This document shows, piece by piece, positions 1-64,000 of a DNA stretch of 64,000 nucleotides; the first letter of the stretch is position 1, and the number at the start of each line of letters is the position of its first letter. A program made the position numbers and the translations under genes. Where the stretch lies: contig MU004190.1 in assembly GCA_010093605.1 (NCBI GenBank), positions 1,372,961 to 1,436,960 on the forward strand, read 5' to 3'. The notes below the pieces were generated by a model. It ran no database searches, had not been told where the DNA came from, and saw only the letters and a list, made by a program, of their open reading frames with translations. This DNA comes from Lophium mytilinum (lineage: Eukaryota).

Positions 1-60
1 TCACCGTATGTTGCCCTTCCGTCACTTCTTCATCCAAGAGCAACCCTAACACCCTCTTAG

Positions 61-684
61 GTCGGTGATCTACCTATGGGCTCCTACGAGGTCTCCCCCG
101 AGCAAGCCCTCACCTCCGCTATTCGCGTCATAAAAGAAGGCCGAGTGAAGTCTGTCAAGTTAGAGGGCGGGGCGGAAATGGCTCCTACCATCGCCGCTAT
201 CACTCGCGCCGGCATACCCGTCCTCGCCCACATAGGCCTCACCCCTCAACGCCAAAACGCCCTCGGTGGCTTCCGTGTACAAGGCAAATCAACCGCCTCG
301 GCCCTTTCCCTCCTTCAAGATGCGCTCGCGGTACAAGCTGCCGGCGCATTCGCCGTAGTCCTCGAGGCAGTGCCGGCTGAGGTTGCTGCCATCGTCACCA
401 GTGAGCTCAGCATCCCTACCATTGGCATCGGCGCTGGAAATGGCTGCTCCGGCCAGGTGCTCGTACAGGTCGACATGTCCGGGTACTTCCCACCAGGACG
501 TTTCCTCCCCAAGTTCGTGAAACAGTATGGCAATGTGTGGGCAGAGAGCATGCAAGCTATTCAAACCTATGGCAAGGAGGTCAAGAGTCGGGAATATCCG
601 GCGAAAGAGCATACATATCCTATGCCGAAGGCCGAATTGGCCGAGTTTGAAAAGATTATCTTGGAGAAGAGGGAGAAGGTTTGA
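61..684 (+). CDS. ECM31: 3-methyl-2-oxobutanoate (ketopantoate) hydroxymethyltransferase, last exon; 5' part lies outside the window
   Basis: Motifs VGDLPMGSYE, VKLEGG, HIGLTPQ, LGGFRVQGK, PTIGIGAG, PKFVKQY; intron acceptor (ctaac...ttag) ends at 60. Confidence 0.95.
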   Translation, partial: VGDLPMGSYEVSPEQALTSAIRVIKEGRVKSVKLEGGAEMAPTIAAITRAGIPVLAHIGLTPQRQNALGGFRVQGKSTASALSLLQDALAVQAAGAFAVVLEAVPAEVAAIVTSELSIPTIGIGAGNGCSGQVLVQVDMSGYFPPGRFLPKFVKQYGNVWAESMQAIQTYGKEVKSREYPAKEHTYPMPKAELAEFEKIILEKREKV

Positions 685-1454
685 AGATCTTGGGTTGCAA
701 AAGGCAGCAGATTTAAAAAGGCGTAGAGGTTCTGGATACCCTGTTTTTGCATATTGAGCGGGCGGATGCCCTGATTGGTCATAGCATTTGCAATGCATTA
801 GAGCACAAAATATACAGGAGATGGAATAAAAGTCTACATCTGGTTCGTAACCTGTGAGCGCTTTGTTGCATCGTGATGACACTGTCTGAGGTGGCCTAGT
901 GAGACGTCCCTGGCGCTATCTCTGCCTTCTGACCACCGCTCCAAATCGCACTGTGGCTGAATCTGTCTTGACCTAGAGTTTTTAAACCATGCTCACTTTT
1001 GCTCAATTCATGACACCGTCTGAGGTGGCCCAGCGAGGCAACCCTAACAACATCTATATCCTCGAACCACCACTCTGATTCACACCGCACCCGAATCTCG
1101 TTTTCCTCGACCTCCCACATCAGCTCCATACCCAGAACTTTGAATGACATCAGTTCAAGCCCCCTGGGCTCCCTCCCCTCCAAAAATCACACAACATAGT
1201 TACAAGTTATAACGAAATAAACCGTGGGAGCGATCAATCCCGCAATGAACGTGTGCAAGTAGCCACAAAATAAATCACCTTACGTGCACATAACGGCTCC
1301 TTTTTACGTCAAAGATTGCGAGAAAGAAGATCTTAATGTTGAAACAATGGATGAGAGCCTGTTCACCCACCCCTATGCAATGCCCATACCGCTAAATGCC
1401 CTTAGACTCATACCCCCCAAACGCCAAACCCACCCCGCCCTTCCCCAATCCCCC

Positions 1455-2133
1455 CTAACCAAACGCCGGCGTAATCGAATACCCAACCACCAACTCGTCA
1501 TTCGTCTTAAAACACTACTCCCACATTAGCCCCATCCTCCCCTACACCACTTCCTACTCGGCCGACTCACCCGCCACAAATTCCCCACACTCTCATCCGG
1601 CGCCGGCGCAAACACGCTATTCACATAGCAATGCAAGCCCTCATGAGGCTTCAATTTTAGTTTCGCCCGTAGTGACGAGATGATGACTTCGAAGTTGTTG
1701 GAGGACTTCATCCAGAAACGCCGCTGCTGCAGGGAGGGGGCGGAGCCGACGGGGACGACGCGGATGAGGACTGGGGGGTGTTAGGGGGAGCTTGACTGTG
1801 TGGCTGGTGCGGAGGGATGAAAGGGATTTATGGTGAGGATGTGTGAGGATGTTGGCGTAGGTGTAGCCGATTTATTTTCTTGTGGATAATGCCAATATGT
1901 GAAATGAAAGACACGAATGGAGATAGAGAAGAGAGAATGAGTTAATGAAGAAAAGCGAACGTACCTTTCGCAACCCCCAACTCGCCCGCCCCCTCCAACG
2001 CCTGCGCCGCGTCGCGGGGTAAGCTAGTCAGCACGACCGACGCAGCCATGGAGAGCGGGATATCTGTGGCATCGTCCTCGCCTTCGATGTTAAGGTTGGC
2101 GGCAATAGAGGATTCTGGGGACGGAGAGGACAT
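1455..2133 (-). CDS. ATG12: Ubiquitin-like autophagy protein Atg12, 3 exons
   Basis: PLSMAASVVLTSLPRDA, PVGSAPSL, CYVNSVFAPAPDESVGNLWR; last exon CFKTNDELVVGYSITPAFG* ends in the conjugating Gly. Confidence 0.93.
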
Positions 2134-3236
2134 CGTTACTGGTGGTTCCGGATGTGCTTCAGTAATGGCGGGATACCGTGGAATAGAGTTGTATTCAATA
2201 GAAGCAAGAAGTCTTGAGCTTGCAGGAGCTTGAGTCGGGTTGGTAGGTCAGTGGACGATGCGATGTTGATGTGGTCGAGCTGAGTTGATGTTGGAAGATC
2301 GATGTGGTTAGGCGGGTGCCTGGGAAAGTTAGCGTCGCCCTGCTTTTACAGGACTGAGTGGCGTTTTTTAAATGGTGAACGTGTATGACTAGTTGCGGAT
2401 CTGTATAACCTCCGGTATATACACAGCAATACTAGGACCCTGATTTAGGCACGTCGTTCTTTTCGTCCTGTCCCAATTTATGTCGAGGTGCTTCAGCACC
2501 ACAGACAGCGGTGAGTACGCCGATTGGGTGGGAGCTCAAACCATAGCGTCTGAACAATGATGAATTATGGATATTATGTACGTAAGTTACTCTGGTTGCT
2601 ATATTGCTTGTCGACATGCTTCCATCTGATATTGATTAGAGTGCTGCAGCGGAATATCAAATGACTTCGTCACATCAATTATCACCAGCCTCACGAGTCA
2701 CCACAACGGCACCACTTCAATTCAAACCAATACAGCAGTAGATAACCTCTATGTATCTTAGGATGCTTAGAAATAAGACACTAGACAATTAAATACGCCT
2801 TCCAGTAAGCCATGCCAAGCTATGCGTTCATGACGGAGACCTCACCATGCCCCAATACAAAATACTCCCGACACCTCCCGAGGGCACAAGCATCAAGGCA
2901 TGTATACCTATTTTTGCAATAAAAAGCACAAGCGACGCTAAACAATGCAGGTCATAAGATCCCACAGGGAACCACACCAGTTAAAGGAGCCGCCAAAGAA
3001 AGAGAAAAATGCGCCTCTGGAAATGCAGATGCCACCATGGAAATGCTGTGTAGTGGGTATTCGCGAAGATAACACGCTTCCATATGAAGGAGGGCCTGGA
3101 CGAAGGGTAAAAGGTGATAAAGATGACCATTGGTCGTGATTCGTGTCGCGGAATTGGTTCCAGGATAGTCGATGGTGGGATTGCTGATGGACGCTAGACA
3201 GCAATCATGGTGTTTCGTATTCGTTCGTGGACCAGA

Positions 3237-5298
3237 CTATCGACGAACGAGCTGACCGAGAAGGGCGTCGAGTTCTCTCCAGTTGTCTAAAGTCAATGCG
3301 AATTTGCGATGTTTGCGTGAGGTGATATGCTGGTTACAATTAGTACTGTTCTTGAAAGGGTCTGTGAAGAGATACATACCTCATCGAAGTCGTTGAACTT
3401 CTCTCGGCAATTTTCGCAATAGCCGGGCTTCAGCTCCTTCTCCGTTGCCTTCTTTCGACGGACAACGGCAACCTTCCGAGGCAACTTCTCTTCTTCTGAG
3501 AGCGTCATGTCTTCGTGAATATGCGTGAGCGTGTCCTGGGCCTTTCGTTTCGCAGCTCGTGGGGGTGGACCGCAATCGTTGTTGATGGCAGCGCGAACAT
3601 CGTTCATGTAAGAGGATGGTATGCTAGTGGCTGAAGGTACGCTGTTCTTCTCAAGGACCTTCCTCTTCAGCTGATGCATCTCCTTGCTAGTTCCAGCTCT
3701 TGCACCCGGGGCGGCAGCGGTAGAGGATATCATCTGTGACCTGATGGCTGAAGTGACGTTCGATGGTTGGATTCCTGACGCGACAGGTTCGCCTCCAGCA
3801 AAGCGTGGGATGCTCCGGATGCTCGCCTGTGCGCTTCCAAACATAGGCGGCATGCTATCTGGATTGCCACGCTTGGCTGGCACTAATGCGGGAGGATCGA
3901 GTGGTTTGGATTGGTTCAGGAGGCCGCCTGGCTGCCCTGCCGCACTCGTGGGTCGTCTCGCGAGATTGTTGTTCTGCGCCAATATTCTCTTCTCGCCGAT
4001 ACTGACAGACTGCCCATCCTTGGCAGCTTCCATAGCAGCGGCAGCACGAGTCCTGGGTACTGCTATCGACGCTCGTTCAATCCTTGCTTCCGGCTGCTTT
4101 TCCTGGGCGTGAGAGCGCTTCGAGTGATTTGGATCCTCCACAAACGGACACTTGCCCGGCCCCGTAACACGAAACTGTGGCCATTTCCCCTCTTCCTTAG
4201 TCGCTGGTTTGGCATACTCTCTAATCATGCAGGGTCGCGTTTGCTCATCCATGTCATGGATGTAGATGTAGTAACCTCGAATTTGAACCATCTCTTGAGT
4301 GGCAACGGTCAAGTCACGGTCAGCAGGCCCGTTGACCTTTTCGTTCTGGAGTAGTTGCTGGAGATCAATATCTCTTCCTGCCTTGGTCTGGGCAATAGCA
4401 TGTCGACGGGGATGCTCTGGAACCTGTTCGCCGGTGTCCGTGTGGAACATGGTATTCAACATACGCTGGAGCTTCTCTGCCGACCAGATCTTCATGCCCA
4501 TCTCTCTCGCCTTGTGGAGGATATCGCCATTGTTCGTCTTGGGCATTGGAGCCTCGAATGTGAACCGTCCTTTCAAAGATTGAGCTTGAGTCTCGGCCGA
4601 GCGATCGAGGACAGACGGATCAATGGTACGTGACGCTCCCTTTCCTGCATGGTTAGAAGAGGACGTCTGCATTCCACTGGAGCTGGAGCTATCATTTTCT
4701 GGGGGTATTGGACGCGTCGTCACGACGTGCGTGACGGCCTTGGAGAAGAATTTTTCTTCGCGCTGCAAGAAGTCAGTCAACCATCATGATTAAAGATGAT
4801 ATAGTGTGGGGAACTCACAGCACCAAGCGTGTGCGCCTGCCTCGAAGCTCTGCTGCGAACGTCATCGGGAATGCTGTCGAAATAGAAGACAAAGGTCGGA
4901 AACATCCGCTTGTAGTACTTCTGCCATTGTCGTATGCTTTCCAGGTTCTCGTTAGTTACTTTCTGAGGTCGTTCAGATGCCTTGGAGGGCGCCTTGACTT
5001 CTCGGGCAGCTTCAAGCTTCCTCTGGAAAGCATTGGGATTGTGGGTAGTACGTCGGCCCAGACCGTGACGGCGAGCTTCAGCATCGTCGACCTCAACAAT
5101 GAGCTTCTTCGCTGGCGGAGGCTGGCCGTAAGCTAGTTCGCGTTGATCGCCCGCGTGGGAGCGCTGTCGTTTCGAGGCAGCGGCGGCGACGGCTCGGAAA
5201 GGTGAGTTGGCGGCATTGGGGATGTTTGCCAGCGGGGCGCGGCGGCTCGTCATGGTGGAAATGACCTGGGGCGAGGGAGGAATGGACACTGCTGCCAT
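3237..5298 (-). CDS. DBF4: Cdc7/Hsk1 kinase regulatory subunit (Dbf4/Dfp1/NimO), 3 exons
   Basis: Motif N (WQKYY..FPTFVFYFD, EEKFFSKAVTHVVTTR), motif M (YIYIHDMDEQTRPCMIREY), motif C zinc finger KPGYCENCREKFNDFDE|HITSRKHRKFA. Confidence 0.92.
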
Positions 5299-6029
5299 CC
5301 GTATGGATAGCTGAAGACAGCGTGTGCCTGGTGTTGGTGGTTGGTTGAAAGAGGGAGGGGCAGGTCGAGCTTCCAACACGCGACTTGCTCACGTCGAGGC
5401 GGCGGCAACGTTACGCGGTGGACATGGCGGGCAGAGGAGGGTGAATGGTAGTGAAGAGGTGCTCCCAGCAGACAATTGAACGAGTGACAGGTAGATGGGA
5501 GCAACGCAGGGCGCGGAGGTGAGTGCAAGAGTGGTTTGTGATTGTTGTGGATGCGGCATCTGGGTACTGGGACGAATGCTCGCAGCAGTCGCGCTAGTCT
5601 TTGTCAGCTCTCCCCAGCAACCATGTCGCGCCTTCCTCCACCATCAATATCAACAGTGCTGCAGCTCCACAACACCAACCTCTTTGGCATTGACTGTGTC
5701 ACCACGACCACAGCTCACTCCCGTCATGTTATTATTGCATAGCGAGCACGCCAAGAAACTTCTGTTAGGTGAAGAGCAACACAGCTCCGCGAAAACATGG
5801 TCACCCCTCACGTGATACGTCATTCAGAATAAGCAGAATTCTTTTCTCCGCGCATGGACTACCTCCTTACATTGGAACATTCAAGAAACTCGTAACTGCG
5901 GCTTCTTTCTTTGCCTAGTAAGAGTCATTATTACATTCATCCACCTTTTGACCACAAATCGCAAAGTCACCCTAAAGTGAAACCGGAAACCCCATTACTT
6001 CACCCAAACATGGAACATAGCTCATGTGC

Positions 6030-9000
6030 TTATCGATGCGAGAATCCAACGAATCTGTCGTATTCGCTCGGATCGGTTCCCAGGAAAGCAGCGCGTTCGT
6101 CGTTAAGAGACGCTTTCAGAGCCTTGCCCACCTTCTCAAATTTGAGCGTGTTGTCGTCATCGTCAGCCAGCAGCCCGTAAGCTTTTGATATGGCGAACGC
6201 AGATCTGCAAGCAGCGCCGGTTTGGTTTTCACATGTTTCGAGGATTAGGAGGGCCTCTCTGAAGTACTCACTAGAATTTTGTTAGCGCAACGCGGCTAGA
6301 TGGACGAACGATTGGGGGGTGGAAACGCCTTACATAGACGTATCAATGTCTCCCTGTTCTTGTACAACAACCCCAAGCTTATGCAATGTCAGCCCTGTAT
6401 AGCTATGCTTCGGCATCAAAGCTTGTCGAAGGCGAAGACACTTTGACAAGGCATTGAAAGCCTCGTCCAGTTGGCCCTGCTTGTGGTATATATTACCAGC
6501 ATAAAATAAAGATCTGTATCAACGTGTCAGCAAGCTCTAAGTCTGCCCATGGGAACTTTACATAGCCATCTGGGCACTCTCTTCACCTCGTAATCTCCGA
6601 ACGGCCGCCATCGCCTCTGAAACGTACGCTAGTGCGTTGACGTAGTCCCCCAAGAGGATGTAGCATACACATGCGTTATTCAAGTACACATCCTCGTTTG
6701 CGTCTATGTCCGGCCTTTTGAGTAGACTGAGGATCAGCGGCAGAGCCGTCTCTGGCTTTCCTTCGGCCATGGAAGATATCGCAAGATTACCGTCGGCTGC
6801 CGCAAGCCATTTATCATCGTCTAAGTTACCCTTCCTACTGTTCGCCAGCCGCATAGCCTTGATCTTGGAGTGTAGGGCCGAGGCGTCCTTTGTTCTGCCG
6901 GTTTCGTAGGCCACTGAAGCCTGGACATTGTACAGGTGGCTGAGCTGGTCTTTGACGTACCATGCGCTGTATCCCAGATGATTGTTCCGGAACAAAGCGT
7001 TCTCGCATATCAGGATGGCATCGGCTGCCAATTGGTGTGCGATGGGCATATCACCCCGCTCGAAGTAGTACCTAGGATCATTTATGATTTAGCCGCAACG
7101 TTGAAGAAGAGTGGGTATGCCTACCAAGCGCAGCGTGAGGTAACCTCGCAGAGCAATATCGGAGACTGGACATCCTCCTTTACCCACTTGTATGTTTCCA
7201 ATAGCGCTGCTACTTGACTGGAGAACTCCTCGCATCTCTTCCACTCAGAATGCAGAGGCTCGCCGTCGCCTTGCTGCGGAAAGACACCATTCAGATGGAA
7301 CTGAAGTTTGTTGAAAGCTACCACTCTCCGATCTCGCGGCATATAGTTCAGGACGCTAATTTGAACAAGACGATGGCAACTGATACATTCGGCTCCCCGC
7401 TTTCGTGCAACCATCGATCGTCCTATCAAGGCCGATATTGCTTGATCAAGCCTATATGCCCATGAGTATCCAGAGATAAAACGCTTATATGAGGTTAATA
7501 CTCACCGGGAAACATCTGTGAACGTTGAGTCGAGATACCTTTCAAGACAAGGAATCTCGTCGGGTTGGTCTGGACCTTCGCAAAGCCTATACAACGTTTC
7601 ATGTCAACATTGTCTAAGAATGTAAAACTGGCGCCAAATTGAAACCTGTTGCGCCTTCGTGTAGCGCATTAGGGCATAGAATATGTGAAGACTACTGACA
7701 TTTTCTGGTGGTCCTTAGGCATGAAAAGGGATAGTGGAATACCATCTGGATCCAAGAGGGCAACCATATCCATCAGAAGCACGGCCCTTTCGGCGAGGCT
7801 GGGATTTCCATTTGCCGTGAAACTACCCAGGCTCCAGGTCTTGTCCAGAGATTGCTCGTAGTTTCCAAAGCTCTGGGAGTGAACTTGTTCATCGAACAAG
7901 AATGCTCTTTCAAAGTCGGGTTGAGCTGTCAGAAATTGAGTCAAGCTGAGTCGAGCAGAATAGATGTATCTTCCAGTCAAGAACACAGCAAGAGGAACGT
8001 TCCCTACAGCACCAGTGATAGCTTCAGCGGCACTTTGCTCCTCTCGGGATACAGCACTTTCTCCGTCAGTTCCAAATTTTAGAAGTAAGTTTTGCGCCTC
8101 GGAGGCAGAGAATGGCAGAACTTCAATCGCTGCTGTCGGCCCTCCGAGGGGATGGGAAACGGCTGGATTGCGCGATGTGACGATGACTGCGCCGTAAGAT
8201 CCGGTAGGCCAGAAAGGTTTGAGTGAATCTGACGTCTCCACATTGTCGTAGATGATCAGCCACTTGCATGGGCGGTTACCTTTGCATGATAATTAGCACC
8301 ACCTCTTAGAAGGATGAGGGAGACGTCTACTTCGTTGGCTAGCCGCGCTTAACCATCTCTTCAGCGCTTCACATCGCTGATGTGAACTTTGCACGCTCTG
8401 GTCAACTATGCCAATTTCACCAGAAAGGGAAGAAAATGAGTCCGATAGCTTCGCAGAAGTTTCTGCAGCTACCCACAAGATAGCATCATAGTACCTCTGG
8501 TAGCGATAGGCATACTCTAGGGCAATTTCGGTTTTCCCAATGCCGCCTGTCCCGTGGAGGCCGAGTACGAGGAGCGCTTCCGGCAAGACTCCTGGTCGCA
8601 GGTAAGCCTTCAATCTACTTAGCTCGGTGTGGCGAGCATGGAACTGTGGGTTTCTGGCGTGAGGGAGATTATGGAACGGATACTCAAGAAGAATCATTGT
8701 CGGCTGATGTCCACGAACAAGCTTCAATTCATCAAGTATCAGATGCAAGCCTTCGTGCAGCGATTGGTGATTGATTACGTTCGCTTCTTGATCAACCCAT
8801 GCAGACGAAGTCTTTAGTCGTTTTATTCGTATCCGAGTCTTTTCTTCATACGATGAATCGAAGGGTTTGACAAGTAAATTACCTTGGAAGTTAGTGCCAC
8901 GACTTGAGAAGAGCTGGAATGTAACTCACTCAAGGACCTTTGTGTACAGAAACTAACCGCATCTTGACAAACACCTATGACCTCGGCGTAATATTCCACC

Positions 9001-9621
9001 AGGGCCTTTCTCAATGGACTTACTTTGGCTCCGGCCAGTTCGACGAGTTGAGTGTAGTTGCAAAACCGCGGTAAGGCTCGATAAAAGGCGTCGAAAGCAT
9101 CAACGATTCTGCTCAGCACACGGGCATGTCGTGCAGATAGCTTTGAGAGTAAGCTTCAGAGTCCAGACACCTCTTTTCCAAAGGCAGAGGAGATGGAACC
9201 TCGGCGTGCTCGGGGAGAGGGGCCGACCAAAGAAAGGTGCAGAAGTGGAGACAGTCGACTAGCTCAGAAGCTAAATTGAAAGTACAACCTGACCGCTGCC
9301 CAATTCTCAACCACAACAAGGACTCACCTCCAACACAAAGCAAATCGATCCCCAAATCAAAGCGAAAATCCCTGGGTCAAACTGTAGGAACACTTTGACA
9401 ACCTCGGAGAAGGATTGGATGGTGTCTAGGAAAGGTTGTGCTCGATTCAATGCCCGAATAATAGGACGGCTAGAGTACCGAGATCGTAAAACCTCCGTTC
9501 TCTCCAGTAGGGAGTCCAGGTCCGGGGTGAGTAGAATTTGGTTGACTCTCTTGGCTGGCAACGTGTCCTTGTAGCTTTGTAGAGCCTCTTTCCAGATTTT
9601 CTCACATTGGTCCATTTTCAT
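6030..9621 (-). CDS. Fungal NLR-like protein: N-terminal helical (Goodbye-like) domain, NB-ARC, TPR repeats; multi-exon
   Basis: P-loop GLHGTGGIGKTEIALEY, Walker B KWLIIYDNVE, VIVTSR, GNVPLA; TPR-like C-terminal exons ending EYDRFVGFSHR*; N-terminal IFALIWGSICFVLE. Confidence 0.85.
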
Positions 9622-10069
9622 TACACAATCTCACATCGGGAAGTTTCACAAAGCGGAACGTCTTGATATTCAGTGTCTCGTACAGGCTATGCTATCAAAC
9701 CAGTCTTCCCGATACTATATCACAGGCCATATGAGCTTAAGAAAGAGCTGGAATCGTAAAGTCCCAAGGCATCTTCAAGGCGCTCACGAGGCATTGCTAG
9801 TAGCCATGTGTCTCTTTCTAAGTCGTGCATATCATGTCCTTCAGACAGGGCTCCTACGCCAAATCAAATCCCAGTTGCAGAGGTACACAAAGAGCGACCG
9901 AGATCCAAAGGATGCCTCGCAATCTCAACGCCGATGCATGAGCTTCGTCGTTCATTTATACGTCAAATACACTTGCAGGTCAGCTTGGGAATTAGCATGG
10001 ATCTTCGTACCTACATCATCGCAGAGGGGAACGAGTTATGCTGGCGCTCCCGCTACCAACACATCCCTC

Positions 10070-10240
10070 TCACTTTTCATCCGGAGGTTTCGTAGTGCCT
10101 TGGCCGCCGCCACCTCCTCCTCCTGAAGACCCTCCTCCACCGGTCGTACTGTCCCCAGGCTCGGAATTATCAATCGGTTCGTTGGTGTACTCTGAAGGCG
10201 AGGTATTGGGGTTATGGTGAGGCTCCGGTAACGTCATCAT
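10070..10240 (-). CDS. Putative 56-aa Gly/Pro-rich micro-ORF (below the ORF-track cutoff)
   Basis: Hand translation: MMTLPEPHHNPNTSPSEYTNEPIDNSEPGDSTTGGGGSSGGGGGGGQGTTKPPDEK*. Confidence 0.35.
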   Translation of the reverse strand: MMTLPEPHHNPNTSPSEYTNEPIDNSEPGDSTTGGGGSSGGGGGGGQGTTKPPDEK

Positions 10241-11760
10241 CCTGATGGTGGTGTACGAGTGGCTATCAGAAGGTTGGGTATGCTTTTGAAAGCCTCGGTG
10301 AGACTGAAGCCGGTGAGTACGCCCTGAGAATGGTGCAGCTTTAAGTGTGCATCAGCATGAGGCTTAAGAAATGGCCGGTCATAACTGCACACGTAGGTGG
10401 TGAGTCGGCGCTATCCTTGGGTGGTGGGAGGTGATTTGGGGTGGCTTCCTTTGCTACACAGCATCTGAAGGCCTCGGACAGAAGGCAACCAATAACAGGC
10501 CCTTGGATGCTATCGGGCTCTTGAAGACGTAGGTCATTCGAGACGCACATCATCCTCAGCCCTGCCGACCCCTCATCAACTGACCAATAGGCATGATAGT
10601 GCATATTTACGATCATTCGCCACCACCAGCAGTTGCGGCTGGAATTCCTTTGGGCTCACGTTGGGCTGACATGGTCTGAATTTCGGGGATACACAGGCGG
10701 GTTGTGTTTGGCTTCGAGCTTGGGCTGTGAAGAAGGCAAATAGCCTGCGGCTGACAAGAATTCTAGATCCGGGTGATCGCGATTACTCTCCACGCGTCGG
10801 ACCGAGCCTAAAGGCAAATACTACGTGGGGACGTGGGAGCCATTATGACCGTACACGCCCGAGCCCAACTTTGTACTGGTTGGCCGCGTGGGAGGTCCGG
10901 ATTTCGGAAATCTACTTACCAATTGCGTCTTACCTTAGCTTAACCCAAAAGCTTTGCACCGTCTTCGAGAAGCTGGTAGAATTACTTTTCTTACACTCAT
11001 CATCCTTCAGTCTTACCTGAGCTGATTTATCAGATCGATTGCGATACGACGATCCTCAAAGTCTCTGGACTGGTTCACGCATCTAGACGTTCTCCGTTCT
11101 CGACGAGATTGCGCAACAGACTTGCGGATAACTAGGTAAATGCTCTACGCGACCCGTTTTCTCAACTCCTCAGACTTGATTCCGACCGCAGACTCTGAAC
11201 TCGTCGGCACCGCTTCTATGTTGAGATGCGGCGATTGAGATATCGGGTCCCGGCAGCTCGGCACGGCAATTGCATACCACAAACACAACTCCAAATTACG
11301 AAAAGCTCTGTACTACCTTTCTCTAAGAGTTGGAGTATCTGAACAAGACGGTGTACTCCGTGGGTTCGTCAATATACCTAGTGCTTGATGTACGTCCTGT
11401 TCAAGAGACTCACATTGAAGTGCATTAACGCTCAGGATCTATGCAATTCATAGCGCCACCGATAATCATTGTCTTAGCTATATTCCCCCCACCCTCCCGA
11501 GCCGAGACAGATCGCAGGGCCGTGCGCTCCCAAAATCGACGCGTGTTGCACGGTACGCGTCAGACTCGCCACAACTCCTTCAGACTATCTCTCCTCATAT
11601 GAGTGCTCGTACATTGGGGGTTTCCCTTCCTTGATTGATTACAATCTCTGACACCACAACGCTCCTATCTCACCGCAACAACCAGCTATACTAGGGCTAC
11701 ATTTCTAGGATTTTGCAGACAGCTTCTAGGGACTTTCTCCATTTATTTCAGGATAAAGGC

Positions 11761-13515
11761 ATGCCCGTTCATGAGAGCCCATGCGTTCACTATGTCAGCT
11801 CAAGTAAGAACATCCTGATTTTAAAGAGCGCAGCTTACGTAAAACAGCAAAGTGTGCTGGACCGCCTGAGATCAGCAGAAGCGACCATTGAAAGAATTCT
11901 AAAATTGTGTAGAGTCCCGTCAATATCGATTGGCATATTACATAATGGAGCAAAAATCTACACGAAAAGTTTCGGATACCGCGACATGGAGAAGCAGCTC
12001 AGCGCCGATGAGGATAGTCAGTACATGCTTGCATCAGTGTCTAAAAATTTCCTTGTAGCTGCAATCGGCATTCTCGTTAGCGCTGGCAAAATGAAGTGGA
12101 CGGACCCAATCCGGCTACATGTTCCGGATTTCAACCCTGTTGGCGACCGACGTATAGGGAAGCATGCGACCTTCACTCAGATCCTGCGGCATTCAGGAGG
12201 CCTTTCGAATCCAGTGGTTTCGGTGCTAGGGCCTAAGGGCACCGTCGTACTTCAGTCAGAGGATTTCATGGAACTCGCCAATACGAGTCCGACAGGTAAC
12301 GACAAAAGTCAATACTATGAGCAAACCTGGGAGTACAGCAACGTAGGGTACGGTGTCGTCGCTCTTGCAGTTGAGAGAATATCCGGTATTCCGTATGCCG
12401 AGTTCATTCAAAAGGAGTTATTGGACCCCTTAAAACTAAACCGAACTGTCGTAACCGAGGAAGGTTCTAAAAGCGACGATAACGTGGCCTATCCTTATGC
12501 TCAATTGGACGACGGTTCTTGGACGAGACTGTCGCACGAGTGGACTTCCGAAAAAAACACTCCAATCCTTGCGGCATTTGGCAAACGAAGCTCTGTGAAC
12601 GACTTGCTACTGTGGTGTGCGGCGATAATGGAGGCGGAAGACCCTGAGAAGAAAGACGAGCATCTTGGAATACTCTCTGATATCGAAAGAAATCCTTTGA
12701 AACAGATGCGAACGATAAGGTGGGGCCACTGGACTCGGCCACATAAAGATAAATTCCAGAATCAATCTGAATATTGCTTAGGATGGTTCCGTGCAGTAAT
12801 GCCATCTTGCCAGGTCTCATGGGGCTCCTATAACACTCCCTTTGACGACGAACCAGACTTATTCGAGTACATTCTGGGAGTGGATTCGCCAAAGAGATTA
12901 GACATCAAGCACACGGGTTTGGGAGCCGGCGTCTCCGTCTCGGTTCACACCTTTCCAGAAAGCCGCAGCGCTGTGGTTGCACTCAGCAATGGACTGAACG
13001 TTGGTGACGCGAGTGATTTTGCAACGCAGATTCTCATTCAGGAGCTCTTCGACCTTCAGCCGCGTATAGACTTTCTACCTCTAGTAGAGCGCGAAGTCGG
13101 GAAGCGCGGTAGAGAATTCGAGGAGACGATAATGAAAGGATGGCACGAACACCGAGATACTTCAGTCGCGGAAAAACCGCACGTGGAATTCGCTGGAGAC
13201 TATAGAGGTCTTGGCATAACGTTGTCAGTCCGACTGAGCGAAGATACGACCAGATTAGAGCTAGTATTCAACGGCCGCGAAGATATTTGCCAGCCTTTGG
13301 AATACTACAACATTGACAAGTATTCATTCATGCCAACAACACGAGACGAATGGTTAAGAGGAGCTTGGCTGGACTGGGACTACTACATGGTTGGGATTCT
13401 TAATTTTCATCGCAACGAGAGCGACGATGTGGATTCACTTTACTGGCAATGGGAGCGGCCGTCACCGGCAACACGGTTCGAAAAGTTAGGGAAAGAGCTC
13501 CTTTTAAGCCAGTAG
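11761..13515 (+). CDS. Beta-lactamase/transpeptidase-like (AmpC-type) serine hydrolase; start uncertain
   Basis: SxxK (LASVSK), YSN (WEYSNVGY), HTG (IKHTGLG), LRHSGGL; long open frame. Confidence 0.88.
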   Translation: MPVHESPCVHYVSSSKNILILKSAAYVKQQSVLDRLRSAEATIERILKLCRVPSISIGILHNGAKIYTKSFGYRDMEKQLSADEDSQYMLASVSKNFLVAAIGILVSAGKMKWTDPIRLHVPDFNPVGDRRIGKHATFTQILRHSGGLSNPVVSVLGPKGTVVLQSEDFMELANTSPTGNDKSQYYEQTWEYSNVGYGVVALAVERISGIPYAEFIQKELLDPLKLNRTVVTEEGSKSDDNVAYPYAQLDDGSWTRLSHEWTSEKNTPILAAFGKRSSVNDLLLWCAAIMEAEDPEKKDEHLGILSDIERNPLKQMRTIRWGHWTRPHKDKFQNQSEYCLGWFRAVMPSCQVSWGSYNTPFDDEPDLFEYILGVDSPKRLDIKHTGLGAGVSVSVHTFPESRSAVVALSNGLNVGDASDFATQILIQELFDLQPRIDFLPLVEREVGKRGREFEETIMKGWHEHRDTSVAEKPHVEFAGDYRGLGITLSVRLSEDTTRLELVFNGREDICQPLEYYNIDKYSFMPTTRDEWLRGAWLDWDYYMVGILNFHRNESDDVDSLYWQWERPSPATRFEKLGKELLLSQ

Positions 13516-14214
13516 CATCAGTTACCTCACTCGTGAGGTTTGTTCTTGGTAAGTCATACCGTTTACCAATTCCTATATTTCCGGTCCCACAGTTCGGTAC
13601 CACTTGGAAGTTGGACCAACAGGACACTGATGAAATGGTAGGCGAAAATCATGAATGAAGGTACTCGCCGAGAAATCAAATGGCTACAAAAAGATTTTCC
13701 CTTGATAAAGGGGGCGATGAGAGATGAGACTACCTGTAAAGCTTGCCCCCTTCCATTCCCCTAATCCTCTAGCGGCTAACTCTAAATACCGTATACATAA
13801 TTACTCACTCTGTCCTTATCATTCAACGATTCTGATTTTCCACTTTTGCAAGATTAGATCTTTGGTTCTTTGTCTATCAGCGGTGCTTATGGGTGCATAT
13901 AGCATAAAGGCGCTAGCCGTGGCGACATTTGGGGCCTGTATTCATTTCACGTTTTTGAGGAACTAAAATTTCGGCTATTCAGCGACGCTTCTTTCGGTTT
14001 TTGGTCTAGACTTGTATTTTTATCTTGATTTGAGTGCACACACCTAATCAGCTCCGTAATACTCCCGTACTCAAGTGAAACGAGAGCGGGGCCGTTTCAT
14101 TAATTGGAAATATGGGTCTCTGACTTTTCCCAACCAAGGTCGCGATGCCAACATCCTCGACCCGCTCGATAACGGAGTAGAGAGCATTGTCGTCGAAAGC
14201 CTTGCTGATGCGCC

Positions 14215-15093
14215 CTAGTCACTTTCTTCATCTCGATCACGTTGTGTTCCAGCAGCTAAAGATAGTCCCTGCAATATCTCACGTCCAAACGCAAAAGTCA
14301 TCAATGCGGAAGCTACAAGCCATGCCCCACTACACCTGAAGTCAGCACAGACTAGAGTATCGAAGACAGAGACTCACTTCGGGATGATCCACAAGAAGAC
14401 AAAGTTGATCCACTCATTATGTCCTACGTTACTCCAGCCAGAGTAAGCCTCATTAAGCCCTGCGATCATCAACGATAACCCAGTCTAACATATAACTCAA
14501 ATAGATACGTACCATATAAAATCGTCTTGCTCAGGGTCATGACGGCCGCAGCGAACCCAACCATAGTCGCCAATGCACCCGGCCGGCCAGCAACATATCT
14601 CTGCGCAAGAAAGCCGGGTTTTGCGCCTCCCCGGATCGCTTGCACTTGAGTGCTTTGCGTGTAAACAAGATACAGGTAATAGATGTAGAGGAGTGTTTCG
14701 GGGATATTCCTAGTGCCTTGCGCTGATGTGAACCCGTTCTTCTCGTTGAAAGCTTTCCAGCCGTAGATGTAATCTGTTCGCGTATAGAGTTCGTAGGGAG
14801 CCCAGAGCGGCCATTCTAGGGAACCTCCGGGCATGCTCAGTGGCCGTAGAAGCACGAAATCTGTGTCTTGAATCTGTAATTAGCAGATTGGATACCAAGG
14901 AGGGCTATTAGTAACGCACCCATATCACTAATGGAATGCTAATGAGCAGCCATGCCAGCGTGGGGTTCGTGGTTTTATGCACCCACTTGCCCAAGTTCGT
15001 GCGGTTGTGCGAGGTTTTCGAGGGGGTTGTCGAGTTTGAGGGTGAGATGTCCGGTTTTAGAGCGTTGCTATAATGTTCACATGTAGATACCAT
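14215..15093 (-). CDS. Conserved fungal multi-pass membrane protein (EXPERA/EBP-like), 4 exons
   Basis: WLLISIPLVIW|D..FVLLRPLSMPGGSLEWPLWAPYELY..DYIYGWKAF..NGFTSAQ; VMTLSKTILY; FLWIIP|GAWL. Confidence 0.72.
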
Positions 15094-15354
15094 CGTGGGC
15101 GAATGAAGATCTGGTGATAGCGCACTCAGCACTTGGAAACTTCGTGATTATTTGGTTGTGCAGGATGCCTTCGCGAAGTAGAGTATTCAAGGACTTCGAG
15201 AGTATATAACTGCGTAGTGAGCCTTTCTTAGAGTATAAAGCCGAATTATAGTGTTATGCTAACGATGCTTTGCTGTCGTGCGTGCAATATATATCTACAC
15301 CATTTGGAATAAAGGTCATCTTGATCTTTAATTTACCTCAGCTTCTTTTTGGGT

Positions 15355-15420
15355 TGCGAGATGCGAGATGCGGAGTACGAGATACGAAGTACGAAATACG
15401 GGATGCGAAGTGCGAAGATC
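15355..15420. repeat. Degenerate 7-bp tandem repeat (RCGRRRT, ~9 copies)
   Basis: gcgagat gcgagat gcggagt acgagat acgaagt acgaaat acgggat gcgaagt. Confidence 0.7.
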
Positions 15421-15649
15421 GCTATTGCTCTTTTTCATCAGTAGACACTGTCAGCATCGCGTTGCGCGCATGTAAGAATCCCCGGTTAAGATGGGCCACA
15501 CTATTCAAAAGAGGGATAATAGATGTGGTGACAAATAATATATGACTTCAGGCATTGCAGTTAGTCGAATTACTGCTAGAGGGCCGCGTTTATTGCTGAC
15601 AGTCGTGCGAGCTGAACGAGCCTCTCCCGAATACTCACCCTTACTGAGA

Positions 15650-16620
15650 GTATGAAAGTGCGATTACCGAGCTATTTGTTGAGGCCTTCCAAATCAACTC
15701 AACGCTTGCTGAGCACGTCGTCGGCAGCCAGAATCACGTTAGTGGAACATATGACATATACTCGCAACTCTGCTTCCCAAACGGCACGATCAACGCTACA
15801 ACGATTCAATTCCTCATCCACGGTGCCGGCTTCGATCGAAGTTACTGGAACGTAGCGCCAGGTTACTCCTATGTCGACTATGCCGCCGAGAAAGGATACA
15901 CAACTTCCTTATACGACCGTCTCGGTGTTGGTCTCTCTGATCATCCAGATCCGATACAGACCGTGCAAGTCGTGGGGATCCGCGCACCAGCTCATCCAGC
16001 TTCTGCGCACCGGTGGCTTTTCAGATTGCACCTTCGAGCACGTTGTGGGCGTTGACCATTCCCTCGGCAGTTATCAAACCAACGGTGTAACTACCCTACA
16101 CCCAGATGATTTCGATGCAGCGGTCTTGACAGGCTTCTCACCCGACATGAGTGGTGTGCTCGTGGCCTTCGCAGGATCTGATCTGGCTATCGCCTCGCAG
16201 AAACTACCTCTTCGCCTTTCAGGTTTACCGAATGGTTACCTCACCACCAGTTCCATCGAAGGGACCCAGCAACTTTTCTTTCGCGCACCGGGATTCGATC
16301 CAACACTGCTCAATATTGTCGAAGCGACTAAGCAGACTATTACCCTGGGCGAGTTCTTCACATCAGCTCCCAAGGTCGCTGCGAAGTTTACTGGGCCTAT
16401 AGATGTGGTTAATGGGGAGAACGACTTGCCGAATTGTCACGGTAACTGTTTGGTGCCGTACAACAAAGCTGCTGCTGTCAAAGACATGTTTTACCCGGCT
16501 GCGAGCAATGGGTCTAGTTGGTTTCTTGCGGCCGGAGCTGGACATGGACTGAACTTGCACTATGCGGCACCCGCGGCGTATGAGCATATTCACAACTTTA
16601 TCAAGGCGAACGGATTTTGA
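15650..16620 (+). pseudogene. Alpha/beta-hydrolase pseudogene (5'-truncated, frameshifted)
   Basis: One frame reads IQFLIHGAGFDRSYW...YDRLGVGLSDHPDPIQTVQV, then shifts near 15975 to AHQLIQLLR..VGVDHSLGS..AGHGLNLHY. No ATG or signal peptide upstream (in-frame TGA); nucleophile elbow GHS changed to DHS. Confidence 0.8.
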
Positions 16621-17843
16621 AGTGCAAAAGATGGTCTAGAGGAGTAGCAAAGTAGCCTATGGTTTGAGGAATGAGGGATATTATACTGGTGAGCGAACGT
16701 GAAGGAAGGGCATGGTGTTGCATAATGAGATATTACACTTCTTGCTTGGCTCTTTTTTTCCCGAGCCCTTTTTACTAGAGCGAGGCGTGTTCTTTTGAGA
16801 CTTTTTCAGTACTTTCGTTGATGCCTTTGCTTGGTAATAGATAGACCTTCTGTGGATATACATACAACCGCGGTTGTTTCGCTGAATCGCATATGAAGTC
16901 GCTTTGAGGAGCAGTATCGTTCTAGTTCTAATACTTTTGCTCTTGCGGAATTCTTGAGGTTAGCGAATAGCAGTTTGGTGGGATCTATGGGTATCGGCTC
17001 CTCTGTAAGCTGCCACCGGCCGACTCTGTAGTGTATGTCAATTATTAGATGACTCCCCTTGAAATGAATTGGAATATGATACCGTCTTGGACTGAGAAGA
17101 ATCGCAAAGAAAGTGTTGGGACGAAAAAGGCAGACAGAGTGGAAAGGCTTTCTCAGATAATCGGGAGATATACTAGTCATTTAGGACTTACTACGGAGCA
17201 ATGCCATATTCTTCCTTTTCGGCCCTCACGGTCGAATAAAACCGGCGCGCTCGAGACGAGGAAGCTGCTTGGCTATCAGGAGAGCTAATTTGAAAATGAC
17301 CGAACCTGCTTCTCTTCCTCACTCCTGCAGCGACTGCAGGGTTGTCGTACGAGATGAGGTAGGCTGAGAGAAAGTCCACGTTCCAACGGCCTAGTACCTT
17401 AGCCTAACCTTGTGGTGCATACGACGGCCAATCTCAACGACTCAATTACAATAAATAGTTTGCAGGATCCGAAAGCGAGGACGCCTTGTCCTACGGCTCA
17501 ACTGTTGGACTGACTCGCTTCCGCCTACGCCCTAATCACCCATCGCTTACTACGTACCTTCGTAATGCGCTCCATACGCTGGACCAGTCACAACCGATAC
17601 TCGAAAGTCCAAGCCTCGCCTCACAGGATTCGCGGCACTATAGGGCACGTTTCGCAAACGAGTAAGCGCTAACATAAGGTTGCCTTTTATCCAAAAAGGC
17701 AAAAATTAGTGCTGATATGGCTTTCTTGGTATCGAGCGACCTTGCGTTTGCTCCCATAAATCTAGGGATGACTTCCCTCGTTCGGTGGCTTTTAGATCTT
17801 GTGCGCCCATTCCTCTCTGTCATTTCTCGAAGCTATACTCTTG

Positions 17844-19729
17844 ATGGAGGTTCTTTCCAGCCTTGCTGAGCGAGGCGGGCCATTGCTATACACCTCCGTC
17901 GCCGTCGTAGCACTCACTTGGTTCCTAAGCACTGTCTTTAAAAGCTCTACGAATGCTCCATGGATCGGTCTCGAATACGGCGATGCGGAAAACCGACGCG
18001 CTCAATTTGCGAAAGATGCATCCGGCCTCGTGCGCGATGGATATACCAAGGTATGTACAAGCCCCAGAAATCGCGCTATACGTGATAGCTCTGCTAACAT
18101 GTTTTTCTACCCACACAGTTCAAGAACGCAGCCTTCAAACTCTCAACCCAAAGCGCCGACGTCGTCGTCGTGAGCGGCGCCGCCCTCGAGGAAATGAAAA
18201 CGGAGACGGACAAGGAGCATTCCAGTTCTGCGAAGGCACTGGAAATTGTGAGTGGACGATATGCGCAAGGATGCTAGAGGGGTAGACTGAGTCAGCGCTA
18301 ACGAGACTTAGTTGTTTTCGGCGAAATACACGGGCTTTCCTAGTAGCGGGGATGATTTGAAGACGGTGAACTTGATAAGGACGAATTTGACGCCGGGGCT
18401 TGGTAGGTTGGAGATTGAAACTCGATCAGTATGGGAAAAGACTGCAATATGGCTAACGATCAACTCTTCTAGCGAGGTTTGTACCTGTTCTATTCGACAC
18501 GGTAGATGAGGCATTGGTTGCGGATTTCCCTTCCTGTAAAGGTAGGTAAAGCTTCTAGAGTTAATGTGTATCGTCTCATATTCTTCCAGAATGGACTCCC
18601 GTAAACGTAAACCAGAAACTCCTCCGTGTCATCGCCAAAGTCTCAAATCGAATCTTCGTCGGCCCCGAGCTCTGCTTGAATGAGGACTGGATTGCAATCT
18701 CGATCGACTTCACCTTGAAAGTCTTCGCTGGGGCGAACGCGCTCGGCAAATGGCGACCCTGGCTGCGTCCTTTTATGCGATATTTTATCAAGGAGATCGA
18801 TGACACCAACAACCTCAAGCAACGCGCCGAAGACTTTATGGTTCCGATCATCAAAGCACGGCGAGCTGCGATGGAGAAGGGAGAGTTTGATGAGAATAAG
18901 CCGGACGATTTCCTGCAGTGGTGTTTAGATCAGGAGGGGAAGACGATGAATAGGAAAGTAGAGCGACAGGTATTCGATATTCCTTACTCAAGTGGTATAT
19001 CATAACAGCACTAACGGTGTGTCTCAGGCGGAAATCCAACTCGCACTGAGCCTAGGCGGAATCCACACCTCGAGCATGATGCTCACGCACTCGATGTACG
19101 ACCTTGCCGCTCGGCCAGAGCTAGTCGCGCTGCTGCGTGAAGAGCTCCAAGGTCTGCTAGACGCCAACAACGGGAAGTGGAATAAGACCATGCTGAACGA
19201 TGCATGGAAGCTAGACAGCTTCATGCGCGAAGTGATGCGCCTCAACCCATCTAGTTTCCGTGAGTCATTTCCCTCAGTACCTGTGTGGTGTGGATACTGA
19301 CGTTCTGCAGTGGGCGTCCAACGTCTAGCCCTCCATCCCTTCAACCTCTCCGACGGTACCCACATCCCAGCTGGCACCATTTTGCAAGCAAACCTCCACG
19401 GCGTCTATCGCGATGCCGCCATCTACCCAGACCCCGACGCCTTCGATCCACTGCGCTCATATAAGCAGCGGAAAGCGGCGTCCGCAAACGAGCAAGCCAA
19501 GTACTTGTTTACGACGTCTAATAAGGAATCGCTTGGGTGGGGGTATGGAAAGCATGCGTGTCCTGGGCGGTGGTTTGCAGAGAATGAGATTAAGCTTATT
19601 CTGGCAACGTTGGTGCTGAAATACGATATGAAGCTTGTGGATGAGCAGGCGGGGAGACCGGCAAATTGGCAGTTTGGAGCGCAGATTATGCCGGATCCGA
19701 CAAAGGAGATTTTGCTGAAGGAGGTGTGA
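17844..19729 (+). CDS. Cytochrome P450 (ent-kaurene-oxidase-like / secondary-metabolism type), multi-exon
   Basis: N-terminal TM anchor; I-helix LSLGGIHTSS; KLDSFMREVMR (ExxR); FDPLR; heme motif WGYGKHACPGRWFA. Confidence 0.93.
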
Positions 19730-20141
19730 CGGGGAATTTAGGGAGGTGTCGAGTATGCGAATGCCTCGTTATATGATGGAACCAGGGGACTCGTCTGATG
19801 AAGGGACTACCTCCTCTGTAGGCTCTTCGTAGTCTGAGCTATCAGATGACTCGGGGATAGGCTCGGGAGGCGGGGTGTATCTTGCTTTGAGGCATTTAGA
19901 TAGATATATTCAGAACTAGAAGGGAAGGACTAACCTGTTCTTGAGTTGGACTCTTTTATATTTGGCTCGAAGAGTTCCTTGAAAGCTTTCTGGGATCGAG
20001 TAAAGCGTCGTCTCATTCGTCTATTTCTTTGGATGTCAATCTTGGCACCGGCTAGAGGACGGCGAAGATCAATCAAGGGCCTCGAAGGGTTTTGTCTAGC
20101 CCCAAACTCTATTCCTATTCTTATATTAGCCTTGTTCAATG

Positions 20142-22250
20142 CTAGATAATATAGGTTACGGTACCTTTAATATAGTTATTTAAGTTGAATTGAAATGGCC
20201 CTTGGCCAAAATTTGTTTTCACACTGGCGCCAGGGCCAAGGAATACGGTAGGTCTCCAGTCCTCCGCGGAAAATGGACGGTATTTCGTGTGACTTGAGGC
20301 TGCCGTTATCTGTCCAAAGTGGTTTTGCTGTCTGGCCTGTGGTGTCTGCCGACTGAAGATACATTGGCCTCGGATTGGGTCGAGAAGACACCCAATCAAG
20401 TCTCCAGGAACCCAAGATCCAAGAGAATCCACGAACTCGAGATGGCCCCAGTTATTAATGATGGGCTTCACTTTCCCATCATCTTGATGAACGCCTTCCA
20501 GGACCTCAAACATTGCCCGAGTGAGGCATTTCGGATCCCGAAGGTCCATGCAATATCCGACAGCAACTTTAATGTCCTCCAATGCTCGGTCGTGGTTGTG
20601 GCATGCGCACTTCTCTAAAGCACCCAGTAGCACCTCAAAGTGTGACATACTATCGTTAGAGAAGAGGGGCAAGGGATTGTATGTTTGTACCACTGCCCAA
20701 GACATAAGTGGGGACACATCCTCCTCACATCGCCCTCCTTCTTCGAGATGTACTGGGTACATATTCATAGCCTCGATTCCTTTGCTTACTATATTGATGG
20801 TTCCATGAAGTCCGGTCCATGTTATTCCCTTAGGCTCAAGCAAACGGATGCGCTGATATAAAGATGGGTCATCATGGTCGGACTCGTGATCAACGTCCAT
20901 AGACTCATCCGCTCGTTGCGTTGACTCCGTGGTTGAGCTGCCGGAAGTAGCAGAGCTGGACCGAGCAGCAGACTCGCACGACTCTTGTGCAAACTGCGTG
21001 CTGGTGTACTGGGCTCGTCTGCGGGCATCATCGTCATGGTCATCCGCGTTCTCGACGCGACGGAAATGAACACCGCAATGAGGACTATACAATGAGATTT
21101 ATATTTAAGACCCGGGAAGGGTGTACTGACCAATCGATTGCTTGATCAGCTTGACCAGTTACCGATTCGTAGCAGGCAGGGCATGCGATGTTGGCATTGA
21201 GGTCATAAAAGCACATGCTCATCGACACTCGCTGCCCGGGTCTGAAGCATGTATCCCACGCCCTCCTGAGGTCGATTTCCCGATGAGTGATAGTATCTTC
21301 GAGAGCAAACTCGGATTTTTCGATCTTACGGGCTCCACGATCTTGAAATCTTACTTTCAGCACCGCTAGAAAGGCTTCGGAGGACGTGATGAATTCAAGG
21401 TGGAACGGAGCGAGCCGGCCACAAGCATCCAGAAAATAGACCGGCTGTTGCCGGTCGACTTGTGGTGGGATAGATGTCTGCATTTTGAGTACTAGCTCGT
21501 AAATCTGGAGGTTGGTTTTCAGGACTTCAGTCATTAGATCTTGAAGCTCGTTAGTTTGCTCTCGTGACGCCGCTCCGGTCGCTATTCTTGTGATCGATAG
21601 GAGAAGGTCCGTATGTGTCGAGAGTAGCATGTTAGTAACATCGGGTGCCCCATCTGGTTCCTTCGAGCCTAGAACGCGGTCGTTGTGGTTCGTATTGGTA
21701 CCAGGCCGACATCCATTCAAGTTTGAAGCCGCCCTGTGCGCCAAGTAACATTAGCGATTGCTTGAGACTTTGCCACTATAGTAAGTAACAATGAAATTAT
21801 ACGAGACATAACTCACAGCTGAATTGTCATCAGAAGCATATTGATAGAAGATGTATGGCCTGCCAGCTTCGCTCTGAACGCCGCTATCTCCTCTTTCTTA
21901 TACAATGCCCATTCCATTTTTCTCAGCGACGCTCGCCATTTTGAGCGTCTAACGGTAGACGTACTCTCCCCCAAGGCAGGCTCAAATTTGCGTATCTTTC
22001 GTAGAAAATTGGTGATCGTGTTCTGACATAGTGAGGCTGCCTGCTCAACAGCTACGCGCTGCCGCCTAAGACTCTCGGCCAAGTCAAGCCGCTTTACCTC
22101 CACCAAGGCTCGCTTCAGGCTCCGCAGCTCCCCGATAAGGTCGCGATATTCAGTCGAAGAGCCTCCGGAATCTTTGAGGGAGCGGATCAGCTCACGAGTA
22201 AGGTTGAGAGCGCTGATGAAGTCGCCGACTGAGAATCCGAACGTCGCCAT
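20142..22250 (-). CDS. SesA/HeLo-like N-terminal domain, fungal ubiquitin-like domain and C-terminal SPRY-like segment; 3 exons
   Basis: MATFGFSVGDFISALNL..LKDSGGSSTEY; QQPVYFLDACGRLAPFHLEFI..FLAVLKVRF..FRPGQRVSMSM, CPAC/PHC; GDLIGCLLD..PTVFL..VKTNFGQGPFQF. Confidence 0.72.
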
Positions 22251-22629
22251 TGTTGAAATTGCAAGCTATTGAGTGGGAAGGCTGGGGATTGAGTATCTTG
22301 AGTCAAAGTCGCTGCCTGCACTGCCACATTCCTGACGGTCTTGGTATTCACAAGATTGGTGAAGACAAGCGAAGCGGGGTCAGGCTGAAAATTCCAAGGC
22401 TGGCTCGTGAAGTTGACAAGAGGAGGGAATAGGACATATGAAACATCTCTGATCATATTATGTAGCATACCTATTCGAAGGTGCCATCACTTAGACCAGC
22501 GTCGGACTCGGTGGAGCTGTTCCCTCGAATGGTCGGAGTAAATGGTCACGTGATCCATAACAACGTTCCACCATCTTGTGTAGTTCCTAGGCTCTTGCAA
22601 CTAGGAAGGAAGTTTCAGAGTATCTCGCT

Positions 22630-23600
22630 TCAACCAAGGGTAGAAATCTGTGGGAAAGCCTTGTCAATGTCCCCTCCGAAATGCGCCGCATTCCTATCGC
22701 CTCCAATCGATTCCGCCAGTTCCGCCATCTCATCAACTTTTGCCTGTCCTTCCCCTAATATGACAGCACATTTGGCAATGTGTTGGAGTGCGATGAGAAA
22801 TATGTTCCTCTCGTTCTCGTCACGCGGCGAAGGTAGCTTCCCCACAAGACCAGGAGGAAATACTCGCCCGACACCTTGGGCCAGCAAGATTTCGTAGCAA
22901 GCTTGGACACGCGGATCACCGTAAAGGGTTTCGCACGGCCCTCTCGTCTGGACCTTTTCCCAGTAGATATCTGCAATTTCGTCCGAGTCGTGGGGCTTTC
23001 CAATTGCTAGGCATCCGGCGTAGACGCCCTTTGGCTTCAGCGCCGTGTTGAGCATCACAGCGTACTGCTTCACGGCGACCACACCAAGAGACCCATTCGA
23101 ATGACTGGGGCATGAGGAGTAGGCGCTTGCGCCGAGCGTAAACAGCAATGCACCATCTCCCTTCTTGATCATTCCGTCGAGAACGGCCCGGACAGAAGTG
23201 ACGGCACCGAGGATTTGCATATTTAGCTGTACTTGTGCTTGCTCGACCTCCATGGAGAGAACGTCCACAAGGCTGGCCATATCCAGTAACGGGCTGTATT
23301 CGAGGACGTCGATAGGACCTAGCTGCGTAACAACCTTTGCAATTGCTGCTTTCAGGCCATCACGATCGAAAACATCGGCAGGTACACCAACGCTCTTGAT
23401 CTTAAGGCCACTGAGCTCCTTTACGTAGGAATCAAGCTTTTCCTGAGACCGGGAGATGAGGCCGATCTGGTAGTCCTCGCGTCCGAATCGTCGTGCGAGC
23501 GACATGCTTCAGTTATGTTAGTGGGCCGAAACCACTGGGAGAGACTCAGGAGTCCTAACCCTATGCCTGGCCCGGCGCCGACTACGAGCATTGTCTTCAT
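22630..23600 (-). CDS. Atypical short-chain dehydrogenase/reductase, 2 exons
   Basis: Exon 1 MKTMLVVGAGPGIG, GT..ctaac..AG intron, then MSLARRFGRED..ADV..GPIDVLEYSP; no canonical YxxxK. Confidence 0.85.
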
Positions 23601-24473
23601 GTTGCGGAGTATGATCTTGATGGGTTGTTTGAGAGTGACTAAAGTAAAGCAAAGGAAAGTAGATTGACTAAAGAAGGAAACGAAAACAAAATCAGAATAG
23701 ATTGATACTATTGAATCTCTTAAACCTCTTCTACTAGCTCCTATTGTGCGCCGGATGCTGTCTCGACCCGTGCGGAAATGCGACTCTCCTGTTCCGCTGT
23801 TGCTGGGCCGGCATTGTTCGAAGGCCGATTGATGAGTATTTCATCTTCATTGCATTGATTAGATACTGTACCATGTCGCTCTCCATAGTTACAGGTGAGG
23901 ATGATGCTGTCGGCATAGTAGAATGGATTGTAGGTATCTTGTGCGGAGGCCAGCAACGACCCTAGCCCTGTCAAACTTGAGCTATTGTGATTAGTCATCA
24001 GTATCGCTCAAGCTATATCCTTCAGGCTGAACACTTCTGTAAGGAATCAAACTCATTTTAAAAGGTACTGAGCTTCGAGGCTGTTTGCATTGCTCATCGG
24101 GATATACCAGAGAATAGTTGAAGGGACTATATCAATGGACATATTGTAACCACGCAACTCACTGGACAAGATTCGGAATCAAATGGAGAATATATAATGT
24201 TACTGCGGCCTGCTTGGCTGGAACCCGATCCGCGTACATTCTGTAGACGGCACCTGAGTGTTATTTAATCTTCAAAAGCTTCCACATCACTATATCCGTA
24301 CAATGGTATCTTCGCCTGAAGATCTTCTATTTGTGCCCCCTCCTTAGCGCGCCTGAGGTCATGACGCAATGACAAATTCCGAGCTTCCAGCTCCGCCACC
24401 AACGAAACCACCGAAACCGCAACATTGATTCCACATCACAACTTCCTCCCATAATACTTAATACCCCATCCTA

Positions 24474-25175
24474 ATGCGCTTCCCATCCATCCCAACCCTC
24501 ATCAGAGCCTTCAACACATTCTCCAACACCACATTCCACTCCACACCCGCCTCAAACCTCCGCGGCCTGAACTCAAACCCCCGCATCACCTTCATAAAGT
24601 CGTCTATGCCCACTATCCCCTTCATCGGATCCCTCTTCAGCTCCTCCAGCAGACCAAAGATGTCGGACTCGTATCCCGTGCAGAAGACCGAGGGAGAGTG
24701 GCAGGCGCAGTTGAATAAAGGTACCTATACCCAACCCCATCACCAAACCCAGCCAGTATACATACTAACGCAAGCCAAAGAACAATTCCGCATCCTCCGC
24801 GAAAAAGGCACCGAGTTCGCCGGCACCGGCAAATACGACAAGCACTACCCCTCCACCGGCGTCTACACCTGCGTCGGCTGCGAAGCGCCCCTCTACAAAG
24901 CGACCCACAAGTTCGACTCCGGCTGCGGGTGGCCCGCCTTCTTTGACGCGATCCCGGGCGCGATTCAGGAGAAGCCGGATGGTCATGGGTGGTCGGCGAG
25001 GACGGAGATTCTGTGCGCGAACTGTGGAGGGCATCTGGGGCATATCTTTAAAGGGGAGAAGTTTGGGAATCCGAAGGATGAGAGGCATTGCGTGAATAGT
25101 GTTAGCATCAATTTTGCGAAGGAGGGGGACAAGGCGGAGGGGCAGGAGGAGGCGGTGGATAAGCCGAAGGTGTAG
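24474..25175 (+). CDS. MXR2: Peptide methionine-R-sulfoxide reductase MsrB; 60-nt in-frame intron 24721-24780
   Basis: ILREKGTE, CVGC, KFDSGCGWPAF, CANCGGHLGHIF, RHCVNSVS; N-terminal presequence-like extension. Confidence 0.95.
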   Translation: MRFPSIPTLIRAFNTFSNTTFHSTPASNLRGLNSNPRITFIKSSMPTIPFIGSLFSSSSRPKMSDSYPVQKTEGEWQAQLNKGTYTQPHHQTQPVYILTQAKEQFRILREKGTEFAGTGKYDKHYPSTGVYTCVGCEAPLYKATHKFDSGCGWPAFFDAIPGAIQEKPDGHGWSARTEILCANCGGHLGHIFKGEKFGNPKDERHCVNSVSINFAKEGDKAEGQEEAVDKPKV

Positions 25176-25458
25176 GGGAATGGTGGAGGGGTGTAGGATA
25201 TTGGGTGGAGGGTCGGGAGTTCGAGGTAGCGGATGGACTGGGAGTTCTTCTTTACAATGAGATGGATATGCCATGATGATGGTACAGGTTGTATAAACCT
25301 ATGTTATGAATACTCGTTTCCGTATCTAAAGCGCTGATGTCCTTTGTATGTGCTCATGAAGGCCTGCCTCTAGATCCATACCGTGATAACTCCTCATAAG
25401 TCATGAGTCATACTCATCATGACCTTTCTCATTCATAGCACGTCAAAATCATTCCAAC

Positions 25459-27650
25459 TCACCTCCTCGTCTGCACCTCCTCTCCTTCCCTGACCTCTCC
25501 CTCCATCAAGACCTCATGTCCGTCACCCTCCCTCACAAAATTCGACGCAAACCACCCTACAACCGCTACACACCCAAGAGACCACCACGCCAAGCCAACA
25601 ATCCCTATCTGGAGTCCCCTTCCAAAGAGGAACCCACCCATGATCGGACCAATGGTCCTCGTCGCACTCGATACGCTCTGTCCGATGCCGTGCATGGTTC
25701 CCAGCACGCTTGGATGCGGGCAGCAATTGTTCACTAGTATCGTGGTTGCTGGAAGCGCGAATGTCCGCGCGAAGACTTGGATGAACAGCACCACAACGAT
25801 GCCCATCCATACCACGATACCTGCAGCGGGGAGCGGTGACTTGGTGCTTGAGGGCAGAATCGAGAGGTACGGCGCCAGCGCATAGGTGATCGGGAAGATA
25901 GCGAGGCTGAGGCGGTAGGAGAGGGCCGTCCCAAGGCGTGCGCTCAGGCGGGGATAGAGCAGCAGTTGCAGAGTAATGCCAATGAAGCCGAGAATAGCGA
26001 GCGCGATACCGATGCGGGCTGGTGGGAGAGCAAGGCCACCTGTGAAGTGGATAGGAAAGGTCTGCGGCGACTTAGGCGGGACCGGGTGCGCGGGGTCGAA
26101 GCGTGGTGTGGAAAGGAAGATGAACCAGAGGCTGTTGAAGGTGCCGACGTGCATGGCGAGGAGGCCGTGGCATATCAAGGTTACAATGACATTCCTAGTC
26201 CATATTCGTCGGAAGGGAAGTTTGCGGCGGCGAATTGGGGCGAGGAAAGGCTTGTCGGAGTCTATCGCCGATCCATGAGGATTCGCGGACGTCGGCGTGG
26301 ACTGTAGTTCCAAGTCTGTAGAACGAGCAGAATCTGGGGAATCGTCTAGAGGAATAGCTGCGTAGCCGTGATCTGAGGTAGCTCTTCGGCCGCAGAGCAC
26401 GCGCTTTAACCAATTACCAATGCGGAGACCGTAGTCTGCTTTGTGCCTAAGAATCTCGTCGGTTTCTTCTAGGAAGAAAATGACGCCTGTGGCAGAAGCC
26501 AGGAGGAAGGTAGCGCTCATAAGATTGGGGAGGGCGTAAGGATGCTTCATCATCCACTGTACTCCGTCTTTGCCGCCGAAGAATGACTTTGGGCCAAAGA
26601 CGGAAGGATAGCTTCCAACTGGGTCGGCCAATAAACCACCTTGAAATGTGTTAGTCAACGACAAGACGCGGGAAAAGAACCGGACCTACCGAGGACTGGT
26701 CCTATGATGACTCCAATGTTGAATGTCATAGGTAGGATCAAGAAAGCCCTTGATTGGAACTTCTTCTCCTTGATAATTTCAGCAATCATGGTTCGCATGA
26801 CGCCTATGTTGCCATTCAAAGCACCCCCTAAGCATCGAAAAACGACAGCAGCAGCGAAATTCGTGGAAAAGCCAAACCCAATGACGGAAAACATAGTCCC
26901 CAATAGCCCGATTAGCAGGACTCTCTTCCGTCCGCCCCATTCTGAGTCTGCGAAACGACCCCACAGCATCGCCGTTAGAAACTGAGATGCCGGGAAAGCG
27001 GCTTGAATTATACCAGCTTGATACGCAATGGTTGAGTCCGGAAGAGAAGTGTCAAAGGACTTCAATTGGTAATAAATATAGGCACCCAGGGAGGTCTGCG
27101 TTAGAGGCTCTGAGAGTCTCGCTAGAGTAAGAATAAGAAGTTGGTCCTTTCTCGGAAGTGAGCTCCACGTGACTGGCTTTTCTTTCGCAGCACCTGCTCC
27201 TTCATCTTCATCGATGTGAGGTAGTCCGGTTCCCGCTTCAACAATGGGCGCTAATCGATGACGGACGTCCCCGGAAGCCATCGTGGTGGTGTCATCGACA
27301 GGCGTCGAGGTTGGCTGTGACGACGGTTTAGAAGAAGAGAAGACAGATGTGATAAGGCGGCCTAAAGAGCTTCTTGCGCGAGACGGTGCAGCATCGCGAA
27401 GCTGGTGAATGCCGCGAAGGTCTTCCTGGTCGTTCTCGTCACGAAGCAGCGCATGGCTATCGGCTTCGTTCTCGAAAGACGACTGGCTGCTGGAATCCAG
27501 ACTATCTTTCTTCACATTTTTAACATCTACCTCCTTGAAGCTCGGAGCTGGAGAGTTCGGAGTGGTTGTTATCGATTCGGAGTCAAAACCAGCTCTCTCG
27601 ACCACCGGAGAACGCGGGGAAGTGTCGTATGGCACATGATTTTGGTTCAT
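25459..27650 (-). CDS. MFS transporter (YCR023C/ZIFL-like), 2 exons
   Basis: LARLSEPL, WGRFADSEWGGRKRVLL, LNGNIGVMRTMIAE, GPVLG|GLLADP; about 12 hydrophobic segments. Confidence 0.92.
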
Positions 27651-28113
27651 TCAAATAAATTGCAAGGATTCCAAGGTCTAAGAAAGTAGTTCAAATGCAT
27701 ATAATGCGCTTCTGTAGTAATATTTCTCTACACAGTTTTTCTAGGAGGCAGAGAGTTGAGGGAAGGTGGAAGGTGGGATGGCTGACGGCGATTGAGAAAA
27801 AGGCATTGCGGGATGGAGCATCGCCACCATCTTCTTGTAGCTTAGGCTCTTTCATATCGTCTTCTCATTGGTTTCTATGCCGTTGTGGCTTCGCACGCCG
27901 GATTGCTTGTGTGGACGCCGTAGATGTTGTTCAACAACGAAAATGTGCCGACAGATCCGACTTCTTCATCCCCACTTTTGCCCTGACACGTGATCTCCAA
28001 CGTCACCTCAACACATTCTCGCTCAAAACAGCATCCTTTGACCCAAACTCTCAATCTCGCGTGTCTAGACTGTTACATTGGCACTGGCAATTTTTCATCT
28101 GTGCAGAGGCGTT

Positions 28114-28720
28114 TTCCGGCTTTTTCAGTCATGGCAAACGGACACTTCGCCGGCTTCAATCTGAATGCTGTATCTCAGGCCTGATTCAATTCATGAGCTT
28201 CGGACCAAAGCACGATAAACCCCGCTGATTTGAGTGCGCTAGGTTTTACATGGCTAATTCTGCGGGTCGCGAACGTAACATCTATGTCGCGACTTCGAAC
28301 TTCTATTCAGGGGGGTCTTCCGGCTTTTTCAGTCATGGCAAACGAACACTTCGCCGGCTTCAATCTGAATGCTGTACCCTAGGCCTGATTCAATTCATGA
28401 GCTTTGGAACAAAGCACGATAAAGCACGCTGATTTGAGTGCGCTAGGTTTTACATGGCTAATTCTGCGTGTCGCGAATGTGACATCCATGTCGCGACTTC
28501 GAACTTCTATTCGGGGGGTTCTTACTAATTTTCGGCCACAGCAAATAGAAATTCAAATTGCTTCGAAATACGTGCTATAGCCTAGGATATTTCTAATCCT
28601 GCGTGTCTCGAATGTGACATCTATATCGAGATTGCTAACATCTGCTTAGGAGGGTCTTGCTAATGTTTAAACCTTGCCAAATAAAAACTTAAACTGCTTC
28701 GATATGCGTGCTCTAGCAAA
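28114..28720. repeat. ~204-bp tandem repeat: 2 near-identical copies plus shortened degenerate copies
   Basis: tttttcagtcatggcaaacg at 28121 and 28325; gctgatttgagtgcgctaggttttacatggctaattctgcg repeated. Confidence 0.9.
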
Positions 28721-29560
28721 GGCATGTCTAATTTTCGAGCCGCTGACGTATATGCGGGGTATCACGCTAATACACAACGCGCCGGCTACAACATCCAGTC
28801 TGGAATAAACCAGTAGCAAGGGGAACCCTAGACGGTATTATGGGCGTGGAAAAGCATTACCCGAACTGCTTTAATATGAGTAATCTAGCCTATAATATGT
28901 CTAATATCGAGCCGTTAAAGTATAAGCGAATGATAACGGCAATACGCAATGCTCTAACCATTACATCTAGCCTGAAATTGATCAGTACCAGGGGGAACCC
29001 TTGACGGTATCACGCATGTGGAAAAGCAACACCCAAACTGGTTTAACATGAGTGCTCTAGCTTAGCCTATGCCTGATTCCGAGCCGTACACGTACACGTG
29101 AATCACCACCTTAATACGCAGTGCTCTAGCTCTTACATCGAACTTGAGATTAATTAGCATCAAGGGGGACCCCAAACGGTATCACGCACATGGAAATGCA
29201 TCAGATAAGGTACAACTATTTGAGTGCTATCTGAGATCATATCTAACTTCCGAGTATTTAACGTACACATAAATCATCGCGCTAATACCCACTGCTCTAG
29301 CTATTACATCGAACTTGATATTAATTAGTATGAGGGGGAACCCTAAACAGTATCACCCGTATAGAAAAGCATTAGATAGGGTAGAAGTATATAAGGAATA
29401 GCTCGCAGTATGTCTGATTCCCGAGCCATTAACGTGCACGTAAATCATCACGCTATTACACAGTGCTCCAGCTATTACATCCAACCTGAGATTCATTAGT
29501 ATCAGCGGGAACCCTAGACGGTACCACACATATAGAAAAGCATTAGATCGGGTTTCTCTA
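28720..29560. repeat. ~171-bp tandem repeat, 5 diverged copies
   Basis: Core gggAaCCCtagACGGTAt...GAAAAGCA at about 28821, 28991, 29164, 29334, 29506. Confidence 0.9.
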
Positions 29561-29639
29561 TACTGAGGTTCAAGGAAATTTTGTATGTCATTACGCTAAT
29601 TACCGGCTATGCCGCACACGCACCCGCACACGCACACGC

Positions 29640-29876
29640 ACACGCTCGCAGTACACGAAATGGGCCTATTAGGGCCCACACAAAAGCAAAGAGCCGAAAG
29701 ACCCGCACGCAAACACTGGGAATGAGCCTATTAGGGCCCAAACCCAATGCAAAGGGCCGAAAGACCCGCACGAAGCAGCCACACGCAAGGCCGAAACACA
29801 AACAAAAACAGCAAAAAAGGTCAAAAAAGAAAAGAAAATGAAGGAAATGTGACTACGCCGCACCCTGGCCACCCGT
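29640..29876 (-). other. Conserved non-coding 3' element (copy A) with an internal ~62-bp duplication and GC-rich hairpins
   Basis: Reverse complement matches 42952-43140 (gggtggccaggg..agtca.att.cctt; gtttcggcct.gcgtgtgg; tgggccctaataggcYcatt). Confidence 0.85.
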
Positions 29877-29884
29877 ACTCGTGC

Positions 29885-32008
29885 TCAATCGAGCCAGTCG
29901 TCGTCGTCGTCGGGTAGGGGGAATTCCGCCTGCGCCTCCATTACGCGTTGTGCTTCTTCGGCAGAGAGAGTGCTCAGATCCGCACTAAGATTTAGAGGAG
30001 GAGAAGTCGAGCTAGAAGCAGTCATTGTAGAGGGAGCCGTTGTTGTAGAGGAAGCCGTTGTTGGAGAGGGAGCCGTTGTTGAAGAGGGGGACGCCTTCGA
30101 CTTCGGAACCTTCGGCGCAGCTATGATTCTGGGCTTCGTGCAAACGCCTGGTAGCTTCGAGGCCTTGTTGAGCAATGGAATGACTACGTCTAGCTCGTCG
30201 TGCAGCTCTTGGGCAACGGCCTCCCGAGGTTCGGGGAGGTCACCCACTTTGTTGACAAGATCGAACAGACGATAGCGCTCCCAATTGCTCCATGCAAGCT
30301 CCGCTTCGTTCAGCGGGATCTTGTCCGCCTGGAGCAACTGCTTGGTGTCGCGGAGAATTGTCACCAGGCTCCGGCCTGCAGTACGGTAGTCTACGCCATC
30401 TCTGATCATGGTCTCGATACTCCGGCAATAGGAGGTCACACGGGTGCCTTTACGTCCGTAGTAGTCTAGATTATCATCATGTTGCTTGACTTCGGCCGTG
30501 GTGTACTGTGCAACTGTCGTACCGAACGGTTGCGACGCGCTCTGCGGTTGTGAGACCGCTGGCTGACTGAAAGCTGGCGCAATACCAGCATTCGTCTGAC
30601 TCTGTTGACCAACTGGAAGGATGGGTTGAGGGAGTGCTGAGGATTGCTGCTGCTGTTGCTGTGCTGCGGTGGCTTGGGTGGCCTGAAGAACTGGTTGTGA
30701 TACAGTCGTTTGTTGGCTGAGTTGAGGGAAGCTGAGAGAAGCCGTCGGAGGAGGCTGTTGCTGCTGCGGAGGAGGCTGTTGTTGCGGCGGAGGAGGCCGT
30801 TGTTGCTGCGCTGGCTCATCAATGTCCATTGGATCATCGAAATCCATTGGATCTTCGTGAATCATGTCAGAGGAAGCGCTATCCATATTGCTGCTAACTT
30901 GCTGAGCAGGGGGGGATTCAGAAATGGGAGGGGCAGGGGCCGGAACTGATGGAATGTTCTGCCCAGTCAATGCGAGCGCGGTGGGTGGATGTGCACCAAG
31001 ATTGGATTGCATCGTTGGATGGATCTGAAACCCTTCCGAGCCCGAGGTCGTAGTCCAGGTCCCGAACACGTGGTTGTCTGGCTTGAGAGAGCAAAGTCCA
31101 GAGGTAGAAACAGCCCTGGCATGGTGCTGGCCAAGATCTTGTAGGGCTTGCAGCAGGGGTTGGGCACGTTGGTCGTCTGCGTTGTTTGAGATGGTCTTGA
31201 AGAGTGTGTCCAGGGACTGCCATGGCCAATTCAGCCACTCTAGCTCAGCCGAGTTGAGGTCGATCAGGTCGCTCTCTAGCCTCGTGACCGCCGCCGTAAT
31301 CGCAGTGGTCAGCATGTACATCGACCAAGTACAGTCTTGGCCGCGACCGAAGCAGTTATCGAAGATGACGAGCTGTTCAAGCACATGATGCCTCTTAGCA
31401 GCGACCCAGTGCAACGACTTCACGCGATCCTTCTTCCTCTGTTGTTCACGCAGTCTCTCCCCGAGGGAGGGCACGGAGACTGGGGACGGGCCAAGAAGAG
31501 TCTGAGAGGATGGCGAGGGAGAGGCGGTGTAGCACTGCGCGCGTAGGCCCACATTGACGCTCTTCGGATACCAGCACAGCGTACCAACTACGTATCGGTT
31601 AAGGTGCCTGTAGCTATCCCAATCTATATCCTGGTTAGGCATTGATTCACCACATAGAAAAGAATCCGCGACATACCTATGTTTCCGGCGGCGTCTTGAT
31701 GGTTCATCCACTCTACGGCCTCGTTGCCGGTGAGATTGAGGATACGGCTCATCTCCATGACTAGATACATCGGGAAGGTCTGGAAAAGCCCTGACGCCTT
31801 GGGCAGTCCCATCATCGCCCAGTGAAATGCCTGCTCGAAGGTGGGTTTGACAGACTCCGTGATGCCGTAGAGGCCTCCGAACAACGAGAGCTCCTGTAAC
31901 GATGCGTTAGTCTTGACGTTGCGACAGCGCATCGGCGAGTGACCTATCGCGACGCGAAGGGGCTCGCGCATCAAAAGAGAGCCACGGGTAGGTTGCACTT
32001 ACAGTCAT
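29885..32008 (-). CDS. Orphan protein A: two copies of an unassigned ~100-aa helical domain with a Q/P-rich linker; multi-exon
   Basis: ATG ACT|gtaagt micro-exon at 32008; exon ELSLFGGLYG..PTFEQA; long ORF with DLIDLNSAELEWLNW..SGLCS and DKIPLNEAELAWSNW..LPGVCT. Confidence 0.75.
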
Positions 32009-32747
32009 TGCGACGGTGATGGCGGTGGATCGACGGAGGGAGGAGGTGTTGTGGTGCGGTAGCTGTTGGCTCGCGGTGAAGTAAGGTTGAAGTGGAGGTT
32101 ACGCAGCAGGTTGGCTATGCAGTTGATGGAGCAGGAAGCGGGTTGGAGCTGTGCAGGGTTGGAGATGGTGAGGTGGTTGTCTCGTCGACTTACGAGGTTG
32201 GTGTGTGTGGAAAGGTTTCGTTCGTCGGCGTAGAGCTGGCTGTTTATCTGTGGGCGAAGGCGGGCGCCGGGCTGCGCGGGCCGGGGGGACGGGAGGTGCA
32301 CGGCTGGAGACGGATAGCAGACGGCGTTGAGGCTGCTCGGTTCACATTCACCTGCTGCTGGTTGCACGTGATATAAAAGAGGTTGAGAGAAGGGGGTCAC
32401 GTGTCCTCCACGACTGCCACGCCAGGCCCACCATCTTATCAGCTTCGTCCTGGCTGCCGTCGAAAGTGTATATAGAAAGAGATGAAAGATTTAACATGTA
32501 ATTGTATAATGACTTACTTCTGCTATAACTTACCTTACCTTCAACGACCAGGTGTGCAAAAAGCGGAGGAAACGTCACCGAATATGGACCAATTGAGACA
32601 ACATAGAACAATCTAGGTACCTACAAACATAGGCTGGAAGTTCCTTATCAAACCACAAATGCGGTCAAAGAAACACTGCTTCTACATCACGTTCCAGTTG
32701 GGCATATGAAGACTGCAACCGTGCAAAGCGTATACTAATGTGTCAGG

Positions 32748-33200
32748 AGTCTACACACACGAAAATGGCATTGCTTATGCTGCAATTTTGCTCTCTCGAT
32801 AGCACTGTCAGGAGTAGCCTCGCGGGCTGTTAGCCGGTTGGTCAAACAGCAGCCTGATTTCCACCGCACCGACGTCTCCACCTTGACGCGAGTCTCAAAG
32901 AGTCTACACACACGACATGGCATTGCTTACGCTTCATTCTTGCTCTCTCGATAGCACTGTCAGGAGTGGCCCCGCGGGCTGGTAGCCGGCTGGTCAAACA
33001 GCAGCCTGATTTCCACTGCACCGACGTCTCCACCTTGTTGCGAGTCTCAAAGAATCTAGACACACGACATGGCATTGCTTGCGCTTCCTTCTTGCTCTCT
33101 CGATAGCACTGTCAGGGGTGGCCCCGCGGGCTAGTAGTCGGCTGGTCAAACAGCAGCCTGATTTCTACTGTATCAACGTCCACATCTTGTTGCGAGTCTC
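32748..33200. repeat. ~152-bp tandem repeat, 3 copies
   Basis: gtcaaacagcagcctgattt at 32841, 32993, 33145; gctctctcgatagcactgtcagg three times. Confidence 0.93.
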
Positions 33201-34890
33201 GAAGACCCATCAGGGTACCTCATACAGTGGCAAGTATCTCTAATTTCTTTTGCTTAAAATGTCATGCTAAATCGGACTCCGTGGCTCCCGCACTCACCGA
33301 TGAAGCAGCTTCAGCACGCTGAATCGTTTCTTGTCCCGGAGACTTGCTATATTGACGCCGTCCCTCAAAGTGAGACCCCTATCATGGCTCTACCTTGTTC
33401 CTTGGGGACAACACGGAACTAGGGCTGCATCACGCGGAATGCGATCCACAAGTGGTGCATTTTGCGATGGGGTTTTGAGCCTATCTTCGCAAAATAAAGG
33501 CGCCTGAGGAAGTAAGAGGGCCTGTGAGGCCGACTGGAAGGGGGGGGGCCGCAGAGTAGAACTTTCTCCAGGGCATCTATATATGCGTAAAGAGCTGAAG
33601 TTGAGAGGTCACGATAAAAGGATGAGACGCGACGAAAGCAAAGATGCGTGTCGTCTAGAGCGCCGCGGAGTTAGTCCCACCCCTATTCCGAGTCTAGTCC
33701 AAACGCGGTCTAATGCCCTAAGCTAGTGGTCGCCTACCAAACTAGTCTATTAAGGTACTGTACTGTCGTACAAAGGTAACGTCGCAATATCGTCTGATGT
33801 GCTCGGGGTCATAATGATCAATGCATTTGCATGCACACGAAGGACTCACGAGACATCTGACAGGACCAAATTGAAGTTGTCATCATGCAATGTCGTAGTC
33901 TTGATGCGGTCCGTATGCTCATAAGGCTGGAGTAGCAAAGGCCGAATGTAGATGCCGCTCATCTAGCGTACAGGGCTGGGGGCCCAAGAATAGCGGCAAA
34001 GGGGGGGAGCAGCCTCAATCCATGCCGCCAATCAAGATTCGGTCCGTTGATTTAAAAGCTTAGCTTTCCAACCCGCCACTTCGGTGGCGCCACAGCTGAC
34101 AGTTCATTTCGCCCCACCGCAAGAGACTGGGGAATTTGCTTCTCGAATATCTCTCTATCCACCGTTGGTCATTAACGCCGTCAGCCCGCCATGAGCCCAA
34201 GAATATGTACCTACAAAGAAGCACTGCCTAGCAAACAACTGCTAGGTATCGTTCATGATCCTCCGTCTTGCGATCTATCCTCCAGCCGGAGATCGATCCC
34301 CCAGCTTACTATTGATCTTTCAGCGTCACTATTGGTCCTACCGGCTACGGTTGCGCCTTTCTCGGCTTCGGCTACCGCTACCTCAGCGCGCACTTGAGGA
34401 TGTACGGTGTGAGAGTGGCATTACTCCTGACTGGGGAGCCACTGGCGGGGGGCCTTGAAGATGCTTAGCCTCCTCCTCAACCTATCATGGAGCGTTATCT
34501 CGTCAGGCCGCCCGGATGTTCTCGCCGATAGTGTAAACAGGCATTTATATGAAGACGCCTGATCCTAATTGGCGATGTTCTGACAAGCGGTATCCTATCC
34601 TGGAGCAGGTGCCTAGGTATAGGGCTCCTAGTGCTAGATCTTCATTTCTCGTGGTGGCTTAGCAGTGATCTTCCGTTCCTATGCGGGTGGGTTGCACTAT
34701 GCAGAGCCTCTTGCGTCAAGGGTATGGCCTGTTCGTCGATGGGGGCTGTACGTCTCTAAATCTTACGTATGAGTATATAGCTGTGAAGAATCCCTATCAA
34801 AGTATTTGGCCATCACATCATTCCAACTCATAATCTCCTATCTCGTCTACCTTTTCCTTCAGACGTTCACTATCCAAGCAACCGTTTACA

Positions 34891-35851
34891 ATGAAGTTCA
34901 GCAGCACTCTTCTGGCGCTCGCCTCAACCGCCACATTCGTTCATGGTTTCTGCGACAATGAAGACTACGACCATGACATCCTAAACATATCCAAGGCAGA
35001 AATGCACGGCGACAGGGCCAGGGCGCGCCGGGCTTTCGCACCTATTGAAGTCGATCTATATTACCATCTGATTGTCAAGGAAAACCCAATGCCCCCCCAG
35101 TTCACGTGGGACGGTCTGTGGAAACAGATTGATTATATGAAAGCAGCATATAAACCCTACGGAATCACTTTCAACACAAAACCCGTAGACATCATTGTCA
35201 ACGCGGCCTGGGCCGACGACATCAACTACAAGGTGCCAGCGGATTTTAAGAAGGTCCACAAAGGAGGCTATAATGCGGTCAACATATATGCCGGACAAGG
35301 CTACACGAGCGGCGTGTGCTCTTTCCCCGCGGGCATGGAGGCCGACAAGCTCGTGCCGCTTACCCAGGACGATGTCACTTTCGATGGGTGCCATGTAACT
35401 TTGGGTGCTGCGACGAACCCAATCAGCGGAACTCCGTCCCACGAAGGTGAGTTCAACAACTCCCGTTTTTTGATGCATCTTGCTGACTTTCCCGTGATTG
35501 AAGTTGGCCATTGGTTCGGATTGTTCCATCCTTTCCAAGGCGGCTGCACCGAGCCCAACGACTATTGTGACGATACTCCTCAGCAGGCGAAGGCTTCCTA
35601 CTCGCACGAGACCGTGACGGGTAACAAGAACACCTGCCCGGCTGTGAACACTTGCCCCAACAACCCTGGCAATGACAACGTCTTCAACTTTGTAAGTTCT
35701 CCCATGCAGCGATTCCAAATCATTACAAGTCGCTAACGTCGCCTGGCAGATGGACTACACCGACTGCTCCCACGAGTTCACTGCTCAGCAGGGATGGCGC
35801 ATGAACACCGTCTTCGATAAATACCGCCGCAACAGGCAAGTCGCTGCATAA
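34891..35851 (+). CDS. Secreted M43 (pappalysin/ulilysin-type) zinc metalloprotease, 3 exons
   Basis: Signal peptide MKFSSTLLALASTATFVHG; HE|VGHWFGLFHPFQGGC split by an intron; DYCDDTP; Met-turn NF|MDYTDC. Confidence 0.9.
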
Positions 35852-36549
35852 AAACATCATGCATACCATTGAGCAACTGTCTGTCGGTTCAGTTGACCGA
35901 GTCTCTGTATATACTTGGACACACTCCTTTGGAAGATACAGTTTGGGCTGCATTTTGATGGCATTCAGAAGCGAGGCATTTGGAAGCGAAGCATTTGGAC
36001 GCGAGGTATTTGATATTTGATAAACACAAGGCCCCTTCGCCACGAAAAGGCTATGCAGTAATAGAAGTTTGGAGAATTCTCAATTCGAACATTGCTTCAT
36101 GTTCTTGCTTTGTTCGACTTTTGATCTTGATGACGTCGGATTTGGTACTCCGTATTGTCCGATTGCTCTCCGCTATGTTTTGGTGCTAGGCAATGTCATC
36201 TCGCATTGATGGATCAACGTATCGTACTGAGCGGTTGCGATCTTGTAATTTATTAGAATACAAAACCCTGCGAGGTGAGGCTGGAGAAACCAGGGGGCAG
36301 GGGTACCACATACTTCGTAGCATTTAATGCCACAACTAATGGGTTAGCGAATTACCCCGCCTACGTCGCTCGATCTCCTCCTTTTCCTCACTTTAGCTTC
36401 CAGGTACTAAGCCTCTCCATCAGGTCGGCTTAGGAGTATATCATTTAGACTTCTCCTCCAAAGGCATTGCATCCCTGTTGTTTTAGTCGGCCGAGTAACG
36501 AGATTCAGTCAAGATTCTACGCCCGGGAGCTTCTCCCAACCCTGGAACA

Positions 36550-37659
36550 ATGTCCGAACCACAAAGATTACGAGTTGGCGTCATCGGAGCAGGAGAAGTT
36601 GCTCAAGTGATCCATCTTCCTGTATTGGCTCTCCTGTTTCATCCCTACTCTGTCACGATAATCTGCGACATCTCCGCGAAGAACGCCTCACATTGTGCCG
36701 CAAAATTCCATATCTCTAAGTTTACTACCTCTGCTGCGGATGTATATACAAGCCCAGACGTTGATATCGTCTTCATTCTTACCTCGGACGAGTTTCATGC
36801 TGAGTATGCAATCGCGGCGCTGAAAGCTGGCAAGCACGTTATGGTTGAGAAGCCAATTTCACTCTCTATGCAATCTGCAAAGAGGATTATCGATGCAGAG
36901 AAAGAAGCAGGAGGGCCAAGGGTTTTCGTAGGGTACATGAGACGCTATGCACCAAGCTTCGTGCAAGCATTCAAGAGAGAAGTCGCAGCAATACCCCGAG
37001 TGCTTTACGCTAGATCCCGAGATTTCAGCGGACCAAACGCACAATTCGTGTCGCAATCCGGCACTTTCCAGGTGCAGAATACGGACTTCCCTCCCGGAGC
37101 AGGTGAGGAGCGGACGAAACGGCTCAATGATCTTTTCGCAGAGGCTTTAGAGGGCCGAGAAGTCACGCCGGAGAAGAAGAAGTACTGCCGCTTCCTAGGA
37201 AGTCTGGGTTCGCATGACATTTCTCTCCTACGAGAAACTCTTGGGTTCCCCGAGTCTGTTGCTGGCGTCTCTGTCAATGAGCCATTCTATTCGGCCATCT
37301 TCAATTACAAGAACAAATCGGGCGAGCCGTTTGCAGTCACTTACGAGAGCGGCATCGATGGAGTGCCGAACTTCGACGCGCACCTTGCGGTCTATGGCGA
37401 GAAGAAACGAGTATCAATACAGTACCCATCTCCCTACGTGAAAGGACTTCCCATCATAGTCAAAGTCGACGAGCTGAATGAGCATGGCGAGACGCAAACG
37501 AGAGAGATATTGTCATCATACGAGGACGCGTATACGGCTGAGTTGAAGGAGCTTCACGCATGTATCACGCAGGGAAAGACGATCAAGACGTCTGCGGTGG
37601 ACGCGCTAGAGGATTTGACATTATACGACATGATGTACAAGAAGTATGAGGGAATTTGA
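36550..37659 (+). CDS. Gfo/Idh/MocA-family NAD(P)-dependent oxidoreductase (inositol dehydrogenase-like), intronless
   Basis: RVGVIGAGEVAQ, AGKHVMVEKP, VGYMRRY, LGSHD. Confidence 0.92.
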   Translation: MSEPQRLRVGVIGAGEVAQVIHLPVLALLFHPYSVTIICDISAKNASHCAAKFHISKFTTSAADVYTSPDVDIVFILTSDEFHAEYAIAALKAGKHVMVEKPISLSMQSAKRIIDAEKEAGGPRVFVGYMRRYAPSFVQAFKREVAAIPRVLYARSRDFSGPNAQFVSQSGTFQVQNTDFPPGAGEERTKRLNDLFAEALEGREVTPEKKKYCRFLGSLGSHDISLLRETLGFPESVAGVSVNEPFYSAIFNYKNKSGEPFAVTYESGIDGVPNFDAHLAVYGEKKRVSIQYPSPYVKGLPIIVKVDELNEHGETQTREILSSYEDAYTAELKELHACITQGKTIKTSAVDALEDLTLYDMMYKKYEGI

Positions 37660-38861
37660 TGATTGCCACTGGAAACCTCGGCAAGCTAATAAAATATATG
37701 GATGCATCGTAGCCTTCAACCCCACTCGCAGGCTTCTATATGGTAGAGCGTATTGGCAACCCTGACAGCTACCGAAACGTGCTGCCGTCGTTATCAGGTC
37801 CATTCATCCGACAAGCATATGTCCCTTGTTGATATGTCGTCTTACTTGCTGTATGCTAGCCTAAAGCTGACAGCCTCGTTGGTTGATGTTCATTGTTCAT
37901 TTACTTTCCATCCTCATGAACCTTTTCTAGTGCGGCGACTGAAGTCTTCCTTCCAATTTTGTTGACCTAATTTTATCATTGATTACAGCCTCATAATGGC
38001 GTTGAATTGGAACAATCACCTACGGAAATCAAGACTGGTAGCAAACAAGGCGCCCACGTATTTGTGCACAGTGTTTGCGTTTTACCCTATATCCAAGCTC
38101 TACGGCCTAAAGTTTAAGCAAAGGAGTGCCCAGGTTTATGTCCTAGTAAAGCAAGTAACATTCTTATCCAAATCTAATTTTAACTACACGCTCTCTTTGC
38201 ATATATGCTATCAAGTAACTAGAAGCAATTGAGAGGGCTTTGGACGAGGGTGGTGTGTAGCATGTGATCCCCTGACCTCAAACCTCTATCAAATATACAA
38301 CGATGCTAAGCTTGTTAACGACGCTTCCCAACAGGTGTGTAACGTGTGTATAGAAACTCTACAATCCAGTCCGGGTTGGCAGTGCTGTCGGCATGGCGTA
38401 ACTACGTCTTCTGCCTCGCGGCTCATAACTAGCGTTCGTCAACATTCACCAACTTTACACCGCCCCGGTCTCTACTTTCCTCACGCCTTTCAACTCCCGC
38501 GCTGCTCGGTCATCCGCCTCCAACCGTTCACTCCCACCCAGCCGGCTCCTCCGCACGTGCACGCAGCAGAGCGTCCTGGCCTCCCGCCGTAGCCTCCGGC
38601 CGTCCACCTCACACAGACATAAAAGGCTAGCTCGATCACTCACTCACCAACCAAACCTTCTTCTCCACCACCGCAACCGGTACAGCATCACACACCCACC
38701 ACCGCATCAACTCACAACCTGCATCCTCCACAGTCTTCATCAGCACACAGCTTCTATCACTGACAGTTCTTGCGCAACCTCGTGTCTCGCTGTATCTACC
38801 GGCTTCTCGAAATACCACAACCCTCCAACATCTTTCACCTCCCTCAATCCCCACCGACATC

Positions 38862-41800
38862 ATGGTCGTAAGTGAACCCCCCATCCGCCCTAGTCGCCAC
38901 CCGCTATGATCTCCTCCTTCGCCTCGCGACTATGTGCTCAAGGAAACGAATACTAACTCGACCTTGTAGTACTCCTACGGTCGCTCCATGGACCACAAGA
39001 ACCCTACGCTCGAACAATACTTTGGATTAGGGCCGAAGACCACTTGGGAGCAGGCGCGCCTGCTCGCCAACGATGGTATCAGAGACTACAGCTTCTCTGA
39101 CGACCATTACCTGGCGCTGGTCATGGCCAAGACGTTGGATCGCGATAGTAAGAGTATCTGGCGCGAACACGACCTAAGGAAGTCTATCGTCTTGCATCGT
39201 GACGCGGGATACGACGTGAGCGCCATCGCTACTCGACACAATGGTAGGCCAGAGACCCCTCTCCATGCTCATTGTATTTCTCTAATAAAGAAAAGTGACC
39301 GAGGAGGACGTCCGATCCGTCTACGCCTGCCCGGGAATTGCAACAACCAATGGTAAGTCATGCCATCTCCTCTCTCAATTCAAAACAACTCGGTCGTAAG
39401 TCTGCGCACATGGATTCACCACTGCTTGGCTCGCGCCTTGATCACTCGCCACCACTGTAAGGGGTGGCCTAGCTGTACAGTGACCAGTCGGTCAAGAGGC
39501 ATCCCAATTTGCACTGCTTGAACATCAACATCGTTCTTCGAATTTGAGACCCGGTCAGGGTACACCAAGCAGTAGCGAACGAGTGTCCGCAGACTTTTCG
39601 CCTGTCTCTGATCTCTCCGCTCCAGCACATTCGTACTAACTCTCGAGCGATTTAGGTGGTCTCGCAGTCGATCCCATCGGGCATCGCCCAAATCCACACG
39701 GATCTTCCCCATATCCGCCCGCTACGACGCCAATGCAGCCGTCCGACCCGCCCTCACCCTCGCCCACTCAGCCTGCCATGCAAGACCTTGGAAGTATGGG
39801 GCGTCATAAAGTGACCAGGGATGAGGAACCACCCGTCGGCCCAACTGGACAGTCGCTCGGACTCCAAGCTTCCGTAGATGGTTTGGGTAAGTTCTATTCA
39901 CCTATACTACCAGCTAGCGCCTTCTAACGCTATATGATCAGGATATACAGCGGCACTTGGCCAAGCGCAGAGGTCTAAACAGGACAAGAAAGACCACAAG
40001 ACACTCCTAAAAGGCCTAAAGGAGAAGAAAGGCTGGCTCGAAGAACGTCTTGGACTCTTCGTTAAGATGATGAGTCAGAAGAGTGATTGCAGCAATGTTG
40101 TGCATGAGCTGTACGGCTTGTTCGAGAGGGTCAACGGGTACTTCGAAAAAGACCCGATTCCGCTCAATGCGGACGATATTGACTGGATAGGCTGGCCCGT
40201 CGAGGATCTAGACGGTTACTTCAAGGTGTTACTAGAGGCGGCGCAGTCAGGGTGTCGCTGGGTTGAACCGGCTGCTCTAGAGCTACAAAAGCTGGGAGGA
40301 TATCTCAACACAGCGCAGACTACCCCTGGCGTTTGTTCTCTCCGCGAGGGAGCCCTGCCGTCCCTCGGATCCTATCCGACACAGGCTGCGCAACAAGCCC
40401 CAATCGCCCAACCTCCCTCGGTTCTGAACAGCTCACAATCGTCGTCAAGTACGAATATCTTCGGGTTTCTGGCCAAGCCACAGCATGCGCCCTCAGTCCT
40501 GCAAACTTCGCAGCCAGCGCCCGCCTCCAATCCCTTCGTCAATCTGACGAATCCGCAGAATGCTCTTTTGTCGTCTATGCTGGAGCAGCAACCGGCACAT
40601 TGCCCCGATACCATGGAGGGCATTGACACAACGCCCCATTTCCCCGACCACAACAGCCGCTTGAAGTGGGTCCAAGATACACACCAGGAGGTCATGGTCG
40701 AGGCGAGCAAGCTGTATGACGCGCTCGGCACGACCGGAGGATGCGAAGCTCAACTGAGTCGTCCGAAGGAGCTGTTTGACCAAGTCAGCAGCGCTCTCGA
40801 GGGAGACACCGTTCCGATGAACAACGGCGAGCTCGCATGGATCAGGTGGGATACCAACTCTCTCCAACTCTTGCTGAACAAGATGTTATCCATTGCGGCA
40901 CCCCGCTCGCAGGTCTTCTGCGACACTGGAAGTGCCCTTGAAATGCTCTTGGCGCGTCTGGAGCAAGCTTCTAGAACCCCAGGTATCTGCTCGATGGGAG
41001 GCGGCCCGCAGCCACCACAGGGAGCTCCTAGCACTTTCGGACAGCCCTCGCAGCAGCCACAGGCTGCGCAGAACTCGCCCTTCTCCAACCCGCCTTCAGG
41101 TCAATTGGGGTCTTCGCCGTTTGGTTCTTCTGCCTTTGGACAGCCCTCACAGCAGCCACAAGCTGCTCAAATCTCGCCCTTTGCCAATCTGAGGTCAGGT
41201 CCCCTGGGCTCTTCTCCATTTGGACAGCAGACCCAGCAGCAACCGTCATCAGTGGCTCAATCTGCATCCCCATTTGGCGGACTGGGTCAATCCAACACCA
41301 GTCCTTCCCCCTTCGGCCCATCGATGGCCCCCCAGCAGCCGAGCGTGTTCCAACAGACTCAGCAGCAACCGTCATCGATGGTTCAACCCGCGAACCCATT
41401 TGGCGGACTGGGTCTAACCAATGCCGCTCCTTCACCATTTGGTCAAGCAACAGCCTCGCAGCAGTCGAGCGGATTCCAGCTGCACTCCAAGCAAATCTCG
41501 CCGGAGGATGCCCACAAGGCATTCCTCGACTACGCGAAGCTGAAGTCCAAGGACATCAAGGACAAAAGCCAAAAGGTCATGAATGGCATTAACGACTGCA
41601 AGCCATATAGCTCGGCACTCCGCAACCTGTTGACTTACCTTCAGGACTGCAGGAAAAGGCTTGTCGACGACCCGACACCGCTCAACAAGGGTGACGTTAA
41701 ATACATTCGCTGGAACATCGACGATCTCCTAACTTTGGGCCGGGGTCTCCAAGACTTCGGTGATAAAAGCGATGCCAATGTCGGAAAGACGCTGAGTGAA

Positions 41801-42889
41801 CTCTCTCAGCTCATTCCACGGTTGCAAACCGCGCGCCAGACGCCAGGCGTGTCTGTCCTAGCATCGCAGCGCGCGCCGACGCAGCCAAGCTCCTCCCACG
41901 TATCAGGGAGCCTTCCACCTCGCAATGCCGGACAGCCGTTTTCCAGGATGGGAGCCTCTGCGGCGCCTTCGAGCAGCCTCCGTAACGCGCCGCCCCTTAG
42001 CAACACGCCTTCTCCCTTCCCCCAGCCGACATCTTCTGGTGGTCCTCCCAGGAACTTTGGACAAGGCTTCAACATGCAGGGCATGGCGGCACAGAGTGGG
42101 CAGGGTTCCACCCCGAGCCTGGGCAATATGCCGGCTCTTGGGAGCAAGCCCACTCGTAGCTTGCGCGACATGCCCGCTCTCTCTTCAGAGTAGTACGAAC
42201 TGTAAGTCAGCCGCTTTTTTCAACTCTCGTTCTTCTTCGACTCCTAGGATTGTAGCTAAGACTAGTAACAGTTCCTTGAGTCTATCGCCGACGCGGAGTG
42301 CGCTGGCGGAGGGGAGTGTGAGTGCGCAGAATGAACCCAATCAAGTTTCAAAAAGTCGGAGCGCCTTAGGCGCACCATAGCCGAAACAGAAAACCCAAAA
42401 ACACAGCAAAAGCACCCCAAAAAAACAGCAAAAGCAGAAAACCCAAAAACAGCAACCAATTGCAAGTCTATCCAGGGGAGCACCGTCATCGAAGGGAAAA
42501 TCGATTGCTCCACCTCCTACACCGAAATTGAATGCACCGAAGGAGGGTTCCGTGCGGAAGACCGTCGTTGACGAGGATTACAACGATCGTACACCAGACG
42601 GAGATGCTTTGGCCGAGGCTATGAAAAAAATGGGGGTGAAAGAAGCGAAGAAGGCGCCAAAGAAGGTGCTAGAAAAGGCGCCAATGAAGGCACCAGATAC
42701 AGATGGGTTAACTGCGAGCATGAACAACGTGGCGGTCAAGCCCCTATATGTCGCGAAAGGGGAGCTCGTGCAGCCTCACGAGCTGAAGAAGCGCGAACGC
42801 AAGCCTGCTTTCAATGTGAAATTGGTATGTCATCCGCGGTTGTATTGTAGGGTTTCCATTCTAACTTCACATAGCTTGGTGCGAGTTAA
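38862..42889 (+). CDS. Orphan protein B, paralog of A: three copies of the same domain, an FG-rich linker and a Lys-rich tail; in-frame TAG at 42191-42193
   Basis: ATG GTC|gtaagt micro-exon; TTWEQA exon; DPIPLNADDIDWIGW..TPGVCS, DTVPMNNGELAWIRW..TPGICS, DPTPLNKGDVKYIRW..TPGVSV; downstream exons 42272-42317, 42381-42824 and 42875-42889 splice in phase. Confidence 0.7.
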
Positions 42890-42951
42890 GGCCGCGTAGG
42901 CATCTGGATGGCCTCGATGGGCTTCAATTAGATAGAGCGCGAGGGCAAAAA

Positions 42952-43140
42952 GGGGTGGCCAGGGCGAGGGGCAGTCATATTCCCTTTCCTTTCTTTTTCC
43001 CTTCTTTACTTTTCTGTCTTTTGGTGCTGCGTTCTATTGCGTTTCGGCCTCGCGTGTGGTAGGGGGAGGCGTGCGGCTCTAAGGGCCTTGTGTGTTATAT
43101 GGGCCCTAATAGGCTCATTTCGAGTATTGCGAGTGTGTGT
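42952..43140 (+). other. Conserved non-coding 3' element (copy B)
   Basis: Inverted homolog of 29640-29876. Confidence 0.85.
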
Positions 43141-43254
43141 CCCTTTTGTGCATCGTGTCCCTATTTGGGCTCGATGAGAGTACTGCGAGCGGGTGCGGCA
43201 TGGCGGAATACTGGCGTTGCGAGATACCCAATGATTATGAACCACAAAATTGCT

Positions 43255-44200
43255 ACAAACTATCCATTGCTTTTCCACATACGTGATACTGTCTAGAGTT
43301 CCCCCTGATCCCACTTGATTTTAAGCCGATGTAATAGCTAGAGCGTTGTGAAATAGATGGTGGTCAATCTACATGCGCCCTAGATCCGTTTCTCCAAAAC
43401 CCCAGGGTATTGGAAATCACAGCTCTCAAGTTTAAGCTTTCGATCTGTTGCATTGATACTATCATGACGCCGTTTGAGGTACTCCACAGCATCCTTAAAA
43501 TTATGATACATTAATTTGACGGACCTCAGAAAACTGCAGGGCCACGCCCTTTGGAAGCAAAAATGTTTGTGCGGACGAACACTAAACTCTTCACTCTAGA
43601 ATCTAGGATGGTAGTGCTCATAGCCTATGAATATAGCTTCCCCTTCTACGAGAATGTCGTTGTGCTAGCACCGTCTGAAGTGCCCTAAATGATTCTTCCT
43701 AATCTGACACTCATGTTCTTGACTAACCTTATGTATTGCCGGTCAGTTTTTAGTGGTGGCAGATACTTGTATGTCAGCATGCGCTTGACTTTTTGCGCCT
43801 GATTTAGAACGTATCAGAAGTCCCAGCTCATGAATGGGGTCTTCTGTTTTACGGTATTGTCAACGTTTTAGCACCGTCTGAAGCGCCTCAGATCCTCTAT
43901 TAATATTGACAGGTACCGTTTTGCCCAGCCTTATATCTTGTCGGCCCTCTTTTGGCGATGATAGAAAAGTACGCATGGACAATCATTTAACTTCCTATTC
44001 TTGCTACAAATCGCTTATTAGGGCTGGCTTATAATCCTAGGTTCATCTTTAATGATAGTGCCGTGGTCGTATCGCCGCCAGGAGTGCCTCAACGCCCTTA
44101 CCTAAATTTATATACTGTGGCTTTGACGGACCTTATACCTCGTTGGGCCGCCTCTGGCGGTGCCAATAAGATGTGCGCCTATTCTACTTAACTTAGGGAT
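43255..44200. repeat. Degenerate ~190-202 bp tandem array (~5 units); inverted relative of the 171-bp array
   Basis: 43265-43350 is the reverse complement of the 171-bp unit; related cores at about 43275, 43466, 43667, 43870, 44071 (agcaccgtctgaag.gcc twice). Confidence 0.75.
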
Positions 44201-44329
44201 ACGATCGGCGATACGTCTCAGATTACAACAGAACTGGCTTAAATTCGGACACTAGAGCGAGCCAGCGTTTAGAACTTTATTCACTCAACTCTATGGCGAG
44301 AAGGTTTCATAGTCCCCATTCCATGGACC

Positions 44330-44780
44330 TTTACATTGCTCATTGATTTTTTCATGCTTGATAGCGTTGTAAGAGATGGCCCAGCTAGAAGATTCCAGGT
44401 GAGTCAAGAGGTAGTCCCACACAGAGTGCCAATGGATGCTCTTGCGGAAAACCTGCGCAACTACGCCGCCCATTTAGATCGACCAACTGGCCACAAGTGG
44501 GTCATTGAAGGATATGCCAACTACACGGTGGCACTCATTTTGAAGATCTTCCAAGTCGAGTTCAAGTCGGAACCACCGGCAAAAGTCTCGACACATACGG
44601 TATGGGAAATCATGCAGTTCTGTATCAAGTACGATGTATACACGGGCGCTTTCAAACCATGGTTCAGGTACTGGTATCGCTGTGAGATGTGCGACGATGA
44701 AGGAGACTTGGAGATTGTCTAGTTTCAATTGTGTTCACCTTCACATCATGTTCGGAGAAAGGACGGTTTCATGTGAAGGA
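44330..44780 (+). pseudogene. Probable degenerate fungal BTB/POZ-like gene fragment
   Basis: RRFQVSQE..VALILKIF..VWEIMQFCIKYD..FKPWF..WY, then in-frame TAG followed by FQLCSPSHH..GF; no clear ATG. Confidence 0.5.
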
Positions 44781-45869
44781 AGAAGAGCAAATCAAGTTGA
44801 CGGCGTCGTTTTTCGCAGAGTCGTCTGCGTCGGCCTGAATGAACCAGTCTCTCGCACGCTTTACTACTTAATAGCGCTATGAGGGGGACCTTAGCTGCTA
44901 TTTACTCCGTAGGTCAAAAGAAGGTCAATCTCTACTGCGTTGACCTTGACATCATGTTCACAGCTTCTGCACGCATGATACCGCTGTGTGGAGAAGCTCA
45001 ACCAGTAAGTTGCCTAGCAGCCAAGCGGTGGTCTATTTTCCAGTGCGTTAAACTTTGCACTATGTTGTTTACTCTTGCGTGCTTGATGCCATCGTTTGGA
45101 ATAGCTTGGCTGGCAGGAAGTTCGTTAGCCAAGAGGAAGCACACCATCGATGCCAGAGATGAAACCCCTTGAAATTCTCTCCGAACTCATACACTCGGAT
45201 CTTCCCTCGGTCAAGCCGTAATGCTGCTTGCTCGACAACATCGCCAGGAGTACCCCAGCCAGCACGTAGCTAGCCCGTCAAAAGGAATCCTAATCTCCAT
45301 CCCAAAGAATCTGACTCTAGTGTAGTCTTCTTAAGACCATCCGCCCGTATATACCGTCGTCCAAGTCGAGTACTTGCTCGCTCGATACAACCGTCAGGAT
45401 AGTCTCTGCAAGACGGTGGCTAATCAGTCACACGGTAGTCTCATTTCCAATGAATGGAAGTAAGGATAGGCATGTGGATATACGTCTGCATAAACTTCAC
45501 TATTTCTCACTCAATATCGCTGTCAGGAGCAGCCTAGCTAGTACGAGGCTGTGCAGCCAAGGGAAGTCTGACTTGCAATGCATTGAAAAGGGCATAGGCA
45601 CACAGATACACGACTACTCAGGCTCCGCTCTTGAGTACACAACACCACCGTCGGGAGTAGCTTAACTATTAGGTAGCCAGGCAGCCAAAAGGTAAGCCGA
45701 TCTCAAGTGCATTGATTCATACAGTTAAATTAATCGCAAGCTAATATACGACCGCTCAGACTCCAAGCTTGCCACATTGATACCATCGTTCAGGAATATG
45801 CTGGTAAAAGGGTTGCTAGTCAGTCCAAAGATAGCCTCATTTAAACGCTCCGACCACCTGCACTCCCCC

Positions 45870-46190
45870 CTATATCTTCCCCTCCTCCCCCTTCTTCGCC
45901 GTCTCCTTCTGCAAATCCTCCATATGCTCATCGTGATCATCCACCTTCTGCTGGTCCGCTTTCACGTGACTTTCGCTCTGGCTTCCAAGCTCCTCGTGCC
46001 AATGTCCCTCGCCCTTATCCTGCTTCTTCAGCTGCTCCTGCTTCTTCGCTTCGATCTCTTCTCCGCTGCGGTTGGCATCTTCCTTCAATTGGCGGAAAGG
46101 TGTGGTTGCGAATGAGCGAGAGATGGGGGTGACGCGGAGAGATGATTGGGCGATGGTGGGGAATCGCTGGGGAAGGCGGAGGAGTGGCAT
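45870..46190 (-). CDS. Small conserved fungal protein, probably mitochondrial, function unknown
   Basis: Arg/Ser-rich presequence ending RSFATT; KKQEQLKKQ..GEGHWHEELGSQSESHVKAD. Confidence 0.8.
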   Translation of the reverse strand: MPLLRLPQRFPTIAQSSLRVTPISRSFATTPFRQLKEDANRSGEEIEAKKQEQLKKQDKGEGHWHEELGSQSESHVKADQQKVDDHDEHMEDLQKETAKKGEEGKI

Positions 46191-48202
46191 TTTGATGATT
46201 TGAATTGAATATGCGGGACTGTAGCGGATGGAAAGGATCCGAGGGATATGTTGGACTCAACTGCTTGGATTTGAGGTCGTTGGGGTTTCAGGCGTAATGG
46301 CGGTCGTCGGTTTTATGAATTGGAGTTTCTGACGTCATGCATGGGAAACTACTTCGCGCGTCATCACGATGGACTTGCTTGAAACCCCAAATGCCCCTAA
46401 TCAGTGAGATGAATTCGTCGGGTCGTCCCGAAGCTAAGTTGCTTCTTACGGTGAATAGTGGACAATACAAAGTGTGGAGGGAGTGATTGTTCACTCCGCT
46501 TCAGACTACTATGCTAAGAGACTTCCTACCATGCTCTTAATAAACAGTTCCATCACTTTTGGCTACATAGAAACTTTAGTATCTTTCTAGTACTCTCAAC
46601 GCCCCCGTCTTGAATCGTTCGTCACTCTTGTTCACTGAAACCAGTGAAATAATAGAGTCATGTTCGAATCACGTGACTAGGTTTCCAGCTCCCATAACAC
46701 TGTTCGAACACTCTCGTCTACGTTCGCTAGCGACACCTCCTTCCTATGCAGCCCGGCAATTGAGTTCAATTTCCAAAGGAACGATATCGAATGGCTTTCT
46801 GACCCTCTACGCTTCTTTTCCTAATCACAATTTCAAGCTTCGTAAAATTGCGTTCCAGATAGTATCCATGCATTTGTATACTAAGGGGCAGCGAGAATGC
46901 ACATTAAATTGACCGAGAGGCGAGAGGTTGCCCTCGTTCAAGATCACCCCTTATCCTATGCCCCCATCTGGAGTGTCGAGCAATAGTATGCCAAAATCGA
47001 GTTCAAATCGCACGGACTGGCTCCACTTTATTCATCTTACCACACCAAGATCATCTCCAGTTTCATGGTCCAATCTGGGGGGTCGAGCGATAGTAAGCCA
47101 AAACCGAGTGCGAATCGCACGGACTGGCCCCACTTTATACATTTCAACATCGCAAGATCTAGCTCCAACTCCCCATGAAGGCTTCGCATAGACGTAGTCG
47201 AACCTCTCCGCCTCCTCTCCGAAACATATAAGAGACGGAGAATATGCTTTTGCTCATCCCAGCCATGAATCCATCTTCGGCTAGCTGTTGATCCTCCACT
47301 TCGCAACCATGTCAAGCTCTGAACTTCCGGTGAGGGGAAGGTTTATATACCCGTCGACGAATTTCCGGGAGAATGTTGCTCCTCTTTCCGAGCCTAGTGG
47401 TGGCCAATTGGGATGCTCACGATCACCGGATTGTCACATGGTTATAAGGTTTAGTGAGCTTTTCAGGGTTTGTTATCCCCGTTGGCGGCTATGTATGAAG
47501 ATTATTGCCTCCAAAATTATATCTAGAGTTAGTACGCTGGCCTTGAAAGGGTGAGCAGAAGCCACTCAGCCGTCTACAACACAGTGCAAACCTGAATGCA
47601 CCCACTCCTCCTAAGTCTTCGGCGCGAGACCCGAAATCAGATGTCAAGATTGAGAGCATGGAGAAGACTGTGAGAAGATAATGGACAAAATTATTTCAGA
47701 GAAAGGATGATGAATAATATGAAAGATCAGCGATGACTATCAAACAAAATAGAGATACTCTGGAGTAAGATTCCTCAATAGTGAACGGCATCATTAGAGA
47801 TAGGAGAAAGCAATCATGCCTCAGCCACACGCTACTACAAAACGGCGCCATTCGGTTCAAGGTTCCTTGGAGTTGATGATGCACATCGAGAACGCCTGAT
47901 TGAGGTTGCAAACATGTGAGTCTTCTGCGCGATTTTGAATACCACCAGTCTCTCCGCCACCAGCAACACCGGCCATGAGGCAAGTGTAGCTCTCTTTTCA
48001 AACGTCTTCTCGACCGTCAACACCTTGCTGAATCCCATTCAAGCTCAAGAGATCTTGCCTTTACACCACAGTCCAGCTGATTTACAGCTCGCACGTGCCT
48101 AGAATAGTAAGCAAACCCGTGACCAGATATCAGTAATGACAGGGGTCCCCAAGAAAGTGTAGCTTATCGTTCAACAATCGAGGTATTCTACCTATTTCTA
48201 TC

Positions 48203-50140
48203 TCACTCATCCTTCTTCCCCTTTCCAAACCACCTTGCTTTTAACTTTTCAAACCGCGCCCTCAGCGCGCCCTTCAACCCACCAGGCTTCCACCCATCGA
48301 TTTCGTCTGCACCCACAAAGCCCCGCACGAGTAGGTTGACAATGTTCCCGAACCCGAGCGCCATGACGGTGCTCGTGAGGATGATGACATTGTATGGCAT
48401 GCTGAAGTCGGGCGTTGGGAGCGGGAGGAGCAGCGACGTGGTTCGCAAGAACACAAGAGGGGTGTTAAGATTGCCATCTGGTGGCAAAAGGCGGATGACA
48501 GCTGGCGCGACGTCGAATCCGCGATTTGCGTCCGGTGGGTATTCCGTGTAGCGCAGAATAGCCTTCTCGAAGTCGTAAGTTAGGATGAGTGATGAGTGCG
48601 CGGGGATCTCGAGGAGGAGCTCGAGATGGGTGCCACGGTGACGGTCGACGGCAGGGCGGTAGTATGTTTCTTTGATAGGATTGGTAGATGCTGGGGCGCC
48701 TGGGATGGAGGCGCGTAGAGTGTGCAGGTATGGCTTCATGAACCAGGGAAGTGATTCGAGGTAGATGAGTGAGACAGGATGATCGGATGGATTATTGAGT
48801 ACGGCTTGTACACTGCCGCGTTCTTGGCCGTGGCCATTGATAGAGCGAGCAGCAGTAAGGGGTGGTTTAGAGAGCAGGAGAGGAGCTGGGAGACTTTGTT
48901 CGGGGAGAGTTATATCGAAGTCTTCACCACCTGTAAGTCGGTTGATTAGTTGTTGTTGTTGTAGAGCGATCGCGATCCTCCACTTACTTGGAAGTTTGTA
49001 GCATCTCAATAGACCTTCGTCTCTCCGTACCTCAGCGTAGCCGCCATTGGTCTTGATGTCTACGTTACGCTCCGCGGGAACATTTAGACACACTGTCTCA
49101 CCATCTTCGCCTTCTTCGCCTGTGATAGGGCATGCTCCTTTGATGGGCCTTCCAAATATCTCAGAGAGGCTCCACGATGGCTCAGCTGTCTTGACCAATG
49201 GGAAACAGCTATCCTGTGAGTTGTAAGACTTTGAGGTATCGCATTCGATCTCTTCGATTGGAAGAGGCCGAGGAATAGGATTATCTGGTATGTTTAGCAT
49301 GGGTCTCGCTCTATGATCGCGGGGAAAGGAGTACCTCGAGGCCGTTTCGACCTGTCCAGATCCAAGACCATATCTACAGTCTGCTCCATTTCGATAACGC
49401 AATTCGAACCATCAGTATTGCAAACTGGCCTCACGTCAATTGACATAGTCTGCCATGACGCGTCGAATAGCTTGTGACCATCCAGAAGGCTTGATATCCC
49501 AGCTTTGCCTTTGCACGGAAGTAGCTTTAGGAAAGGCGTCAAGTTCTCCGTGCACACAACTTCATGCGGTAGAGTTCCGTGAAGTAGGTGAAGATTCGGC
49601 GAGGACATATTTGGATGGTTTCCTTCGGGCTCAAATGACATTACGGGTCTTATAGTCTTCGTAGAATCTATAAAGTTGAGAGAGGCGCAGAATAAGCCGG
49701 AGAGTGCATTCGTCAGGGTCAACCATCTCGCGAAGGCACTATAATCTCTTAGCTAAGTCCAATTGAATCTGGGGTATGGAATCGTACTCTGTCTCACTCT
49801 CTGCATCTACCCAAGCCCATAGCTCAACTCCTGTGCCTCCTTCCCTAGCTCCACCCCACGGTCTTGCTCCCCAGCTCTCTGCATCCCACCGCCCTAGGCT
49901 AAACCGCAAATGTAGCTCCTTCGTATTTGCATGCTGTAGTATCTGTCCCAGTGACCGGGGGAAGTATCGGAAATTCTGGCGCTCAAAAGAGCTCGACGTC
50001 TCGTTACTGCGAAAGTTGAAGGAGGCAAGGAGGGCGTTTTGTGGGAGAGGACGGAGAAGAAGGCGCTCGTGGTAGTCAGAACCAGCTCGAACAGATAAGG
50101 CTAAAAAACATAGAGAGACAGCAAGAAGAGAAGAGAGCAT
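48203..50140 (-). CDS. GPI16: GPI transamidase component Gpi16/PIG-T, multi-exon
   Basis: YFPRSLGQIL, LHLRFSLGRW, GVELWAW, LSGLFCASLNFID, EVVCTENLTPFLKLLPC, EYPPDANRGF, LPTPDFSMPYNVII. Confidence 0.96.
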
Positions 50141-50339
50141 GGCCGCCTTTCAGCCAGAGCAACGTTCACGATAGTTTCATTGGTGTTGAGGCAGCCGACG
50201 CGGAGGACGGAAGGAGCCGCCGATCGCGCCAAGACATGTCAATTTGAAGCGCGACTTTCACGATCAATCTTCAACCCCAACGTCCATACCTCAACCACCA
50301 ATATCACCTTCAGTTTGACGTCGCGGAAGCTCACTCAAC

Positions 50340-51339
50340 ATGGCGGCAGAACAGAGGAAGCTGCTCGGTAAGCCTTTCGCCCTCGAATTATGCAATACAC
50401 AGCTAACGACTTCTAGAGCAGCTCATGGGCGACACCCTCTTGCTAGGCCCAGGCACGCGCGCACCCCAAATCTCCATCACCGACCCCAAAGTCTGCCCCT
50501 CCTACCTCGTAGGCACCTGTCCGCACGACCTCTTCACGAACACGAAACAGGACTTCGGACTCTGTCCAAAAGTCCATAATGAGGGCCTCAAGACCGAGTA
50601 CGAGGCTGCCTCCGATGAGCAGAAGCGCCAATGGGGCTTCGATTTCGACTACATGAGGGACATGCAGAAATATGTGGATGAGTGCAATAGGCGCATTGAC
50701 TCTGCGCAGAGGAGGCTAGAAAAGACGCCGGATGAGATTCGGCAGACAAATGCGCTGGTATGCGCCTCCTTATTCTATTTGCCCGGCGCATCGCTAACGT
50801 AGGCATATTGGTAGCTCAAACAAATCAACGACCTCTCCAAGACTATCCAAAACGGCCTCCTCGAAGTCGCTATCCTAGGCGAGGAAGGCCAAGTCAACAT
50901 CGCCGTCACCGAGTTCTTCAAGATCAGGCAGGCGAAGCAAACGAAGGAGGATCGCGAGAAGGAACTCAAGGCACTTTCGGATACTTCTGGTCCATCTGGT
51001 CACCAGAAACTCCAAGTATGCGATGTCTGCGGCGCATATCTCAGCAGACTCGACAATGATAGGCGACTAGCGGATCACTTCTACGGGAAGATGCATTTGG
51101 GATACGCGCAGATGCGGAAGACGTACGAGCAGCTGCGGAAAGAGCTGAAGGGAAAGCAGCCCCCACATCGACCACCTCCGGAGGACGCGGCTCCGCCTAG
51201 AGGAGGAGGGGGCTATGACGAGGGAGGTTTTGGCGATCGGGGCGGGTATGGAGGACGAGGATTCCGTGGCGGAGGTGGCTTTGGTGGTCGCGGGGGGTTC
51301 AGAGGGAGGGGAAGTTTTGGTGGTGGGCAGCGGTGGTAA
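50340..51339 (+). CDS. LUC7: U1 snRNP protein Luc7, 3 exons, RGG tail
   Basis: MAAEQRKLL|EQLMG, VCPSYLVGTCPHDLFTNTK, HQKLQVCDVCGAYLSRLDNDRRLADHFYGKMHLGY. Confidence 0.96.
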
Positions 51340-52129
51340 AAGAGCCCTCAAGACCACACTTGTGCATATGAGCGAGGCGTTTTATTGGATTGGGGTTCAA
51401 AATTTGGCCGGCAGGAAACGGAGTCTCGGTAGGTTCTTTACAGTCCTTAACTTATCAAGCTCATGTGTAAAACTTCATTAGATTGCCGGTATGAGGATCT
51501 ACCAGTACATTGACGCCAGAAGCGTTATCCGCGAATGCAACCAGAACGCCTCGTCATTGGTCTGTGTACACTTTCTTGAGACTTTGTTATGGTGCGTCAA
51601 GGTTGTTCCAAACCCCCGAGCAAGCGTAAAAGCGCAAAAGAGGCCATTTTGGACAATTGCTAACTCGCTGGGCCACTAAAGGCAGCGACAGACGGGTGTG
51701 TACACACTACCAATCCTATCGATACGTTGAAGGAGTATGACTAGATTAGAATCGAACCTATGGTAGAGAAGTGTACGCATATGCCGTTCTTGGTTCTTCA
51801 TACAGTCTGAAGCAGTCATTTCACAGGCTACTCCGTTCTGTCTCTCAATTCAATTTGCAAAGCCTTTCCTCTTCAATGTACCGTTATACGTTTGTATTAC
51901 CGCTTTCTACGTTTCATGGCTGCGTCACAATTCTAGCGCCGTTAACTTCGACACGAGTCACAATTCTTCAATTCAAGGCCTTATACTCGGTTTATTCAAC
52001 ATCTATCTTTGTACTATATACATATTCTATCTAGCGTATATCCACTTCCACATCCGCCTCTCCCCACCGGCCTCCTCATATCCTCACTTCCGCCCTCCCC
52101 ACTACCCATCCGATCTCCTGCAGCAGACC

Positions 52130-52589
52130 CCTAGGGTCCTATATACCCGCATTCAGGACTCGTATCTTTTGTAAATTGAGGCTCGAAGGGCCAAGTAAAA
52201 GTCACGGTGGGGGGCCCAGGTGCCCTTTAAGTAAAGGGCTCGGTGCCCGGCTCGTGGTAAGTAAATGGCACCTCCCATTTGAAAGTTGGGCCATCTTTAG
52301 GCTTCTTGGGCTTCTTCTCGTGCGCGCGTGCGGTTGTCGGAGCGTCCTTGTGGCGTTACTCGAGGGCGGCCGGGGTCATGGTCGTAAAGGTGGTGGGCTC
52401 TGGAATAAGGAGAGGAACTAGCTGGCGTGCTTCGATGGCGATGGTAGGGGCTATTATGCCGGTGGAGGGGGCGCTCGCGTTTGTCGTGACCATTAGGGCG
52501 GGCGTTGGGGTTGAGATTGGGAGGACGTGGCCGGTACTGAAGTTAAAAGTGGCGGCGGCGGTGAGGCCAAGATATGAGAGCTTGACCAT
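52130..52589 (-). pseudogene. Small secreted Pro/Thr-rich protein, apparently disrupted
   Basis: Signal-like MVKLSYLGLTAAA, upstream TATAAA; coding-like sequence continues in another frame (KKPKKPKDGPTFKWEVPFTY..PFT*RAPGPPTVTFTWPF) with stops. Confidence 0.45.
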
Positions 52590-52750
52590 CTTGGTGGAGG
52601 GTTGAAGGATGTTGGGTGAGTTGGTGCAATTTGAGATGAGATGAGGAGAACCTTGTGGGTGGGCGCTATTTATACGTTTTTCGCAGGAAGAAAACTAGAA
52701 GACCGTGGCTACAGATTTTTTTTTCCTTGGAAGCGAAACAATGAGAATGA

Positions 52751-54468
52751 TTAGATAGATATAGAGCCATGGGGGCGAGAGGTGTCTTCCATGGTTGACT
52801 CTAAGCGAACACCCTCCTCGATCTCAATTGCGTACTCCGTCGTCTTCGCCACACCACCGCTTTTCACGATTCTTTGCACGCTATCGCTTCGCTGCGCATC
52901 TCCCTCGCCCTGCCCCAGCTCCAGCTCCCCATCAGCCTTCTTCCCCACCTTCCTTTTGATGCCCTTTTTCTCCCGTCCCTGATCACCACGCTGCTGCCCC
53001 CTCGCCCTCACCCTCCTCCCTGTTTGCCGGCCCCAGCCCACATAGCTCGGTACTCTCCCAAACTCCCCTTCTTCGTCGTCAAGCTTCGCCGGACCCCCTC
53101 TGCCTTCTCCTGTAACCCCCAGCTCTCCCTCTCCATCTAACTGCTGATGCGTTCCTGCATTCAACGAGCGCAACGAGAACAGCGAGAAGTTCTCGATCTG
53201 CTTATCGCGAAAACGCTTAGAGGGGTTCGAGGATGGCGAAGAGGAGGCGGGTGTGCGGCCGGAGGAGGGTGCGAAGTGCGTTGGGAAGACAGTGTTCAAG
53301 AGCGGCTTTAGGGTGGGCAGGCAGGCGCATATTATACCAGTGTTTATTTCGACCTCGCTATTCAGGAAGTCAGTCATGATGAGGTTGAGCATGAGAATGA
53401 GAAAAATAGGTACGTACGCCCATCCTGCGACTTGGACCTTGTAACGCGTGAAGTCTATGCTATGAAGAGATGGGAGCATTGTCACGAGACGGACAATGGA
53501 GATAATGCACGCGCTTGAAGAGTTAGTTTGGCTAGTGATGCAGCGGTGTAATCAGTACTCACAACGAACCCACCCCAAACAGCCCCAATAACAACCACCG
53601 CTGCCTCCTGCTTACATTCAATCTCAAACACATCCTCACCGGCAACCCCAGCGTCGCGAAATCCGTAACTATATTACACGCCGCCGCGACATAATAGTAC
53701 GCTTTCTTATTCACGCACTTGCTTTTAATCAGCAAGTCCCAGCCGCCTGCGATGGGCGTGCACCCAAATGTCGCGACGATGATGCTAACGAAGGAGTAGA
53801 CCACGTCGAAAGACATGATGGCGAAGGCGACGCGGCGGAACGTCTTGTCTGGGTTTAGGCGGAGGTAGAAGAGGAGAATGGAGACTTTGACGAAGCAGGT
53901 GCCGACGAAGTAGAAGTCTTGGCCGAGGAGGTCGATCTGGGGATGTTAGTAGCCATTTATTGGACTTGTGAATAGCCACGTACTATGAGGAAGGGTTTGA
54001 TTTTAGGTATGTAGAGGTCCCAGAGGTGGATCCCGTAGCCGTAGGGGATATCTATGAGGTGTGATTAGAGGTAGCTAGGAGATAGCTGGAGGAGAGTACC
54101 TACTCGCAATTCCAAGAGCACAGAATATCCATGATATCAGCTATGCGACCTTCATTAGCCATCGCAACTCGAGAGCAGGCAGAGTTGGGTAGTGGTACCA
54201 GGCCAATCACGATCGTCACTAGACGAAAATTAGTGGATAAGCTATGAAACTCATTTTATTAGCAGAGGAGCTTACAATCATCGAGTCCAGGCGAGCGCAC
54301 AATCATTATCCGAGTGTACATTCGCAATAAAACAACTACTGTTGCGGTGCACGTGAACGGGAGGCTGAGGGCGATCACTTGGTATGCGATCGAATCGGGG
54401 TGCTCGAATTCGGCCGTTACGCCTTGAGGAGGCGTCGTGGCCGGCGTGTGTGAGATATCGACCGCCAT
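52751..54468 (-). CDS. PTH11-like rhodopsin-domain integral membrane protein (no CFEM), multi-exon
   Basis: VVLLRMYTR..GLDD, YGYGIHLWD, FVKVSILLFYLRL, GCTPIAGGWD..C, NIVTDFATLGLP, EINTGIICACLPTLKPLL. Confidence 0.88.
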
Positions 54469-55830
54469 CGTAAATTGAAGCACAATCAAACGGCGAAGTG
54501 GCTTCAAGAAGATGGCATGAGCAGAGAGAAAACAGGGCGAACGGAGAAGAGCAGAGTCAGACAAGATAGCTTCGTCACCTTATGCTCATTGAGGTGTTGC
54601 GCAGCATGGTAATGAGACAGAGTACAGAGTCGACGACTAGAGGTACAGATCGCAAGGGTGCAGCGTCAGTACAAGGTGCGGTGCGTTCTGGTGTTTGAGG
54701 GACACTGCCGCGAGCCGACAGCCAGCTTTACTTCCATTCTGTCTACTATGTACAGGAACGCAGATCCGCTCCCTGCTTGTGTGGGGTGCCAGAAGATTGG
54801 TAGAGATTGTTTGGTAAGAGCCGGGGATGGCGAAATGGGGTTAGAGATGCAAGTCCTCACTCCCGAAGCACGACGCTGCCGCGGGAAAAAAGCCAAGCTC
54901 GGAGATGGTCATGATGGATCGTTTTCAAGAGCTTGGGGCTTTCTTGAATGCTTATTACCTATAGCAGGAACATGGACCCTCCAGTGGGAATACTACTTAT
55001 CCGCAGCGGGACGACCCGTAGCTTCGCGGGCCGTCGATACTCAAAACAACAAGGACCCCTGGGCAAACCCGATCATCATTTGACATCTGGCGGTGAGGAA
55101 TAGGCTTACCAAGTAGGTAGTGACATCAAACAGGGTAATCTAACTGGTTAATAGAGGCTAAGACTTTGACTTTAAGAGGATTTCGTCCCACTTCCTGATC
55201 GCGGCCTGTGCCCGACCCGAAAAGGAGAGATCGGGGTGTTCCGATTGTTAGGAATCCAGAGTTTATCGTAGTGCAACGTGATCGTACCAAATCTGACGGA
55301 TACACAAGTGGCCTCCGGTGTAACGAATGATGCAGTGGCAGGGGTTAAAGCCGATCGTTACGCAGCTTCTAGTAAAGGTATTACGCCAAGGAATTGAATG
55401 CGTGTCAGTACCGAAGCACGTCGTAGAAGTGATACTCAGAGGAATGTCGTGAAAGAAGTTCCCAAGAACGACGCCCGCCCTCTTGAAGTTACCAGGAATA
55501 ATGATAGCGGCCATTTCAGCCGCTCGCGTAGAGTTTTGACGTCAAGATCGCCGCGGTTGACAGCGGGTGAGGTCCCGCTCAAGATAAGTAAGTAAAGTGA
55601 CTGCACCCGATTTGGCGGCCCGCAGCTCGGCCATCTCCATGGTGTCGGAGTACAGCACGATAATTAATCCTAGCGCCGGAACCTTGCAAAGGATCAAGTG
55701 CGACAACAGCTGGCCGTTCACCTCCCTCCTCCCACCTACCACCGTGTGACTTGTTGCATGGAATCCCAAGGAGCTGGTTGACACTCACACAATCAATCAA
55801 TTTCGATCAATCGATCCCCACAAAGCAAAG

Positions 55831-57343
55831 ATGAACACAACCGAAGCGGTCGCCGCACAGAATGCGGCCATCCAAACAGCGTTGGAGGGGGTTAGCTCCC
55901 TCGCAGATTCGTACAAGGATATATCAACGAAGAACGTGGGCAAGCATGGCTTGAAGGATGTCGGCGAAGTTTCCGAAGCACGAAATGCTCTCGTCATGGA
56001 GACTTGGAAGTTGTTGGGAGCTGTTCGAGGGCCAGTTGATGCGCTCTTTGAGCATTTCGAGAACGTAATGCATCCAAACGCTACCAGGTCATTTTAACAT
56101 TACCGGAGAACGGGTGCTAATGAAGGGATACACTAGATGTCGCATACTGCCGCGTGCCGGTCACTCCTCGAGATGGGCGTCTTCGATAAGCTTCCTCTGG
56201 ACGGTTCGAGTATCACAGGCACCGAGCTGGCGGATAGTCTAGGTGTCGACAAGCTATTGCTGGGTAAGTGGATGACGATGCTTCCTTCAGATTAGGTTAA
56301 GACTGACGATCGGCGTAGTGCGGCTCATGAGAATGGCCACCGTGAAGGGGCCAATTGCTGAAGTTGGCCCGGAGAGTTACGCTCATACGCCCTACTCTCA
56401 GGTGTACATCGTTCCTGCATTACGCGGGCTGATGAAGCTGATGTGAGTGGTCGACTCGAGCGATCTTGCATCACCACGACCCAGGTATTCGGTAAACTGA
56501 CTTGTACGATTTCATAGGCTGGATGAGTATTGGCCTCCAATGGCGAGGATGTCCGAGTTCCTGAAAGAGAATGACTGGAAGAACCCGGAGTCGGAGACCA
56601 ACAACCCCTACACGTTCGCGCACCAAACTGGCGGGAGGTCGATGTGGGCGCACATGGGTCAGTACCCAGATCGAATCCAGGCATTCAATTCTGCCATGCA
56701 GGCACAGACTCAGGCAGCCATGCCGACGGTGGCCATCTTCCCCTTTGAGGCAGAGCTTAGCAAGTTCGAGACCCAGGACTGTACGCCGCTGGTAGTGGAC
56801 GTTGGCGGAGGACTGGGCCATACCACCCTCCGTATCAAAGAGCTGTGCGGAAACATCAAGGGACGAGTGATTCTTCAAGATCGTTCTGCTGTCATCGATG
56901 ATATCAGCGAGCCCTTGCTTGGTGTGGAGAAGATGAAATACGACTTCTTCACGGCACAGCCAGTCAAAGGTGAGCTAGGACGCGAGATCTCCAATGGCCG
57001 GTTTACTAATAACTATCAACTCACAGGAGCTCTCATATACTACATCCGCCGCTGTCTACATGACTGGTCAGATAGAGATTGCGTCCGCATTCTCAAGGTG
57101 ATCGCACGTGCCATGGAGCCTGGAAAGTCAAGGCTGTTGATCGCTGAGATATGTCTCCCGGAAGAGAAAGCTGACATGGAAGCTGTCTTGTACGACATGA
57201 CAATGATGACTCTCAATGGAAGGGAGCGAACCAAGAGCGACTGGATGAAGATCCTTGATGGCGCGGAATTCGACCTGAAGACGGTCACGGTGCACACCAC
57301 GGCAGGATCGAATTACGGCGTTGTCGAGGCCTACTTGAAGTAG
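55831..57343 (+). CDS. SAM-dependent O-methyltransferase (Methyltransf_2, fungal secondary-metabolism type), multi-exon
   Basis: LVVDVGGGLGH, VILQD, YDFFTAQPVKG|ALIYYIRRCLHDWSD, GRERT. Confidence 0.92.
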
Positions 57344-58151
57344 TAACCTCTCCTTCTTCCACGATCTGTCAGTAGGTGCGAAAGGTACATAGATGAGACG
57401 GTGGTGGTGTAAGGTTGTCAGATTGGGGAAGTGAAGTTGAGAAAGCTCGGGCCGGAGTTTCCTCGGATTAAATCTTGGAACCCTCTTTCAACTTCAACCC
57501 TTTTTCATCCACTTTCCTTCCATCATCGCCTCATCAACTATCGCCTCATCAACATTGCCGGCGGGGCAAAAATGAATGGAGAGATCTGTCGATGGGAGGG
57601 ATATTTGGTGCCAGTGCGGACTGTCTGGTTCGCTGGTATCATGGCTTTTATCAAAGTGTGTGTCACAAATAATTCTCGAATCTCCTTCAAACCAATTCCG
57701 TTCTATACAGAACTAAGCTTGGGCATACCTTTTGAGACCAAACTTTTTGTGAACTGTAGCATGTCAGTGCATCTTTCAAAGGCATGTTAGACACCAGGCT
57801 TTCCTTTTTCTTTGTCGGTGTCTAAACGCCCAGTACATCCATCGCTCTACAGATAGTGCAAACATCTCATTCACTGTGAGCCCCATCAGTGTAACTCAAT
57901 GACTTCGTTCTAGTAGAGGCGTCTCAGGAAAAGATGTCGTGAATACTTCGACGCATTCATTCACCCTGAAACTATCAGCGGAGCCCTCAAGTGCGTATTC
58001 AAGCCGCTCTATTTCCCACATGCACTCCCTCCATCAACAACATCACACACCACAACCTCAACACCACCGAAACCGCAACACCAGGCTACCGAAGGTCCTA
58101 TCTAGCACATCGAACCCATCAACAACCAAGATCAGTGGTATTATACCGAAC

Positions 58152-59180
58152 ATGGCCAAGAAAAAGACCTCGTCGACCTCCACCAACACCCCTACCACCA
58201 TGTCAGCCCGCAAGCGGCGCAGCAGTACATCCACAGTGGCGGCAGACTCCCCCACGCCTGCGACGAATAGTGGTTCAGGTCGCTCTCGCAAGGGATCCAT
58301 CTTCTCTTCTGGCGCCAGTCACTCCTTGTCCACCATCGCATCGTTCAATACTCCACGAGTAGAAGGCCCCATTATCCCTGTGGATAGCCAAGACAGCCAC
58401 ATCACCCGATCTGGAACAGCATACACTCATGGAGCTCGTGTCAGGAGCTCTTCAGTCGCCACTACTCCACTCGGAAGTTCTCCCATCATCGACAAGGAGT
58501 CTCTCGGGGCTTCGAATGAGCTCCGTTTCGACATCCCGTCCGGCTTGGAGCGTGAGCGTCAGGATGTTAGCTTTGAGCTTAAGCGTCAGGAACTCCAGAC
58601 TCCGTGGCATAGTCCAGGTATAGTAGAAACTCTTCATCTAATTAACCTCGGCAACTCAACTGACTGTGTTATCCTCCCAGACCACAGCCGAGTTCGCAAG
58701 ACGAACGCCAACACGAGTGCCAACATACAGACCCCTAGCAATTCTGCTGCATATTCGAATACCGCAACGAACGGCATGTTGTCAGTGGCCAGTACACCCA
58801 TCGCTGTTGCGAACGCCACAACGAACGGAGATGTGCCCGGACCCAGCGCTGCCCCCAAATGGAGATTGAGAGCTGCTGTGCGCGAAGCACTCCACGAGGC
58901 TCCTAGGAATCCTTTCGTCCCTATTGCGCTAGTTCTAAGCTTCTTTGCCCTTCTACTCATCCTCTGGGCCGGGCTTTGGTCCATCGTCTGGACCGTGTTC
59001 ACTATCTGTGACATGCTTGACTTCGGCTTTCCGAAGAAAATCATAGGGAGGCTAGGAGACTCCATCATGAGGCTGAGCTATGCTTACTACCACGGTTCTG
59101 ACGGCCATGATCAGATCATTCCGAAGATGCATGCTGACAAGTATCCCACGAAGGAGGGCTCTTGGAGCTGGACCTCTTAA
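58152..59180 (+). CDS. Hypothetical protein: Ser/Thr-rich basic N-terminus and C-terminal TM segment
   Basis: Long ORF from MAKKKTSS; hydrophobic FVPIALVLSFFALLLILWAGLWSIVWTVF. Confidence 0.65.
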   Translation: MAKKKTSSTSTNTPTTMSARKRRSSTSTVAADSPTPATNSGSGRSRKGSIFSSGASHSLSTIASFNTPRVEGPIIPVDSQDSHITRSGTAYTHGARVRSSSVATTPLGSSPIIDKESLGASNELRFDIPSGLERERQDVSFELKRQELQTPWHSPGIVETLHLINLGNSTDCVILPDHSRVRKTNANTSANIQTPSNSAAYSNTATNGMLSVASTPIAVANATTNGDVPGPSAAPKWRLRAAVREALHEAPRNPFVPIALVLSFFALLLILWAGLWSIVWTVFTICDMLDFGFPKKIIGRLGDSIMRLSYAYYHGSDGHDQIIPKMHADKYPTKEGSWSWTS

Positions 59181-59872
59181 GCGGACACGGGAGCTCTGGC
59201 TGCTGTATGAGTCTTGTGGTGCCAAGGAATGTTACGGTAGCAGATGGGAAGGTTAGTGTTTCATGATATCGGGGTTTTGCTTTTCAAGGGCGGCGTCAAT
59301 ACAGTTCTAGACAATCAGCCAGGAGCCATGATCTTGCTATAGGACTGTACTACCAGGGGCTTAGCATTCAGAGTGTTGCCCAACTAGTATGCATATTTCA
59401 TCTTGGGTCACTCGGCGTGGGACCTTTCCTGGCGTGCTGCTTCTGTAGACAAAGAAGGCTTACAATGCTGCTCAGCAGGAACACTTTCTATCAGATTAAT
59501 TTGTGACAAAGCTCAGGTATCTTCATTGATCTGGTTCAAGGTGTGGTTGTTTGCGTTGAATGAAAGAGGTACGTGCTGAGATTAACAAACACCCTCTTTC
59601 TACCATCTTCTAGTACATCAGTCTCCTTCATTAAACACGGCTTCTCGTCTTCACCCCGTTACCTCTTCTTCATAACTTGAACCCGTGCAACCTCAATAGC
59701 AACTGCTCAACGTTTTTTGAAAGGCATATTGAAGGATCAAGACGAACGCTCGACAACTTCTTGCTTTGGGATAGGATGGTATTGAGACTACCCCAGTACC
59801 TCCAACAGAGTCAAAAGCCAGTTCAACAGCCAGCCATCCTCTGACAGATACTAATGTTGCAAGTCGATCATC

Positions 59873-60277
59873 ATGCCCACCTCCGCAAACTCCACAGCGA
59901 TCTCCACTCGGCCATCTATACCCTTCCTTGTCCAAGTTCAACATTACATTGCCACCCACGCCTTGCTATTGCTCGCGGTTGCCTATATCCTCGGCCGCTA
60001 CAACGCCGTGACCCATCTCTTTCGCGCCGCCTATCGAACTCTCAAGTTCGTCCTTATCTCCATCGACCGACGACCTCTGCTCCTTGGGCTCACTCCGGTA
60101 GTGATCATCTGGCTCTACTTCAATCTGCAAGATCGGGATTGCGTGCCCTTGTGGCGAAGCGATAGAGCATGGCTGACAGAGGTGCGACACGCTCTTTGGA
60201 TAATGAGGGAGTGCTTTTATGGAGGGTGGGCGTGCGAGAGGAAGCGCTACAGGGAAGAGTGTGGTTGGTTGGGGTAG
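59873..60277 (+). CDS. Small hypothetical membrane protein
   Basis: 134-aa ORF with two hydrophobic stretches. Confidence 0.5.
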   Translation: MPTSANSTAISTRPSIPFLVQVQHYIATHALLLLAVAYILGRYNAVTHLFRAAYRTLKFVLISIDRRPLLLGLTPVVIIWLYFNLQDRDCVPLWRSDRAWLTEVRHALWIMRECFYGGWACERKRYREECGWLG

Positions 60278-60441
60278 TGAGTGGTAGAAGGCAATTTTGG
60301 GAGTGGAGGGCCGGCGGATGGGTTTCGGAGTGATTCGATGCGGGTTATCATGATGGTACGAGAGAAATAAATAGTCGAGACGTCGGTAGCGATCTGAATT
60401 TGCAGTCTAGAACCCTAGGCGTAAGGTCAAGCTTATCGTGG

Positions 60442-61569
60442 TTAGTGTATTGATTGAAACAGAATCAAAGATATCTTACGATTTGTCGATCTGACGTGTC
60501 TCCAGGACCCGCGCGCGAACGCAGTGCCAGGCCATTCAGCTTCGGTGCAGACGACTTCCAGCCATTCTTCGTCCGTCGGCGCCGAGGCTGTGAAGAACTG
60601 TCCGACCTCCAGAAAAACGGTTTCGTGTTTTATGTTCGGGTAGTAAGTCCTATTTATAATGAAGGCGCAATCGCACTCCGAGGCTACGCAGGACACAAAC
60701 ACTCCTGTCTGGAAATTTTGCTGGGAGCGCATATGTCCAGGACAGTGAAACGGATTATGGCCTTCAGTAGGATACCACCTCTCGGTGCCGCGTGCATGGG
60801 CGGTGTTCCAAGTGTCCCATGACGAGCTCCAAGGCCTGTCGTATCGAGTGCGGTCCCGTTCCAGGAGTGCTTGTAAATCCTGTAAGACAGCGACGTCGCT
60901 AGTTCTAGTCCGTGCGTGCGAGCAAAGCGGCACATCCAACCATCTCAGAGCTGCTATGAGCCTTGATATGAAACCAGGAATGACAGGATCAAGAGAGTCA
61001 TACATAAGCAGAAACGACTGACGGTGACAGTAATCCTTTCGATCGCCTAAAGGGTCACCCCAGAGGAAGCACTGCTCATTTTCTGGGCAAGACGAATCAG
61101 GGTGATCCTCATGATGACAAGATATGAAATCGTATTTTGTGACGGCTGCGTTTAGCTCCGCGAGTGTAAAGCTCTGGTGTTCACACAAGCGGAACTTCTT
61201 CTCCATCCCAAGACAGCGGCGTTCAAGGGGGACAGATGCTCGTTGTTGTGGCGAAAACACTTTGGCCGAGTGTCGATTTCCACACGCGCTACACCATATC
61301 CGATGGGAGGCCAGAGATATTCGGCTCTCTGGTGTCGATGGCAGAAGCTTTCTCTCCAATCTCGATATCTCTGGGTCAAACTCGTTCAAGGGGAAGAAAG
61401 CCAAAGGAAAATCTCGTCGTAGCTTCCTGCATGTCTGTACAACCGCGAGTGCAGAGACCGGCGAAAGATGGCCGCCGATCATGCAGAGGGCTTCAACGGG
61501 TAGTTGGAGAATATGGCTCCGGGTTGCGTTGTGACGGCTCGCGAGTTCTCGTCTCGGGTTAGTATCCAT
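60442..61569 (-). CDS. F-box domain protein with Cys/His-rich C-terminal region
   Basis: ILQLPVEALCMIGGHLSPVSALAVVQTCRKLR; WCSACGNRH..FS..RRCLG..LCEH; PLCSH. Confidence 0.75.
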   Translation of the reverse strand: MDTNPRRELASRHNATRSHILQLPVEALCMIGGHLSPVSALAVVQTCRKLRRDFPLAFFPLNEFDPEISRLERKLLPSTPESRISLASHRIWCSACGNRHSAKVFSPQQRASVPLERRCLGMEKKFRLCEHQSFTLAELNAAVTKYDFISCHHEDHPDSSCPENEQCFLWGDPLGDRKDYCHRQSFLLMYDSLDPVIPGFISRLIAALRWLDVPLCSHARTRTSDVAVLQDLQALLERDRTRYDRPWSSSWDTWNTAHARGTERWYPTEGHNPFHCPGHMRSQQNFQTGVFVSCVASECDCAFIINRTYYPNIKHETVFLEVGQFFTASAPTDEEWLEVVCTEAEWPGTAFARGSWRHVRSTNRKISLILFQSIH

Positions 61570-62914
61570 GATGCTGGCTTGCAGTGCTCTTGAAAATCCG
61601 AAGCGCGGGAGTGTACCACCGAATGGCCAATTTGATAGCGGTCGGGGTAGTAGTTGCAGGAGCTGTGGCTATCGACGTAAAAGACCTGACGCGGGGAGTT
61701 TCTCGGCAAGGATGGAAGTATGTTCGACGAGATGGAGGCTGAAATTATGTGTTCGTGCTTTTACCTCGCGGCAGGTTGTAAGTGCGGCCGACATGATTCT
61801 TACAAATGACAGGTGGCAGGAATATAATAAAGGGTACGAAGAGTGCGAGTAAACTGTCTGGTTGACCCATAACTTGAAATATGGGTGAGTCTTCTCATCC
61901 ATGGTTGCGGCCGTTGGGTTAAAAAACGAAAAGGGATACTGGCCAAGCCACACAACCAATGACAGATCGTAGGCGACATTTCAGGCAACGTTTCTTAAGA
62001 AATTTGACTTCGAATCTGAAAGTCAATCCGCAGATTTTGCACGTGATAGAACATGAGTCAAACTTCAATAATTTTCCTCTGCTAGAACAGAGATTGCCTT
62101 CTCCGTGGAAGCAAACACCAAACCAAGGCAAACCCTTCATTTTCAAAGTACTTTAGAATGCCGTTGGGCTCTGTGGAGATGCGTCGTATTTATATCTGTT
62201 GGACAACTCATCTACTTTCTACCCACTCTGGAATCTTTGAGAAAAATGTTCCGATCTTGGATGCATCATTTTTTGACTATCAAAGAGCCGAACGACTAAT
62301 CATTACACTAATAACGTCCTACTAGCAACAAGATGAAAAACACCGAGGGTGACGAGTATACACGTACCGTAGCTTCTAGATTGCAGTGTAGCTCTCAAAT
62401 TTCCTATTTACGACGGTCTTGATCATTCAATCGCCCAAGAAGTAGTGCCTTGTCGTCCAAAGGTAATGTAATTAACAACCCCATTACAGTCCACCGTTCT
62501 AGCAGCGGAGGGACTCGGGAATTGTTCTTTGACCTTTCGTTGTTTCGTATGTTCTAGCGAATGACAAGAGAAAACATCCACGTGTTTTATTCTCAGCCCC
62601 ATGAACTTTCTGTATTATGCATGAGTTTGGATGCCATTTCCCTGGTCTCGGAGACAAGACGCGGCTGGAATGGGACAGCCGTTTCCGCCAATTCACGGTA
62701 AACTAGCTCTGGGTGGAACTTATACCATTCACCATCGGATCCACTACGACTCTCCTTATAAAGTGCTCCTAAATCAAGGACAGCGCCTCATTCAATATCA
62801 TTCCCCAGCCACCGCCCATCCCGATAAACCCACACCTATGGCAACATCGTCCTCGTCACCACTTCCGACTACTTGATTCTATCAACATAGACGACTAAGC
62901 TAGTCTCTATAACC

Positions 62915-63751
62915 ATGGGTACCAACAAGCGTAAACGATCCACGTCGAATCCAGCACCGAAAGGGAAAAACGCTAGACGCGTATCATCGTCAACGCTCTC
63001 TCACGCTGAGCATCCCGACGAGGCGACGGCTCAAGCAGCTGCTGCACCGCTGGCCAAAAAAAAGCGAAACGGGCCCGTTGCTACATCGTGTAGAAGCTGC
63101 ATCAAAGCCAGATGTCGCTGCACCCGCGAATACCCAACCTGCAATCGCTGCACGACCAAACATCTCGACTGCCACTACGACGGCATAACCCCTAGCCACG
63201 CCCCGCAAGCTAGGAGTCTAGATATGCATGCTCAACTGGAGCTGAGAGCAGAACCCCTGGCTCCGGGCCCTAGCCAACGTGGATCAAGGGCGGCAGAGGC
63301 ATCAACCAGCGGAAGTGGCAGCACCGCAAACACTACGAATGGTCAAGCCCCAGCCAGCAATGTAGAAGGGTCCCGGAACCACATAATGCAACAAATGGAG
63401 GTAGCAAATGAAACTGGAGCGACGGAGGCTGCCGATCGAATCCTGGCCAACATTCAGGTCATCGATGATACCACGGCGGACAACGCTACAATACATGAGG
63501 CACCTACCGCTTTGGTCCCCCAAATGCGGCAGCACGTTGCTCTTGAAAATGTTGGTGCTCTCGAGATGGTCTGCGAGCTGCTCTGGCGGCTTCCCCGTAG
63601 TATGATCGTTACTCCGGCTGCCCTAGGCTGGGTCTTCTTTCTGCTAGAGCACAATGGCGTACAAGTGACCGCGGTTGAAAGACAGATCATTGAAAGAGTC
63701 GGTTTCACTATGGGAGGCCTCCTCGACGCGTTCTTCCGCCATGGCTGGTAG
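62915..63751 (+). CDS. Short Zn(II)2Cys6 domain protein
   Basis: SCRSCIKARCRCTREYPTCNRCTTKHLDCHY; basic NLS-like KRKR and KKKR. Confidence 0.85.
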   Translation: MGTNKRKRSTSNPAPKGKNARRVSSSTLSHAEHPDEATAQAAAAPLAKKKRNGPVATSCRSCIKARCRCTREYPTCNRCTTKHLDCHYDGITPSHAPQARSLDMHAQLELRAEPLAPGPSQRGSRAAEASTSGSGSTANTTNGQAPASNVEGSRNHIMQQMEVANETGATEAADRILANIQVIDDTTADNATIHEAPTALVPQMRQHVALENVGALEMVCELLWRLPRSMIVTPAALGWVFFLLEHNGVQVTAVERQIIERVGFTMGGLLDAFFRHGW

Positions 63752-64000
63752 AGATCTACTACGATCGTACACTACGAGGAGGAAGACTTGGTATGACGAT
63801 CCACACGAACTGCTTTGCTTTGTCGTCCCTCCTTTACTGAGTTTGTAATAGGTTGAATAGCTGCGTTTACGAAGCTCTTTACCGAAAGATTAGATTGAGA
63901 TCCCTAGTCTTTGTGAAAAGAGTCCTTATGTGCTTCGAGAATGAGACATACCGGGATATCATACTGATAGTTCAAATTACTGCAGACTCAAGGAACGGCG

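Follow-up and report, generated by a model that had tools for sequence, protein, structure and literature searches.

Does this 64-kb stretch of Lophium mytilinum DNA (the window hereafter, meaning all 64,000 nucleotides analysed) harbour a mobile or cargo-carrying element built from two inverted gene units, or the outcome of an old local duplication? An earlier note on the sequence had described two paralogous units of identical order, each with an upstream motif, a micro-exon gene, a 3′ element and a tandem array, enclosing two enzyme genes. It read them either as a dispersed or mobile gene unit or as the arms of a large element that carries cargo, and named an old local inverted duplication as the simpler alternative. 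If mobile or cargo-carrying, the locus would represent a eukaryotic element of a new kind. What the analysis supports instead is the old local inverted duplication, and neither the mobile nor the cargo reading is supported.

Two outward-facing paralogs enclose two enzyme genes

29885..32008, minus strand: left paralog (sequence, translation and joints of spliced RNA contigs)
34834..35736, plus strand: largest exon of an M43 peptidase gene (Pfam PF05572)
36499..37659, plus strand: Gfo/Idh/MocA oxidoreductase gene (Pfam, E 1.6e-25)
38863..42193, plus strand: right paralog (sequence, translation and orthology to the Mytilinidion resinicola protein P0006)
42194..42952, plus strand: transcribed stretch between the right ORF stop and the 3′ element (RNA contig joints, depth 18.5)

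The two genes diverge from each other and face outward. Their long ORFs match in BLASTP (E 8e-18, 28–35% identity across module copies), confirming the inverted paralogous pair that the earlier note had recognised, and the N-terminal exon can be aligned among both paralogs and both orthologs. Both genes begin with the two-codon exon that had been read from the sequence (ATG plus one codon, then GTAAGT). On the left, exon 1 (32008–32003, ATG ACT) is followed by an intron (32002–31894), exon 2 (31893–31677), a second intron (31676–31624) and exon 3 (31623–29885). Run X3, which we presume to be RNA and whose GT..AG joints agree with that presumption, contains spliced joints for the micro-exon intron (31892>32002) and for the second intron (31623>31677). 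The right gene comprises exon 1 (38863–38868, ATG GTC), an intron up to 38969, exon 2 (38970–39243) and a large exon from about 39942, which lies within ORF 39938–42193; the small exons preceding the large one were read by eye and are consistent with P0006. The X3 RNA contigs do not cover introns 1–4 and the first exons of this gene, including the micro-exon (bin 38723–39339). Visual inspection places a TATA-like stretch about 245 nt upstream of each ATG.

Beyond the stop codon of the right gene, the transcribed stretch of about 760 nt carries two spliced introns (42202–42271 and 42825–42874). It is a long 3′ UTR or, alternatively, carries a small Lys-rich ORF of its own (42621–42889, 72 aa), for which Pfam returned no match.

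The two enzyme genes predicted to lie between the paralogs were both recovered by Pfam. The M43 peptidase match has an E of 7.1e-6 and scores 26.5 bits, above the cut-off of 23; RNA contigs support an intron joint in this gene (35691>35750). The Gfo/Idh/MocA gene is named myo-inositol 2-dehydrogenase in many relatives; its product is 80% identical to the counterpart in Glonium stellatum (Dothideomycetes), and an RNA contig (36410–38219) covers it at a depth of 181. It is widely conserved in fungi, with 891 proteins at E ≤ 1e-60 among 8000 scored candidates. On the flanks, Pfam identifies an MFS gene to the left and a Gpi16 gene to the right. The GC content of the block is similar to that of the flanks, and the 64-kb window has no tRNA gene.

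The paralogs belong to a family of helical-module proteins

Both paralogs consist of repeats of an all-helical module of about 130 residues, which is confidently folded in structure prediction. The left protein has two modules, a Q/P-rich middle and a C-terminal PDDDDDWLD, the right protein has three modules joined by FG/NPF/Q-rich linkers, and the left-type ortholog in Mytilinidion has three. Neither paralog matches any Pfam family. The top matches of a PDB profile search were designed proteins (best E 0.0066), and Foldseek found nothing at E ≤ 1e-3. The best VIA-align score (Z 8.8 to Kar9, rmsd 2.9, 104 aligned) falls in a range that the tool describes as common for helical models. In the ESM Atlas, neither P0005 nor the module had a usable feature match, and the structure rows for P0005, which derive from a poor model, all have TM ≤ 0.21 by query. 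With a pLDDT of 63.6, the model of the N-terminal exon is too weak for searching, and the resemblance of "...SAIATRHNVTEEDV..." to an HTH is accordingly no more than an impression.

When 1.84 billion protein representatives were searched with a profile, five matches reached E ≤ 1e-3: three full-length family members, a metagenome fragment of 87 aa and a probably spurious low-complexity protein. This uncharacterised family is thus represented so far by the present fungus, M. resinicola and one metagenome fragment, and only two family lineages appear among the representatives, with one M. resinicola ortholog per paralog. P0005, the left-type ortholog, is 50% identical to the left paralog and ends in PDDDDDDFWKD, while P0006 matches the right paralog (36% identity, 417 residues aligned, E 4e-66), most closely in the first module. 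The accession numbers of the two orthologs (KAF2802474.1 and KAF2802477.1) are three apart, which fits two intervening genes as in the Lophium window, and we read them as lying on one contig, the same longest contig figure (446,750 bp) being given for both; synteny is judged here from accession numbering rather than coordinates. An M. resinicola Gfo/Idh/MocA ortholog is absent among the 120 matches listed, so the two intervening genes there may differ.

Word-indexed protein searches with residues 1–360 of the right protein, and with a four-protein alignment for which only the candidates with the most words in common were scored, retrieved nothing beyond the window's own ORF or P0005. Low-complexity sequence is abundant in both queries and likely swamped the index, which makes these searches uninformative on family distribution. 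A scan of metagenome contigs with the protein alignment yielded 188 pattern matches, of which tblastn confirmed none.

A collinear 3′ element is kept while synonymous sites are saturated

29600..29874, minus strand: left 3′ element (self-similarity and alignment; begins 10 nt past the stop codon)
42953..43240, plus strand: right 3′ element (collinear with the left element)

Self-comparison of the window revealed significant inverted DNA similarity, as anticipated, but only between 28947–29874 and 42953–43356, in BLAST pieces of 72–178 nt with 68–79% identity (E 1e-6 to 1e-12). The shared order of the two units stands for the gene and its 3′ element. The upstream motif is not significant by BLAST (best E 0.93), and the 5′ flanks and introns have no significant similarity between left and right. 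The non-coding parts, which had been called alignable by eye, proved so in the 3′ flank and not upstream or in the outer arrays.

The two 3′ elements are collinear over about 290 nt, with 175 of 286 alignment columns identical (61%, or 67% without gaps) and identical runs of 20, 12, 12 and 10 nt, and the right element starts about 760 nt past the ORF stop (42193) as opposed to 10 nt on the left. The matches are clustered (p 0.0024 for the longest run, p 0.0004 for window variance) in a test that permutes the columns of a MAFFT alignment, and aligners tend to make such anchors. Synonymous sites between the paralogs are saturated: at conserved residues, 30 of 65 third positions are identical versus 26.4 expected, overall third-position identity is 0.29–0.38, and flanking coding sequence is 41–50% identical at the nucleotide level.

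The core of the hairpin assigned to the conserved 3′ element, GGGCCCTAATAGGCYC, occurs three times in the window, only inside the 3′ elements, versus 0.03 occurrences expected. The left element combines a pyrimidine tract with two such cores (29662–29677 and 29724–29739), and the right element has one (43101–43116). Comparison of the three copies gives a single one-sided C/U change but no compensatory pair, and the whole elements do not fold clearly better than shuffled sequences (z −2.08 left, +1.03 right). Other motifs of interest in the 3′ flank are GGGTGGCCAGGG, GTTTCGGCCT, TGGGCCCTAATAGGCTCATT and GTACTGCGAGCG. No Rfam family matched at E ≤ 1, the 20-nt core pattern had no match in metagenome contigs, and a scan of the right element for bacterial-type promoters and terminators gave nothing above chance. 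A coding origin of the element was rejected, because the gap lengths between the two copies are not divisible by three and TAATAG provides stops in two frames.

X3 RNA contigs extend into both 3′ elements, and the next bins outward have a depth of 0 (on the left, bin 29468–30084 is covered and the following one is not).

Tandem arrays differ between the arms

28098..28523, no strand: left distal tandem, two 204-bp units, 91% identical (TRF, self-BLAST)
28458..28732, no strand: left 135-bp unit, two copies, 74% identical (TRF, self-BLAST)
28691..29553, minus strand: left 172-bp array of about five units (TRF, self-BLAST)
43260..43356, plus strand: single core of about 100 nt of the 172-bp unit, right (BLAST, alignment)
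43622..44165, no strand: right degenerate tandem, period 203, about 2.7 units (self-alignment; overlooked by TRF)

Both arms had been credited with an array of 170–204 bp units. The left arm has one, whereas the right arm contains no 172-bp array, only the core of about 100 nt and a degenerate 203-bp repeat. The sequence of about 100 nt beyond the 3′ element is thus common to both arms, present as a five-unit array on the left and once on the right. The cores of the left units are 64–84% identical to one another, with neighbours most similar, and the right core is 66–75% identical to the five left units, placing it about as far from them as they are from each other. Transitions outnumber transversions by about 2:1 among the units, which gives no strong pointer to RIP as the cause of their divergence. 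The left 172-bp array stands at single-contig depth in the DNA runs and is mostly free of X3 RNA-contig cover (bin 28851–29467).

Further out, the 135-bp unit is transitional between the 204-bp and 172-bp units. The right 203-bp periodicity is genuine (58% over 346 nt, 62.5 bits versus at most 24 in 30 shuffles), and it cannot be aligned with the left 204-bp and 135-bp arrays (best 19.7 bits, below the 25.4 that shuffles attain). No X3 RNA contig covers 43659–44892.

The arms are single-copy at 80% likeness or more, and no mobile-element gene was found in the window

32747..33205, plus strand: 152-bp tandem, three copies, upstream of the left gene (TRF)
39398..39545, plus strand: dispersed-element copy in an intron of the right gene (alignment to the upstream copy)

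In run X1, a DNA assembly of the organism with 45.4 Mb of contigs, one contig spans 28439–45500 with 0 differences, and the DNA contigs break only at the left 204-bp tandem. The summed depth over 28851–30701 and 39957–44892 equals that of the spanning contig alone. Hence, no second copy of the 3′ elements or arrays exists at 80% likeness or more, which is the range that the depth test sees, the two arms themselves being just 68–79% alike. The same test did reveal a true dispersed repeat, at two to three times the depth, at 32931–32971 and 39400–39533. The units upstream of the left gene are copies of this short element (about 150 nt), which has further copies elsewhere in the genome: the upstream copies have a depth of 346 versus 165, with seven loose-end contigs that carry other flanks, and the intronic copy has a depth of 466 versus 165, again with loose ends in other flanks.

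Consistent with the first reading of the locus, Pfam found no transposase, recombinase, RT or helicase among 47 ORF translations of the window. No DUF3435 captain was matched among the window ORFs of at least 140 aa or the block ORFs scanned, and the block offers no definable element boundary.

Origin of the locus

The locus is probably the product of an old local inverted gene duplication that included about 400 nt of 3′ flank, the tail having been kept by purifying selection as a cis-acting module. One lineage-specific gene would have been duplicated head to head and fixed in the chromosome, apparently before the split from M. resinicola. Coding sequence, introns and 5′ flanks would then have diverged to saturation and modules would have been gained or lost, while the first 290 nt and the next 100 nt or so behind the genes stayed recognisable. 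In the left arm, the final 172 nt of this flank may have been amplified in tandem in place and later decayed, and the outer 203/204-bp arrays would be unrelated local satellites.

The similarity of the tails could also be younger than the duplication, if ectopic conversion or repair between the arms copied about 400–700 nt that then decayed neutrally to about 65–75% identity. Conversion is known to act on inverted repeats within a single chromosomal region. The similarity is limited to one collinear tract (29874–29453 versus 42953–43356) with all else saturated, the left units are about as distant from one another as from the right unit, and no function is required. We nevertheless consider this fairly unlikely: conversion needs a homologous substrate, but the flanking coding sequence is only 41–50% identical; the matches fall in perfect blocks instead of being thinned out evenly; and in-register copying would not yield a tract that lies about 760 nt past the stop on the right and 10 nt past it on the left.

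It is very improbable that the 3′ element and the 172-bp unit form a MITE- or SINE-like insertion behind each paralog, or that the gene with its cis-elements is mobile or selfish. Short dispersed elements do occur in this genome, one of them both upstream of the left gene and within an intron of the right gene, and copies less than 80% alike are invisible to the depth test. Yet no extra contig covers the 3′ elements or arrays at 80% or more in the 45-Mb assembly, where a true dispersed repeat is visible, and both tails have the same orientation and position relative to their paralogs. The restriction to two family lineages among 1.84 billion representatives, the empty metagenome search with the core pattern and the lack of any transposase, RT or recombinase match point the same way. 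That the units are arms of a Starship-like or composite transposon that carried in the M43 and Gfo/Idh/MocA genes is suggested by their inverted arrangement around two enzyme genes, but is hardly credible: no tyrosine-recombinase captain or other mobilisation gene is found among the 47 ORF translations of the 64 kb, the sequence shared in inverted orientation is 3′ flank behind diverged paralogs, not terminal repeats, the M. resinicola pair is also three accession numbers apart on one contig, the Gfo/Idh/MocA gene is widely conserved in fungi, and the GC content of the block is like that of its flanks. The two lineages, the M. resinicola pair, the single-contig depth and the lack of a mobile-element gene together give the picture of a two-copy, apparently syntenic locus that the earlier note had held to speak against mobility.

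Under an old duplication with a selected tail, the GGGTGGCCAGGG box, the pyrimidine tract and the GC-clamped hairpin with its CUAAUA loop would act as a 3′ UTR or 3′-end module, most likely as a protein-binding platform that gives both mRNAs common post-transcriptional control or 3′-end formation. Selection is here deduced from two paralogous copies in one genome, and the unit core of about 100 nt may lie past the mRNA end, in which case a role at the RNA level would not account for it. A more far-reaching proposal, which we put forward as speculation and think doubtful, is that the whole tail of about 400 nt (GGGTGGCCAGGG box, pyrimidine tract, CUAAUA-loop hairpin and 172-bp unit core) is a family-specific cis-regulatory cassette, selected since before the Mytilinidiales radiation, whose distal part became an array of binding sites on the left. 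In its boldest form, the paralog products would recognise a motif in the tail, making gene and site array a self-regulating unit; this leans on the HTH-like appearance of the N-terminal helical region, an impression by eye that no search backs.

Comparison with known systems

The locus resembles MITE-like elements in its dispersed element of about 150 nt (three tandem copies at 32747–33205 and one at 39398–39545), from which the 3′ element and satellite are distinct, being single-copy at 80% likeness or more. Starships are giant cargo transposons of Pezizomycotina with a DUF3435 tyrosine-recombinase captain at one end. A block of several kb in which repeated ends flank accessory-looking enzyme genes recalls them, but no captain was found here, the repeats are gene 3′ flanks, and the block is apparently syntenic in a relative.

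As in inverted segmental gene duplications, the paralogs lie in opposite orientation a few kb apart and have a common exon structure from the micro-exon to the 3′ flank, in an arrangement that is fixed here and apparently present in a relative. Unlike in such duplications, the non-coding 3′ sequence is kept far better than synonymous sites, and just one of the two arms has a 3′ piece amplified into a tandem array.

Conserved 3′ UTR modules are known from co-regulated mRNAs, as in the regulons of RNA-binding proteins such as the targets of Puf proteins. The present tail differs in having no known motif or Rfam match and two known carrier mRNAs, with protein binding as a candidate property. It is like them in combining short perfect blocks and a small GC-clamped hairpin, in the same order, within a diverged 3′ UTR. 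A 3′ tail that outlasts synonymous saturation is a candidate conserved 3′ UTR or 3′-end control element, in a fungal group that has almost no functional genetics.

Two divergent paralogs with a shared 3' tail

The two long ORFs that lie on opposite strands within 28-44 kb are homologous (BLASTP E 8e-18, 28-35% identity across aligned modules). Both carry a repeated ~130-residue module with the motif PLN..E..W..W...PG(V/I)C, present in two copies in the left ORF and three in the right, and the linkers between copies are Q/P-rich or FG-rich. The main features of the two arms are as follows.

Features of the paralogous genes and their flanks (window coordinates)
29885-31906, minus strand: long ORF of the left paralog
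39938-42193, plus strand: long ORF of the right paralog
32008-32003, minus strand: first exon of the left paralog, ATG ACT
38863-38868, plus strand: first exon of the right paralog, ATG GTC
42202-42271 and 42825-42874: spliced introns behind the right ORF stop, seen in an RNA contig
28691-29553, left arm: array of about five 172-bp units
43622-44165, right arm: degenerate 203-bp periodicity (58% identical, 62.5 bits versus at most 24 in shuffles)

Both paralogs open with a two-codon exon, ATG plus one codon, followed directly by GTAAGT. The left micro-exon, proposed in the earlier note for both genes, is real, since contigs of run X3 show intron joints at 31892>32002 and 31623>31677 with minus-strand GT..AG ends; taking X3 as RNA is a guess, and its joints are canonical introns. 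On the right, where the first exons have no X3 cover, the claim is carried by splice signals and by agreement with P0006, the Mytilinidion resinicola ortholog. Where P0005, the M. resinicola ortholog of the left gene, carries a third helical module, the left gene itself shows poly-Q/P sequence (30700-31000), so a module was lost or degraded in this lineage. Microsatellites of 18 bp and 21 bp also occur in the left coding exon, at 30025-30088 and 30746-30810.

Self-BLAST of the window found the expected inverted similarity, confined to 28947-29874 versus 42953-43356. The paired-unit observation thus holds, in a narrower form than proposed. On both arms a ~290-nt 3' element is followed outward by a ~100-nt core of the 172-bp unit; the left element starts 10 nt past the stop codon, the right one at 42953. 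Collinear alignment of the two elements gives 175 identical columns of 286 (67% without gap columns), with perfect blocks TGGGCCCTAATAGGCTCATT, GGGTGGCCAGGG, GTACTGCGAGCG and GTTTCGGCCT (block lengths 20, 12, 12 and 10 nt). Across the 64 kb there are three occurrences of the hairpin core GGGCCCTAATAGGCYC, all inside 3' elements, versus 0.03 expected. Arrays had been described on both arms; the left array bears this out, its cores being 64-84% identical and most alike between adjoining units, while the right arm holds a single core (66-75% identity to the left ones). Beyond these, tandems of 135 bp and 204 bp occupy the left arm, and comparison of the outer left and right arrays gave no alignable similarity. 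BLAST gave no significant support for the upstream motif said to be common to both units: between the 5' flanks and introns of the paralogs the best E was 0.93.

The right ORF stop (42191-42193) is separated from the 3' element by about 760 transcribed nucleotides, over which an RNA contig reaches a depth of 18.5, some four times the 3.5-5 of the main ORF. The spliced form of 42194-42952 retains the stop in frame, and the single further ATG ORF in frame with the exons (42621-42889) encodes 72 Lys-rich residues with no match in Pfam. Two readings fit the stretch: a long 3' UTR that is spliced twice, or a small overlapping gene.

A probable old local duplication rather than a mobile element

The spliceosomal introns of the window genes (GTAAGT...CTAAC...AG) and their ordinary housekeeping neighbours (by Pfam, ketopantoate hydroxymethyltransferase, Dbf4, MsrB, MFS, Gpi16 and LUC7) identify the window as fungal. 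Between the paralog ORFs are the two enzyme genes that the earlier note had named, one for an M43 peptidase and one for a Gfo/Idh/MocA protein, and both are encoded on the plus strand; the best named relative of the Gfo/Idh/MocA protein among the matches listed is from Glonium stellatum (80% identity), which puts the window in Dothideomycetes, close to the Mytilinidiales/Gloniaceae group. A second contig, found in the DNA runs and the RNA run, matches the M43 piece 35533-35613 at ~89% (9 of 81 letters different), skips other stretches and has an RNA-run depth of 447, so the genome seems to carry another, highly expressed M43 paralog at a different place. The ~4 kb from the right array to the Gpi16 gene (44200-48100) contain no ORF of at least 150 aa and no Pfam match among the ORFs scanned, and include a 107-bp tandem at 46966-47167. 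At 6558-8925 on the minus strand, adjoining ORFs with weak NB-ARC matches and one TPR_12 match suggest an NLR-like gene.

The earlier note had preferred a mobile unit or the arms of a cargo-carrying element. The protein family is tiny: a HMMER profile built from five module copies and run against 1.84 billion representatives gave five matches at E ≤ 1e-3.

Matches to the module profile
P0005, Mytilinidion resinicola: 808 aa, three modules
P0006, Mytilinidion resinicola: 626 aa, two modules
The window's own ORF
An 87-aa metagenome fragment
A low-complexity protein, probably spurious

The left gene has P0005 as its ortholog (50% identical, the acidic-Trp C-terminus being common to both), and sequence comparison makes P0006 that of the right gene. 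Their accessions, KAF2802474.1 and KAF2802477.1 (XP_033569438.1 and XP_033569441.1), are three apart, and the same 446,750-bp longest contig is reported for both; we infer that the two genes share a contig, and the numbering would leave room for two intervening genes, the number seen in the window. No M. resinicola Gfo/Idh/MocA ortholog was found among the 120 matches listed for the window protein, so the intervening genes may differ.

In DNA runs X1 and X2 (~45 Mb of contigs), which may derive from the source of the window, one 18,572-bp contig spans 28439-45500 with 0 differences, and this contig alone accounts for all of the depth summed across the 3' elements, the 172-bp array and the right array. 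These elements and arrays are single-copy at ≥80% likeness, a threshold below which the test is blind, the two arms themselves being 68-79% alike. As a positive control, the same test picked out 32931-32971 and 39400-39533, where depth rose 2-3x and loose ends ran into foreign flanks, and alignment identified these places as copies of one ~150-nt dispersed element; the depth and the several loose ends show that further copies exist elsewhere in the genome.

Copies of the ~150-nt dispersed element in the window
32747-33205, plus strand: upstream of the left gene, a tandem of three 152-bp copies
39398-39545, plus strand: in a right-gene intron, a single copy

An RNA contig over 32744-33620 spans the tandem copies. 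A scan of 47 translated ORFs from all over the window gave no match to transposase, recombinase, RT or helicase families, in line with the original reading of the sequence. A mobile or cargo element is rejected on the tiny family, the adjacency read from accession numbering, the elements that are single-copy at ≥80% likeness and the lack of mobile-element genes; taken together, these findings are of the kind that the earlier note had said would refute its proposal, and they favour what had been named as the simpler alternative. The locus is probably the product of an ordinary, old inverted duplication, local in extent, of a gene that is uncharacterised and lineage-restricted.

Conservation of the 3' tail

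The duplication probably predates the split from M. resinicola. Common ancestors within Mytilinidiales are placed at roughly 26 and 71 million years in the part of Peter et al (2016; PMC5023957) concerned, where M. resinicola is undated. An internal silent-site clock is more telling: synonymous third positions at paralog-conserved residues are identical in 30 of 65 cases, versus 26.4 expected from codon usage, and third positions overall are 29-38% identical; therefore, silent sites are saturated. Against this, the 3' element remains 61-67% identical between arms. Permutation of the alignment columns shows its matches to be clustered in blocks (longest run, p 0.0024; window variance, p 0.0004), with the caveat that aligners tend to create anchors. 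RNA contigs extend into both elements and fall to depth 0 in the adjoining bins on the outer side (28851-29467 and 43659-44275), so the elements lie in, or at the end of, mRNAs.

The main rival to selection is a later conversion of the 3' flank followed by neutral decay. Because silent sites are saturated, matches are clustered and the elements sit in, or at the end of, the mRNAs, we favour purifying selection, which would act on a 3' UTR or 3'-end module common to both mRNAs. The case for RNA structure within the element is weak: a small hairpin, with one G-C to G-U change, is the sole structure that all three copies have in common, the fold of the whole element does not clearly outperform shuffled sequence, and no Rfam family matched. 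Kept well beyond silent-site saturation, and on one arm partly expanded into a tandem array, the tail is the one feature worth follow-up.

The protein module and its possible relatives

Modelled from a five-row alignment, the module is confidently predicted to fold into six helices (pLDDT 88.1, pTM 0.77). It is without a convincing relative: Pfam matched no family in the paralogs, Foldseek against the PDB gave no match at E ≤ 1e-3, ESM Atlas gave no usable match, the PDB sequence profile search returned designed proteins only (best E 0.0066), and the best VIA-align score (Z 8.8, Kar9) lies inside the range that the tool calls common for helical models. The N-terminal exon is homologous across both paralogs, P0005 and P0006, with a model of poor quality (pLDDT 63.6). 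An acidic run with one tryptophan, after an amphipathic stretch, ends the left paralog (29885-29960) and P0005, as PDDDDDWLD and PDDDDDDFWKD, respectively; the right paralog has no such ending. As leads to a possible function, we take the left ending to resemble the acidic-tryptophan motifs of actin- or coat-binding adaptors, and the NPF/FG-rich linkers of the right protein are presumably akin in character to those of endocytic adaptors.

Follow-up and report, generated by a model that had tools for sequence, protein, structure and literature searches.

Short hairpins in the 3' untranslated region (UTR) are known to act as signals in eukaryotic mRNAs, as exemplified by the histone mRNA stem-loop, the iron-responsive elements and the hairpins recognised by Smaug/Vts1. 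In bacteria and organelles, stabiliser hairpins are found at the 3' side of transcripts, such as the REP-type elements and the stem-loops of 3' retroregulators. Two systems that operate on DNA are also relevant: Helitrons end on their 3' side in CTRR, with a palindromic hairpin located 10-12 nt ahead of it, and the arms of inverted repeats can be kept alike by gene conversion, as in sex-chromosome palindromes and plastid inverted repeats. Here we describe a locus of the fungus Lophium mytilinum that resembles each of these systems in part: a non-coding block, present in two inverted copies behind two paralogous orphan genes, which contains a doubled hairpin module. The stretch of DNA that was analysed, 64 kb in length, is referred to as the window, and all positions are those of the window.

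Self-comparison of the window (BLASTN, MAFFT) identified the block as a homologous non-coding region of ~450 nt. Its two copies lie ~13 kb apart as inverted repeats, and their orientation relative to the preceding gene is the same. The initial annotation had placed a hairpin-bearing 3' element at 29640-29876. These limits enclose the gene-proximal half of the block only: homology extends beyond 29640 to ~29450 and then, in the form of tandem 171-nt units, to 28735. The genes and the main parts of the block are as follows:

29885-32040, minus strand: gene A, orphan family (ORF list and spliced joints of data set X3; 5' limit approximate)
39938-42889, plus strand: gene B (long ORF to TAG 42191-42193)
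29874 down to ~29450, minus strand: copy A of the block, directly behind the gene A stop
42953-43356, plus strand: copy B of the block, behind gene B (BLASTN/MAFFT alignment)
42953-43229, plus strand: part of copy B inside the gene B transcript (length of X3 record 22 and bin depths)
29863-29874, minus strand: GGGTGGCCAGGG in copy A, first invariant 12-mer of the block and a 12-nt exact A/B run
42953-42964, plus strand: GGGTGGCCAGGG in copy B
29613-29645, minus strand: (GTGTGC)n microsatellite (TRF period 6, 5.5 copies)
28735-29589, minus strand: five tandem 171/172-nt units; the distal part of the block corresponds to their conserved ~95-nt core
43262-43356, plus strand: core of the single 171-nt unit behind gene B, past the end of the RNA contig

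Read on the minus strand, copy A consists of GGGTGGCCAGGG after the TGA of gene A, a U-rich tract, two 63-nt units and the (GTGTGC)n run. The latter is found in copy A only, and the A/B alignment has a gap at the corresponding place of copy B. A U-rich tract had been noted ahead of the element; it is indeed present, with 38 T in 55 nt at 29794-29848 (minus strand), and copy B has one with 36 T in 65 nt. The 171-nt unit occurs five times in tandem behind gene A and once behind gene B. Its consensus fold is weak (-9.35 kcal/mol, with a covariation term of 0), and for this reason its consideration as a structured RNA was rejected.

Gene A ends with a TGA at 29885-29887, so that the element starts ~10 nt past the stop, as initially annotated. 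The gene has an uninterrupted 1.8-kb ORF (29885-31711) and introns at 31624-31676 and 31893-32001, with joints found in X3 record 18. Its C-terminus, ...PLPDDDDDWLD, matches that of the ortholog P0001 from Mytilinidion, ...ALPDDDDDDFWKD. Two in-frame coding minisatellites are found in gene A, at 30025-30088 (18 nt x3.6) and 30746-30810 (21 nt x3.1); at the latter, RNA depth is inflated by mapped contigs that stem from other transcripts.

The relationship between the block and the end of gene B is more complex. Copy B had been located ~60 nt past a modelled stop, and its start at 42953 is indeed 63 nt from the TAA (42887-42889); however, the long ORF of the RNA contig ends earlier, at TAG 42191-42193. 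Gene B has introns at 42202-42271 and 42825-42874, and splicing leaves two more open stretches in the same frame beyond that TAG, with a second in-frame TAG at 42378-42380 and the TAA at the end of the final stretch. The element lies therefore either 63 nt or ~760 genomic nt behind the stop, in the same transcript either way. The TAGs might be nonsense mutations, or they might be bypassed by alternative splicing; a third possibility is that the 3' UTR is spliced and very long. The first TAG is found 8 nt before intron 42202-42271. Inspection by eye indicated that it might be skipped in frame if the GT at 42190, 12 nt upstream, served as the donor, and that the second TAG might be skipped within a 63-nt GTGAGT...CCATAG stretch (42318-42380). 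Proteins of 80-258 aa were searched with the downstream 147-aa stretch of gene B, and no homologs were found. At 40771-40859, inside this plus-strand gene, an X3 contig of depth 3.7, with only 30 nt on the shorter side, lacks 87 nt that are bounded by CT..AC ends; this provides a weak indication of an intron in an antisense transcript.

Genes A and B are arranged head-to-head, ~8 kb apart, and Pfam detects an M43-like peptidase (Peptidase_M43) and a GFO/IDH/MocA oxidoreductase between them. Their products are 28-35% identical over a repeated ~130-aa module (PLN..E..WI.W ... TPGVCS), of which A has two copies and B three; both proteins also have Q/P-rich and FG-like linkers of low complexity. 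The best BLASTN match between their coding DNAs spans 56 nt (71%, E 0.028). Neither A nor B nor the downstream stretch of gene B matched any Pfam family, and a search of the ESM Atlas with the first module of B gave no usable match. When 1.84 billion protein representatives were searched with phmmer, three proteins were retrieved: B itself (P0003) and two from Mytilinidion resinicola. P0001 is the ortholog of A (56% identity over 190 aa, 49% over 181 aa) and P0002 is the ortholog of B (35-36% identity). The two M. resinicola entries are BDZ99DRAFT_551300 / KAF2802474 and BDZ99DRAFT_527504 / KAF2802477; a single contig of 446,750 nt encodes both, and their accession numbers differ by three. A further protein, P0005 (81%, from a metagenome contig of 9,988 nt), hints at the existence of a close relative. 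Because M. resinicola has separate orthologs of A and B, the gene duplication predates the split from that genus.

In the block alignment, copies A and B agree at 276 of 398 aligned positions (69%), whereas flanks aligned by the same program show 30-46% identity. The longest exact run is the 20-mer TGGGCCCTAATAGGCTCATT (0.08 expected). For a duplication of this age, such identity in non-coding DNA indicates that the block is anomalously well kept. The block would either have been constrained or have been made alike again at a later time.

The differences between the copies amount to 60 transitions, 62 transversions and 55 gap columns. RIP leaves C-to-T and G-to-A transitions, mainly at CpA, and the initial annotation had considered it as a sole source of the C/U variants found in the hairpins. 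The A/B differences do not follow that pattern of near-exclusive transitions at CpA. Half of them are transversions, which makes RIP alone insufficient as an explanation, and both hairpin variants lie in a CpC context, neither of them in CpA.

The hairpins themselves were examined as repeated motifs and as parts of larger units. The 18-nt hairpin TGGGCC-CTAATA-GGCYCA (TGGGCCCTAATAGGCYCA; hairpin 2) was searched in the whole window allowing up to 2 mismatches. Three matches were found, all of them exact, while none of 100 shuffled sequences contained any match. Two copies in the element and a third near 43110 had been described, and the third was located at 43100-43117. The 14-nt hairpin GGGTC-TTTC-GGCYC (GGGTCTTTCGGCYC; hairpin 1) has the two exact copies that had been reported; further matches with 2 mismatches, at 12631 and 28313, are about the chance level (shuffle mean 0.8; 4 matches reached in 2 of 100 shuffles). 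Both motifs reside in a 63-nt module that is doubled in tandem in the two copies of the block, the second unit of copy B being degenerate:

29661-29678 and 29723-29740, minus strand, and 43100-43117, plus strand: exact copies of TGGGCCCTAATAGGCYCA
29691-29704 and 29754-29767, minus strand: exact copies of GGGTCTTTCGGCYC
29709-29771, minus strand: unit A1, with hairpin 1 at 29754-29767 and hairpin 2 at 29723-29740
29644-29708, minus strand: unit A2, with hairpin 1 (GGCUC variant) at 29691-29704 and hairpin 2 (perfect stem) at 29661-29678
43071-43134, plus strand: unit B1, with hairpin 1 at 43075-43087 and hairpin 2 at 43100-43117
43135-43190, plus strand: unit B2, with hairpin 1 lost and the sequence of hairpin 2 mostly lost

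Tandem doubling of the 63-nt unit, together with the presence of the whole block twice in inverted orientation, explains the repetition of the motifs: it is a product of duplication, and chance is excluded as its source. The feature is genuine and, within the window, specific to these two genes. In unit A1, an outer stem extends the pairing of hairpin 2 to 29712-29750. Hairpin 1 of unit B1 adopts a shifted register, GGCUC-UAA-GGGCC, and unit B2 has a hairpin of different sequence at the position of hairpin 2 (CAUCG-U-GUCC-CUAUUU-GGGC-U-CGAUG, 43151-43176). Identities between units are 82% (A1/A2), 74% (A1/B1) and 78% (A2/B1), and 51-59% for each of these against B2.

Within the unit, the CUAAUA hairpin stands out as an island of conservation. 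Only 1 of the 18 columns of hairpin 2 (stem and loop) is variable among units A1, A2 and B1, compared with 18 of the 34 remaining columns (Fisher p 0.0007). None of the 6 loop columns varies across the three units, and the stem, the loop and the CAUU on the 3' side are all kept.

To what extent the block is transcribed can be seen in X3, a data set of the same species labelled 'RNA?'. It contains spliced joints whose GT..AG or CT..AC ends match the orientations of the genes; as these joints are absent from two DNA runs, X3 behaves as RNA. Record 22 of X3 (1215 nt, depth 18.5) has joints 42201>42272 and 42823>42874. Its positions 357-908 align at 42272-42823, and bin depths fit one orientation only for the remainder, namely 41895-42201 plus 42874-43229. 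Depth per bin was 10.8 in 41675-42241, 17.5 in 42242-42808, 12.1 in 42809-43375 and 0 from 43376 onwards, and the figure of 12.1 equals 18.5 x 371/567. The record would thus end at ~43229, ~30 nt short of the 171-nt core, although a contig end cannot fix the true 3' end of the mRNA. Because the spliced gene B contig spans the entire hairpin module, copy B is 3'-UTR sequence. The idea of a 3'-UTR element is hence supported for copy B, up to ~43229. Around copy A, X3 gives no cover in 29201-29767 and a depth of 8.2 in 29768-30334; the gene A contigs are few, shallow (depth 4-5) and uninformative, and we infer that the copy A hairpins are likewise transcribed in an mRNA 3' UTR.

Transcription of copy B and the presence of compact local hairpins on one strand might also be viewed as marks of an independent small ncRNA gene, snoRNA-like or other, duplicated behind both genes and either processed or separately transcribed. 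This explanation seems very unlikely. Copy B is contiguous with a spliced mRNA, and none of the searches against Rfam provided support for the small ncRNA contemplated in the initial annotation: no match was found in 28000-30200 (copy A) at E up to 10, none in the whole window at gathering scores, and the five matches in 42700-43600 (copy B) were all far below gathering (best 21.6 bits vs 89, E 0.22). No box motifs were seen by eye in the element. Characteristically, the 5' region of SINEs is tRNA-like and contains A and B boxes; ARAGORN found no tRNA genes in the whole window, Rfam gave no match of the tRNA clan at E up to 10 in copy A, and the block thus does not fit a SINE or tRNA-derived retroposon.

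Folding and covariation tests were performed on the hairpins, the units and the whole element. In isolation, the three good copies of hairpin 2 have free energies of -10.5, -7.5 and -7.5 kcal/mol in the sense strand and -11.9, -5.0 and -5.0 kcal/mol in the antisense strand. Hairpin 1 folds in the sense strand of the three units that possess it (-3.4, -6.4 and, in the shifted register of B1, -6.3 kcal/mol) and poorly in the antisense strand (0, -2.8 and -3.1 kcal/mol); 2 of 200 shuffles equalled the -6.3 kcal/mol of B1. Unit A1 folds at -31.1 kcal/mol (z -4.8, equalled by 0 of 200 shuffles) and is the only unit in which the two-hairpin fold is the MFE. The other units have z-scores of -1.12 (A2), -0.5 (B1) and -0.22 (B2), and the fold of the complete copy B is not more stable than those of its shuffles (z +0.91). 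Scores were more negative in a 39-mer of A1 (z -5.27), a 38-mer of A2 (z -2.36) and a 29-mer of B2 (z -3.61), the latter being a sub-window picked after folding from a 56-nt unit whose own z is -0.22. For that reason, the B2 hairpin was rejected as proof of structural selection.

When alignment columns were shuffled, alifold on three units yielded z -2.78 in the sense strand (4 of 300 shuffles as low) and -1.23 in the antisense strand (32/300). With four units, the antisense value (-2.72) nearly equalled the sense value (-2.89) because the sequence is palindromic. The hairpin part of the A/B alignment gave -2.21 in sense (9/300) and -0.74 in antisense. A conserved fold of the whole element was not found in the A/B alignment (sense z -0.87, 60/300; antisense -1.77), and its SCI was 0.40 vs 0.39 for shuffled alignments.

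The initial annotation had also pointed out that the C/U variants give G-U pairs in the gene-sense strand and A-C mismatches in the opposite strand. The observation is correct. As an argument for an RNA structure it is, however, weak, as it concerns two transitions only (p = 0.25 for both favouring sense), and the transition in hairpin 2 is a single event that can be read equally well as U to C in unit A2. Furthermore, none of the 11 pairs changes on both sides in the MAFFT alignment of the four paralogous units, and all 500 shuffles of the control pair equally well. A stem-guided reading by eye does show that GGCUC/GGGCC in B1 and GGGUC/GGCCC in A differ by a change of the middle pair from G-C to C-G. 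Altogether, the evidence for the hairpins acting as an RNA signal is only suggestive.

A transition:transversion ratio of ~1 and 55 gap columns have the look of neutral decay, and this counts against a hairpin signal kept by selection, the reading that we favour below. A close second to it, possible if still doubtful, is that the block is a functionless flank. The flanks of the inverted paralogs would have been homogenised after duplication by past conversion or template switch and would then have decayed neutrally to 69%, the hairpins being incidental small palindromes in slippage-prone, GT-rich DNA. Gene conversion is common in inverted-repeat geometry, and the copies of the block are inverted and ~13 kb apart. 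Identity is fairly even along the block (57-79% per 40 columns) and includes the region past the contig end. There, the 171-nt core shows 74-79% similarity, comparable to that of the hairpin part, and this fits a history at the DNA level better than selection at the RNA level. The region is also prone to tandem duplication, with the 63-nt unit doubled and with the (GTGTGC)n run and the five 171-nt units in A only; the absence of a significant conserved fold of the whole element points in the same direction. A functionless flank has, however, difficulties of its own. Conversion needs starting homology, so that the flanks must have been alike already while the coding DNA had diverged past detection, and the converted tract would need to start exactly at the gene A stop codon. 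In addition, the much better conservation of hairpin 2 than of the rest of the unit would not be expected.

Conservation of the loop to the same degree as the stem suits sequence-specific recognition, and recognition might also take place on DNA. One could thus envisage that the palindrome TGGGCC-N6-GGCCCA and the 171-nt units are putative protein-binding sites, belonging to a termination or insulator element between tandem genes or serving as upstream activating repeats of an MFS gene. The A-side repeats do sit between the 3' end of gene A and the 5' end of the MFS gene, which is transcribed from the same strand, and in B the conserved 171-nt core lies past the RNA contig end. We nonetheless consider a DNA-level signal improbable. 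Hairpin 2 has U at its variable position in three of the four units, which makes for an asymmetric half-site (GGCTC); hairpin 1 is not a DNA palindrome, and its U-G pair becomes A-C on the opposite strand. Moreover, no comparable gene follows B, where no ORF of at least 90 aa is found until 44273.

The neighbourhood of the block is rich in repeats. Tandem arrays of 204 nt (x2, 92%) and 135 nt (x2, 74%) occupy 28098-28732 and have in common a 75-nt core with the palindrome GTCGCGA-N14-TCGCGAC. The MFS transporter gene lies beyond the arrays on the same strand as gene A, and the 1.7 kb that separate its 5' side from the 3' end of gene A consist entirely of these two arrays and the 171-nt array. 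A 152-nt tandem repeat is found upstream of gene A (32747-33205, three copies, 90% alike), and 39420-39576, upstream of gene B, is 67% like it, both in plus-strand orientation. Its DNA-run depth is 362 and 491, compared with 165 for single-copy DNA (2-3x), and many contigs end inside it. The 152-nt repeat belongs to a multi-copy family of this genome.

In such surroundings, the block might be viewed as an old, diverged dispersed repeat or minisatellite, or as a fragment of a non-autonomous element, that spread locally behind both genes. Identities of 60-80% with many indels are typical of old repeat families; the 204-, 135-, 171- and 152-nt arrays make the neighbourhood repeat-rich; and the 152-nt family, multi-copy, lies near the 5' sides of both genes. 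Copy number does not fit this explanation well, and we regard it as unlikely. There are two element loci only in the 64 kb, each of them directly 3' of a paralog and in the same relative orientation. A covariance model built from the four units (R1) retrieved its 4 training units only, the next match in the window having an E of 0.94. DNA-run depth in the element bins is flat, at the single-contig value of 165.3; this measure works at 80% likeness, and copies that are less alike elsewhere would be invisible to it. Outside the window, the exact 18-mer gave only two matches across a metagenome collection, both unrelated and attributable to chance (L001 and L002): one context is AT-rich and coding-like, and the other is a bacterial-looking intergenic palindrome. 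Three 13-mers of the hairpin were not found in the literature searched. The block also has neither terminal inverted repeats nor a definable target duplication, a tRNA-like part or extra depth. The proposal that the element might be an element terminus or origin received no support either: neither terminal repeats nor a target-site duplication was definable, and R1 has no further copy in the window.

The distance between the inverted arms, 13.1-14.4 kb, and the presence of sub-terminal tandem repeats at one side bring to mind the terminal inverted repeats of a mobile element of ~14 kb, or the arms of an invertible segment. This possibility is extremely remote. The arms are unequal (1.1 vs 0.4 kb), without definable tips or target duplication, and at 69% identity they are too diverged for current recombination. 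The interior genes are ordinary: the scanned interior ORFs are those of the Peptidase_M43 and GFO_IDH_MocA families, with no transposase or recombinase among the ORFs scanned with Pfam, and the flanking gene pair is also adjacent in M. resinicola. On these grounds, a TIR transposon or an invertible segment is disfavoured.

Altogether, we tentatively favour, at somewhat less than even odds, the view that a lineage-specific hairpin module acts in cis in the 3' UTR and is kept by selection, and that the rest of the block is slippage-prone flank. An ancestral orphan gene would have borne the ~450-nt block right behind its stop codon, and the block would have been duplicated with the gene and inverted. 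It would be transcribed within the mRNA 3' UTR, as observed for copy B and presumed for copy A. The CUAAUA hairpin would be a putative cis-acting RNA signal for a sequence-specific RNA-binding factor, both function and factor being conjectural, and hairpin 1 may be an accessory to it. A common post-transcriptional fate of the two paralog mRNAs might result: their 3' ends could be shielded from decay, or their stability or translation could be regulated. The U-rich tract, the GU repeats and the 171-nt unit would be flank DNA, prone to slippage, that was carried along; past gene conversion between the two inverted blocks has perhaps maintained its similarity.

A broader formulation, which we regard as doubtful, is that a lineage-restricted module made of the two hairpins, a tetraloop hairpin that forms in the sense strand only and the CUAAUA-loop hairpin, has been under selection in both 3' UTRs while the coding sequences of the old head-to-head pair diverged to ~30% identity, and that it represents a new fungal regulatory motif without a counterpart in Rfam. 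An equally speculative corollary is that the two-hairpin module might mark the mRNAs of an FG/Q-rich repeat-protein family through a putative RNA-binding factor. If the hairpin module is functional, it would be a compact, testable post-transcriptional signal that has outlived the coding similarity of its genes, and it would provide a handle on an otherwise unannotated orphan gene pair. If the block is only a homogenised flank, it would be a small case of concerted evolution in the non-coding DNA of inverted paralogs. Either reading is of modest practical value, as two genes of one fungal lineage are involved.

Among the known systems, Helitron termini share with the block a GC-rich palindrome of 16-20 nt close behind a gene. 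However, no CTRR is found within ~12 nt of the three copies of hairpin 2 (followed by TTTCGTGTACTGCG, TTCCCAGTGTTTGC and TTTCGAGTATTGCG), homology continues ~250 nt past the hairpins, only two copies exist, and the scanned ORFs of the window include no Rep/helicase. The block thus does not fit a Helitron terminus. As in inverted-repeat arms kept alike by conversion, the copies are inverted, ~13 kb apart, and more alike than the age of the duplication predicts. Unlike such arms, they are short (0.4-1.1 kb) and their similarity is confined to non-coding 3' flanks; in addition, an identity of 69% indicates that no recent conversion has taken place.

Tandem GC-rich hairpins shortly before the 3' end of an mRNA are also a trait of the bacterial and organellar stabilisers, and here too they could block 3'-to-5' decay. 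The difference is that the mRNA is in this case eukaryotic, nuclear, spliced and presumably polyadenylated, and that the hairpins, instead of being terminal, lie ~50-160 nt before the point where the contig is inferred to end. Compared with the 3'-UTR signals of eukaryotes, the module is unusual in having no Rfam match, in presenting a CUAAUA loop on a stem of 6-7 bp and in being doubled; furthermore, it is known here from two genes of one orphan family, and its binding factor is putative. Like those signals, however, it is a short 3'-UTR hairpin with a sequence-conserved loop, common to paralogs whose coding sequences have diverged, and its stem, its loop and the neighbouring bases have all been kept.
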